IMG/VR virus record: IMGVR_UViG_3300025892_000004
Location: 1-38,549 of that record
Reading direction: 5' to 3' (one strand)
DNA length: 38,549 nucleotides
Origin: a virus
Shown here: one piece after another, positions 1-38,549 of the stretch
Numbering within the stretch: the first letter of the stretch is position 1
How the letters are laid out: each line of letters starts with the position of its first letter
Program-made: the position numbers and the translations under genes
Notes under the pieces: generated by a model
What the model was told of the DNA's origin: nothing
The model's input: only the letters and a program-made list of their open reading frames with translations
The model's database searches: none

Positions 1-127
1 GATAACTCTGCACCAAACACTGTGACGAACTCAGGTATCTTAGGAACAGGTACGTCAAACCGTACGTCAGGTGGACCAAGTGTTCGCTCGATCATGGGTT
101 CTTCGGGCATGAAGACCAGCAACAGAC
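1..127. repeat. End-overlap copy A (identical to 38423-38549)
   Basis: Base-by-base comparison shows exact 127/127 identity with the last 127 nt of the window. The overlap lies inside a coding region. Confidence 0.95.
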
Positions 128-825
128 GTGGATCTAACATCCCCAACATGCTCATAGACAGAAACGAGTCTCTTATCCGTATCGGTGGAGCAATGTACGG
201 TGGTGCGCTTCAAGGTAACGGAATTACTGCCGCTACTGAAGCGTATGGCAACATCCAAGACGCAAACCGTAAAGCAGACGCGGCTAGATTTAAGATTGAA
301 GAGGCTAGAAGACTAGCAGCCGCTAAAGCAGCCTCCAGAGGTGGAGGCGGTAGAGGTGGTAAAGGCAAAGGCATGACGTCAAATCAAGTCAGCGACGTTA
401 TGTTTAACTACCAGAAAGCATTGAATGCAATCCGCGATAGCCGAGCGGCAGGTGGAAATCTGACTGGAATTGGAGGTATCGCAAAATCATTTGTTGATAG
501 TTTTACAGGTGACGATGACGCCGCACGTCGCTTAATCTTATCAAGAGTTAAAATTGACGATACCTTACTACGAGTTGCCGAGACTAAAGGTGCAATCTCT
601 AACGCTGAGATGAAACTATTTTTGGAACCTGCACCGAAGAACTATGAAGACGAAGCGATCTGGGAAGCATGGATCCTAGATCGAATGGAGGCTCTTCAGA
701 GAGTCCAAAGCAGACTTGATGCTAATTATGAACTTCCAACCACAGAGAGATCTTCTAGTTCCAATGTATCTACACAGTCTGGATCAGGCGATGGTCAATA
801 CACAGTCGAGCAAATTGCAGATTAG
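1..825 (+). CDS. Virion (internal/ejection-like) protein, 3' part of the junction-spanning 585-aa gene
   Basis: Position 1 is a codon start in the same frame as the ORF opening at 37490, so 37490..38422 plus 1..825 gives 585 codons plus stop. The protein is Gly/Ala/Arg-rich with a coiled-coil-like segment and lies among internal-virion-sized genes. Confidence 0.7.
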   Translation, partial: DNSAPNTVTNSGILGTGTSNRTSGGPSVRSIMGSSGMKTSNRRGSNIPNMLIDRNESLIRIGGAMYGGALQGNGITAATEAYGNIQDANRKADAARFKIEEARRLAAAKAASRGGGGRGGKGKGMTSNQVSDVMFNYQKALNAIRDSRAAGGNLTGIGGIAKSFVDSFTGDDDAARRLILSRVKIDDTLLRVAETKGAISNAEMKLFLEPAPKNYEDEAIWEAWILDRMEALQRVQSRLDANYELPTTERSSSSNVSTQSGSGDGQYTVEQIAD

Positions 826-837
826 GAAGGCTAACAC

Positions 838-3800
838 ATGCCAACATTTAAAATCACGGCTCCTGATGGACGTAAGTTCAAGATAACAGGACCGAATAAA
901 GAAGGTGCGTTGGCAGCCTTAAAGGCCCAACTGGCTCAAGAAACTCAAGCAGCGCAGACTGAGGCTCCAGACACAAGTTTGTCTGGTGCCGTACAGTACG
1001 GCTTTAACCAAGCCCAGAGCATGGCAGGTAAAGGCATCCAAAGTGCAGGTGAACTAACAGGTAGTGAGACACTTGAGAATGTCGGTCAGGCCATGGCTGA
1101 AAAGAACCAAGCCGAAGCAGATGCCCTCAACTATCAAAGACCAGAGAATGCAGACGGTATCATCAAGAACCTAAGAGAGGGCGACATCGGTGGTGCAGGT
1201 AAGTCTCTATTGTACTCAGCGGCTGAAGCGGCTCCACAGGTTGGTGTTGGTGTAGGTACATCTATCGCCGCAGGTGCAGCAATGGCAGGTGCTCCAGTAG
1301 TAGGCGGTACTCTTGCTGCAGGTGGTACACTTTTAGGTATTAACCAAGCACTTGGTGCTAATAGAGCCGAGAAAGAAGATAAGGGCCTAGATCCCACGGC
1401 TACAGTCACTGACCTATCCACAGCAATCGCTAGTGGTGTCATCGAACTTACGCCTCTAAAAGGTGGCGGTGCTACTCTTAGAGTTCTACGAGAAGGCGCT
1501 CAAGAGATGGGACAAGAGGGTCTCATTATCGGTGGTACAGCCGTCCAAGGCGGTGAGTATGTACCAGAAGAGATCGTCACACGAGTAGCTGAAGCAGGTA
1601 TCGTAGGTGCCACAATCTCAAAAGGTGTCAACACCACCATCTCCACCGTGAATAAAGCAGGTGAAACTGTATTCCGTACAAAAGCAGATTTAGACCCAGA
1701 GACTGGTCAGGCTGCAGGTGATGTCGCAAGGATGATGGACGAGATTGCCAAAAGTGAAGGCTACAACCTCCGTAATGTAGACCCATCTTCGAAAAAAGGT
1801 GCCGAAGCAACTCTTGCCGCTGCAAGAAGCCGAGTAATGGCTGATATTGATCAAAACATGCTTGTTCTTAGAGGAGAGATACTAAAGAATGCCGACGCAG
1901 AAACCAAAGCCAGATTTAAACAAACCCTTCGACAAGCCACCAACAAAATATCTAATACGGTCACGAAAGAAAACCTCGACTTTGTTAAACAGAAAGTTGG
2001 GGGGACATACGAAGGGAGATCACTATTAAATGCTCTTCGTAAATCTAATGTAATCACCGAAGTCTATTCTTCTGGACTTAAAGGCGGTATTTCACAGTTT
2101 ACTGACAATTTTAATCCTCTACCTCGCTTTGGTAGGGGCTACACTCCTGCAGGTTTGCTCACCGGAAACATTAACATGGGTGCCGCTGCCGCTACTGGAG
2201 GTCAGACGCTAGCAATACAGATACCTGCAGTCGTAGGCGGTCGAGCAATCGATGCTATGACAGGCAGACGGAGCAAGGTGAACACCTTCATCAGGAAGAA
2301 CCGTAAGAAAGAAGGCTTGGCAGATCCGACAGGACCTAGAGTCGAAGGGCGTACAGCCGCTCTTAGGGCAGCCGCCAAGCAACAAGCAGCCGCTAAGAAA
2401 GATGCAGGTCAGAAAAGGTTACAGGCTACTTATGTGGCTCAATACCAAGAAGGCCAACCTCCTAACGACGGCGGTCCGAGAGGAACAATGTTTACCGCTA
2501 TAAACGCAGTAGATCCTACGATCCAACAGAACATGACACCTCGAGAAATCGATCAAATGATTGATGAGATCCTAACAAGACAAGAGCAAAGGTATTCTAG
2601 TCGAGACGATGCAAATGCCGGAATCATGCTTAGAGCCATCAAAGAATATAGGCAAATGCTTGAGACTGGACGCATGTCAAAGGACGAAGGACCTTTAAGT
2701 ACTGCTATTGCTTTGGTTAAAGACATGCTTCCAAGACAGTCAGTGCAGACGCCTCCACAAGGCGGTAATCCTCTTCCTCCTGGGCAGAATACGCCAGTCG
2801 ATGAAAGACCTGCTAGAGTTCGAGATGGAATTGCCGGAAACCGTGCTTTTCTTGATGGTTTAGGTACTCGTGTCGATGAATCAACAGCATCTACTGTTGA
2901 TAAGGCGACTTTAAAGCAAGCGATAGGGGATATGCGTCTGAACTTAGGCTCAGATCCTGTGCCAAAAGTTAAGTCTATTATAAGTAAGGCCGAAGGCAAT
3001 CTTACAGACAAAAAACTTGCAGATCAGTACTTAAAACCCTATTTAGACAGGGTAGAGATGCAGCAAGCCGCTCGTAAGGCCAAAGCATCAAGAGCGAAAC
3101 CAAAGGCTAAACCAAATGCCCCAAGTCAAGAAACAGGTACAGGAGATCAAGGAGGTGACGTACGCCCCGATGGAGGCACCCCTCCCATCCTTGAAACCCC
3201 ACCAGATGAGGGACCCAAAGTTAAAAAGCCTACTAAAGGTAAAACCAAAGGGAACCTACCAGAAGCCGAAGCCTTAATTGAAGTAGGCAAAGTAGGTACG
3301 AAGTACGAGAACGGCATTCAAGATGTCGATACGGCTCTTGAGGTTTCAAGGCTTCTTGGAATTACTGCAAAAATGATGAACTCTGGAACTGCGCTGCAGA
3401 AAGCAGCCGGAGTAGGTAGAGGTACTATCGCAACTCATAATTGGAACAGAAACAAGAAAGGCTTCGGTAGTAGTATTTTCTTTATAAAGCCTTTCGGAAG
3501 TTACAAAGGTAAGAAAACATCTGCCTTAGACTCATTACATAGTGCGCTCCACGAGATGGGTCACGCACTTACTCAAGGTAATCTTGATGGTAAAGGTGAG
3601 TTTGGTATGGCGTTCGTCAAGAACATGCGTAAGGGTACAGATCCTGTTGGTGCAAACTCCTACAACTTCTCTGTCATGAAACCATTGCTTGAAGCAAAAG
3701 GTACGGATCCTCGTAAGAACCCTCTGATTGCTGAGATCATAGCGTTCCAAGAAAGTGCTAAAGGTGGTTTTACTCAAAATAACCCGAGTGAAAGTATACA

Positions 3801-4170
3801 GGCACGTCCTGACATCGTTAGATACCTCAAGAATATTCAAAAGGCTGAAGCAAGTGGTGACGAAGCCGCACAACAGACTTGGCGACGTAATTTAGAGCGT
3901 TTCAGAACTTACACTGAAAATGTGAATGAGTTAACTGTAGATCCAATGTGGCTGTATCTGATGAATCCAAAATTAGCCAAAGAGATCATGCCTCTTAATG
4001 CTAAAGCAATACGAGAAGAGTTTAGGAAAGCCGGAAACAAAAAGATCCAGTTTTACTCACATCCGTTTGCCACAATCCTAGCCGCTGTTATGGGCATGGG
4101 AATGTTAGCATCCCTCGGACTCGAGGAACCTGATGAAGAGGTTATGCCAAGCGGCATCCTAACAGCGTAA
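838..4170 (+). CDS. Large internal virion / ejection-type protein with a putative zincin (HExxH) metallopeptidase domain
   Basis: This 1110-aa ORF is the largest gene, has SD AGGAAGG upstream, and sits just before the terminase genes (a T7 gp16-like position). It has an N-terminal FKITAPDGRKFKITGP motif and Ala/Gly- and Lys/Pro-rich linkers. HEMGH lies at nt 3550-3564, and there is a C-terminal hydrophobic helix FATILAAVMGMGMLASLGL. Confidence 0.6.
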   Translation: MPTFKITAPDGRKFKITGPNKEGALAALKAQLAQETQAAQTEAPDTSLSGAVQYGFNQAQSMAGKGIQSAGELTGSETLENVGQAMAEKNQAEADALNYQRPENADGIIKNLREGDIGGAGKSLLYSAAEAAPQVGVGVGTSIAAGAAMAGAPVVGGTLAAGGTLLGINQALGANRAEKEDKGLDPTATVTDLSTAIASGVIELTPLKGGGATLRVLREGAQEMGQEGLIIGGTAVQGGEYVPEEIVTRVAEAGIVGATISKGVNTTISTVNKAGETVFRTKADLDPETGQAAGDVARMMDEIAKSEGYNLRNVDPSSKKGAEATLAAARSRVMADIDQNMLVLRGEILKNADAETKARFKQTLRQATNKISNTVTKENLDFVKQKVGGTYEGRSLLNALRKSNVITEVYSSGLKGGISQFTDNFNPLPRFGRGYTPAGLLTGNINMGAAAATGGQTLAIQIPAVVGGRAIDAMTGRRSKVNTFIRKNRKKEGLADPTGPRVEGRTAALRAAAKQQAAAKKDAGQKRLQATYVAQYQEGQPPNDGGPRGTMFTAINAVDPTIQQNMTPREIDQMIDEILTRQEQRYSSRDDANAGIMLRAIKEYRQMLETGRMSKDEGPLSTAIALVKDMLPRQSVQTPPQGGNPLPPGQNTPVDERPARVRDGIAGNRAFLDGLGTRVDESTASTVDKATLKQAIGDMRLNLGSDPVPKVKSIISKAEGNLTDKKLADQYLKPYLDRVEMQQAARKAKASRAKPKAKPNAPSQETGTGDQGGDVRPDGGTPPILETPPDEGPKVKKPTKGKTKGNLPEAEALIEVGKVGTKYENGIQDVDTALEVSRLLGITAKMMNSGTALQKAAGVGRGTIATHNWNRNKKGFGSSIFFIKPFGSYKGKKTSALDSLHSALHEMGHALTQGNLDGKGEFGMAFVKNMRKGTDPVGANSYNFSVMKPLLEAKGTDPRKNPLIAEIIAFQESAKGGFTQNNPSESIQARPDIVRYLKNIQKAEASGDEAAQQTWRRNLERFRTYTENVNELTVDPMWLYLMNPKLAKEIMPLNAKAIREEFRKAGNKKIQFYSHPFATILAAVMGMGMLASLGLEEPDEEVMPSGILTA

Positions 4171-4193
4171 AGAGGCCCTTCGGGGCCTTTTCT
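4171..4193 (+). terminator. Rho-independent-type terminator after the 1110-aa gene
   Basis: Stem AGGCCC (4173-4178), TTCG loop, stem GGGCCT (4183-4188), then TTTCT. It starts immediately after the stop codon. Confidence 0.7.
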
Positions 4194-4209
4194 ACATATG
4201 GAGACTTAT

Positions 4210-4710
4210 ATGGTCGCACCAAAGAAGCCTCGGAAGAAAGCACCAAAGAAGGAACTTACTCACCCGAAAAAGGCAAATCACGGCAAAGCAAACTATTTCA
4301 CTACACTCATGTCTACACCAGAAGGCAGGGCATTGAGGAAGCAGTGGTCAAGTAAGCCTAAGAAAAATGCAGGACGCCCACGAGGAACTCCAGACGGTTA
4401 CACTGCAGAGATGATCAAGCCGATCAGAAAACAAGCAAAAGCAGATGCTGAAAGGATTGTTGCGATAATGGCTAAAGAAAACGATATCGACGACGAATTT
4501 GCAGTCGAAGCACTCAAGACAGCCGTCGAGATAATGCGCGAACCTGCACAAAATAGAGACCGCCTTACAGCGGCTCGAATGGTCTTGGATTTCACTAAGA
4601 CAAAACCTGCCGCTAAGAGCGAAGTCACAATCGGTAAGGCAGAAGCCTTCTTGGAGTCGCTGTTAGACAGCGATGAGGAACAAGAAGAGCAAAATGGACA
4701 AGAAACTTAA
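4210..4710 (+). CDS. terS: Terminase small subunit (putative)
   Basis: Lies directly upstream of and overlapping terL. It has a basic N-terminus with GRPRG, and a RDRLTAARMVLDFTKTKP segment typical of small terminases. GGAG lies 6 nt before the ATG at 4210; the longest ORF starts at 4198. Confidence 0.6.
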   Translation: MVAPKKPRKKAPKKELTHPKKANHGKANYFTTLMSTPEGRALRKQWSSKPKKNAGRPRGTPDGYTAEMIKPIRKQAKADAERIVAIMAKENDIDDEFAVEALKTAVEIMREPAQNRDRLTAARMVLDFTKTKPAAKSEVTIGKAEAFLESLLDSDEEQEEQNGQET

Positions 4711-6265
4711 AGCAGTCAGACAACGACTATTTGATGACTTCGACTTCTACGCAAAATCAGCCCTAAAGATTAGAACTAAAGATGGAGACATACAGTCTCT
4801 CAATCTCAAACCTGCACAGAAGTTACTTCAAGATGCAGTGGACAAACAGTTAGAGTCTGAGGGTAAAGTTCGTATCATAATACTCAAGGCGAGGCAGCAA
4901 GGTCTTAGTACCTATTGCGGTGGTTATCTCTACCACAATGTGTCTCAGCGGAAGGCCTGTAAGGCACTGGTGATTACTCATCATTCTGACAGTACTAGAG
5001 CATTGTTTGATATGACTAAGAGGTATCATGAGAACTGTCCTGAGTTACTAAAGCCTCACACTAAATACTCATCTCGCCGTGAACTTACATTTGACGTCTT
5101 AGATAGTTCTTATGTTGTTGCGACGGCAGGAGGTGAAAGTATTGGTCGAGGTGAGACTTTAACCCATGTTCATGCTTCTGAAATAGCGTTTTGGTCCAAG
5201 TCCACGGCGCTAGAGAACTGGAACGGCCTCACACAAGCAGTCCCAAGCAAAAAGGGAACTGCAATCTTTGTAGAGAGTACGGCTAACGGTGTTAGTGGTG
5301 TTTTCTATGATCTGTGGAGAGGAGCCGTCGAGGGTAAAAATGGATACATACCTGTCTTCATTCCTTGGCATTTAGACCCCGACTATCGGGAACCAGTTCC
5401 TGAGAACTTCGAACAGACACCAGAAGAGGAAGAACTAGTTGAGAAGTATGGTCTCGATGATGAGCAACTTATGTTTAGGCGACGGAAGATCGCCCAGAAC
5501 GGAATTGATCTATTCAAACAAGAGTACCCTATCGAGGCTGAAGAAGCCTTCCTCACAACTGGGAGACCAGTGTTTAATCCAGAGACATTACAAGAGTCTC
5601 TCAACGATGCTCCAGACCCTATCAATCGACTGGCGCTTGAAGGCGATGAGTGGCTAGAGAACCCTAGAGGCGAACTATCACTCTACAAGAAACATGATGC
5701 CGGAGAGAAATATACGATTGGTGCAGATGTCGCTATGGGCGTGTCCGGTGGAGACTGGAGTGTAGCACAAGTCTTGGACTCGAAGAAAAGGCAAGTAGCC
5801 ACATATCGAGCCAGAGTGCATCCTGACTACTTTGCAGAAGTTCTTTTTGCTTTAGGTACGTTCTTCAACGAGGCTCTTATAATTGTAGAGAACAACAGTC
5901 ACGGCATACTGACCTGCACAAGGCTCGGTAAAGACATGGCTTATCCAAATTTCTACACTGAGATCCAAGTCGATAAACTTACAGACAAAGAGACCGTAAA
6001 ACTCGGTTTCACAACAACCTCCAAAACTAAACCACTTGTCATCGATGAACTGAGGGCAACGACTAGGGATGGAACAATCGAACTTAACGATAAAGTCACT
6101 ATCCGCGAAATGCTTACATATATCGTCAACAACAGCGGCGGTATGGAAGCAGAGAGTGGTTGCTTTGACGACTGTGTAATGAGTTTAGCACTCGCCAATC
6201 ACATTCACGAAGGTGTCTGGACACCAATAGATGCAGTCGATGAATTTTACATTGAGATGGTTTAG
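4673..6265 (+). CDS. terL: Terminase large subunit
   Basis: A 530-aa ORF (alternative start 4694) immediately upstream of the portal gene. It has a P-loop-like KARQQGLST segment and an acidic nuclease-half pattern. Size and position are typical of TerL. Confidence 0.8.
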   Translation: MRNKKSKMDKKLKAVRQRLFDDFDFYAKSALKIRTKDGDIQSLNLKPAQKLLQDAVDKQLESEGKVRIIILKARQQGLSTYCGGYLYHNVSQRKACKALVITHHSDSTRALFDMTKRYHENCPELLKPHTKYSSRRELTFDVLDSSYVVATAGGESIGRGETLTHVHASEIAFWSKSTALENWNGLTQAVPSKKGTAIFVESTANGVSGVFYDLWRGAVEGKNGYIPVFIPWHLDPDYREPVPENFEQTPEEEELVEKYGLDDEQLMFRRRKIAQNGIDLFKQEYPIEAEEAFLTTGRPVFNPETLQESLNDAPDPINRLALEGDEWLENPRGELSLYKKHDAGEKYTIGADVAMGVSGGDWSVAQVLDSKKRQVATYRARVHPDYFAEVLFALGTFFNEALIIVENNSHGILTCTRLGKDMAYPNFYTEIQVDKLTDKETVKLGFTTTSKTKPLVIDELRATTRDGTIELNDKVTIREMLTYIVNNSGGMEAESGCFDDCVMSLALANHIHEGVWTPIDAVDEFYIEMV

Positions 6266-6267
6266 AT

Positions 6268-8295
6268 ATGAAATCAGAAGAATTACAAAAACTTGATGAC
6301 GAAAAGATACTATCAATAGTCGATCAGAACTTGAGACGATCAATAGGCTACTACGATAGTGAACTGTCGAAAGAGCGGCAAAAGGTTATGGACTACTACT
6401 CAGCCCATCTACCTAAACCTGCACACGACGGAAACTCTAAGTACGTTTCGCAGGACGTCTACGATGCTGTAGAGTCGATGAAGGCTGCACTACTGGAGAC
6501 CTTTAGCACAGGTAACAAAACTCTTCGCTTTGCTCCCCAGAATGTGGACGACGTAAAGATGGCTGAAGTCTGCACAGAGTACACAGACTACGTTCTCCAT
6601 CGGCAAAATAATCTTTTCGAAACTATGCAGACAGTGATTCACGATGGACTGATTGCAAGGGCAGGTATCTGTAAAGTCTACTGGGATCAGAGGACTGAAA
6701 GCCACCTTGAAGACATTGAGGATCTCACAGAAGAAGAACTGGACATGCGTCTAGCAGATGAGATGACTGAGATCGAAGAGGTCGAGACAGACGAATACGG
6801 AATGAACAATGGTCAACTTCGGATCTACAGAGACGCATCACAGGTAAAAATAGAAGCCGTTGCTCCGGAAGAGTTCCTCATTGAGCCTCAATGTAAATCT
6901 TTAGACAGTGCTATGTTTCTGGCTCACAGAACCAAGAAGTCACTCTCAGATCTAATCGAGATGGGCTATGACGAAGATGTGGTCATGGACATCAATGACG
7001 AAGATAATGACTTCGACAATGACCCAGAGATCTTATCGCGTTTTAACGAGATCGGTGCAGACCGAGGTTTTAATACAAACAGCAGCCAGAAGATGTCCAG
7101 ACAGGTGACTGTCGTCGAGGCTTTCATGGAACTTGATAAGTATGGAGAGGGCGTTTGTTCTCTTTATCGTATAGTTAAGTCCGGTGGTACAATGTTGGAG
7201 TGTGAAGAGGTCCAAAGATTGCCATTCGTGGCTTTTGTTCCTCTACCTATTCCACACGCCTTCCATGGTAACAACTTTGCAGACAAACTAGTGGCGATAC
7301 AGAATGCACGTACAGTTCTAACACGCTCCATCCTCGACCACGCTATGGTCACCAACAACCCTAGATATACAGTCGTTAAAGGCGGTCTTACTAACCCACG
7401 CGAACTTATCGACAATCGCGTTGGCGGCATTGTCAATGTGACTAGGCCCGACGCAATCAACCCAATGCCTCAAGCAAGTCTCAATCCATTTGTGTTCCAA
7501 ACGATAAGCATGTTGGATCAAGACAAAGAGGATACAAGTGGCGTCTCTCGATTGTCACAGGGATTAAACAAAGACGCCATCAGTCACCAAAATTCGGCTG
7601 CGATGGTCGAACAACTAGCAAGCATGAGCCAACAAAGGCAAAAGATCATTGCTAGAAACTTCGCCAACAACTTCTTGAAACCTCTCTTTCTCAAGGTCTA
7701 CCAGATCTGCGTAGAGAACGAGACAGAAGAGAAGATCGTTGAGTTAGCAGGAATGTATGTGAATATCACACCCGCACAATGGGCAGACAAGCGTGACGTT
7801 ATGGTTGAGTTCAACCTCGGCTACGGCGAACAGGAGACGCAGATCACTAAGCATCTGATGTTTCACTCACTGTTCTCTCAGGACCCAACTTTAGGTCAAA
7901 TGTACGGACCAGAACAGAAGCATCAGATGCTTGCTAAGATCCTCGATATGTCTGGGATCAAGAACGTAGCTGACTTCTTGAAAGATCCGAAGATGATCCC
8001 ACCACCACAACCAGATCCAAATCAACAGATGCAAATGCAAATGGCGCAGAAGCAACTTGAGATTTCGGATCGTCAAACTCAGGTTGCCGAACAAAAGACA
8101 GCCTTTGAAGCAGAGATTGGTCGTATGAAACTCGAACTTGATGCACTCAAGGCAGAGAGAGATTACGCCCTCAAGTCGGACAAGATGGATCTCCAAGAGA
8201 GCCAACAACAGCATAAAGAGATGGTGAACCTCGAAGAACTCGAGATCGCTAGAAATGCTGAAGATGTTCGAGCAATAGCAAGCCCTAATGGATAA
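6268..8295 (+). CDS. Portal protein
   Basis: A 675-aa ORF starting 2 nt after terL. It has a long C-terminal coiled-coil (QMQMQMAQKQLEISDRQTQVAEQKTAFEAEIGRMKLELDALKAERD) like a P22-type portal barrel, and a scaffold/capsid pair follows. Confidence 0.8.
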   Translation: MKSEELQKLDDEKILSIVDQNLRRSIGYYDSELSKERQKVMDYYSAHLPKPAHDGNSKYVSQDVYDAVESMKAALLETFSTGNKTLRFAPQNVDDVKMAEVCTEYTDYVLHRQNNLFETMQTVIHDGLIARAGICKVYWDQRTESHLEDIEDLTEEELDMRLADEMTEIEEVETDEYGMNNGQLRIYRDASQVKIEAVAPEEFLIEPQCKSLDSAMFLAHRTKKSLSDLIEMGYDEDVVMDINDEDNDFDNDPEILSRFNEIGADRGFNTNSSQKMSRQVTVVEAFMELDKYGEGVCSLYRIVKSGGTMLECEEVQRLPFVAFVPLPIPHAFHGNNFADKLVAIQNARTVLTRSILDHAMVTNNPRYTVVKGGLTNPRELIDNRVGGIVNVTRPDAINPMPQASLNPFVFQTISMLDQDKEDTSGVSRLSQGLNKDAISHQNSAAMVEQLASMSQQRQKIIARNFANNFLKPLFLKVYQICVENETEEKIVELAGMYVNITPAQWADKRDVMVEFNLGYGEQETQITKHLMFHSLFSQDPTLGQMYGPEQKHQMLAKILDMSGIKNVADFLKDPKMIPPPQPDPNQQMQMQMAQKQLEISDRQTQVAEQKTAFEAEIGRMKLELDALKAERDYALKSDKMDLQESQQQHKEMVNLEELEIARNAEDVRAIASPNG

Positions 8296-8569
8296 AGGAA
8301 CTATGACAACACAAGAAGAGCAAATGATTCAGCAGGGCGATGAGGTCGAGCAAATCTTAGGATCCTCGGCATTCAACGCCACTATTAACGAACTAGTAGA
8401 CGAGGCTTTCAAAGCATTCGTCAACACAGAACCTCACGAACATGAAAGACGTGAGACTTCATATCGCCACTATCGCGCACTTGTAGACGTGGTGAACCAT
8501 TTTAAACATAAAGTCGCGGTGCGAGATAGCATCAAAGAGAACGGCGACACTAGCCAAGAAGAGGACTAG
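8288..8569 (+). CDS. Hypothetical protein (93 aa)
   Basis: This ORF overlaps the portal stop by 8 nt and fills the portal-scaffold gap. It is acidic with no recognisable motif. Confidence 0.6.
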   Translation: MDKGTMTTQEEQMIQQGDEVEQILGSSAFNATINELVDEAFKAFVNTEPHEHERRETSYRHYRALVDVVNHFKHKVAVRDSIKENGDTSQEED

Positions 8570-8573
8570 CACC

Positions 8574-9644
8574 ATGTCAAACGTGCAAAAGACCGAATCT
8601 GAACCTCGCGCACTGGATCTCAGTGACGCGGCTGACGCCATCCTAAATCGTTGGGAAGACGCTGAAAAGCCATCTGAAGACGAAGAAGTGGAGGCAACAA
8701 CTGAAGACGTCGATGAGACAGACGTAGAAGAAGTTGAAATTGAGGAAGCAGAAGAACTCGAAGACGACGAAGAGTACGAAGCGGACCCTGATGAAGAGGA
8801 AGAAACCGAAGACCAAGAAGAAGACGACGATGAGGACGATGAGGAAGACGATACCACTGAAGAAGTGGAAGTCGCCTCTGACGACACAGTTGTTGAACTC
8901 AAGGTCAACGGTGAAACCAAACAGGTATCTGTGAAAGACTTGAAGCGACTGGCAGGTCAGGAAGCATCTCTCACTAAAAAGTCTCAAGACTTAGCCGAAC
9001 AACGTAAAATCGCAGACAAAGACTTTGTGAGGACTACGGTGTCATATCAGAAACTCTTAGAACGCGCTCAAGAGCGATTAAAGCCATATTCCGATATGGA
9101 CATGATGGTTGCTCAGTCCCAGATGGACACTGAAACATTTGCCCAATTGAGGCAAGATGCGCGTCAGGCCGAAGAGGACGTAAAGTTCCTCGAGGAAGAA
9201 AGCAACGCCTTGCTGCAAGAGATGCAAACTCAGCAACAGTCTGCAGTCCAACAAGCCGCGAAAGAATGTATTCGTGTGTTAGAGGACACAATTCCAGACT
9301 GGGGCAACGAGATGTATAACGACATCAGGACGTATGCAGTCAAAAACGGCCTACCTCAAAACCAAGTAGATCAGTACACAGATCCAAACGTGATCATGTT
9401 GCTAAACAAGGCTCGTCTTTATGATGAAACTAAAGCGACGGCCCAATCAAAGAAGGCTAAAGCCAAAGTGACTAAAAAGACAAAGAAGACCAAAGTTTTG
9501 AGTTCTAAGAAATCCCCACCTACCAAAACTCAGATTAAGAAGGCCAATGCCCAGAGGGCGCAGGAAAAACTTCGAAATAATCCAAAGTACGGCGGTGGCA
9601 TGGATGACATTGCAGATGCCCTAATGGCACGTTGGGAAAGTTAG
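8574..9644 (+). CDS. Scaffolding protein (putative)
   Basis: A 356-aa ORF between portal and capsid. It has an extreme Asp/Glu tract (roughly nt 8670-8890), helical Gln/Glu/Lys-rich segments and a basic C-terminus. Confidence 0.7.
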   Translation: MSNVQKTESEPRALDLSDAADAILNRWEDAEKPSEDEEVEATTEDVDETDVEEVEIEEAEELEDDEEYEADPDEEEETEDQEEDDDEDDEEDDTTEEVEVASDDTVVELKVNGETKQVSVKDLKRLAGQEASLTKKSQDLAEQRKIADKDFVRTTVSYQKLLERAQERLKPYSDMDMMVAQSQMDTETFAQLRQDARQAEEDVKFLEEESNALLQEMQTQQQSAVQQAAKECIRVLEDTIPDWGNEMYNDIRTYAVKNGLPQNQVDQYTDPNVIMLLNKARLYDETKATAQSKKAKAKVTKKTKKTKVLSSKKSPPTKTQIKKANAQRAQEKLRNNPKYGGGMDDIADALMARWES

Positions 9645-9682
9645 TCTTTCCACTTCAAACTTTAATTTAAGGAAACTTAATA

Positions 9683-10558
9683 ATGACGACATATACAACA
9701 TATGATCAGGTCGGGAAAAAAGAGAGTGTGGCCGATATCATCACAGATATAACCCCATTCGATACTCCTGCCATGACCATGTTCAAAGACGAGAAAGTGT
9801 CTGCTCGGACATTCTCTTGGCTTGAGGATTCTTTGGCATCTGCCGGAGTCAATGCGGCAGTAGAAGGAGCCTCTGCTTCAATGGCTACTTTAGCCAACGC
9901 TGTTGAACGTACAAACAACACGCAGATCCTGACCAAGGCGTTCCAAGTGTCGGCAACTTCAGACGCTGTTGGCACTTATGGCCGTGCGAAGGAAACGGCC
10001 CATCAACTTGGTAAAGCCCTCAAGGAAATTAAGCGCGATGCAGAATTTATGCTCGTGGGTGCAGACCAAGCAGCCGTAGCAGGTACGTCAAGTGCGGCTC
10101 GTAAAGCACAGAGTGTTATCAACCAGATCTCTACTGTACAAGCAGGTGGCTCTGGTGCCTTGACTGAGGCGATGTTATTGGCTGCAGGTCAAACTGCATA
10201 CAACAACGGCTCAGACGTAGACACTTTCATGATTAAACCTGCAGACGCTCAAATCGTAGCAGGGTTCTCAGCAAGTTCTGGTCGTAACCGTGAAATTGCC
10301 CAAGGCAAAACATTGGTAAATGCGATTGACTTGTATGTGTCTCCATACGGTGAGTACCGTGTTGTTTTGAACAGACACCTAGAAGCCACACATGCCCTAT
10401 TGATCGATCCGTCGATGTTTAAGACATGTACACTTCGTCCGTTCACACGAACACTCTTGGCGAAAGACGGCGACAGCGACAAGCATTTTGTCGTCGGAGA
10501 AATGTCCGTCAAGCACATGAACCACGGCGATAGCGTACAGATTAACGCTCTCACCTAA
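9683..10558 (+). CDS. Major capsid protein (HK97-fold type)
   Basis: A 291-aa ORF after the scaffold gene with SD AAGGAAA upstream, followed by a strong terminator structure. The N-terminal ESVADIITDITPFDTPAMTMF pattern resembles the DUF5309/SU10-type capsid family, from memory. Confidence 0.75.
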   Translation: MTTYTTYDQVGKKESVADIITDITPFDTPAMTMFKDEKVSARTFSWLEDSLASAGVNAAVEGASASMATLANAVERTNNTQILTKAFQVSATSDAVGTYGRAKETAHQLGKALKEIKRDAEFMLVGADQAAVAGTSSAARKAQSVINQISTVQAGGSGALTEAMLLAAGQTAYNNGSDVDTFMIKPADAQIVAGFSASSGRNREIAQGKTLVNAIDLYVSPYGEYRVVLNRHLEATHALLIDPSMFKTCTLRPFTRTLLAKDGDSDKHFVVGEMSVKHMNHGDSVQINALT

Positions 10559-10585
10559 TACCGAATAGAACCTCGGTTCTTGTTG

Positions 10586-10650
10586 GGCCGCACTAGATCA
10601 CATGGGTTTTGCTCTCCTTACTGTGTGTCTGGTGCGGTCCTTTTTATTTT
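10586..10650 (+). terminator. Long hairpin plus T-run terminator after the capsid gene (T-phi-like)
   Basis: GGGCCGCAC (10586-10594) pairs with GTGCGGTCC (10632-10640), with one G-T wobble. There is further imperfect pairing inside the loop, followed by TTTTTATTTT. A small AGAAC/GTTCT hairpin lies at 10567-10580 as well. Confidence 0.65.
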
Positions 10651-10662
10651 CAAGGATGGCCC

Positions 10663-10983
10663 ATGCTACTAAATTCTACAAAAGATAAGATCACTGACCT
10701 CACACAGTCCAACACAGATTTCATATTTGAAGTCGGTGATATCACAAGAAAACATACTCAGAACATCTCCCAAACATTCATCGATGATCTGAAAGATGCG
10801 CGTAATGAAAGTACTTCTAAGCCTATGGGTGATTTCCATAGAGTTGCATCAATACCGACTGTGGTAGTTGAGAAGTGGATGCGAGAAGGCTTCGACCTCT
10901 GGCAAGCCACAGGTAAGGATATCGTCGCAAGATTGAAAAGAGAAAACCTTGATGCGTTCATGGCAACGGATCGGAAGGTTTAA
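10663..10983 (+). CDS. Hypothetical protein (106 aa)
   Basis: I trimmed the ORF to the ATG at 10663 (SD AAGGA upstream) because the longer 10609 start would read through the terminator hairpin. Confidence 0.6.
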   Translation: MLLNSTKDKITDLTQSNTDFIFEVGDITRKHTQNISQTFIDDLKDARNESTSKPMGDFHRVASIPTVVVEKWMREGFDLWQATGKDIVARLKRENLDAFMATDRKV

Positions 10984-10985
10984 CA

Positions 10986-11240
10986 ATGGCAACCCCGAGA
11001 ACAGGTAAGGCAAAAGTCAAAGTCACAAAAAGTGGCAAACGTGTTTCCTACGGTCAATCGGGGAAAGCGAAAGACGGAGGACCTCGAGTCCGCGCAGGGA
11101 CGAAGAAGGGTGACGCTTACTGTGCCAGATCACTAGCGCAGAAGAAGAAACATCCGAAAGCCGCAAAGAACCCTAATTCACCTCTGAACTTGTCGAGAAA
11201 ACGATGGAAGTGCAGTGGTGCCAAGTCAAAGAGGACCTGA
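10986..11240 (+). CDS. Small highly basic protein (84 aa)
   Basis: Lys/Arg-rich. It starts 2 nt after the upstream stop and sits in the head module. Confidence 0.6.
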   Translation: MATPRTGKAKVKVTKSGKRVSYGQSGKAKDGGPRVRAGTKKGDAYCARSLAQKKKHPKAAKNPNSPLNLSRKRWKCSGAKSKRT

Positions 11241-11241
11241 C

Positions 11242-11424
11242 ATGAGCCTATACGAGAACATCGCTAAACGACGTAAGTCTGGAAAGCCCATGCGAAAGAA
11301 GGGCGACAAGGGCGCTCCGACTGACGCGGCATTTCGCAAAGCGGCACTGACTGCCAAAAAGCCTGTGAAGAAAAAGAAGGTCACAAATAAAAAGAAGAAA
11401 GTGACTAAATCTAAGAGGTACTAA
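11242..11424 (+). CDS. Small highly basic protein (60 aa)
   Basis: The ATG at 11242 lies 1 nt after the previous stop. The sequence MSLYENIAKRRKSGKPMRKKGDKGAPT is followed by a poly-Lys tail. Confidence 0.55.
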   Translation: MSLYENIAKRRKSGKPMRKKGDKGAPTDAAFRKAALTAKKPVKKKKVTNKKKKVTKSKRY

Positions 11425-12033
11425 ATGAACAAAGGACAAATCAGGGCGCACTTTAAGGCCCTTCTGAATCGTAGTGACTGCCCTGATGCGCTTGCCGATA
11501 CTTTTATTGACCAAGCGACGACCAGAATACAAAGAGTACTGAGAACCCCTGCACAAGAGGCTCAACAGAGTTACAATATCTCAGGTCAAACTGGTGAAAT
11601 CACTATACCTACAAATCTATTGGAAGTAATAAGTGTCTATATGGATGGTGTTGCTGTCACACGCATTCCACATCACGAGATGATACAGGCACAAAAGACT
11701 GGGGAACAGGGCATACCGCGACAGATGTGCCGACAAAGAAGTAAGATCCTTCTTCACCCACAGCCAACAACAGGAACAGTATACTTAGACTACTATGCTG
11801 AGTTCCCAAGCCTTGCCACCGATTCTGACACCAATGCTCTTACTGCTATAGCCTCAGACATACTTACATACACTGCGCTTTCTTATGCTGCAGATTATTT
11901 CATGGATGAGAGATCCGCTATTTTTGAACAGAAGTCAGGACAGTTCCTTGCTGAACTACAAGAACAAAGTAATTCTGCAGAGCAGTCAGGCGTAAGTCAG
12001 GTAATGCGACCAACAGTAGTCTATGGAGATTAA
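11425..12033 (+). CDS. Head-tail adaptor / tail tubular A-sized protein (putative)
   Basis: A 202-aa ORF abutting the previous stop, positioned between the capsid and fibre genes. The assignment rests on size and position only. Confidence 0.4.
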
Positions 12034-12038
12034 CAACC

Positions 12039-13871
12039 ATGGCATCATCTTTCTATTCCCAGACCGGAATCTCTAGTACAAACACAGATGCGATTCAATC
12101 GAGTACCAATAAAGCCGCTGCTTCAGAAGCAAATGCAGCATCCTCAGAGACAAACGCAGCCGCTTCAGCAACTTCAGCGACTACAAGTGCTACCGCTGCC
12201 GCAACATCTGCTACTGAATCTGCTACCAGTGCTACAGCATCTTCTGGCAGTGCCACTACTGCAGCGACCCAAGCAGCATTAGCTACAACAAATGGTGCAG
12301 CGCAAGTTGCACTGGCTACAACTCAGGCCGGACTGGCTACAACAAATGGTGAAGCCCAAGTTGCACTGGCTACAACTCAGGCCGGACTGGCTACTACAAA
12401 CGGCGCCGCACAGGTTGCACTGGCTACAACTCAGGCAACTAATGCTGCCACATCAGCAACAAATGCAGCAACTTCAGCAACTAGCGCGTCTACTAGCGAA
12501 ACAAATAGTGCTACAAGTGCCACTGCAGCCCAGACATCTAAGACTGCTTCTGAAACTGCAAAGACTGCCAGTGAACTTGCTGAGACCAATGCGGCTACTA
12601 GCGAAACAAATAGTGCCGCAAGTGCCACGGCTGCGAATACTTCTAAGGTCAACGCGGCTACTAGCGAGACAAATAGTGCGTCTTCGGCTACAGCGGCGGC
12701 TACAAGTGCGTCTGCAGCGTCTACTTCAGCAACTGCAGCGGCTACTTCAGCGACTAACGCAGCAACTTCAACAACGAATGCAGCAACTAGTGAGACTAAT
12801 GCAGCAACTAGTGCAACCAATGCTGCAGCAAGTGCTACGTCTGCATCTACTGCCCAAACAGCCGCTGAGACAGCAAAGACAGCATCTGAGACAGCAAAGA
12901 CAGCATCTGAGACTGCGAAAACTGGGGCTGAAACTGCCCTCAACAACTTTAACGCACTTTACTTGGGATCAGCATCGAGTGACCCATCAGTGGACGGTAA
13001 TGGAGACGCTCTAACTGCAGGGGATCTCTACCACAACTCTACTTCAGGAAACATGAAGTACTATACTGGATCCGCTTGGGCTGCGATTTCACAACTTGGG
13101 CCAACAGGTCCGGCAGGTCCGACAGGTTCTGCAGGTGCCGCAGGTGCCGATGGCAGTGACGGAGCCGCAGGTCCTACTGGGCCAACTGGTCCAACTGGTC
13201 CAACAGGTCCGGCAGGAGCCGCAGGTGCCGATGGTAGTGATGGTAGTGATGGTTCTGCAGGTGCCGCAGGTGCAGCAGGTCCTACTGGTCCAACAGGACC
13301 AACAGGACCTCAAGGAAACTCAGTGACAGGTCCTACAGGGCCTACTGGCCCGACAGGTCCTGCAGGTTCAGACGGCGCAGATGGCGCTCAAGGTCCGGCA
13401 GGTCCGGCAGGAAGTACTGGTCCTGCAGGTGCAGCGGGTCCTACTGGGAACACTGGCCCAACAGGATCTCAAGGTCCGGCAGGAGGCACTGGCCCAACAG
13501 GACCTCAAGGTCCGCAAGGAAGCACAGGACCTACTGGAAGCACCGGAAGTTCTGGTGGAACTGGACCAACTGGCCCGACAGGTCCGACAGGTCCGTCTGG
13601 CATAGGAACAAGTACAAGTTACGGTGGTGTTGGTAGTTATGGATTATTCTATAGGGCAAGTGCAGGTCAAAAAAGCCCCGGTTCAACTACTTCGGGCAGT
13701 AATATAGTACCTGCAAACACTTACACACACAGTACAACTCACGGAGGTTACAGCGGTTCGGGTTCGCCTTCTGGCACTTGGCGGTTAATGGGGCAGCATG
13801 GATATTATAGCAATGTTAACGCGTTTACCCGTCTGGACATGAACACTTCGGTATATTGCAGGATATCATAA
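12039..13871 (+). CDS. Tail fibre with an Ala/Thr/Ser-rich repeat domain and a collagen-like (Gly-X-Y) domain
   Basis: A 610-aa ORF. The [42 protein letters not shown] motif is common in marine podovirus fibres, from memory. About 56 Gly-X-Y triplets and a Gly/Ser/Tyr-rich C-terminal domain follow. Confidence 0.8.
12288..12440 (+). repeat. In-frame 54-nt tandem repeat (about 2.7 copies; TNG[AE][14 protein letters not shown])
   Basis: Read directly from the fibre gene. A further 21-nt x3 repeat (ETAKTAS) lies at 12867-12929. Confidence 0.85.
13098..13601 (+). repeat. Collagen-like Gly-X-Y coding repeat
   Basis: [13 protein letters not shown]...[13 protein letters not shown] with one interruption (GNSVTG). 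Pro is consistently in the X position. Confidence 0.9.
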
Positions 13872-14287
13872 TGGTAATTACGATCACACAAGTCCGCAAT
13901 GCGGCATCACTTCAGTCTGACAACCTCCGTATGGATGTAGAGATTAGCCATCCACAGTACGGATGGATTCCGTACACATTAGATCCAGACGATACAGACA
14001 CAACCATCGACAACGATGCAGTCATGGCTCTAATTGGATCTAGTTTCACTGCTTATGTAGCACCAACGGCGGACGAAGTAAGTGCAGAACTTGCAAAGGA
14101 AGTTAGATCCCAACGCGACTTTCTCTTAAATGAATTGGACGAAATACTGTCTAATCCACTGCGATGGTCTTCGATGTCAAGCGGCGAACAAACTGCTTGG
14201 TCAACATATCGTCAGGCTTTGTTAGATGTACCACAGCAGTCAGGTTTCCCTGCGGAAGTTACTTGGCCTCAGAAACCGGACTTATAA
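13871..14287 (+). CDS. Tail fibre assembly chaperone (Tfa-like)
   Basis: TAATG stop/start overlap with the fibre gene. The C-terminal QRDFLLNELDEILSNPLRWSSMSSGEQTAWSTYRQALLDVPQQSGFPAEVTWPQKP matches the classic tail-fibre-assembly motif. Confidence 0.75.
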   Translation: MVITITQVRNAASLQSDNLRMDVEISHPQYGWIPYTLDPDDTDTTIDNDAVMALIGSSFTAYVAPTADEVSAELAKEVRSQRDFLLNELDEILSNPLRWSSMSSGEQTAWSTYRQALLDVPQQSGFPAEVTWPQKPDL

Positions 14288-14309
14288 GCAGGTCAAAAGG
14301 AAGAGCAAA

Positions 14310-14858
14310 ATGACAGCAACTAGACAAAATTGGCAACTATGGACCGCTAACCTACCAGACAATGTTATAGATACTATTGTAACGCTTGCAGGTGATACAC
14401 AGAAAGCAAAAACATTTGGTGGCGATGACGAAAGTGTCAGAAGTAGTCGTGTTAGTTGGATGAGCCAACATGATTGGGTTAGAAATACTTTATTTGAATA
14501 TGTAAATCTTGCTAATCAAAACGCTTTCCATTTTAGCATCTATAACAAAGCCGATGTCCAATACACTGAGTACCATGCTGATGAGAAGGGTCACTATGGC
14601 CTACACCACGACATTGATTGGAGTAGGTCCGATGGCTTTGACCGCAAACTATCAGTAACGGTTCAACTATCAGACCCATCAGAATATGAAGGTGGCAGTT
14701 TTGAATTTACAGAAACTGAAAGCCCTGACGTTGTGTCTTCTAAGGCCAAAGGAACTGTTTTAGTTTTTCCAAGTTACCTTCAGCATCGGGTCAATCCAAT
14801 AACAACTGGAACTAGGCGATCTTTAGTTGCTTGGTTCGAGGGGCCAAACTTTAGATAA
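14310..14858 (+). CDS. 2OG-Fe(II) oxygenase, prolyl-4-hydroxylase-like (P4Hc / 2OG-FeII_Oxy_3 type)
   Basis: HxD in GLHHDID; a distal His and Arg in PSYLQHRVNPITTGTRRSLVAWF; RKLSVTVQLSDPSEYEGGSFEF core. SD AAGGAAGAG lies upstream of the ATG at 14310. Confidence 0.75.
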   Translation: MTATRQNWQLWTANLPDNVIDTIVTLAGDTQKAKTFGGDDESVRSSRVSWMSQHDWVRNTLFEYVNLANQNAFHFSIYNKADVQYTEYHADEKGHYGLHHDIDWSRSDGFDRKLSVTVQLSDPSEYEGGSFEFTETESPDVVSSKAKGTVLVFPSYLQHRVNPITTGTRRSLVAWFEGPNFR

Positions 14859-14870
14859 AAGGACCACTTA

Positions 14871-15146
14871 ATGACATCACCTGACGATAGTTGGCACTTA
14901 TCAAAAAGTGTCCCAATCACCCTCATCATCGGTTTAATCACCCAAGGCGCAGCGATCGTCTGGGTGGTGTCAATGATGTATGGGGACATCGAAAAAAACA
15001 ACGACAGATTAAGTGACTTAGGCAACCGCCTCGACAAACTAGAAGACATAGTTTTTTCCCAAGCGATTGCGATGGCGCGGATAGATGAAAACATAAAAGC
15101 CATTAGGGAAGATGTTCACAGGATGGCTACAAAGGAAAATAACTAG
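14871..15146 (+). CDS. Membrane protein with N-terminal TM and coiled coil (lysis-associated; holin/antiholin or i-spanin-like)
   Basis: 91 aa. The TM segment is VPITLIIGLITQGAAIVWVVSMM and a helical charged C-terminus follows. It is the first gene of the lysis cluster. Confidence 0.5.
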   Translation: MTSPDDSWHLSKSVPITLIIGLITQGAAIVWVVSMMYGDIEKNNDRLSDLGNRLDKLEDIVFSQAIAMARIDENIKAIREDVHRMATKENN

Positions 15147-15150
15147 TAAA

Positions 15151-15600
15151 ATGTTAGCGGAATTGGCCGCTTGTAACGCTGCCTTTATGACCGTCAAAAG
15201 TTTCCTCCAAAACGGAAGAACTTTAGCCGACTGTGCTTCACAGATCGGGACCATTGTTGCAAGCAAACAGGCACTTGAGGAGAAGGTACACAAAAAAAGA
15301 ACTGGGTTCATGGCTCAGTTAAAACAAACTCAGGCGCAAGATCTGGAAGAGTTTCTTGCGCTAGAGAAAATCAAAGAGACTGAAGAAGATCTAATCCAAG
15401 TGATGATCTACCAAGGTCGCGCAGGTCTAAAAGAGGATTGGATGAACTACCAAGCAGAAGCAAGACGCAAGCGAAAAGAAGAGCGTCTTCGTGCGGAGAG
15501 AGAAAGACAAGAGATGATTGAGGCGATTACGATTGCAATGATTGTCCTAGCAGGAATAGCAGCAGCAGGAGCCGTTTTCTACTTCTTCGCCACACAATAA
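15151..15600 (+). CDS. Tail-anchored membrane protein with charged coiled coil (lysis-associated, unknown role)
   Basis: 149 aa from the ATG at 15151. The C-terminal TM is ITIAMIVLAGIAAAGAVFYFF, preceded by RRKRKEERLRAERERQE. Confidence 0.5.
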   Translation: MLAELAACNAAFMTVKSFLQNGRTLADCASQIGTIVASKQALEEKVHKKRTGFMAQLKQTQAQDLEEFLALEKIKETEEDLIQVMIYQGRAGLKEDWMNYQAEARRKRKEERLRAERERQEMIEAITIAMIVLAGIAAAGAVFYFFATQ

Positions 15601-15610
15601 AGGAAAGCAT

Positions 15611-16012
15611 ATGATAGCAGCATTGACGGCAGTCTTGCCGAATGTCTTGGGTATTGTCGATAAGATGGTTCCAGACAGAGCAGCCGCTGAACTAACGAAA
15701 CAAAAGATCGAAATGGAACTGGTAACTGCAGCCAACGAGATCAACAGACTACAGGCAGAGACTAACAAAGTTGAAGCCGGACACAGATCTATCTGGGTTG
15801 CCGGATGGAGACCGTTTATCGGTTGGTCGGCAGGTGTCGGGGTCTGTTACTTCTTCTGCGTTCAACCACTTTTGCAGTGGGCGGTAGCGATCTCGGGATC
15901 TACCATGGTGCTGCCGACTTTCCCCGAGGACGCATTGTTCGAGATGGTGTTCGCCCTTTTAGGGATGGCAGGTCTCAGGAGTTTCGAGAAGATAAAGGGT
16001 GTCGCAAAATGA
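15611..16012 (+). CDS. Holin (3-TM, gene-transfer-agent-type holin family)
   Basis: 133 aa. The N-terminal LGIVDKMVPDRAAAELTKQKIEMEL..., the WRPFIGWSAGVGVCYFF segment and the following TM segments fit the 3-TM holin family, from memory. There is an ATGA overlap with the endolysin gene. Confidence 0.65.
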   Translation: MIAALTAVLPNVLGIVDKMVPDRAAAELTKQKIEMELVTAANEINRLQAETNKVEAGHRSIWVAGWRPFIGWSAGVGVCYFFCVQPLLQWAVAISGSTMVLPTFPEDALFEMVFALLGMAGLRSFEKIKGVAK

Positions 16013-16524
16013 AAGATAATTGGATCGAGTGTCTAGCACAGATACTCAAGTCAGAAGGTGGCTATGTTGATGACCCACGCGATAACGGTGGCGCTACTAA
16101 CATGGGTGTCACTAAAAAGACCTATGAAAACTGGGTAGGACGAGAAGTCACTAAAGAAGAGATAAAGAACCTCACAATAGAGGACGTGTCCCCCATCTAC
16201 AAAGATAGATACTGGGATAAAGTTCGAGGGGACAGCCTTAGTGACGGCTGCGACCTTTTACTTTTCGATCTTGCCGTTCATTCGGGCCCGAGACGTAGTG
16301 TAAAGATAGCCCAACAGACAGTCGGAAATGTGGTGGTTGATGGACTCATAGGACCAAAGACAGTCGCCGCTATCAACGCTATGGATCAAACAGACTTCAT
16401 AAAGAAGTTCTCTGAGAACCGTCTGGAGTTTTACAAGCGTATTGAGGCATGGAAGCACTTTGAGAACGGCTTTAGAAACAGAGTCAAAAAAACACAGATC
16501 GCTGCCCAACTAATGGTCAGATAG
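16009..16524 (+). CDS. Endolysin, GH108 lysozyme domain plus peptidoglycan-binding domain
   Basis: EGGYVDDPRDNGGATNMGVT is the GH108 signature, and DGLIGPKTVAAIN fits a PG_binding_3-type motif. I took the ATG at 16009 rather than the longer 15805 ORF. Confidence 0.85.
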   Translation: MKDNWIECLAQILKSEGGYVDDPRDNGGATNMGVTKKTYENWVGREVTKEEIKNLTIEDVSPIYKDRYWDKVRGDSLSDGCDLLLFDLAVHSGPRRSVKIAQQTVGNVVVDGLIGPKTVAAINAMDQTDFIKKFSENRLEFYKRIEAWKHFENGFRNRVKKTQIAAQLMVR

Positions 16525-16574
16525 ATCTGTTAGCAACGAAAGGTAAGGTGATCGTATATCTTTCCAACTTTTAG

Positions 16575-16615
16575 CACTGGTCTCAGGTACACAAGCCCTT
16601 TGATCAGTGTTTTTT
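16575..16615 (+). terminator. Terminator ending the plus-strand (late) block
   Basis: CACTGGTC (16575-16582) pairs with GATCAGTG (16602-16609), with one G-T wobble. An inner AGG/CCT pairing is possible, and TTTTTT follows at 16610-16615. Confidence 0.65.
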
Positions 16616-16768
16616 GCAGCCATATAATATCTTTATGGCTCTATGCCCACTTATTAAGTCTCAAATGTTTGCAATGTTCTCAATGTTATAGTATACCACT
16701 GTCGGTGCTTCGGTATCAGGGGGGAACGAGTGTGATCGGTTAATCTGAACAGCCGTTCCCTCCACCGT

Positions 16769-17008
16769 TTATATGTCAGTCTCTATGCTAAACAATCCCT
16801 CTTTGCCTTCTAACTCGGTAATAGAGATTAATGACCAGAACTGGCTGGCTGATAAAAATAGTACTTGATACTCCTGTAGATCTTCGGTCCATTGCCTAAT
16901 AAACACACGACCATCTCGATCAATGTAAACCTCTATGTCTTCTTGTTCACCATTGGTATCCAGAGCGACAATCTTCTTGTGATTATCTTCGGTTTCTACC
17001 GTAAACAT
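16769..17008 (-). CDS. Hypothetical acidic protein (79 aa), last gene of the minus-strand block
   Basis: SD CAGGAAAA lies 8-9 nt before the ATG. The gene lies downstream of the terminator that follows the RNR gene. Confidence 0.6.
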   Translation of the reverse strand: MFTVETEDNHKKIVALDTNGEQEDIEVYIDRDGRVFIRQWTEDLQEYQVLFLSASQFWSLISITELEGKEGLFSIETDI

Positions 17009-17030
17009 TACGTTTATTTTCCTGTTGTAC

Positions 17031-17061
17031 TAAAAGGCCCCAAAGGGCCTCTTGTTTTTTT
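17031..17061. terminator. Bidirectional hairpin terminator
   Basis: AGGCCC (17035-17040), CAAA loop, GGGCCT (17045-17050). On the plus strand CTTGTTTTTTT follows; on the minus strand TTTTA follows. A second 9-bp stem (AAATCCCAA/TTGGGATTT) lies at about 17066-17107. Confidence 0.7.
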
Positions 17062-17108
17062 GGTAAATCCCAAACCGATGTTTTCCCAAAGGTCTTATTG
17101 GGATTTCT

Positions 17109-19022
17109 TTACGCTGCCTCAATGTCTACGAGTTCACAGACGCCACCAACGCAAGCCATTGTCTGACTGCCTTTAGTGTTGTCCTCTTTCTCGTATTCTG
17201 TAAGTTTGCCCCAGTCGATGCGACTAGGCATCTTTCGCTTGGCTGCCTCATACTCCATCTCTGTGCAGTCCTGATAAGGAGCCTGTTGGTATGTATGCTC
17301 GAACTTTGGCAAGAAAGAGACACCAGACATTTCGTCAAAGTACTTGTAGACAAATGCACCTACCTCTTCCCATTCATCTTCTCCTACATCGACGGTCACT
17401 GACGGCTTATGGCAAGTATAATGCCTTTGGTACATGAGCCACATATTTAACTGGTCGATGGCTGTCATATCATGCCGAGTTATAGATCCGACCGGACTCT
17501 CTATTGGAAAACTAAAGACAGTCGTTTGATCAGGTTTCATAACACATGGCTCACTAGGTATCCCTTGGTCAATCATGAACTGCGTCAGTGGATCTTTATT
17601 GTCTCCACGCACTGTACGAATGTAGAAGTCATTGTATCGAGCGTGAATCCCAGAAGCCGTTTGACACAGTTGTGAAACCGTCCCACTTGGCTTGACCGCT
17701 GTGACTGCAGCCGACTTATTGATACCCAACTGATTGGCATAGAACGCATTTGTATCCACAGCAATCTTTCGTAGCATCTGTAGTCGAGAATTTAGGTTCG
17801 GTTGCTTACCGTTGGTCAGGGTGTTGTCCATAATCCCAGTCATCGATACGCCTAACAGTGCCTCTTTCTCTGTCGTCTCTTTCCAGATTGGACGGAGGTA
17901 GGGGAAGTAGGTGAAGGTTGCTTGGATGGTTCCTAAGATACTGGCCAGTCTAATTTTGCGGCAGATCGAGTCCATTGTGTCAGTCTGGCGAATGCAAACC
18001 TCTGTTAGATTGCACAGTTGGTGTGGTAAAAGGGTGATTTCGCTGCAAGGATTGGTGCCATAGAGAGCCTCTGGATCTCGCTTACCATCGGCTAAACACC
18101 GATCTTGGACTGCCTTGCGATTAAAGATGCCACGTTCACCAGATCCTGATGCAACTAAAGCATTCCATTCCTCTATGAATGCCTCGTGACTTGGCTTCTC
18201 AGAGTAGGCTACAGAGTTATTGGCTAAAGCGAAGTGAGGGTTGTCTTTCCACCACTCGCCACTCTTGGCTTCACGCATTTCAGTGTCACCGAGGTCCGAG
18301 AGGCTGATCATGGCTGACCTTCGCACACCGCCGACCACAACTACATCACCAATCTTAGTCATGATGCTATGGACCTCGAGAGGCGTTAGGTTTCTCCCGA
18401 CTGCACCTTGGAACGTCGTGATCGTATGATCGAACAGATCCACAAGTGGCTGTGGTCCAGACGCACGTCCACCGAATGTCTTTAGTCGGGCTCCTGCAGG
18501 GCGAACTTGAGAGATGTTAAACTTTGGTATTCTGCCGAGGTAAAGTTCCTCGATGAGTTGCCTATAGGCATCAGCCCATCCTTCTTTGGAGTCTAGGACG
18601 GTGATGATGTTATTTAGGTCTGACTCATAGAGAGAACTTGGAACGCCTTGGAGTTTATTGACGAACTGACTTTCAACGCTGTAGCCGACACCAGTTCCGT
18701 TCAATAGGATATATAGGACCTCATCAAAGCATCTATAATGATTGATAGGTGTGTAAGAGCAGTTGTAACCTGCAAGGTGGTCTCGTTCCAATGCAGGACC
18801 TGCGGTCATCATCGATCTCATGGATGGCATAATGTCGAGGTTGAGGATGGCTTCCTCTATCTCTTTGTGGACCTCTCTCTTGACTTTATCTCCGACCACA
18901 TTCGACATATAGCGATCTACTGTCTCAGTCCAAGTTTCCCTACGTCCCTCATCCTCAATCCATCGAGCATATCGACTTGTGTGGATGAACGCCTGATAAT
19001 CGGTAGGTAGGTAGTTATTCAT
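17109..19022 (-). CDS. nrdJ: Ribonucleotide reductase, class II (adenosylcobalamin-dependent) type
   Basis: A 637-aa single-chain RNR. It has an N-terminal FIHTSRYARWIEDEGRRETWTETVDRY motif, the active-site TNPCSEITL motif and a C-terminal redox Cys pair (CVGGVCE). No separate small-subunit gene is present. Confidence 0.8.
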   Translation of the reverse strand: MNNYLPTDYQAFIHTSRYARWIEDEGRRETWTETVDRYMSNVVGDKVKREVHKEIEEAILNLDIMPSMRSMMTAGPALERDHLAGYNCSYTPINHYRCFDEVLYILLNGTGVGYSVESQFVNKLQGVPSSLYESDLNNIITVLDSKEGWADAYRQLIEELYLGRIPKFNISQVRPAGARLKTFGGRASGPQPLVDLFDHTITTFQGAVGRNLTPLEVHSIMTKIGDVVVVGGVRRSAMISLSDLGDTEMREAKSGEWWKDNPHFALANNSVAYSEKPSHEAFIEEWNALVASGSGERGIFNRKAVQDRCLADGKRDPEALYGTNPCSEITLLPHQLCNLTEVCIRQTDTMDSICRKIRLASILGTIQATFTYFPYLRPIWKETTEKEALLGVSMTGIMDNTLTNGKQPNLNSRLQMLRKIAVDTNAFYANQLGINKSAAVTAVKPSGTVSQLCQTASGIHARYNDFYIRTVRGDNKDPLTQFMIDQGIPSEPCVMKPDQTTVFSFPIESPVGSITRHDMTAIDQLNMWLMYQRHYTCHKPSVTVDVGEDEWEEVGAFVYKYFDEMSGVSFLPKFEHTYQQAPYQDCTEMEYEAAKRKMPSRIDWGKLTEYEKEDNTKGSQTMACVGGVCELVDIEAA

Positions 19023-19236
19023 TGATTTCTTTTCCCTTTAGTTCGTTGATCCGCATTTCGATGTATCTTTTTGCTTTTTCTAAATCTTTGATCTCATCGT
19101 CTTTGTATCCTGCGCGGCACACGTACTTGATGACGTTGCCTCGCCAGAACTCGAAGCGGTTTTTTTGGATAAATATGATCGGCTCAATCGGAAACTGAGT
19201 GTAATGATCAGGTGCTTTTATATCGTCTTTAGACAT
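19015..19236 (-). CDS. DUF3310-family protein (T7 gp1.7 C-terminal-like)
   Basis: PDHYTQFPIEPIIFI...GNVIKYVCRAGYK...DLEKAKRYIEMRI matches the DUF3310 pattern, from memory. Confidence 0.7.
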   Translation of the reverse strand: MSKDDIKAPDHYTQFPIEPIIFIQKNRFEFWRGNVIKYVCRAGYKDDEIKDLEKAKRYIEMRINELKGKEINE

Positions 19237-19567
19237 TCGGTTGGTATCCTCGGCTTCTCAGGACTCGACCGATGTTTCTAATCGGAGTTCCCATCACCTG
19301 TGCAATCTTTGCCCAAGTCATTCCTTGGTTGTGGAGTTCGACAATCCGAGAGCATCTGTCCCTAATCTGCTGACGAGTAGACGCTTTGTTATCTGACATG
19401 CGCTCTCTGTCGGCATAGGTTTCTACGTCATACAAGATATTTCTCTCGTGTACCCAAGCGTTACGCTTATGACCGTTGTATCGAGCAAAGCGTTCACACT
19501 CTGCCTTGCACATTCTTTCGTACTCGCTCCAGTTGTTGAGGATGTTTTGTTCCATTGTAGTAGTCAT
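19229..19567 (-). CDS. HTH DNA-binding protein (112 aa)
   Basis: C-terminal helix-turn-helix MTWAKIAQVMGTPIRNIGRVLRS. The ATG at 19567 forms an ATGA overlap with the exonuclease stop. Confidence 0.6.
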   Translation of the reverse strand: MTTTMEQNILNNWSEYERMCKAECERFARYNGHKRNAWVHERNILYDVETYADRERMSDNKASTRQQIRDRCSRIVELHNQGMTWAKIAQVMGTPIRNIGRVLRSRGYQPNV

Positions 19568-20319
19568 GCAGCAGGTTCCCATAGTTTTACCTCACCCTTT
19601 TCATCATCCCAATCAGTGGAACGAAGGATCCGAGCAAGTCGCGCTTGAGTCAGCGCATAGTTAAAGTCGAGTTTTTCTTTTTGATAGGCGTTGACGACAA
19701 GCCGCCAATTAGGCGACATGCCAAGCACTTTTTCTGCAGTCTTTGGTCCGATCTTTGGACAACCTGCGTAACCGTCCGTAACATCTCCAGTCAGCGTCTG
19801 CGTAAAGAATTGCCTATCTGCATCTTGCAGAGAGATATCATGACGCTCGTCGGATTGCGGTCTGTACAGACGACATGGTATAGACTTCATGTCTTTATCG
19901 TCAGACACGATGATGGCTTTTGTGCCTTCTACTGAACCCATGATGCCCATGACATCATCAGCCTCGAGACTGTCAATTTGGATGGCCTCATAGTTATCTT
20001 TAATCCAATCGATCATCACTGGATAACCAATCGGCTTTCTAGTCTTCTTTCGACCTGCTTTGTAAGTAGGTTCTACCGACTTTCGAAAGTTGTTGTGTCC
20101 AGAAAAAGTTATGATGATATCTTCCGCTCGTAACTTGAGTTTGAAGAACTCCATCATTTCGTCGAAGGCTTTCTTAGCCTCTTTCAGATCCGTAGACAGG
20201 CTCCAGATGTCTTCTCCCCAGTCTGTCTCAGTTTCACACGCACTGAGTACGCGATAGAGATAGAGGTCTCCGTCAATCAGCAGGGTTGTCTGGTGGAAGG
20301 ATTTCTTTAAGGACTTCAT
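19564..20319 (-). CDS. 5'-3' exonuclease / flap endonuclease (T7 gp6-like)
   Basis: 251 aa with an N-terminal TLLIDGDLYLYR PIN-like motif and further acidic clusters (SLEADDVMG, IVSDDKDM). It lies after the DNAP gene, as in T7. Confidence 0.8.
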   Translation of the reverse strand: MKSLKKSFHQTTLLIDGDLYLYRVLSACETETDWGEDIWSLSTDLKEAKKAFDEMMEFFKLKLRAEDIIITFSGHNNFRKSVEPTYKAGRKKTRKPIGYPVMIDWIKDNYEAIQIDSLEADDVMGIMGSVEGTKAIIVSDDKDMKSIPCRLYRPQSDERHDISLQDADRQFFTQTLTGDVTDGYAGCPKIGPKTAEKVLGMSPNWRLVVNAYQKEKLDFNYALTQARLARILRSTDWDDEKGEVKLWEPAA

Positions 20320-20650
20320 CGATTTCTCCTTTCGTTTCCATACCGACGTCTGTGATGCACCATCGTGATCCCCAGACGTCCGTATCGACTTTAGTTGTTA
20401 TGAACCCCTCAGATGCCGCTATAGCAACGTGCATCGCACCCTTCCGAGCAAAGTCAGACTTCACTGTGAATGGGTTACGCCAAGATCTATCGAGAACGAT
20501 ATAGAGGGATACTAGATTACTTAGGTGTTCATCGACATCAGTGTGTGTCACACCAATTTTGTCCCACGGTATGTTCTGCGGCGATGGGGATTTTAAGTCC
20601 GAGAGCAACTCCTGCTTCTTTCGCCATTCGTCTAGCGATATTACCGACAT
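20273..20650 (-). CDS. Hypothetical protein (up to 125 aa; start uncertain) overlapping the DNAP 3' end
   Basis: The ATG at 20650 has a good SD (GAGGT, 8-nt spacer) but lies 113 nt inside the DNAP gene. The ORF also overlaps the exonuclease start by 47 nt. It fills the otherwise empty 218-nt DNAP-exonuclease gap. Confidence 0.5.
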   Translation of the reverse strand: MSVISLDEWRKKQELLSDLKSPSPQNIPWDKIGVTHTDVDEHLSNLVSLYIVLDRSWRNPFTVKSDFARKGAMHVAIAASEGFITTKVDTDVWGSRWCITDVGMETKGEIDEVLKEILPPDNPAD

Positions 20651-22304
20651 TTTCTGCTACCTCATTATTCCGGCAAGCAATCTGCATCTCGTCGTGGATC
20701 CACCCCATGATAAAAGCATCGTTGCCGTGTTGTTTCTTGATTTCATCGAAGGTCATCATCACCCACTGCTTTGACACAATGCTTCCGCATGATTGCAAAA
20801 GTTGGCTTAGACAGCGATGCTCACTACGGATCTTTAACTTCCGTCCATCGATGCCTTTGATGTACCCTCGTTTATAGGCTTGCTTTAGTCGTTTCTTTAG
20901 AGTGGCAAAAGCCGGAACGGCCTTGTCATAGTTTTGCTTTAGTCTTCTTCCGAGCGAGGCGTTACCACCTGCTATCTGTCCTATCAGGGCGTCACCTGCC
21001 CCGAAAAGCGTTGCATAGAGCCATGTTTTCGCTTGGCTGCGCGTCTTTAAACCTGCAGCCTTTTGATTGAAGGTGTGGATGTCGCCCTCGAGGATCACCT
21101 TACAGTACTCACCGCCATCATAAGGATGGAGATAAGAGGCTAATGCTCTCGCCTCGATGCCTGACAAATCTGTGCCGCACATGACCCAACCTTTAGGAGG
21201 ACCAAAGAGACTTCTGCACTCTTTGCCATACGCAGATCCGGCGCTAGGCACCTGACCCAAGTTTGGTGATCGATGAGCCGCTCTCGACGAGGTACAAGCG
21301 TTGGACACAATAGTGTGTCGTAGTCTGCCGTCGTCACTGACCTTCTTCATCCATGATCCATTACCTTCAGCCAACATGCCGATCCGTTTCTGTAGTAGAA
21401 AGAACTCACCTAGTTTCTTGGCTTCTGGGAAGGGAAGGGCGTTTAAGACCTTTTCGTCGATCTTGGCCTGACCGCTGTCTGTCCATTGTTTGGGCTTCCA
21501 GTTGTACTTATCCTCGAGGCACTTCTGGATATGCTGACGAGACCCTGCGTTAAAGTAGACTGTCTTGCTTTTGACAAACAGTTCGTCCTTCTTGTATCCG
21601 AGTGTCTTGTTGTCTCGCTTTGGATAGAAGTCTTCAGTCACTTCCCACGGTGGAAATAGATCCTTCAGACTATCCTCGATCTCGTGTCTCTTCTGACTCA
21701 GTTCTGCGTATAGTTCTGCAGCCGCTGAACCATCAAAGGTCCATCCGTTGCTGCCGATCTCTCTGCAGATCTCAGCCATCCGGTGTTCCAGATGTATCGA
21801 GTGTTCGCTTGGCTGTGTCTTCATTAGAGACTTGTAGAGGGTAAGAGTGACTGCAGTGTCTTGGACACAGTACGATAGCATCTCTTCAGAGAACTCTTCC
21901 CATCCACCACTATAATCATCCTTGAAGTCAGACAATCGAAGACCCCAAGCCTTCAGACTATGACTGCCCCAAAGTCGCTTTGGAAACTCATCTTGAGTAA
22001 AGCCTCTCTCTGCATCCTCAGCAACCAACTCATTCTTAATCAGCCTAGAGAGGACTAAGGTATCCGTAACCGTGCCTGACGGTTTGAAGTCGGGATAGAT
22101 AAGTTGAATTGCAGGGATGTCAAAGTCGATGATGTTGTGTCCTATGATCTCATCGGCTTCAGCTAACAGTTGGACACCTTCAGCGACATTATCTGGTCTA
22201 AAAGATCTAACGTCTTTGTCGTCTACCGACCGCAACACGAGACAGTGCATTCTGTCCATCGTTGGCAGTAGGCCATTGCTCTCTAAGTCGAAGACCCATC
22301 TCAA
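20538..22304 (-). CDS. DNA polymerase, family A (T7 gp5-like, short form)
   Basis: ExoI FDLESNGL; motif A GTDLSGIEARALA; motif B RSQAKTWLYATLFGAG; motif C WIHDEMQIA. At 588 aa there is no room for a thioredoxin-binding insertion. Confidence 0.9.
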   Translation of the reverse strand: MRWVFDLESNGLLPTMDRMHCLVLRSVDDKDVRSFRPDNVAEGVQLLAEADEIIGHNIIDFDIPAIQLIYPDFKPSGTVTDTLVLSRLIKNELVAEDAERGFTQDEFPKRLWGSHSLKAWGLRLSDFKDDYSGGWEEFSEEMLSYCVQDTAVTLTLYKSLMKTQPSEHSIHLEHRMAEICREIGSNGWTFDGSAAAELYAELSQKRHEIEDSLKDLFPPWEVTEDFYPKRDNKTLGYKKDELFVKSKTVYFNAGSRQHIQKCLEDKYNWKPKQWTDSGQAKIDEKVLNALPFPEAKKLGEFFLLQKRIGMLAEGNGSWMKKVSDDGRLRHTIVSNACTSSRAAHRSPNLGQVPSAGSAYGKECRSLFGPPKGWVMCGTDLSGIEARALASYLHPYDGGEYCKVILEGDIHTFNQKAAGLKTRSQAKTWLYATLFGAGDALIGQIAGGNASLGRRLKQNYDKAVPAFATLKKRLKQAYKRGYIKGIDGRKLKIRSEHRCLSQLLQSCGSIVSKQWVMMTFDEIKKQHGNDAFIMGWIHDEMQIACRNNEVAENVGNIARRMAKEAGVALGLKIPIAAEHTVGQNWCDTH

Positions 22305-22666
22305 CGGTTGTCTCCAGAGCCGCCTATAACACCACGCTCTTTTCTATCTGCTAGTTTTTCAATGTTCATTTTGGCTATGTCGTTGAGAGAGATGTTTAGA
22401 TCCCTTGATAGGGCGGCAATGTACCAAAGCACGTCACCCAACTCAGCAGCCACAGTCAGTCGCTGTTTGTCGGTCAAAGCAAAGCCTTCGACGGAAACGT
22501 GTTCGTCCCTCATTATTTTCTTCAGAGCGCCACAGACCTCACCTGCCTCATTCGCCAATCCGAGGGCAGGATAGATGATTTTGTCACGATAGATTGCTGT
22601 CTCGGCTGTGTCCGCCTGATATGCGTTCAAGGTGTAGTTATCAAATTCTGACGGTCTCTTTATCAT
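22301..22666 (-). CDS. mazG: MazG-like nucleotide pyrophosphohydrolase
   Basis: LANEAGEVCGALKKIMRDE and AELGDVLWYIAAL motifs. There are ATGA overlaps with both neighbouring genes. I took the start at 22666. Confidence 0.8.
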   Translation of the reverse strand: MIKRPSEFDNYTLNAYQADTAETAIYRDKIIYPALGLANEAGEVCGALKKIMRDEHVSVEGFALTDKQRLTVAAELGDVLWYIAALSRDLNISLNDIAKMNIEKLADRKERGVIGGSGDNR

Positions 22667-23010
22667 TTCACTGCTCTCCAGACTTTTTGATTTCTTCCGC
22701 GAAAGTTCTTGCGGACCCCAACACACTCAATGACACCATCGTCCGTGAGTTTCTTGAAACTTGATGTGACTGATCCATAAGGCATGTGTGGTAACTTTTG
22801 CTGTATCTCAGAACTGATGATCCCTCGATCACCTGCATCCAAAATTACCTTGAGGATCTGTCGCTCTTTTTTAGAATGGTTGACTGAATGATACGCTTGA
22901 ACAGACGTTCTCAACGTGTAGTCGAGATAAGCATCAGCCATCTTATTGATTTCAGCGTTACTCATTACCAAGGGCAACTCTGATTGTTGCCAGTTCTTTA
23001 AGTCGTTCAT
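22663..23010 (-). CDS. Winged-helix (MarR-like) DNA-binding protein (putative)
   Basis: 115 aa. KKERQILKVILDAGDRGIISSEIQQKL...GSVTSSFKKLTDDGVIECVG resembles a wHTH fold. Confidence 0.5.
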   Translation of the reverse strand: MNDLKNWQQSELPLVMSNAEINKMADAYLDYTLRTSVQAYHSVNHSKKERQILKVILDAGDRGIISSEIQQKLPHMPYGSVTSSFKKLTDDGVIECVGVRKNFRGRNQKVWRAVK

Positions 23011-23024
23011 TAGTTTGCTCCTGT

Positions 23025-24623
23025 TTAAAATGGGCTAAAATCTTCTACCGACACGAGACGCCCTTTTTCTCTGTCGTACTGGAGTTGATCTGCAGGACCG
23101 ACTTCGCCTGTGAAACGGTTCTTGAGGACAACGAGATTTCTTAGACCTGCCGTGGGATCCTCTGGATCAACTTCGAGCCCGATACATCCGTCACTCAACT
23201 GAGCGATAGAATGCGAGGATCTGAGTTGTGCGAGAGATACCTTGGCACCTCCCTCGTGGCCTGTGTCGCCACTCGGACGACGAAGGTGAGACACAAGGAT
23301 CAACGCTAGGTCTAACTCACTACAGAGAACACGAAGGCGGTGGATGATTGAATCTACAAGAGTACGTTCATTAGTCGTCTCTCCAGTAAGGCCACTGATT
23401 AATATCGATACGTGGTCTAACACGATAACGTCACAATTAAGCCCATGCTTCATGTACCTGATGCGGTTCTCGATGGTGTCCATGTCTGTGGATCCGAAGT
23501 GATCGAAGAGGTATATCGGACCTTGGGAGAGAAGGTCTTCAAAGCCATCTTCGATCTCTTCTTTGGAAGCAGCGTCATCATCGATCACAATGTTCTTGTT
23601 GATGTGGATGCCTACCAAACCTTGGGAGGTTCGCTTGGTAGACTCTTCCAACATCATCATGCCTACAGTGAACCCATCAGAATGGATCTTATAGGCGAAC
23701 TCTCTGATCAATGTGCTTTTGCCGACACCGCTTCCGGCTGCCAACGTGATCAGTCCTGTTCTGATCCCCTTGAGCATTTCGTTGAGTTTTGGATATGGAT
23801 ATTTGATTGGTGACTCAGCGTCTTTGACAGCGATGGTGTCTCTAAGATCTTCCATGCTGACGATGCCATCTGGTCTGTAACTTTGAGCCTGATGGATCGC
23901 CGTAATTATTGCGCCTGACTGTCCCTTCAAGAGACACTCGTTTGGATCTTTATGGGGCAACACGGCAATCTTTGTTTTGCCTAGTGGCAAGACTTCGGCA
24001 CATGCTTTTGCACTGTCGATCCCTGCCTCATCCTGATCAAACATCAAGATAATCTCTTCGAAGTTGTTGAGGTAGTCGAGTGCTTTCAGTAAATGCTTCT
24101 TTGCTGACTGCGCCCCATGAGGAAGTCCGACTGTTGCAAATTTATTACCTTGGATCATCGAGACGGTCATGGTGTCAATTTCACCTTCGCAAACCACGAT
24201 CTTCTTGCCTGACGACCACAAGTGTTGAGCGTAGAGACCCATCTCTTTGGCTTTGCCCACTGTTGAAAACTGTTTGTCTTTAGTCCTGATCTTCTGCGCG
24301 ACTGGCTTACCTTGCCTGTCCTTGTAGGTGGCGATCTGAACTGATTGTCCTTTGTGTAGACCAACGCGATAGTCGAACTTACGGCAAGTCGCCTCGTCTA
24401 TCTGTCTGGCTCGTAACTCTTTGAACTCTCCGCTTAAGAGTTCTACACCCTCCTCTATCACCTTTACGGAGTGGTAGTCGGTGTCTCCATCGCCTGACGT
24501 GTACGTCTCGCAACTAAAACACCACATCGATCCATCTGTATATAGCGAGTTGGCGTCACTCGAGCCGCACTTGTCACACGGCTCATGCCGCACGAAGTCG
24601 GCTCCATCCGTTGATGGCTCCAT
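23025..24623 (-). CDS. Bifunctional primase-helicase (T7 gp4-like)
   Basis: Zn-ribbon CDKCGSSD...CFSCETY; TOPRIM VVCEGEIDTMTVS; Walker A AAGSGVGKST; Walker B-like VIVLDHVS. The start at 24623 has AGGAGA 6 nt upstream. Confidence 0.9.
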   Translation of the reverse strand: MEPSTDGADFVRHEPCDKCGSSDANSLYTDGSMWCFSCETYTSGDGDTDYHSVKVIEEGVELLSGEFKELRARQIDEATCRKFDYRVGLHKGQSVQIATYKDRQGKPVAQKIRTKDKQFSTVGKAKEMGLYAQHLWSSGKKIVVCEGEIDTMTVSMIQGNKFATVGLPHGAQSAKKHLLKALDYLNNFEEIILMFDQDEAGIDSAKACAEVLPLGKTKIAVLPHKDPNECLLKGQSGAIITAIHQAQSYRPDGIVSMEDLRDTIAVKDAESPIKYPYPKLNEMLKGIRTGLITLAAGSGVGKSTLIREFAYKIHSDGFTVGMMMLEESTKRTSQGLVGIHINKNIVIDDDAASKEEIEDGFEDLLSQGPIYLFDHFGSTDMDTIENRIRYMKHGLNCDVIVLDHVSILISGLTGETTNERTLVDSIIHRLRVLCSELDLALILVSHLRRPSGDTGHEGGAKVSLAQLRSSHSIAQLSDGCIGLEVDPEDPTAGLRNLVVLKNRFTGEVGPADQLQYDREKGRLVSVEDFSPF

Positions 24624-24660
24624 AGTCATTCTCCTGTCTGTAAGTAAAAAAGGAGCCGTC

Positions 24661-25122
24661 CTAAGACGACCCCTTGCTCTCGCTTGATTGGACACACTCG
24701 GCTATCCAGTCATCTGGAATGACCTTATGCGCCCATCGGAAACCATGCTTTTCGCAGTAGTCGGCGTAAGTAGTTTTCGATCCCTTGTAGAGTTTGGCTC
24801 TACTGTTTGAGAAGACAAAACGAATATCGATATCAGGCTGTTGATCACGAATAAGCAAATGCTTGGCTCGATCTGCAACTGCCCAGATACCTTTACTTTC
24901 TAAATACCAATAGCCGTTTTGCTTCGGGAGTTTGAAGTCAGGCGTGTACTTCGCGTTCCTCGAAGGGACGACATACTGGATCTTGTCGGTCTCATATAGA
25001 ACTTCGATCTTGTGGGATCTCAACTGTTTAGCAATAGTTTCCTCAAGACCCGACCGATATCCATTAGCCAAGCCTCGATAGAAAGATCTGTTCCTTCTAG
25101 GTAAACTAGAAGTCATCATCAT
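24661..25122 (-). CDS. Holliday-junction-resolving endonuclease (T7 endonuclease I / gp3-like)
   Basis: SGLEETIAKQL...YTPDFKLP...ESKG...RAKHLLIRDQQPDIDIRFVFSNSRAKLYKGSKTTYADYCEKHGF closely parallels T7 gp3. Confidence 0.9.
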   Translation of the reverse strand: MMMTSSLPRRNRSFYRGLANGYRSGLEETIAKQLRSHKIEVLYETDKIQYVVPSRNAKYTPDFKLPKQNGYWYLESKGIWAVADRAKHLLIRDQQPDIDIRFVFSNSRAKLYKGSKTTYADYCEKHGFRWAHKVIPDDWIAECVQSSESKGSS

Positions 25123-25663
25123 CTAGTTCATCTACTGGAGTTCCATTTGCTGATGACCATTCGCCATCATTATCTTCTATGGAAAACTCTCCATCTTCAA
25201 CAGCATCAAAGCCTCCTCCGTCGCCAGAAAAGCCGTCAACTACCTTAACCAGTTGTACCCGATCAAGAAGTAATCCGACGCCGTTAGTACCGCTAACGCT
25301 ATAAATGTTTAGGATACCTGCAGCCTTCAATCTGGAGCCGCCATTGACTCGAGGCAACTTCTCCGGAGTAATCACTTGACCATTTGAGTCGTAGTATTTC
25401 GGTTGATATTTACTTTGTACTTTGAAACTGACTTGTCCGGTCTCGTCGTCTTTGGAAAACGCAAACTTAATATTCTTCTTGTTACCAAATGCGTCTGCAG
25501 CCGCCTCCCTCATCATTTTCATGAGAGGCTCGGCTTCCTTGGGTGTCATTAACAACTCTGTTTTGTACTTTGGGTTGTCCTTGTCAAACGCTGAGTCTGG
25601 AGTGTTCAGATGCGGATATTTCGCAGTTCCTACAGCCGTTTGGAATGGTGTTACTTTTGGCAT
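25106..25663 (-). CDS. ssDNA-binding protein (T7 gp2.5-like)
   Basis: 185 aa with N-terminal FQTAVGTAKYPHLNTPD and the hallmark acidic C-terminal tail ending DELDDDDF. Confidence 0.85.
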   Translation of the reverse strand: MPKVTPFQTAVGTAKYPHLNTPDSAFDKDNPKYKTELLMTPKEAEPLMKMMREAAADAFGNKKNIKFAFSKDDETGQVSFKVQSKYQPKYYDSNGQVITPEKLPRVNGGSRLKAAGILNIYSVSGTNGVGLLLDRVQLVKVVDGFSGDGGGFDAVEDGEFSIEDNDGEWSSANGTPVDELDDDDF

Positions 25664-25677
25664 ACTTTTGTCCTTTT

Positions 25678-25715
25678 AGAAAAAGGGGCGGACCCCAGTT
25701 ACAGAAGTCCGCCCC
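25678..25715 (-). terminator. Hairpin plus T-run between the RNAP and SSB genes
   Basis: Minus strand: GGGGCGGAC, a 13-nt loop, GTCCGCCCC, then TTTTTCT. The SSB SD lies directly after it. Confidence 0.7.
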
Positions 25716-25749
25716 AGACAGGGAGAGATAAAAAGAAGAAAGACATCGC

Positions 25750-25772
25750 TTCCTTCAAGAGGGGGACATAAG
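25750..25772 (-). promoter_or_regulatory. Candidate phage-RNAP promoter (P_B)
   Basis: Minus strand: TTATGTCCCCCTCTTGAAGGAAG. It shares TGTCCCCCT plus N3-4 plus GAAG/GAAAG with the sites at 28405-28428 and 31889-31911. Confidence 0.4.
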
Positions 25773-25774
25773 TA

Positions 25775-28387
25775 CTAACTAAAACAAAAGTCGCTGTTTT
25801 TAATTTGCTCCAGATCCAAGGTTCCTTTTTCTGGGATCTTATGCTCAAAGACATGCGCCGGATTGTTCAACTGATTCCTGATCTCATCCTCAAACTTGTC
25901 GAACAGACAGTCCTCTGAATACATATCCACGAGAGTTGATCTTACAGTGTCGTAAAGATCCCAAGCGTTGCCACTGACTGAAAATGAGTCATGGATCATG
26001 AAAAAGTCTTCCGCTGTGCCATCGTCGATCATCCGACACACAACTTTATGAACGTGGGCGCTGTCGCAGCCATGGATGAAGTTGGGCGCGATGGCATTTG
26101 TCGCCTTTTTGACGTCCGCTGCATCCAACTCCTGACTGAGGCTAACTTTAGTTCTCTTGCGCTGCTTGATTGCTCGGTCATACAAAAAGATCTTGATCTC
26201 TCGACGTCTGGTCTTTCTGTAGTCTTGTACAATCGGAAAGCCGCTCGGAGATGTCCACTTGACCGCCTTATTCTCTCGCGCCAAGACCTCCGTGATGCCT
26301 TGGAGATACTCCATAGCGCCAGAGACCTTCGGTAAGGTCTTCTGGATCGCTTGGTAACTTACGTTGGCAATGAACCTAGCCGCCTCGAATTGACCTTGCT
26401 CTGTCGGCGCTATTGGGTGCTTATCGATTAGTTTGTAGGCGACTTTGCGCTGCAAAGGCTTCATAAGATCTTCGACGAATTGTGCCGCCATGCCCACTGG
26501 CTTCGAAGAGTAGCCAAAGGTCATTGTTGCTCGCTTCAGAACGGATCTTGTGATGCCGTAGTCGAGCCAGACGCGACTTAGTTTTCCGACTGTCGAACTG
26601 TCCTTCCGTTTAGCGTTAAACTTCACTTTGCTCGACCGCTGCTCCTCAAGGATCTTTGTGACACTCTCTGCATTACTGGCGTAAATGTCTGCCACGGTCT
26701 TTGACGGTACAAGGTTGACCAATGCTCCTTCACGCTGACTGCGGTTTAGGCATGAGTAGTGCTGAACGCCACTATTAGTGCCATCCATGGCGATGGGCAC
26801 ATAGCAAACAAAGTCTTCACCTTCCTCAACCCATCGAGCATACTCTAGGGCTGCGGCAACGAATTGGAACGGCTTGTCTGCTTTACTCCAAAAGTCATAA
26901 GATTGCTTAAAGTCCTTGGCTATTGAAAGAATGTTGTCGTGGTTGTCTTGGACCCACTCGACACGCTCGTCCAAGGGTGCCTTGCTGATCTTATCGAAGT
27001 CTCCGACGTTTGCCAGATGGATCATCAGCCAGTAGGCATTGTTGCCCTCGACTCTGTAGCCTCTGTAGTAGGTAAACAGCGCCTTGATGTGATCGTCACG
27101 AAAGTAGTTGAACGACGGAATGCTGTATATACGCCCTCGAAAATCAAGGTTCATCGGCAAGAAGAACTTATCGTGGACCGCTAGTTCATGCGCTGTCTGA
27201 AGATCCTGTCTCATGACCTCCGCTGCGCCCTTGACCTGCGTCACCAGTTTCTGGTGCCTACGGATGTCGGCTTTGATTTCCGCGATGACTTGCGGCTCCA
27301 ACTCTTGCCAGTTCTCCGGCATCCGTGGTCTCTCTGGTAGATCTTGAGTCGGAAACTTGCCCAACTGTTTACGCTCGTCCCAACACCACTGGACAACCTC
27401 CAGAATGGCGTCATTGATTGCGAGTGGTGTGGCTTGGATAGCGTTGACTGCTCGGACGTAATCTGGAGTGCCTTTCGTAAACTGATGTCGAATTGTATTC
27501 TCTTGCTCTATCGTTGGCGACCTCACCAACTTCACACAACTCGAAAGAAACTCATCGTGATAGGCACCAGTATCAAAGTCCGTCCATGGGTTTGGCTCTG
27601 ACAGCATCGGTTTAAATATGGGTGCCATCCAACTTAGGTATTTTTCTGACTTCTCAAGTTGCTTCTCGGCTGCTTCCGTGAACTTCAGCCGAAGCATCGT
27701 ATTGTTTTTGCCTTCGATCTCAAGTGACTTGTCGAACACATGAGAGCACTCAAGCACAATCGATAGAACAGGAGCCGCAAGTTTGGTCCGTCGTTCTTTG
27801 ATTGACTGACGCTCGGCCCTTGTCTTTGCAGTTCCAAAGTTCATTGATCGAAAGCCATTTTTCTCCGCGATAATGCGTAAAGCCTTCAGTCTGTACTTTG
27901 GACTAGAGTGTGCCGTTGTCACCTGATTGATTATTCTTTTGTTGGTGTTGCGTGGCTTTGGGCGCTCTAGTCCTGCTTTGGCTGCAATGTCTATGGCTGT
28001 CTGATGTTCCTGTTTGTCGTGCCATAGCAACTCGTTCTTTAGTAACTCTTTCTCGATCAGTTCGCCAATCGTTTGGGTTATTTGGGTGACTGTGGACACC
28101 TTCAACACCCCATTAAAAGAACACATTAGACCAATGTAAGCCAAGATATCTTCTTCAACTGTAGACAACTCTTCGACCCAAGTTGGAATCCGTCCCTTAG
28201 ACTTCCTGCCTTCTTTAAGTGCCTTTTGTATGCCTTCAGTGACTTTGGGCATTGCTTGTTTTAGGTGGTTGAAGTGGGAGGGGCTATCTGTGACATCTTC
28301 GGAGCCCTCGTGCTTGTCTTTGTATCTTTCGTTTCCTTGGTCTCTCATAGATGTTTCGTAGGCGGCATTAGTGTCTGTAGTGGTCAT
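25775..28387 (-). CDS. Single-subunit DNA-dependent RNA polymerase (T7 gene 1-like)
   Basis: 870 aa. DGTNSGVQHYS (T7: DGSCSGIQHFS); RSVLKRATMTFGYSS (T7: RSVTKRSVMTLAYGS); IHDSF; C-terminus ...DFCFS (T7: ...DFAFA). Confidence 0.95.
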   Translation of the reverse strand: MTTTDTNAAYETSMRDQGNERYKDKHEGSEDVTDSPSHFNHLKQAMPKVTEGIQKALKEGRKSKGRIPTWVEELSTVEEDILAYIGLMCSFNGVLKVSTVTQITQTIGELIEKELLKNELLWHDKQEHQTAIDIAAKAGLERPKPRNTNKRIINQVTTAHSSPKYRLKALRIIAEKNGFRSMNFGTAKTRAERQSIKERRTKLAAPVLSIVLECSHVFDKSLEIEGKNNTMLRLKFTEAAEKQLEKSEKYLSWMAPIFKPMLSEPNPWTDFDTGAYHDEFLSSCVKLVRSPTIEQENTIRHQFTKGTPDYVRAVNAIQATPLAINDAILEVVQWCWDERKQLGKFPTQDLPERPRMPENWQELEPQVIAEIKADIRRHQKLVTQVKGAAEVMRQDLQTAHELAVHDKFFLPMNLDFRGRIYSIPSFNYFRDDHIKALFTYYRGYRVEGNNAYWLMIHLANVGDFDKISKAPLDERVEWVQDNHDNILSIAKDFKQSYDFWSKADKPFQFVAAALEYARWVEEGEDFVCYVPIAMDGTNSGVQHYSCLNRSQREGALVNLVPSKTVADIYASNAESVTKILEEQRSSKVKFNAKRKDSSTVGKLSRVWLDYGITRSVLKRATMTFGYSSKPVGMAAQFVEDLMKPLQRKVAYKLIDKHPIAPTEQGQFEAARFIANVSYQAIQKTLPKVSGAMEYLQGITEVLARENKAVKWTSPSGFPIVQDYRKTRRREIKIFLYDRAIKQRKRTKVSLSQELDAADVKKATNAIAPNFIHGCDSAHVHKVVCRMIDDGTAEDFFMIHDSFSVSGNAWDLYDTVRSTLVDMYSEDCLFDKFEDEIRNQLNNPAHVFEHKIPEKGTLDLEQIKNSDFCFS

Positions 28388-28404
28388 GCGTCTGCTTTCC
28401 CTTT

Positions 28405-28428
28405 GTCTTTCTAATAGGGGGACAGATG
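28405..28428 (-). promoter_or_regulatory. Candidate phage-RNAP promoter (P_A) directly upstream of the RNAP gene
   Basis: Minus strand: TCTGTCCCCCTATTAGAAAG, with 13 nt (TCTGTCCCCCTAT) identical to the plus-strand site at 31892-31904. The predicted start G is 23 nt before the RNAP ATG. Confidence 0.45.
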
Positions 28429-28451
28429 GTGCGCCCTAAGTGAGACGCACC
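28428..28451. promoter_or_regulatory. Inverted repeat GGTGCG-N12-CGCACC abutting P_A (operator, recombinase core or RNA hairpin candidate)
   Basis: Perfect 6-bp arms, extendable to an 8-bp stem with one G-U pair. It lies immediately upstream of the promoter-like element. Confidence 0.5.
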
Positions 28452-28532
28452 TCTTGTCGAAAACAAATGTGAATTGATTGCCTGTCTAAAGTACACGCCC
28501 TTTAGTTAGGCGCTTTGTCTGCCTCGTGGTGC

Positions 28533-28994
28533 CTACTTTGTTTTCAGTAGTTCACCTATTTTTTCGTGAGAATTACTCAGGTAGTTCAGGTTATATTTGT
28601 TGGCTAAATGCGTGACGAAGTCTGCATACCCCAACCAACATTCCACAACTATCTCAGTGGCTTGGATGCTCCGGTGCTTTTGTTTATTACGCTTTATATG
28701 GATCCACCCTGCGTCTCCTGTCTCTTTGACCATGGTGTCCATCGCGGCTCGAGAGGTGCCTAGTAGCTTTTTAGTGCTACTTACGTTTGCATAGTTATCG
28801 TCCAGATGAGCGACGATTGTATGCATAAGAAACCTACGACGCAAAGAAGTCGACATAGAGTATTCTTGTATCTTTAACAGTTCCGCACTATCGATCCGTC
28901 TTCCACCTTCGCTCAGTTCGATTTCATAAGCCGCCAAGCGTCTGGCATACTCGAGCCGAAGCGTGGATCGTGCTCCTTCTAGATTATTTCTCAT
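28533..28994 (-). CDS. Hypothetical protein with an HTH-like segment (possible regulator)
   Basis: 153 aa from the ATG at 28994 (SD GGGAGA 10 nt upstream); the longest ORF would start at a GTG at 29060. The HTH-like segment is SSTKKLLGTSRAAMDTMVKETGDAGWI. The gene sits between the integrase and RNAP genes. Confidence 0.55.
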   Translation of the reverse strand: MRNNLEGARSTLRLEYARRLAAYEIELSEGGRRIDSAELLKIQEYSMSTSLRRRFLMHTIVAHLDDNYANVSSTKKLLGTSRAAMDTMVKETGDAGWIHIKRNKQKHRSIQATEIVVECWLGYADFVTHLANKYNLNYLSNSHEKIGELLKTK

Positions 28995-29059
28995 GTAAAA
29001 TTTTCTCCCAGTAGTGTAAATATGATATAAAAACTTCTCTTTCTGTCCATGCGTAGTCA

Positions 29060-29902
29060 CTATGCACCACCAGACATTTGTGCCGCGATTGCTTGTAATG
29101 CGCTTGGCTTGGCTTTGATGTACTTGCGCGTCGTTTTCTCTGACCTGTGGCCCAACATAAGACCAATGACAGCAGAGTTGGCCTTGATGTCATTAGCCAT
29201 CTTGGTTGCTGCCGTATGCCTTAGAGTGTGGAACACATAGCGCGGATCCCTGTGCAGCAAGTCGCGCCTCATGCGTCCCCACGCTCGATAGAATCGCGTG
29301 TGCTCGAAGTATCGCGCAGGTAAGAAGTCGAGTGCTGCCAAGGCGTCATGCGCTCTCTTGTTCAATGGAACGTACCGCTCGTCGCCGTTCTTGGTGTCCT
29401 CCAGATGCACCCAGTTCGCTCCGGTGTCGTCTTGCTCGAGGCTGTCCCGAGTCAATCCGGTGATCTCACCAAGGCGCATTCCAGTCTGGTGTCCCAACAC
29501 GATAAAATGGGCCATGTAGGCGTCGTCAGTGCCTTTGAAGTAGGCCTCCATTCGCTCCAGTTGCTCCTCCGTAAAGAAGAGAGGCCGTGCGTTGGTCTTG
29601 GTTGCCCTCCACGTAAACTTTGGCGCGTGTGTTATGTGCTCCTCGTTCACTGCGTGACCAAAGACGCGAGTCAACATGGCTGCGTAATGGTTGACCGTGT
29701 TATCCGACAGCCCCTCCTGCGTAAGGCTGTCAAAGAAGTCGTGGATGTTGTGAGGCTTAAAGTCGCCAAGATCCCGAGTGCCGTAGTCTCTGAAGTTGGC
29801 GAACTTCTCCGCCTTCCTAACAGACTTCCTGCGGTGATCATCTGTGCCGCTCCAAAGTCTGTGCTGCTCGAACATTACGAAAGTTAAAAAGTCATAAGTC
29901 AT
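29060..29902 (-). CDS. int: Tyrosine recombinase / integrase (short, XerC/D-like)
   Basis: Catalytic pattern GMRLGEITGL (Arg), HTLRHTAAT (H-x-x-R), and LGHRSEKTTRKYIK (His and the Tyr nucleophile). There is an ATGA overlap with the upstream early gene. Confidence 0.9.
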   Translation of the reverse strand: MTYDFLTFVMFEQHRLWSGTDDHRRKSVRKAEKFANFRDYGTRDLGDFKPHNIHDFFDSLTQEGLSDNTVNHYAAMLTRVFGHAVNEEHITHAPKFTWRATKTNARPLFFTEEQLERMEAYFKGTDDAYMAHFIVLGHQTGMRLGEITGLTRDSLEQDDTGANWVHLEDTKNGDERYVPLNKRAHDALAALDFLPARYFEHTRFYRAWGRMRRDLLHRDPRYVFHTLRHTAATKMANDIKANSAVIGLMLGHRSEKTTRKYIKAKPSALQAIAAQMSGGA

Positions 29903-30189
29903 GATGTCACCTCCGCATTTCTCTCGAGATAAATTTCAATTTCGCTTCCATCGTCTAAAGAGAAAGACTTGGTCTCCCACCCTACGACCTTTGAAAGCGG
30001 CTGTCCGTATTCGGTCTTCATGACTTTGCCGTTCTTGTGCTTCAGTTGCTCTTCGACTGGCTGTTGGATTTCCACATTTATCTCGTAGTAAATGCTGTCC
30101 TTAAACCAATCTAAATTACTTTTCATTTCCTCTTGAATGTACTTCATCAAAGCCTTCTCAAGGTCGTACATGCCTAACTTGATGTGCAT
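29899..30189 (-). CDS. Early hypothetical protein (96 aa)
   Basis: The internal ATG at 30189 forms a TAATG overlap with the upstream gene. The longer 178-aa reading overlaps two better ORFs. Confidence 0.6.
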   Translation of the reverse strand: MHIKLGMYDLEKALMKYIQEEMKSNLDWFKDSIYYEINVEIQQPVEEQLKHKNGKVMKTEYGQPLSKVVGWETKSFSLDDGSEIEIYLERNAEVTS

Positions 30190-30389
30190 TATTTTCTCTC
30201 CTGTTCTGCGACGGCTGCCGCTGCTATCTTTGCCATGTGTCGGATCTGATGCTCTGCATCGATGATCGACTGCTGTTCGGCCTTTGGGTTTTGCAAGACC
30301 ATGATCACAATCTCTGCGACCGTCTCCCAAGACGGACACAGATTGACTGTTGTGACTGGCTCGAAGCCTTTCAGTTGAATACGGCTCAT
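30189..30389 (-). CDS. Early hypothetical protein (66 aa)
   Basis: Translationally coupled on both sides. Confidence 0.55.
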   Translation of the reverse strand: MSRIQLKGFEPVTTVNLCPSWETVAEIVIMVLQNPKAEQQSIIDAEHQIRHMAKIAAAAVAEQERK

Positions 30390-30592
30390 GATGTCTCTCC
30401 CAGTCCGTCACATTCACCACTGCAAGACAGCGCATGGGCGATACATGCGGAATACTCTGTCAATGCTTCGTTGACGTCCGTTGTACTTTCGACCTGCAAT
30501 CCATAGCGGACAGCGTAGCCATCAAAAGTCCTGAACAACTCAACGCTTATCGCGTCGTTGGTCGTGTCGTTTTTTGCGATTAGTTTAAGCAT
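30386..30592 (-). CDS. Early hypothetical protein (68 aa, acidic, Cys-rich C-terminus)
   Basis: ATGA overlap with the downstream gene. The ATG lies 1 nt after the stop of the upstream mini-ORF. Confidence 0.55.
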   Translation of the reverse strand: MLKLIAKNDTTNDAISVELFRTFDGYAVRYGLQVESTTDVNEALTEYSACIAHALSCSGECDGLGETS

Positions 30593-30593
30593 A

Positions 30594-30707
30594 TTAGTTA
30601 ACTCCCATTAATGCAGCGCCAATCCACAGACTGGCGTAAAATGTACCGAAGATGCAGAGGGCGCCGATGACGTCCCCCACGATTGCAAGTGCTTCACGAC
30701 GCTTCAT
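30594..30707 (-). CDS. Early 37-aa single-TM peptide (not in the ORF track)
   Basis: Hand translation gives MKRREALAIVGDVIGALCIFGTFYASLWIGAALMGVN. There is an ATGA overlap with the stop of the 122-aa gene, and it exactly fills the 30593-30703 gap. Confidence 0.5.
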   Translation of the reverse strand: MKRREALAIVGDVIGALCIFGTFYASLWIGAALMGVN

Positions 30708-31072
30708 GATGTCGCCTCCTTTTCCATGCCACAGATGATGTTCGCCATGAATGACCAGTAGCCATCAATGACCTTGTCTTGGAGTTTGTCGCTTGCTTCT
30801 GGATCGATTGAGCCAAACTCAATAGCCATGTCGATGATGTCGCCATTATAACAGGCGATTGGGAGAGCCAGACCAGACAGCCAGTCTGCTATCGCTTTCT
30901 GTTTGCCAACTTGAGCAACTCTCCATCCGTACTCTGAGTTGAGCCGCTCGAACAGACGCTTGATCTTGGCCTCTCTCGTGGGCAGTTCGTTGCCGTCGTG
31001 ATCTGTTAAGGTGTCGAGGATGTAGGCCTGATAGCGTGGCTTATAGACTGTGTGGTGTACCTTGCCGCTCAT
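30704..31072 (-). CDS. Early hypothetical protein (122 aa)
   Basis: ATGA overlap with the upstream gene. The composition is globular and I recognised no motif with certainty. Confidence 0.65.
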   Translation of the reverse strand: MSGKVHHTVYKPRYQAYILDTLTDHDGNELPTREAKIKRLFERLNSEYGWRVAQVGKQKAIADWLSGLALPIACYNGDIIDMAIEFGSIDPEASDKLQDKVIDGYWSFMANIICGMEKEATS

Positions 31073-31629
31073 GACTGCACCTCCAGACCAAAGGTCCAGT
31101 CTATGGACTGTCGGAGGTCATTCTTGAGGGCAAAAGACTGGAACACCCATCCTTCGCCATATTGCTTTCCTCTGTACTTGTTGGCATATGCCGGACGGAT
31201 GAAGTTGCCTTCAGCATCTTGGAAAAAGTACGCTCCGAGGTGGTAGCGTGGATTGCCGTTCACGTCGTTGTTGATGCGAACTGCTTGGGCCTCTAGGCTG
31301 TTGGCCATGGCCTCTACCGCTGCTTTCTTTTCGACTGCTTCAACGGCTTCTTTCTTGACCTCCGAAGATAACATTGAAGGATCATTCAAAGACTTTAGAA
31401 CAGCCCTAAGTGCCTCCGGTGATCCGTCAGTCGGGACGATGATATGATGCTTTGTGCGCCACACGTCGCCATAGTATTCGTGATTAAATGCTCTAGTATA
31501 GCCTTTGAAGCCTTCTTCCCAAACGTCCACGACCTCCGAACGTTCGTAAGACCCAAAGACGTCAACCCACTCGTCACCTTCGACGCCATAGTTCAAGATT
31601 AATGTGTAGTATTTAGTTTCTTTAGACAT
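31069..31629 (-). CDS. First early gene, hypothetical protein (186 aa)
   Basis: SD AAGGAG lies 7 nt before the ATG. It has an acidic N-terminal half and a C-terminal VNGNPRYHLGAYFF...YRGKQYGEGWVF segment. Confidence 0.65.
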   Translation of the reverse strand: MSKETKYYTLILNYGVEGDEWVDVFGSYERSEVVDVWEEGFKGYTRAFNHEYYGDVWRTKHHIIVPTDGSPEALRAVLKSLNDPSMLSSEVKKEAVEAVEKKAAVEAMANSLEAQAVRINNDVNGNPRYHLGAYFFQDAEGNFIRPAYANKYRGKQYGEGWVFQSFALKNDLRQSIDWTFGLEVQS

Positions 31630-31734
31630 ATGTTCTCTCCTTGTCTGTCTTGTTAGACGAGGATGTCGGAACTTTATGTCTACTGTGGCCTAGTGGCCTG
31701 AGTCGGGCTGTGTGCCTCTGCTTGGTGCTTTCGG

Positions 31735-31757
31735 TGGGGAGTTACAGTCCCCTGCCA
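31735..31757 (+). repeat. Hub hairpin motif copy 1 (TGGGGA-N4-CNGTCCCCTGYCA)
   Basis: TGGGGAGTTACAGTCCCCTGCCA. The GGGGA/TCCCC stem encloses a 7-nt loop. 18/23 positions are identical to copy 2. Confidence 0.6.
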
Positions 31758-31888
31758 CACCTTGCGGCCTGTCGCCCTATCAAATGTAAACCAAGGCCCC
31801 AACGCCTCGTTAGACCCTTAATGAATCAACGGACATCCCCTGTCAACCCCTTGCCAGTCAATTAGTGACTGAAAGAGACAATAGAAGA

Positions 31889-31911
31889 CCTTCTGTCCCC
31901 CTATAGAAGCA
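31889..31911 (+). promoter_or_regulatory. Candidate phage-RNAP promoter (P_C) heading the plus-strand block
   Basis: CCTTCTGTCCCCCTATAGAAGCA. The CTATAGAAG 3' end resembles the SP6/T7 -5..+4 region (CACTATAGAAG). Two further YCTATAG elements lie at 31940-31947 and 32016-32023. Confidence 0.45.
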
Positions 31912-32527
31912 GAAGAGCGGTGATCACTGCCGACGTCTGCACTATAGTTGACTGAGGAAACATCCTCCTCGACCACACAAAGAACACAAACAAAAGAACT
32001 TGAGTGACCTTAGTCTCTATAGACGGAGGTGCTTGAGGCGCGAGAGTCGATCCCATGAGCCGAGGCCCAACCCTCGACCATCAGGTGATCCTCTCGCAAC
32101 TAATAACACAGACAAAAGATCGGGAGTTACTAAAGATGCTGAAGAAACTGAAAGAGATTATGTGTCGCCTCATCGACGGACTAAGGAAGATCGTGAGTAG
32201 ACTTGTCGGCGCTTGTGTTGCCGTGTGGATCTGGTGTTGGTCTTGGCTCCCGAAGTCGGGCTGATTGTTCTAGTGTTTGGCTGTGTCGTGTGGCATTGGC
32301 TGCGCTTTGTGTTCTATGAGTCGAGAGAGGGCGAGAGACGGAGGCACGAGAGGCGACGAGAGAGACTGAGGCATCGTGGGCCACCTTGGAGTGATCCTGA
32401 GGTCTGATGAGGCTGTGAGTGGCTGTGGTCCCTATCTGTATCGAAAAGAAAATGACCCTCGCCGAATAAGTTTCACTAATGGCGCTAATGTCTAGCGATG
32501 CAACCATTGCATCCCCCCCAGTATCGT

Positions 32528-32550
32528 TGGGGATATTCTGTCCCCTGTCA
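32528..32550 (+). repeat. Hub hairpin motif copy 2
   Basis: TGGGGATATTCTGTCCCCTGTCA, with the same stem and loop size as copy 1. A half-site CATCCCCTGTCA lies at 31834-31845. Confidence 0.6.
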
Positions 32551-32739
32551 AAGAACACCAGTAAAAACAGTGGCTTAGTGGATCGACCTAAGAAAACTTA
32601 GGTTCCCTAGCCGAAATCAACCCCCACGCACCAACGAAAAAGATCAATTTCAAAAAGTAGACTAAAGGTCGGCGTTGTTGTTGTTGTAGTCCGTCTCTTT
32701 AAAGCAGCGGCTACTTTTGAAAACAAAAGGAACTTTAAG

Positions 32740-33576
32740 ATGGGCTTAGAAACAGCAGCCACTATTGACCAACTGAACACGTCGAACCCTGTCGCCACAG
32801 ACGGCTTGGGGCAAGCAGACGACCACATACGTCTCATCAAGTCAGCGGTAAAATCCACGTTCCCCAACGTCACCGGAGTAGTCTCTGCGTCACACACAGA
32901 ACTAAATAAAATCGACGGATACACAGGTAGTACAGCAGAACTTAATGTACTCGATGGTATCACAGCGACTACAGCCGAACTCAATAAACTTGATGGCGTC
33001 ACTGCGTCTGCAACAGAACTCAATAAGGTAGACGGACTGACAGCATCTACAGCCGAACTCAATAAACTTGATGGTGCTACAGCGACAACCGCCGAGTTAA
33101 ACTATGTGGATGGTGTTACTAGCAACATTCAGACACAGTTAAACTCAAAGTATGTAGCAGCAACTCAAACTACAGGTACATGGCAAGCAGGTACAGGTGG
33201 GACAGCTAGTTTAGTTACACCTGCAAATATAAAGGCTGCCATTATTGCCTTAGAACCAAGTTCTACACCTGCCTTCACATCTCAGGTTGCTTTTACCTCT
33301 AATGTCACCTCTGCAACACACGGATTAGGGGGATTACCCTCACGTTGGGAAGTAAGTATTGTATGCACAACGGCAAACTTAGGCTATGCTGTTGGAGATG
33401 TTATCCGCTTAACTTCACACAACGAGGGTAGTGGTGCCCGTGGTACTACTGTGTCTGCTAACGCCACACAGATTACAGTAGCTGGATCCTCTGTATTTCT
33501 TCAAACAAAAACAGGCTCTGGGGTTGCAGCACTAACAAACGCTAGTTGGGATCTTATTTTTGAGGCTTGGACATAG
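32740..33576 (+). CDS. Tail fibre / fibre-adaptor-like protein with six 13-aa ELNxLDG repeats
   Basis: 278 aa with SD AAAAGGA upstream. The N-terminal DDHIRLIKSAVKSTFPNV motif is common at podovirus fibre N-termini, from memory. Confidence 0.65.
   Translation: MGLETAATIDQLNTSNPVATDGLGQADDHIRLIKSAVKSTFPNVTGVVSASHTELNKIDGYTGSTAELNVLDGITATTAELNKLDGVTASATELNKVDGLTASTAELNKLDGATATTAELNYVDGVTSNIQTQLNSKYVAATQTTGTWQAGTGGTASLVTPANIKAAIIALEPSSTPAFTSQVAFTSNVTSATHGLGGLPSRWEVSIVCTTANLGYAVGDVIRLTSHNEGSGARGTTVSANATQITVAGSSVFLQTKTGSGVAALTNASWDLIFEAWT
32893..33123 (+). repeat. In-frame 39-nt tandem repeat x6 ([TA][AT]ELNx[LIV]DGxT[AG]x)
   Basis: HTELNKIDGYTGS / TAELNVLDGITAT / TAELNKLDGVTAS / ATELNKVDGLTAS / TAELNKLDGATAT / TAELNYVDGVTSN. 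Confidence 0.85.
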
Positions 33577-33582
33577 TGACGA

Positions 33583-33786
33583 ATGGTCGAGCGCGTTAGA
33601 ACATTTTTAGATGACTGGCTCATATGGCCTAGAGGCATGATGATCGCTTTTACAGTCATGTCGTGGAGGGTGGTGGAGTGGTTTATGAACCTACCGGACC
33701 CTACGACACAGCAGTCAGCCCTAGTATCAGTCGTAATGGGATCCGCTACAGGAGCCTTCGCCATATGGATGGGAAAAGAGGCATGA
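33583..33786 (+). CDS. Small two-TM membrane protein (67 aa)
   Basis: Two hydrophobic segments (MMIAFTVMSWRVVEWF and ALVSVVMGSATGAFAIWM). The SD is weak. Confidence 0.45.
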   Translation: MVERVRTFLDDWLIWPRGMMIAFTVMSWRVVEWFMNLPDPTTQQSALVSVVMGSATGAFAIWMGKEA

Positions 33787-33789
33787 GTC

Positions 33790-33975
33790 ATGTTTAGTGC
33801 AATAATCTTCGCTTGTTCGCTCCATGTAAGCGAATGTCAAACCATATCACACCCAAGAATATTTACAGATAAAAAGGCGTGTATGGACAGTCTTAGCGTT
33901 GGTGTCGTGGATGTCCAAATGCAAGGATGGCGGATCGAGCAATTTACTTGTTACGAGTGGGCAGAGGAAGCCTAG
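33790..33975 (+). CDS. Small Cys-containing protein with a hydrophobic N-terminus (61 aa)
   Basis: SD AAGAGG lies 8 nt upstream. The N-terminus is MFSAIIFACSL and the protein has five Cys. Confidence 0.5.
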   Translation: MFSAIIFACSLHVSECQTISHPRIFTDKKACMDSLSVGVVDVQMQGWRIEQFTCYEWAEEA

Positions 33976-33996
33976 CACATAAAGAAAACTATTAGA

Positions 33997-35622
33997 ATGG
34001 AGGAGGGTGTAGTGCCTAACTTACCAGTCCGAGGACTAGGTTCTGTAGGTGTGGTCACTGACGTTGACCCCTACAACCTACCGATCAACGGCTTCACTCG
34101 AGGCAAGAACGTCAGATTCCACGAAGGCAAAGTGACCCACGGTCCAATCTTCAGAGACGTCAGTCCAGCCAGTACAATAAGCAACCCAATTTTTGCCTAT
34201 GGCATACAGTCAGCCACAGGTTACGATACTGTCCTGTTGATCGACGATACCTTCCAGATCAAAGAGTTGAGTAATGGTGTGTTTACGACACGACATGCAG
34301 CCACTACGCAATCACCTCTACATGAAGTAACAGCGACAACTTTAGCAAATGTCATCTATGTAAACCGCAGTGACCAGATCCCTTTGCATAGGACTTCTAG
34401 TAACTCTAGTTTCACAAACCTGCCAAACTGGCCTTCGACATACAGAACAAAAGCCCTCAGATCTTTCGGAGACTTCCTGATTGCATTGAACACTACAGAA
34501 GGCGGTGTCGATCATAAGAACAGGGTCCGCTTTAGTACTACAGCATTGTCGAACAGTGTCCCTACTACTTGGGACGAAACAGACACTACAGAGTCTGCAG
34601 GTTTCAACGACCTAGTACAGATGAAAACATCTATAGTCGATGGAGCCACTTTAGGGTCCAACTTCTTGATCTACTCGTCTGACCAAGTGTGGATGATGGA
34701 GTTTGTTGGTGGTTCGTTCATCTTTAACTTCCGCAAACTATTCGACGACGCAGGGGTTATGAGCCAAAACTGTATAGTTGAGGTAACAGGCAAGCACTAC
34801 GTTTTCGACTTCGATGACATCTATATCACCGATGGCAACACTAGGCAGTCTATCTGCGACGGTCGGGTCCGAGACTACATCTTTAACGGCATTGACTACA
34901 ACAAGCGTGACGAGTGTTTTGTGTTACATAACGCTAACCTTGAAGAGGTATACTTTTGTTATCACTCAGGCGACGATCTTGCTGTTTTCGAAGACGGAGA
35001 CAAGTGTAATCGAGCGGCTGTCTACAACTACAAAGAGGATACTTGGACCTTCCAAGATTTACCTAATGTGGTGAGTGGAAGTATTGCCAACATTTCGTCA
35101 GCGGAATCCTATAGTTCAGTCGATTCTGGCATAAATTATGCTAACTCAGGTGGTACTTACTTGAGCCAAGAGTCTGAGTTTAAACGTCATGCACTTATGG
35201 TTTCCAAGTCAACAACTGGTGTCTCTAGGTCTACAATGTACGGTCTCGATTTGCCGGACCTTGGGTCTTTAACTGAGGCGGCAGATACTACCGTGAGTAA
35301 ACCTGCGTTCTTAGAGCGAACAGGTATAGATTTAGATGAGCAAGGGACTCCGCTCTCAGGCTACAAAGTGATCAATGCGTTTTATCCTCAGATGAACACA
35401 CCTAATACAGATGGTAACTTTGAATTTACATTTGGAGCGGCAAATATACCGACGAACACTCCAAACTATGAGTCAGCAATAACCTTTGACTCGAATGTAG
35501 AGTACAAAGTCGATACTCGGATCTCAGGCAGATACCTCAGTTACAAATTAGCATGTCCTACTCTCAAGGACTTTGCGTTCTCTGGTATGGACTTGGATGT
35601 GATTGTCACAGGCAGGAGGTAG
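33997..35622 (+). CDS. Tail (nozzle / tubular-B-like) structural protein (putative)
   Basis: 541 aa. A more likely start is the GTG at 34012, which lies 8 nt after GGAGG. The N-terminal GLGSVGVVTDVDPYNLPINGFTRGKNVRFHEGKV pattern resembles podovirus tail proteins, from memory. Confidence 0.45.
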   Translation: MEEGVVPNLPVRGLGSVGVVTDVDPYNLPINGFTRGKNVRFHEGKVTHGPIFRDVSPASTISNPIFAYGIQSATGYDTVLLIDDTFQIKELSNGVFTTRHAATTQSPLHEVTATTLANVIYVNRSDQIPLHRTSSNSSFTNLPNWPSTYRTKALRSFGDFLIALNTTEGGVDHKNRVRFSTTALSNSVPTTWDETDTTESAGFNDLVQMKTSIVDGATLGSNFLIYSSDQVWMMEFVGGSFIFNFRKLFDDAGVMSQNCIVEVTGKHYVFDFDDIYITDGNTRQSICDGRVRDYIFNGIDYNKRDECFVLHNANLEEVYFCYHSGDDLAVFEDGDKCNRAAVYNYKEDTWTFQDLPNVVSGSIANISSAESYSSVDSGINYANSGGTYLSQESEFKRHALMVSKSTTGVSRSTMYGLDLPDLGSLTEAADTTVSKPAFLERTGIDLDEQGTPLSGYKVINAFYPQMNTPNTDGNFEFTFGAANIPTNTPNYESAITFDSNVEYKVDTRISGRYLSYKLACPTLKDFAFSGMDLDVIVTGRR

Positions 35623-35625
35623 TTA

Positions 35626-35907
35626 ATGGCTCTTTCCGACTTACTTAACGTCTTGGTCAAGAATTATGTTCGAAGGCCAACGCCAACAATAAACCAAGAT
35701 CAACTAGGTCCTTACGTCCAAGATCAACTCCGAGAAATAGAGTCGTCAATAAGGACACTAACCGATGCAGCAATAAGTGTAACAGATCAAGAGCCTGAGT
35801 CTAAACGCAAGGGCATGGTTCGATACGCAATATCGCCATGGGATCCCCTCAGTAACGGTTACAGTGGTTTAGTTGTTTACAATGGGACTAACTGGACAGC
35901 CGTATAG
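35626..35907 (+). CDS. Hypothetical virion-module protein (93 aa)
   Basis: Starts 3 nt after the previous stop. Confidence 0.55.
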   Translation: MALSDLLNVLVKNYVRRPTPTINQDQLGPYVQDQLREIESSIRTLTDAAISVTDQEPESKRKGMVRYAISPWDPLSNGYSGLVVYNGTNWTAV

Positions 35908-35917
35908 AGGTAAACAA

Positions 35918-36412
35918 ATGCAGCAAGACTTACAAAGACGTACATCAATCATGGCTTTTCAAAAGATGATGTTTCATGGCGTTCAAGAAGGCTACATTGA
36001 AGACATTACTGATCAAACAAAACTCAATCACTACTTTACACCTACGGATAAAGACTACGGCTGTTCAACTTATGCACGAGAATTGTTTATGCCTAAAGGC
36101 ATGATTGTAGTCGGCAAATTACACAAGAAAGCACACCTGACATTCTTACTTAAAGGCGTGATTGTTGTTGTATCTGAAGATGGCGGTAAGAAAAGGCTAC
36201 ATGGCCCTGTTACTTTTGTATCCCCTGCTGGAGTTAAACGTGTCTTCTACATTGAAGAGGATGCACTACTCACAACAGTTCACCTTACAAAAGAAACAGA
36301 CGAACAAAGCCTCGATAAAATTGAAGACGAGGTTATTAGCCCAACATATGAGGCCATGGGCCTAGAGGAACCAGACCTATCAGGTTTAGACAAGTTCCTA
36401 TCACAGAAATAG
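35918..36412 (+). CDS. Hypothetical protein (164 aa), beta-rich
   Basis: SD GAGG lies 8 nt before the ATG at 35918. The longer 35873 start would overlap the upstream gene. Confidence 0.55.
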   Translation: MQQDLQRRTSIMAFQKMMFHGVQEGYIEDITDQTKLNHYFTPTDKDYGCSTYARELFMPKGMIVVGKLHKKAHLTFLLKGVIVVVSEDGGKKRLHGPVTFVSPAGVKRVFYIEEDALLTTVHLTKETDEQSLDKIEDEVISPTYEAMGLEEPDLSGLDKFLSQK

Positions 36413-36425
36413 AAGGAATAATTAT

Positions 36426-37487
36426 ATGTCTTTTGCAATAATAGGCGGTGCAATCATTGGCGGTGGAATGGGACTTATGGGTGCCAACAAGCAAGCCAAA
36501 GCCATGGACAGAGCCAACGCCGCCAATATGGCATCGTTCAATATGTACAAACCATACGTTGAGCCTAACCTAAAGGCTGCAGATGCTGCTTTAGGCGGAG
36601 TACTAGAAACAGGTAACTACCAAGGTCAGACTTACGCAGGACCTAATCAGTTCAACAGAGGCACAGCCAACCAAATGGGCCAGTTTGGTCTTGGGATGCA
36701 GAACAGTGGGTCCAATATAATGGGCCAGACAGCCGGATTCGGACAGAATGCTAACGATCTCTACGGTCAGTACATGGGAATGGCTGATGGTGCAGGTCAA
36801 GACCGCATGGCGACTGCAATGGACTACGCAAATAACAATGTAGACGCATTAGCAAACGTAGCCCTCCGTGACAGCCGCAGAGGTCTGGACGAGAACCTCC
36901 GTCAAGGCAACATTTCAGCCTCTGGAACCGGAAACATGAACTCAAGTCGTGCAGGTGTGGCTGATGCCATCGCTAGACGTGACTTTGACGACCGTGCAGC
37001 CGATGTACGCACAGGCCTACAGAACCAACTGATCGATAGATCCCTCCAACAGCAAGCACGGCAGTTCTCAGACCAAGGCGATGCACTAAATGCAGCCGGA
37101 AGGGCTAACCAGAACATCATGGGCGCATACGGCATGGGCCTGAATACCATGGGTGAAGGTGCTAACTTCGGTATGAACGCCGGAAACTTCCTACAACAGC
37201 AAGAACAGAACCGTTTGAATGATGATCGTGACAGGTTCGAGCGTGATCGAGACTTTGAGTTTGATATGCGCGAGAGGTACGGACAAGGCATACTTGCCCA
37301 AGGTGGAACAACATCAAATACATACAAGCCAAACCTTGTAGACAAGGGACAAGCAGCCATGGGCGGTGCGATGTCGGGTATGGGCTTCATGAACAAATAT
37401 ATGCCCAGATCAGGTGGTTTTGGCGAAAGTCAAATGTTTAACCCCCTATTTGGCGGTCAAGCAGGGCTAGGGATCGGAGGTAACTAA
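36426..37487 (+). CDS. Internal virion protein (Gly/Asn/Gln/Met-rich, N-terminal TM)
   Basis: 353 aa. The N-terminus is MSFAIIGGAIIGGGMGLMGA. The low-complexity composition is typical of ejection/internal proteins. Confidence 0.55.
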   Translation: MSFAIIGGAIIGGGMGLMGANKQAKAMDRANAANMASFNMYKPYVEPNLKAADAALGGVLETGNYQGQTYAGPNQFNRGTANQMGQFGLGMQNSGSNIMGQTAGFGQNANDLYGQYMGMADGAGQDRMATAMDYANNNVDALANVALRDSRRGLDENLRQGNISASGTGNMNSSRAGVADAIARRDFDDRAADVRTGLQNQLIDRSLQQQARQFSDQGDALNAAGRANQNIMGAYGMGLNTMGEGANFGMNAGNFLQQQEQNRLNDDRDRFERDRDFEFDMRERYGQGILAQGGTTSNTYKPNLVDKGQAAMGGAMSGMGFMNKYMPRSGGFGESQMFNPLFGGQAGLGIGGN

Positions 37488-37489
37488 AG

Positions 37490-38549
37490 ATGGAATGGGA
37501 AATAATTAGCCAGAACCCTAACTTTATGTCTGCTCTAGCCAATGACCCTAGAGTCGGGCCAGATCCGAAAGCATGGTATAGCCGTCTTAGACCAGAAATA
37601 CAAAAGTCATTGGCTGAGTCTTTTATGCCAAAGTCAGGTACAGTTGCAGAGCCGATCCTAAACCCGAACATGGCCCAGACAATAAGTCAGATTAACAGAC
37701 CTGCTTTAGATCAGGTTCAACCCCTTGTTGCTGCAGATAATGGTGTACTAGCAGGTGGCTTTAATGCCGATGGCGTTGCTATTGGTACAAACATGGAAGC
37801 CGACGTAGACCCCAACAAAGGTTTCGTACCAGTCACAGTAGGGTCTGGAATGAGTATGGGTGTCGTCATGTATAATCCAGAAACTGGCGCGGTCATGCCA
37901 GTAGAGGGTAATAATGTTAGCAATCTAATCGCTCGGAACCCCAACGTCCAAAACATTGCTATGGAGGCTTACAACAACCGTGTAAATGCTCCAGTACTAG
38001 AGGCCAAAAAAAACCTTAACACTGCCCAAGGTATCATCGATGCCACAGATGGTCAGGTAAGTGGTCCTGTCCTTGAGCAGTACACAGATGCTAAACGAAA
38101 TCTGACTGAAGCCCAGAGACGCGCTATGTCTAACATGTCTGACCCTTCAGCCGTGGACATAGCAGCTAACAGACCGTCTTACGAAACTCCAGTTCTATCA
38201 GGTCTCGAAGAGTTTGAGGCAACTAATACTCCGTATGTACGTCCTACAGTGGTCAACAATCCGAATGTACCCGAAGTGTTTCCAAATCCGAATTTACCTA
38301 ACGTGGACTTTGCAGATCCAACTATGGCTCCAACAAATGCTCTTAACGCAGGGCCAGTTCTTATAAACGACAATAAGCCAAATCTGCCCTTTAATACTTA
38401 TAGCGAGAATGGAGTTCTTACCGATAACTCTGCACCAAACACTGTGACGAACTCAGGTATCTTAGGAACAGGTACGTCAAACCGTACGTCAGGTGGACCA
38501 AGTGTTCGCTCGATCATGGGTTCTTCGGGCATGAAGACCAGCAACAGAC
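37490..38549 (+). CDS. 5' part of the junction-spanning 585-aa virion protein (continues at position 128 after the overlap)
   Basis: The ATG at 37490 has GGAGG 9 nt upstream, and the frame stays open to the window end. It is absent from the ORF track because no stop lies inside the window. My translation starts MEWEIISQNPNFMSALANDPRVG. Confidence 0.7.
   Translation, partial: MEWEIISQNPNFMSALANDPRVGPDPKAWYSRLRPEIQKSLAESFMPKSGTVAEPILNPNMAQTISQINRPALDQVQPLVAADNGVLAGGFNADGVAIGTNMEADVDPNKGFVPVTVGSGMSMGVVMYNPETGAVMPVEGNNVSNLIARNPNVQNIAMEAYNNRVNAPVLEAKKNLNTAQGIIDATDGQVSGPVLEQYTDAKRNLTEAQRRAMSNMSDPSAVDIAANRPSYETPVLSGLEEFEATNTPYVRPTVVNNPNVPEVFPNPNLPNVDFADPTMAPTNALNAGPVLINDNKPNLPFNTYSENGVLTDNSAPNTVTNSGILGTGTSNRTSGGPSVRSIMGSSGMKTSNR
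38423..38549. repeat. End-overlap copy B (identical to 1-127)
   Basis: Exact 127-nt identity with the window start. Confidence 0.95.

Follow-up and report, generated by a model that had tools for sequence, protein, structure and literature searches.

The T7-type RNA polymerase (RNAP) gene of an uncultured marine phage is preceded by a motif that is very probably the promoter of its own product, and copies of the same motif directly follow the gene and head the structural genes. We base this assignment on the motif pair that flanks the RNAP gene, on its co-variation between genomes, and on the base at promoter position -10, which tracks the polymerase residue (K or Q) aligned with T7 N748. An inverted repeat abuts the upstream copy, and a tyrosine integrase and a variable MarR-like gene lie next to it. 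The best explanation of the region, to which we give slightly better than even chances on the sequence comparisons, is a self-transcribed RNAP in a positive feedback loop, combined with a leaky terminator or attenuator hairpin just upstream.

Genome organization and relatives

The whole stretch of DNA analyzed here (38,549 nt; hereafter, the window) is the circular or terminally redundant genome, of about 38.4 kb, of an uncultured marine phage. This is concluded from an exact terminal overlap, the first and last 127 nt being identical (1-127 and 38423-38549), which leaves a unit length of 38,422 nt. The genes are organized in two divergent arms. The minus-strand arm runs from 31629 down to 17109 and includes small early genes, the tyrosine integrase, the open reading frame (ORF) at 28533-28994, the T7-type RNAP, and the replication genes for SSB, endonuclease I, primase-helicase, DNA polymerase, and ribonucleotide reductase. 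The plus-strand arm runs from 32740 through the junction to 16524 and encodes structural and packaging proteins, among them a portal protein nearest to those of N4-, LUZ24-, and phiEco32-type phages (identity <31%).

The RNAP is distant from those of the phages in GenBank. A tblastn search against them matched 2,744 records, all in the <60% identity band, with the best 30 listed matches being 26.7-29.8% identical, and a DNA search of the GenBank phages with 4.9 kb around the site retrieved no match. A total of 80 related contigs, from marine metagenomes, were identified in IMG/VR, with RNAP identities from 99% to 41%. Scanning viral contigs for the promoter pattern gave mostly unrelated matches and few new relatives, and scanning metagenomes gave three new loci only. 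No integrated close relative was detected in the genome contigs scanned, where the only hit was a 6.7 kb contig of an alphaproteobacterial MAG encoding an RNAP with 55% identity. Rfam searches of the window region, at both gathering and permissive thresholds, returned nothing relevant, including for the inverted repeat, and the tRNA search found none.

Table 1 Features of the window around the RNAP gene and at the head of the structural arm
Feature	Position	Strand	Evidence or remark
Promoter copy upstream of RNAP (GCACCATCTGTCCCCCTATTAG), predicted start A28412 or G28411	28411..28432	-	27.8 bits
Second promoter copy, within RNAP stop codon onward, predicted start G25756	25755..25776	-	29.5 bits
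Third promoter copy, at the head of the structural arm (..CCCTATAGAAG), predicted start G31906	31886..31907	+	30.3 bits
Inverted repeat GGTGCGTCT-CACTTA-GGGCGCACC	28428..28451	-	9-bp RNA stem, 6-nt loop
Short purine-rich leader and ribosome-binding region (AAAGGGAAAG) between predicted start and RNAP ATG	28388..28410	-	GAGG..GAGCA conserved
T7-type single-subunit RNAP, 870 aa	25775..28387	-	Sequence comparison, alignment to T7 RNAP
Strong intrinsic-terminator-like hairpin, 12 bp then T5, between second promoter and SSB gene	25685..25715	-	Terminator scan
Small hairpin after MarR-like gene, conserved loop TAACTAAAG	28496..28513	-	One stem pair C-G versus A-T between genomes
Variable gene for predicted MarR-like winged-helix protein, 153 aa	28533..28994	-	AlphaFold and Foldseek
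Sigma-70-like site TGGACA-16-TATCAT just upstream of MarR-like gene ATG	29022..29049	-	Consensus match only, 10/12 positions
Tyrosine integrase, 280 aa	29060..29902	-	PF00589

Three copies of a predicted phage promoter

The arrangement upstream of RNAP is exactly as the earlier note had read it from the letters. On the minus strand, GGTGCG-N12-CGCACC (28451-28428) is followed by an A (28427), the 13-mer TCTGTCCCCCTAT (28426-28414), TAG, 23 nt (28410-28388), and the ATG at 28387. The 13-mer has exactly two occurrences in the window, and the other one, identical as had been stated, is at 31892-31904 on the plus strand. The caution that such a match is not rare was also justified, with about 22 pairs of identical 13-mers expected in the window (N^2/4^13).

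To score the motif we used a promoter weight matrix trained on the relatives only, with the window excluded and 20 shuffles as the background. Exactly three window sites were recovered, scoring 27.8-30.3 bits, against 9.7 for the next best site and a maximum of 16.7 in the shuffles. Each of them lies between genes, in the same orientation as the genes that follow it, and one was overlooked in the first reading, namely the copy directly 3' of RNAP that starts inside the stop codon. From -4 to +1 the motif reads TATAG, which, together with G-11, C-9, C-7, and C-5, is as in the T7 promoter (the copy at 31892 reads CCCTATAGAAG). The start sites given in Table 1 are predicted, and the occurrence, position, and orientation of the copies were observed directly.

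The upstream copy (28411-28432) and the RNAP start codon 25 nt downstream of it are not separated by a terminator, so the RNAP gene would be transcribed by its own product. This agrees with the positive feedback that had been suggested from the sequence. No host-type promoter was found between the repeat and the RNAP ATG, either by eye or by a sigma-70 scan, and none was convincing for the early unit, where only a TTGACA box near 31848-31853 on the minus strand was noticed by eye. An N4-style hairpin promoter was considered and rejected, given that a hairpin accompanies only one of the three promoter copies and none in the distant relatives.

Downstream of RNAP (25685-25776, minus strand), the promoter is followed by a GC hairpin of 12 bp and T5. 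With this order, transcripts of the replication arm must read through a terminator-like structure about 40 nt past their start. The order after RNAP is reversed in L075, from the clade with 41% RNAP identity, where the terminator comes first and then the promoter.

Conservation of the promoter and co-variation with the polymerase

The promoter pair flanks RNAP in relatives across the whole range from 99% to 41% RNAP identity. Within a genome the upstream and downstream copies are identical, and between genomes they change together. The downstream copy was seen in those relatives whose contig reaches the end of the RNAP gene, and its core matches the upstream copy of the same genome. An equivalent of the structural-arm copy is present in L006, L009, L010, and L015. 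The versions of the motif across the relatives are TGTCCCCCT, TGCCCCCC(T/C), TGTCCACCT, TGTCACCCC, and GAGACCCCT. By genome, the motif is TTCTGTCCCCCT in the window clade, L016, and L017, TTCTGCCCCCCT in L013 and L014, TTCTGCCCCCCC in L015, L022, and L038, TTCTGTCCACCT in L023 and L024, TTCTGTCACCCC in L025 and L026, and ACTAAGAGACCCCT in the clade with 41-42% RNAP identity.

In T7 RNAP, N748 reads promoter positions -10 and -11. When the RNAPs were aligned to T7 RNAP, the residue at this position was K where the promoter has T at -10, and Q exactly where it has C. The K/Q switch still tracks -10 when L016 (K, T) is compared with its close relatives L013, L015, and L038 (Q, C), and this tracking probably reflects a single evolutionary event. 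The residue at T7 R756 is invariant among these RNAPs, and so is the promoter C at -9. The suggestion of the earlier note that the motif may be the cognate promoter is supported by the three sites, their conservation in the relatives, and their co-variation with the polymerase.

We also considered that the repeated motif could be a different kind of cis element and serve as a promoter for the host polymerase, as a signal for packaging or replication, or in translation. The low copy number, only three per genome and fewer than in T7, would be in line with this, but the motif does not resemble sigma-70 boxes, its orientation always agrees with the downstream genes, its TATAG(A) initiation region is like that of T7 and SP6, and it co-varies with the RNAP specificity loop, which together make such an element very improbable.

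In one relative (L010, 88% RNAP identity), a fourth promoter copy was found at 1028 on the plus strand, at the head of the early genes, where the window sequence is unrelated. Judged by this position, the phage RNAP of L010 would transcribe the whole early region, integrase gene included.

A hairpin at the promoter edge is confined to a clade

The inverted repeat next to the upstream promoter can pair as RNA over 9 bp (including two G-U pairs) around a 6-nt loop, and promoter positions from about -16 to -21 are part of its 3' arm. As a pattern, the 6+6 repeat is unremarkable, with 6 matches at ≤3 mismatches versus 9 expected. For the window, L002, L003, and L006 alike, none of 100 shuffles gave a hairpin of this stability next to the promoter.

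The genomes that keep the repeat, L001-L006 and L009, have RNAP identities of 96% or more, and the exact repeat was seen only at this level of identity. One G-U pair is changed to A-U in L003 and L004, and the four substitutions in L006 all fall in the loop or the inner stem, with the outer arms intact. The repeat is retained across a recombination junction, with differing upstream sequences in L001 versus L002, and it is kept whether the MarR-like gene, a divergent allele of it, or the integrase stands directly upstream. The outer pairs of the homologous repeat never vary and thus lend no true covariation support, and the homology between differing hairpins is uncertain.

Like an intrinsic terminator, the repeat has a GC-rich stem, a 6-nt loop, and a position at the end of the upstream gene. 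The likeness is complete in L002 and L003, which read AAAAGAGGTGCG..CGCACCTTTTG, that is, an A-tract, a 13-bp stem, and TTTTG, forming the shape of an intrinsic terminator on both strands. The tail after the stem is TTTTGTCC in L002-L005 and L009, and ATCTGTCC in the window. The window differs in its interrupted U-tract (AUCUGU), whose bases have to serve as promoter positions -15 to -10 as well, and a simple terminator scan makes no call on its repeat.

Outside this clade the hairpin is replaced or lost. In most relatives with RNAP identities of 83-92%, the site is occupied by a different short GC hairpin, and these hairpins vary in their loops and have GGTG/CACC versus GGCG/CGCC arms. The hairpins of L187 (GTGCGT-tgtg-ACGCAC), L007 (AGGCG-taaggc-CGCCT), and L200 (ATGGCG-ttggac-CGCCAT) were equaled or exceeded in stability by 5-7 of 100 shuffles, and those of L012, L021, L011, and L197 were no better than chance (11-40 of 100 shuffles). 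There is no hairpin at this position in L010 and L186, nor in any relative with ≤71% RNAP identity, which have the AT-rich AAAAATAC instead. Since these genomes do without it, the hairpin is dispensable and, on this comparison, a clade-specific accessory outside the core design. Of the repeat-promoter arrangement whose conservation the earlier note had wanted to see checked, the promoter part therefore held from 99% to 41% RNAP identity, and the repeat did not extend beyond the close clade.

The hairpin is always at the 3' end of whichever gene precedes RNAP. The only strong terminator in the region is the one after RNAP (25715-25685), which suggests that RNAP is the last gene of an early unit passing through the hairpin. 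We give an even chance to the repeat being a leaky terminator or attenuator hairpin that would limit basal RNAP expression.

A variable MarR-like gene between integrase and polymerase

The ORF at 28533-28994 had been called HTH-like. It had no match in Pfam or PHROGs, and a profile search against PDB sequences gave a marginal MarR match only (E 0.05). The AlphaFold model (pLDDT 85.7) has MarR topology, and the top Foldseek matches in the PDB are almost all from the MarR or ArsR families (PefR, AbfR, ST1710, MepR, SlyA, and MarR), with E values of about 1e-3, TM scores of 0.4-0.5, and no sequence-level MarR signature. The call was right in that the predicted fold matches that of MarR-family winged-helix regulators.

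L002-L006, L009, and every relative with ≤71% RNAP identity lack the gene. L001 has an allele with only 49% identity (1273-1731), although the integrase and the RNAP on either side of it both match those of the window at 99%. The MarR-fold gene thus looks hypervariable, with cassette replacement as the apparent mode. The putative recognition helix, SRAAMDTM, is nearly invariant across the alleles. The integrase is upstream of RNAP in all loci extending far enough. The view of this region as a control point next to the integrase is plausible. The small hairpin at 28496-28513 and a ACAGGCAA block travel with the MarR-like gene and are better candidates than the repeat for the binding site of its product, and the hairpin is alternatively a candidate terminator of that gene.

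Alternative readings of the inverted repeat

The earlier note had offered three functions for the repeat: an operator, a recombinase core site, and an RNA processing hairpin. As an operator, the repeat would be bound by a dimeric winged-helix protein that occludes the promoter edge (-16 to -21) and holds the RNAP loop off in lysogeny. Candidates for this protein are the MarR-like product of 28533-28994 and other proteins of the phage or the host. In favor of an operator, the neighboring gene encodes a protein of predicted MarR fold, the repeat does overlap the promoter edge, palindromes of the TGACATGTCA type are found in the integrase-RNAP spacer of Roseophage CRP-403, and the study of Pseudomonas phage LUZ100 relays an earlier hypothesis, put forward for some temperate T7-like phages, of MarR binding sites on both sides of the promoter before RNAP (PMC10134795). 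However, the repeat of the window also stands in L002-L006 and L009, which are devoid of the gene, and is identical in L001 with its 49%-identical allele. The recognition helix is nearly invariant, yet the gene-carrying relatives have arm spacings from 2 to 22 nt, or no hairpin. A dimer cannot fit such a range of spacings, so an operator of the adjacent protein is unsupported. Among the relatives compared, we found neither a fixed half-site spacing nor co-occurrence with the regulator. The repeat is also single-copy, and its half-sites are under-represented (10 found versus about 19 expected). Measured from centre to centre, its 6-bp arms are 18 bp apart, wider than is known for MarR-DNA complexes. 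In the search for regulator binding sites flanking the promoter, the only palindrome was this one, which does not track the regulator gene and is single-copy in the window. We regard the operator as unlikely.

The proposal of a core site for the adjacent tyrosine integrase, with arms of 9 bp around a crossover region of 6 bp, is barely credible. The 9-6-9 geometry would fit, the integrase is about as small as Xer recombinases and begins with a SAM-like domain, and the GGTGCGC of the repeat resembles the start of E. coli dif. Phages with integrases 90-92% identical to that of the window nevertheless differ in arm spacing, with 4 nt in L187 (92% identical) and 22 nt in L011 and L197 (90-91% identical), and relatives with 64%-identical integrases have no repeat. 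The loop sequence varies, unlike that of a site obliged to match the host attB, and a 39-nt block at about 31741-31779 is better conserved. The hairpin could instead be an RNA processing or stability element that protects the 3' end of the upstream mRNA or marks an RNase cleavage site, with no termination. T7 has an RNase III site (R1) just before gene 1, the hairpin is positioned between two cistrons of a probable polycistronic early transcript, and its structure rather than its sequence is kept across the 83-99% clade. With only 9 bp in the window and no more than 13 bp in L002, however, the stem is shorter than the roughly 20 bp of typical RNase III substrates, there is no Rfam match, and many relatives are without the hairpin, so that we consider this function quite unlikely. 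It is improbable, too, that the repeat has no function of its own and is a recent local palindrome or a decaying terminator kept through recent divergence. The restriction of the exact repeat to genomes with ≥96% RNAP identity and the weak or absent hairpins of distant relatives are what would be expected in that case, but the repeat survives the recombination junction between the upstream sequences of L001 and L002, all four changes in L006 spare the outer arms, and the G-U pair altered in L003 and L004 became an A-U pair.

A proposed route to polymerase expression

The explanation that we favor, self-transcription of RNAP with a leaky hairpin upstream, would work as follows. The upstream module of early genes, integrase, and MarR-like gene is presumably read by the host polymerase, and the hairpin at its 3' end would limit read-through into the RNAP gene. 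Both the termination at the hairpin and the host transcription of this module are what we infer from the sequence. The first RNAP molecules would come from a trickle of read-through, the promoter at 28411-28432, about 25 nt before the start codon, would then amplify RNAP, and the two other promoter copies would turn on the replication arm and the structural arm.

A further possibility, which we put forward tentatively and consider doubtful, is that the choice between lysis and lysogeny is made by a minimal bistable circuit. The self-transcribed RNAP would have read-through from the integrase module as its sole trigger, the sub-clade hairpin that shares bases with the promoter would tune this read-through, and the MarR-fold protein would be an optional, fast-evolving accessory. 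If so, the switch could run without a dedicated repressor across a large uncultured marine lineage. The question bears on how integrase-carrying T7-like phages keep their polymerase silent.

Comparison with known systems

The self-promoter arrangement is not new in kind, as it was already described for the temperate, T7-like LUZ100, the first mapped case of a phage promoter before the RNAP gene. LUZ100 has a host promoter (P3), MarR and integrase genes, a leaky terminator (T4), a phage promoter (phi1), and RNAP, in this order, and the study expressly puts forward a positive feedback loop that starts from read-through by the host polymerase (PMC10134795). The window shares with it the phage-specific promoter directly before the RNAP gene (predicted here). 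A read-through terminator between the lysogeny module and RNAP may have its counterpart in the hairpin, with a weak U-tract in the window and a good one in L002-L005. An integrase is upstream in both, and the MarR-type regulator of LUZ100 may have its counterpart in the MarR-like protein of the window, a fold-level match whose gene is missing in close relatives. The MarR-fold gene of the window is located after the integrase and not before it, and close relatives can do without it; the arms of the genome are divergent, with no more than three promoter copies in total; and its structural genes are N4/LUZ24/phiEco32-like, not T7-like. LUZ100 was mapped experimentally, whereas the layout of the window is known from sequence alone.

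The remark in the earlier note that a self-transcribed RNAP is unlike canonical T7 was correct. In T7, gene 1 is preceded immediately by an E. coli promoter and followed after 26 nt by phi1.1A; there is no direct self-transcription of this kind and no integrase. The window shares with T7 the promoter copy directly after RNAP, and with T7 and SP6 a promoter that spans about 20 bp and has TATAG at its start. The specificity loop appears to be used for recognition as well, given the K/Q residue at the N748-aligned position that tracks -10. A parallel to the loop itself is the synthetic T7 autogene, reportedly made by Dubendorff and Studier in 1991, in which T7 RNAP is placed under a T7 promoter. 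Expression of the T7 autogene is autocatalytic, and basal read-through needs tight control. In both cases the polymerase gene is driven by its own promoter (predicted in the window), but the window case is natural and conserved across a phage lineage, and it has a hairpin upstream in place of the lac operator.

A cultured phage with a similar arrangement is CRP-403 (OR420752), a Roseobacter phage of the Autographiviridae with the gene order MarR, integrase, RNAP. The 13-mer AACCCTTACTAGA is present just upstream of its RNAP ATG and again just after the RNAP stop. Two more copies were detected on the plus strand, with 1 and 2 mismatches, at 13171 (between annotated genes) and 40442 (overlapping the last 2 nt of gp52), making four sites versus 0.7 expected. 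The gp4 protein of CRP-403 is a homologue of the ORF 28533-28994 product (38% identical). CRP-403 differs from the window in its canonical single-strand T7 layout, in its promoter sequence, and in having a separate annotated MarR gene. The genome paper of CRP-403 makes no mention of promoters. The integrase-RNAP spacer of this phage (L203, 3030-3260) contains TGACA/TGTCA palindromes (TGACATGTCA, GTGACGCATGTCAC, and GTGTCACA) and a GGGTAAG..CTTACCC hairpin upstream of the putative promoter; these are plausible MarR sites and a plausible terminator, respectively.

The same arrangement is therefore found in LUZ100, in CRP-403, and, by comparative evidence alone, in a broad uncultured marine lineage, which suggests that an integrase-adjacent self-amplifying loop is a general design and no oddity of LUZ100. 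The arrangement looks widespread and under-described. The marine lineage adds a predicted new pair of polymerase and promoter, and in it a putative natural switch of specificity, in which a change from K to Q at the N748 equivalent goes with one from T to C at -10.

Other features of the genome

Several further elements were noted during the comparison. A 39-nt block, AGTTACAGTCCCCTGCCACACCTTGCGGCCTGTCGCCCTA, at about 31741-31779 on the plus strand is identical in L006 and L010 despite their diverging flanks. Neither ARAGORN nor Rfam identified a tRNA in it, and within the divergent non-coding region it may serve as an attachment site, an origin, or some other cis element. From the structural-arm promoter to the first long ORF there are about 830 nt (31908-32739, plus strand) with small ORFs only, for example 32055-32264 (69 aa), and several hairpins. 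The plus-strand ORF at 12039-13871 has 21-nt repeats rich in Ala, Thr, and Ser, followed by collagen-like 9-nt (Gly-Pro-X) repeats, and probably encodes a fibre protein. Two near-identical GC hairpins (AAGAGGCCC..GGGCCTTTT) at 4170-4191 and 17032-17053 each close a block of genes and are oriented oppositely to one another, the latter at the point where the two arms converge, and both are probably terminators.

Follow-up and report, generated by a model that had tools for sequence, protein, structure and literature searches.

What does the largest intergenic gap in the genome of an uncultured T7-like phage contain? The window, by which we mean the whole stretch of 38,549 nucleotides that was analysed (IMG/VR record IMGVR_UViG_3300025892_000004), has one gap at positions 31630-32739, referred to here as the hub; the second-largest gap measures 584 nt. 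From the letters alone, the hub had been described as a GC-rich divergent region devoid of convincing ORFs and proposed to be a replication origin, an attachment site (attP) or a non-coding RNA locus. The divergent arrangement was borne out, as a minus-strand early gene ends at 31629 and a plus-strand tail gene starts at 32740. The GC-richness was reduced to a slight excess of 50.0% vs 47.2%, which is marginal in that it corresponds to the 88th percentile among segments of 1110 nt. A BLASTN search with the hub region (window 30500-34000) against GenBank phages gave no match. As developed below, the hub probably serves a temperate T7-like phage of marine Roseobacter as a divergent region for control and integration.

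All motifs previously listed for the hub were recovered to within ±1 nt. The tandem GTGGCCTA/GTGGCCTG occupies 31685-31700, shifted by 1 base, and GGGGA-N7-TCCCC, the repeated hairpin, has copies at 31736-31752 and 32529-32545 and a half-site, TCCCCTGTCAA, at 31836-31846. The G+T-rich block has 75% G+T and the G+A-rich block 80% G+A, and both the CCTAAG-AAAA-CTTAGG hairpin (32587-32602) and the (GTT)4 run are present. Counts of single motifs did not exceed chance: TCCCCTGYCA had 3 matches vs 3.95 expected, and CYCTATAG 3 vs 1.4. The meaning of these short motifs was drawn from comparison with relatives and not from counts within the window.

A host tRNA-Tyr fragment and its presumed integrase

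On the minus strand, positions 31737-31777 are identical to positions 1-41 of the Roseobacter tRNA-Tyr(GTA). The fragment spans the 5' strand of the acceptor stem, the D arm and the anticodon stem-loop, the latter being the first copy of the repeated hairpin (31736-31752). The 41-mer was found without mismatch (41/41) in at least 120 Rhodobacterales (Roseobacter-group) genomes, and every host match lay within a complete 84-nt tRNA-Tyr(GTA) gene. This exact match to a host tRNA gene supports the attP reading of the hub. An exact match of 20-60 bp at the 3' end of a tRNA had been anticipated; the length was as foreseen, while the matching part is the 5' portion of the tRNA. Past the anticodon stem the resemblance of the window to the tRNA ends, and nothing like a T arm was found in the intergenic DNA. 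The classical form, in which identity begins at the crossover and reaches the tRNA 3' end, is lacking in the window and occurs in the sister contigs L005, L014 and L015. No other tRNA-like pieces were recognised in the window, including the 145-nt gap at 28388-28532. ARAGORN found no tRNA in the window, and Rfam returned nothing at the gathering threshold nor up to E = 5, because the tRNA is present only as a fragment.

Downstream of the fragment and in the same orientation come the early genes, a tyrosine integrase gene and the gene for the RNA polymerase. The integrase (29060-29902, minus strand, 280 aa) matched PF00589 (E = 2.2e-17), PF13102 and a PHROG integrase family (E = 3e-37), and its sequence shows motifs that would fit the R-H-R-Y catalytic set. 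Located 1.8 kb downstream of the attP core on the same strand, it is presumed to be the partner of the site. An integrase homologue (34-96% identity) was found 0.1-4 kb downstream on the tRNA-sense strand in all 45 of the 45 related viral loci, usually followed by the RNA polymerase gene. In one related lineage the integrase and polymerase genes are only 60 nt apart, and therefore there is no room for attP between them.

An alignment of close relatives had revealed both the anticodon hairpin and the 5' half of the tRNA. Across IMG/VR, the 17-mer core occurred in 106 contigs, either within the full tRNA, with the 3' half only, or with the 5' half joined to foreign sequence. The three sister contigs carry the tRNA-Tyr 3' half in place of the 5' half and have only the 17-mer stem-loop in common with the window. 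Either cassette is set in otherwise collinear flanks, with RNA polymerases 96-98% and integrases 95-96% identical to those of the window. Since the two types of cassette share only 17 bp, these are likely to include the crossover site, and we place the putative crossover core at the anticodon stem-loop, 31737-31753. A further contig, L084, from another 5'-type lineage, follows the 5'-type phages collinearly as far as the core, beyond which it has the full tRNA and an unrelated flank; this is possibly what one integration junction would look like. The flank, 50 nt long, matched no host.

The sequences on both sides of the core were compared among the relatives. The early-side arm (31630-31736, minus strand) doubles as 5' leader for the first early gene, and 5'-type and 3'-type contigs differ in it by cassette replacement. 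The GTGGCCTA/GTGGCCTG tandem corresponds to a GGCC-N4-GGCC palindrome inside this arm; in L273 and L085 it is changed to GGTC-N4-GACC with pairing kept, only two variants being available, and ACCAAGCGG, about 8-10 nt after the core, is common to many lineages. The arm upstream of the tRNA fragment (31778-31846, minus strand) ends in the box TTGACAGGGGATGTC (31832-31846), the former half-site; in the window, L011, L273 and L059 alike, 88 nt separate it from the core. This box may be either a -35-like element or a protein-binding site. Its TTGACA has no conserved -10 partner and was not called a promoter; a sigma-70 consensus scan called none in the arm 31778-31846 and no credible one elsewhere in the hub.

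The second copy of the GGGGA-N7-TCCCC hairpin is a degenerate copy of the att core. At 32513-32551, a C-run/GGGG hairpin and a GGGGA-N7-TCCCC hairpin share their GGGG. A 27-nt repeat here has 78% identity with the core region, and the 7-nt loop differs from that of the core. These hairpins are near-invariant in 8 close relatives and absent from L273, L059 and L097, and one arm pair was flagged as terminator-like.

Taken together, these observations suggest the following route of integration. The integrase would exchange strands within the 17-bp anticodon stem-loop, the 5-bp stem arms acting as inverted integrase binding sites on either side of the 7-nt loop. At one junction, an intact tRNA-Tyr would be restored from the phage-borne 5' half and the 3' half of the host; at the other, the host promoter and the host 5' half would come to lie ahead of the phage early genes. 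The expected phage-arm junction would read ...GGTTTACATT(T)GATA followed by the full 84-nt tRNA-Tyr and host DNA, and the expected host-promoter junction would consist of the host TTGACG..GTAATCA promoter, tRNA positions 1-41 and CACCGAAAGCACCAAGCAG... As a point against integration, no sigma-70 promoter was called for the phage-borne tRNA half, which bears on the expression of a rebuilt tRNA.

Several searches for integrated phage were performed. A pattern specific to the phage-side junction of the window lineage matched 0 metagenome contigs, and in all 6 contigs matching the core together with the early-side arm the upstream sequence was of phage type. No related phage genes occurred in the 8-kb loci of 120 sampled host tRNA-Tyr genes. 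The 88 integrase homologues were all located on contigs of up to about 43 kb, none of them visibly integrated. As no lysogen junction was found, we infer integration of the window lineage from the comparisons above.

The missing junction and the phage-sized contigs that carry all integrase homologues would also fit a tRNA-Tyr fragment that is a captured promoter, leader or tRNA relic of imprecise excision, now serving as early-operon leader or without function and not as a working attP. The location of the fragment directly upstream of the first early gene, in the same orientation, agrees with such an origin as well. A relic would be expected to decay, yet all 41 nt still match the host gene in lineages that have diverged to 34-58% integrase identity. 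In addition, the exchange of 5' and 3' cassettes preserves exactly the symmetric stem-loop, the linkage to an integrase holds in every one of the 45 loci, and L084 resembles a junction. We thus consider a relic unlikely and retain the reading as a working attP.

In both cassette forms the anticodon stem-loop is at the extreme 5' end of the early transcription unit. Two highly speculative and quite improbable ideas build on the position, orientation and strict conservation of the tRNA-Tyr piece. The earliest RNA of an infection would bear a tRNA-Tyr half and might serve as a decoy or regulator, with anticodon-directed host nucleases as an example of a target. Alternatively, the 5'-type site might be a promoter-swap device: integration would place the early operon, including integrase and RNA polymerase, under the growth-rate-controlled host tRNA-Tyr promoter, and phage sequence would take over expression of the rebuilt tRNA.

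Promoter-like box and small ORFs

A promoter-like cluster had been proposed at 31889-32023 and includes three CTATAG motifs, at 31901, 31942 and 32017. Only the first TATAG gained support, as it lies in a box of 20 nt that is present in three copies. In the hub this box, GACCTTCTGTCCCCCTATAGAAG, is located at 31887-31909 on the plus strand and faces the small ORFs and the late genes; minus-strand copies precede the RNA polymerase gene (28409-28430) and the SSB gene (25753-25772). The exact sequence TGTCCCCCT has only 3 occurrences in the window, all of them intergenic and co-oriented with the downstream genes, and GACCTTCTGTCCCCCTATAGAAG is conserved at the same places in relatives. In L059, one copy precedes the early genes. 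The second and third TATAG were rejected as box copies, being outside the repeated box, and the third reads TAAAG in L011 and L012. CTAWAG was likewise discarded as a T7-like promoter core since it is far too frequent in coding DNA. From its repetition and placement we predict promoter activity for GACCTTCTGTCCCCCTATAGAAG; the rightward copy probably drives ORF-B, described next, and would contribute to late transcription. As a point against this reading, one copy of the box stands before the gene for the RNA polymerase itself; either the host or the phage polymerase would be a candidate to read it.

The view that the hub contains no convincing ORF was overturned by ORF-B (32213-32407, plus strand), whose frame carries protein-coding signal in both codon variation and dN/dS. 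Among the variable codons, 11 were synonymous and 6 non-synonymous in this frame vs 2 and 16 in each of the other forward frames, and dN/dS ranged from 0.08 to 0.43. Protein homologues were found in relatives and in 4 database clusters (61-93% identity), those of more distant relatives being 61-68% identical. ORF-B is thus a protein-coding gene that was overlooked in the ORF-poor reading. Its start is uncertain (TTG 32213, GTG 32225 or TTG 32243), giving a product of 54-64 aa. The product is a small single-pass membrane protein with a transmembrane helix (maximal 19-residue hydropathy 2.65), an Arg/Glu-rich tail with 10 K/R and 7 D/E, and a conserved C-terminal motif of the YRGPPWSDPEV type. 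The G+T-rich block of the hub encodes the transmembrane part and the G+A-rich block the Arg/Glu-rich part. Searches of ORF-B against Pfam and PHROG profiles gave nothing significant (best E-values 0.005-0.2). A transmembrane segment and a charged C-terminal tail are shared with small membrane proteins of the holin/lysis type; ORF-B differs from these in matching no family profile and in its distance from the endolysin gene (15805-16524), which is about 16 kb away.

The status of ORF-A as a gene is doubtful, and at best it is lineage-specific. Its core of 43 aa (32136-32264, plus strand) is preceded by the Shine-Dalgarno sequence GGGAG at 32122-32126, and a longer form starts at 32055. The codon signal was weak, with 9 synonymous and 11 non-synonymous variable codons vs 5/15 and 7/16 in the other frames. 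In L011 and L009 a stop or indel interrupts the upstream part, and in L270, L273 and L085 the frame contains stops and has lost the hydrophobic segment. A -1 frameshift joining ORF-A to ORF-B was also considered and rejected: the overlap has no slippery heptamer, and ORF-A is not conserved in distant relatives.

Origin, genome-end and RNA readings of the hub

In T7, the primary origin consists of phage promoters followed by an AT-rich stretch and is located just downstream of the RNA polymerase gene. By analogy, the hub, as the largest non-coding region with a promoter-like box, might hold the replication origin, and such a role would be compatible with its other functions. Cumulative GC skew reaches its minimum at about 31.5-32 kb, in line with this proposal; the skew tracks gene orientation, which switches at the hub, and is uninformative on its own. 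The hub differs from the T7 layout in lying 3.2 kb upstream of the polymerase gene start, beyond the early genes, and with 50% GC it is not AT-rich. Iteron-like arrays are absent, the repeats being short families of two or three copies. The T7 analogy favours the box and hairpin just downstream of the polymerase gene (25664-25774), which would be at least as good a candidate as the hub. Taken together, we regard an origin in the hub as improbable.

The right end of the hub is formed by a conserved non-coding element (32587-32739, plus strand) ahead of the first late gene, which encodes a tail protein. It comprises, in this order, the CCTAAG-N4-CTTAGG hairpin, GGTTCCCTAG..AACCCCC, ATTTCAAAAAGTAGACTAAAGG, (GTT)4, ..CTCTTTAAAGCAG and a ribosome-binding site. 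The element is conserved in distant relatives although the N-terminus of the tail protein is only 39-56% identical, and a 1-nt indel within it shows that it is not coding. A minus-strand ORF over the element (32607-33062) was rejected, as it is antisense to the tail gene and its frame is broken by a 1-nt indel between lineages. In distant relatives, a large ORF on the same strand precedes the element. We propose that these last ~150 nt of the hub may act as promoter or leader of the first late gene.

Non-coding DNA is where T7-like phages have their short terminal repeats. The element at ~32590-32739 could accordingly mark the physical genome ends or a packaging signal, a terminal-repeat boundary hidden by the circular assembly. 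The assembly was closed by a 127-bp overlap inside a gene, implying that the true ends are elsewhere, and the element is conserved as DNA across distant relatives without RNA structure. In collinear relatives, though, it sits in the middle of same-strand genes, flanked by the large ORF and the tail gene with no early genes beside it, and we consider such a role quite improbable. A structured non-coding RNA, located either among the hairpins on the left or in the (GTT)n element, is the least probable reading and very much so. In its favour, 31950-32135 and 32590-32739 are strongly conserved without coding signal and several hairpins occur in the hub. Against it, the Rfam search was negative up to E = 5, the late element folded singly no better than shuffled sequence (z = +0.43), RNAalifold over 12 diverse homologues gave 0 pairs and no consensus structure, L011-type contigs lack two pairs of the CCTAAG hairpin with nothing to compensate, and the G+T and G+A blocks belong to the ORF-B protein. 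The preferred reading of the late element remains that of a putative promoter or leader.

Relation to known phages

T7-like pelagiphages integrate into tRNA genes, and in several of them the disrupted tRNA is complemented by a partial 5' end from the phage (bioRxiv 10.1101/410191). The attP sites of the HTVC019P-type pelagiphages used for comparison were taken from this study (Zhao et al., bioRxiv 10.1101/410191; Environ Microbiol 2019). Like the phage in the window, they are marine and T7-like, have a tyrosine integrase gene ahead of that for the RNA polymerase and share the core with a host tRNA gene; phages of the HTVC021P, HTVC109P and HTVC120P types also carry a partial tRNA 5' end that includes the core. 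The window differs in host group (Roseobacter), in the tRNA concerned (Tyr-GTA), in its divergent early and late modules and in the occurrence of either the 5' or the 3' tRNA half within one lineage. The pelagiphages integrate into SAR11 tRNA genes, whereas for the window integration is a prediction from sequence comparison. Their attP lies in non-coding DNA between the integrase and polymerase genes, in contrast to that of the window, which is upstream of the whole early operon. This position is unusual among described marine T7-like phages and counts against the attP reading.

The CRP-series Autographiviridae roseophages are T7-like, and 9 of the 10 encode a tyrosine integrase (PMC11092137, Microb Genom 2024). 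Their genomes further include genes for RNA polymerase, SSB, endonuclease, primase/helicase, DNA polymerase and exonuclease; the paper reports no tRNA, and the term attP is absent from it (PMC11092137). The window differs from them in having the structural module on the opposite strand. In the collection searched, its RNA polymerase was <30% identical to the best-ranked GenBank phage records and <60% to every match.

The accessible literature reported no attachment site for integrase-bearing T7-like roseophages. The exact tRNA match ties an uncultured phage lineage to the Roseobacter group, and with the core carried by at least 100 viral contigs we propose that a broad range of these phages uses tRNA-Tyr for integration. 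The 5' and 3' cassettes within one lineage narrow the likely crossover to 17 bp and thereby offer a simple experimental handle. In addition, the analysis adds a small membrane-protein family, represented by ORF-B, and a candidate promoter consensus to the annotation. Attachment sites with tRNA 5' ends were already known from T7-like pelagiphages, and the general picture of such systems is unchanged.

Among sites that target tRNA genes, the window can also be compared with the anticodon-loop class, which in the Williams 2002 classification of phage and island sites is said to include P22 and HP1. Both have a symmetric anticodon stem around a 7-nt loop as the predicted site of integrase binding and crossover, with a tyrosine integrase nearby. 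In the P22/HP1 class, the duplicated part runs from the crossover to the 3' end of the tRNA, whereas in the window it is the 5' end up to the crossover. The classical 3' form is that of the sister contigs L005, L014 and L015.

Finally, the promoter-like box resembles the promoters of T7, T3 and SP6 in its length of about 20 nt and in being repeated, intergenic and co-oriented with the downstream genes. It differs from these in that it is a predicted promoter with only three copies, one of which precedes the polymerase gene, and the window polymerase is very distant from those of T7 and SP6. The 3' end of the box, CTATAGAAG, is the 9-mer that we take to be positions -5 to +4 of the SP6 promoter.

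A conserved divergent region between the early and late genes

Bases 1-127 are identical to bases 38423-38549, and this duplication lies within a coding region, which indicates that the assembly is circularly closed at 38,422 bp and that the true ends of the 38.4-kb phage genome are hidden. The early module lies on the minus strand and runs from 31629 to 17109. Small early genes come first, and the module includes a tyrosine integrase (29060-29902, minus strand) and a single-subunit RNA polymerase (25775-28387, minus strand), the latter followed by a gp2.5-like SSB, an endonuclease and a primase/helicase and then by MazG, DNA polymerase, exonuclease and ribonucleotide reductase. The plus strand encodes tail and ejection proteins from 32740 on and, past the wrap-around, the large terminase, portal, scaffold, major capsid protein, fibre and endolysin. 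Given this layout, the hub (31630-32739) is the divergent region separating the early and late modules. It is also the largest gap of the genome, the runner-up being a 584-nt convergent gap (16525-17108) between the endolysin and ribonucleotide reductase genes. A GC-rich hairpin in that gap, at 17032-17053, is a near-exact inverted copy of a hairpin at 4170-4191, and the two are probably shared terminators. The tail-fibre gene (12039-13871) contains collagen-like and Ala/Thr/Ser-rich repeats with periods of 9, 21, and 54 nt, and auxiliary-type genes encode a 2OG-Fe(II) oxygenase (14226-14858), the MazG pyrophosphatase (22301-22726), and ribonucleotide reductase (17109-19022).

All motifs listed for the hub in the original prediction were present within one base of their predicted positions. 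The reported GC richness amounted to a slight excess (50.0% versus 47.2%) that reached only the 88th percentile of same-size windows. Counted within the window alone, the short motifs were not above chance, and their meaning became clear only by comparison with relatives. The GenBank phage set contained no cultured relative: the hub region (30500-34000) had no DNA match there, the best-ranked RNA polymerase matches were approximately 30% identical, and every match was below 60%. As relatives we used IMG/VR contigs containing both flanks, retrieved by the two flanking proteins. Their hubs are approximately 1.08-1.11 kb long with a DNA identity of 87-95%, while the neighbouring early gene is mosaic and the tail protein diverges past its N-terminus, indicating that the hub is a conserved island and not junk.

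A tRNA-Tyr fragment and its association with the integrase

In the alignment of the hub with its close relatives, three contigs (L005, L014, and L015) carry a different 73 nt where the window has approximately 95 nt. On the minus strand these 73 nt correspond to the 3' part of a tRNA, with the anticodon arm, a long variable arm, the T arm CCTGGTTCGATTCCAGG, the acceptor strand GTCGCCC, discriminator A, and CCA. In the window and in four further contigs, the minus strand instead reads GGGCGAC-AG-GCC-GCAAGGTGT-GGC-A-GGGGA-CTGTAAC-TCCCC, corresponding to the 5' acceptor strand GGGCGAC (complementary to GTCGCCC), the D arm, and an anticodon arm with anticodon GTA. The first predicted hairpin of the hub (31736-31752) is thus the anticodon stem-loop of tRNA-Tyr. 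The 17-mer common to both forms (the core, 31737-31753) was found in 106 IMG/VR contigs, which fall into three classes: those with a complete tRNA-Tyr, those with the 3' half only (3'-type), and, most commonly, those with the 5' half joined to sequence unrelated to tRNA (5'-type).

The 41-mer covering tRNA positions 1-41 (31737-31777, minus strand) occurs exactly in at least 120 species-representative genomes, always inside a complete 84-nt tRNA-Tyr(GTA). These genomes come from Roseobacter-group Rhodobacterales (Phaeobacter, Sulfitobacter, Ruegeria, Roseovarius, Planktomarina, and others), which identifies the host group of the phage. An attP in the hub had been expected to show an exact match to the 3' end of a host tRNA or tmRNA gene; the exact match to a host tRNA gene, of 41 bp, was indeed obtained but covers the 5' part of the tRNA. 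The hub probably contains an attP, one of the functions proposed for it.

An integrase homologue (34-96% identity) is present in 45 of 120 viral loci with the core. In each of these 45 loci the homologue is on the tRNA-sense strand, 0.1-4 kb downstream of the core, and the RNA polymerase gene usually comes next. The lineages that are most distant form the compact attP-int module known from textbooks, their integrase gene beginning 114-130 nt after the core. Another lineage, with 58% integrase identity, has an integrase-polymerase spacing of only 60 nt and the same divergent hub of approximately 1 kb. Either cassette, 5' or 3', was found in contigs whose integrase (95-96%) and polymerase (96-98%) are nearly identical to those of the window. 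Since the 17-bp stem-loop is all that the two cassettes have in common, we infer from the sequence comparison that strand exchange would take place within it, with the 5-bp stem arms serving as inverted integrase binding sites and the 7-nt loop as the overlap region. Among 5'-type relatives the half-site TTGACAGGGGATGTC keeps a fixed distance of 88 nt to the core. The second hairpin copy, restricted to the close lineage, is a degenerate version of the core; either element could be a binding site for the integrase or a regulator.

Many unrelated 5'-type lineages (L048-L148) share ACCAAGCGG approximately 8-10 nt after the anticodon stem, sometimes with GAGAC..TCGC next, which resembles the variable arm of the tRNA; the shared sequence may be either a conserved site in the arm or the remains of a decayed tRNA. 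Five AT-rich viral contigs (L056, L077, L098, L108, and L112), one of them from a 155-kb contig, encode a complete tRNA-Tyr that matches the Roseobacter gene exactly; in L056 it belongs to an array of nine tRNA genes. About 15 IMG/VR contigs (L047, L050, L053, L060, L078, L080, L081, L100, L109, L110, and others) end within approximately 100 nt of the core, probably at assembly-graph breaks in sequence common to hosts and many phage lineages and not at physical genome ends.

Search for integrated copies and published marine T7-like phages

Evidence for actual integration is thin. The predicted junction pattern of a phage arm plus a full tRNA had no match in the metagenome collection, and the core plus the early-side arm matched six contigs, all phage-type. 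None of 120 host tRNA-Tyr loci had a related phage gene, and all integrase homologues were on contigs of at most approximately 43 kb. L084, a contig of another 5'-type lineage, is collinear with phage relatives up to the core and continues with a complete tRNA-Tyr and 50 nt of unrelated sequence. This is what a phage-host junction should look like, making L084 a candidate whose 50-nt flank is without a match. Among the host loci (L149-L268), two unrelated sequences recur immediately after tRNA-Tyr across genera (e.g. L248, L161, L192, L231, L212, L255, and L264; and L151, L245, L149, and L224); these sequences are unrelated to the phage studied here. Judged by these flanks, tRNA-Tyr appears to be a hot spot for integration in the Roseobacter group.

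SAR11 tRNA genes serve as integration sites of T7-like pelagiphages, several of which supply a partial 5' end that complements the disrupted tRNA (bioRxiv 10.1101/410191). This work and a later survey of marine Autographiviridae placed attP between the integrase and polymerase genes. In the report on the first Autographiviridae roseophages, 9 of 10 had an integrase, no tRNA was found, and the term attP was not used (PMC11092137). Integration into a tRNA gene is therefore a design known from the pelagiphages. New here are the roseobacter tRNA-Tyr as target, the location in front of the early operon, and the occurrence of 5' and 3' forms in a single lineage. These features bear on host assignment and on the lysogeny biology of marine T7-like phages.

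Coding and putative regulatory elements of the hub

The hub had been described as lacking a convincing ORF. Codon-wise counts of variable codons in the hub alignment, dN/dS, and protein homologues revise this view: judged by sequence conservation, the small ORF-B is a real gene. In its frame (32213-32407, outside the overlap with ORF-A), 11 synonymous and 6 non-synonymous variable codons were counted, compared to 2 and 16 in each of the other two forward frames. The dN/dS ratio was 0.08-0.43, and the protein is kept in more distant relatives, where it is 61-68% identical; its GC.VWHWL core is invariant, and a YRGPPW.DPE motif is present at the C-terminus. Homologues occur in four database clusters, all unnamed, and Pfam and PHROG searches returned no family match. 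The protein has a single strong hydrophobic segment and an Arg/Glu-rich tail, which correspond to the previously noted G+T-rich block and degenerate CGAGAG units, respectively. Its start is uncertain; in some relatives an ATG occupies the aligned position of the candidate TTG at 32243. ORF-A appears doubtful as a gene since its codon signal is weak (core 32136-32264: 9 synonymous, 11 non-synonymous; other two frames: 5 and 7 synonymous, 15 and 16 non-synonymous), close relatives have interruptions in its upstream part, and the ORF is not preserved in distant relatives.

The element upstream of the tail gene, with the consensus GGTWCC..(A/G)ACCCCC..ATTTCAAAAG.CCGTTAAAGG..(GTT)4-6..CTCTTTGAAGCAG, is kept even where the tail N-terminus is only 39-56% identical. 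In distant relatives it is located 3' of a large same-strand ORF, indicating that it travels with the first late gene. We read these right-hand 150 nt as a putative late promoter or leader; they may also be a signal for packaging or a genome terminus. A coding function is excluded by a 1-nt indel. The suggested structured RNA found no support in the hub. The late element is no more stably folded than shuffled sequence, and no shared structure emerged from RNAalifold. For the proposed origin, the hub yielded no evidence that could be used.

The first TATAG of the hub sits in GACCTTCTGTCCCCCTATAGAAG. Exact TGTCCCCCT has only three copies in the genome: one in the hub, facing right, and two further copies of the box (TGTCCCCCT.T..GAA) on the minus strand, at 28409-28430 in the 145-nt gap before the RNA polymerase gene and at 25753-25772 in the 111-nt gap before the SSB gene. 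All three are intergenic and oriented toward downstream genes; as intergenic DNA makes up only about 5% of the genome, this placement is not due to chance. Relatives have conserved the box at the corresponding positions, support by repetition and conservation that the second and third TATAG motifs of the hub do not share. Its 3' end resembles the SP6 promoter. One copy precedes the polymerase gene itself, so either the host or the phage polymerase may use the box. The copy at 25753-25772 is followed by a hairpin (GGGGCGGAC...GTCCGCCCC) and a run of five T; by analogy to T7, box and hairpin before the SSB gene could be a promoter, a terminator, or an origin region.
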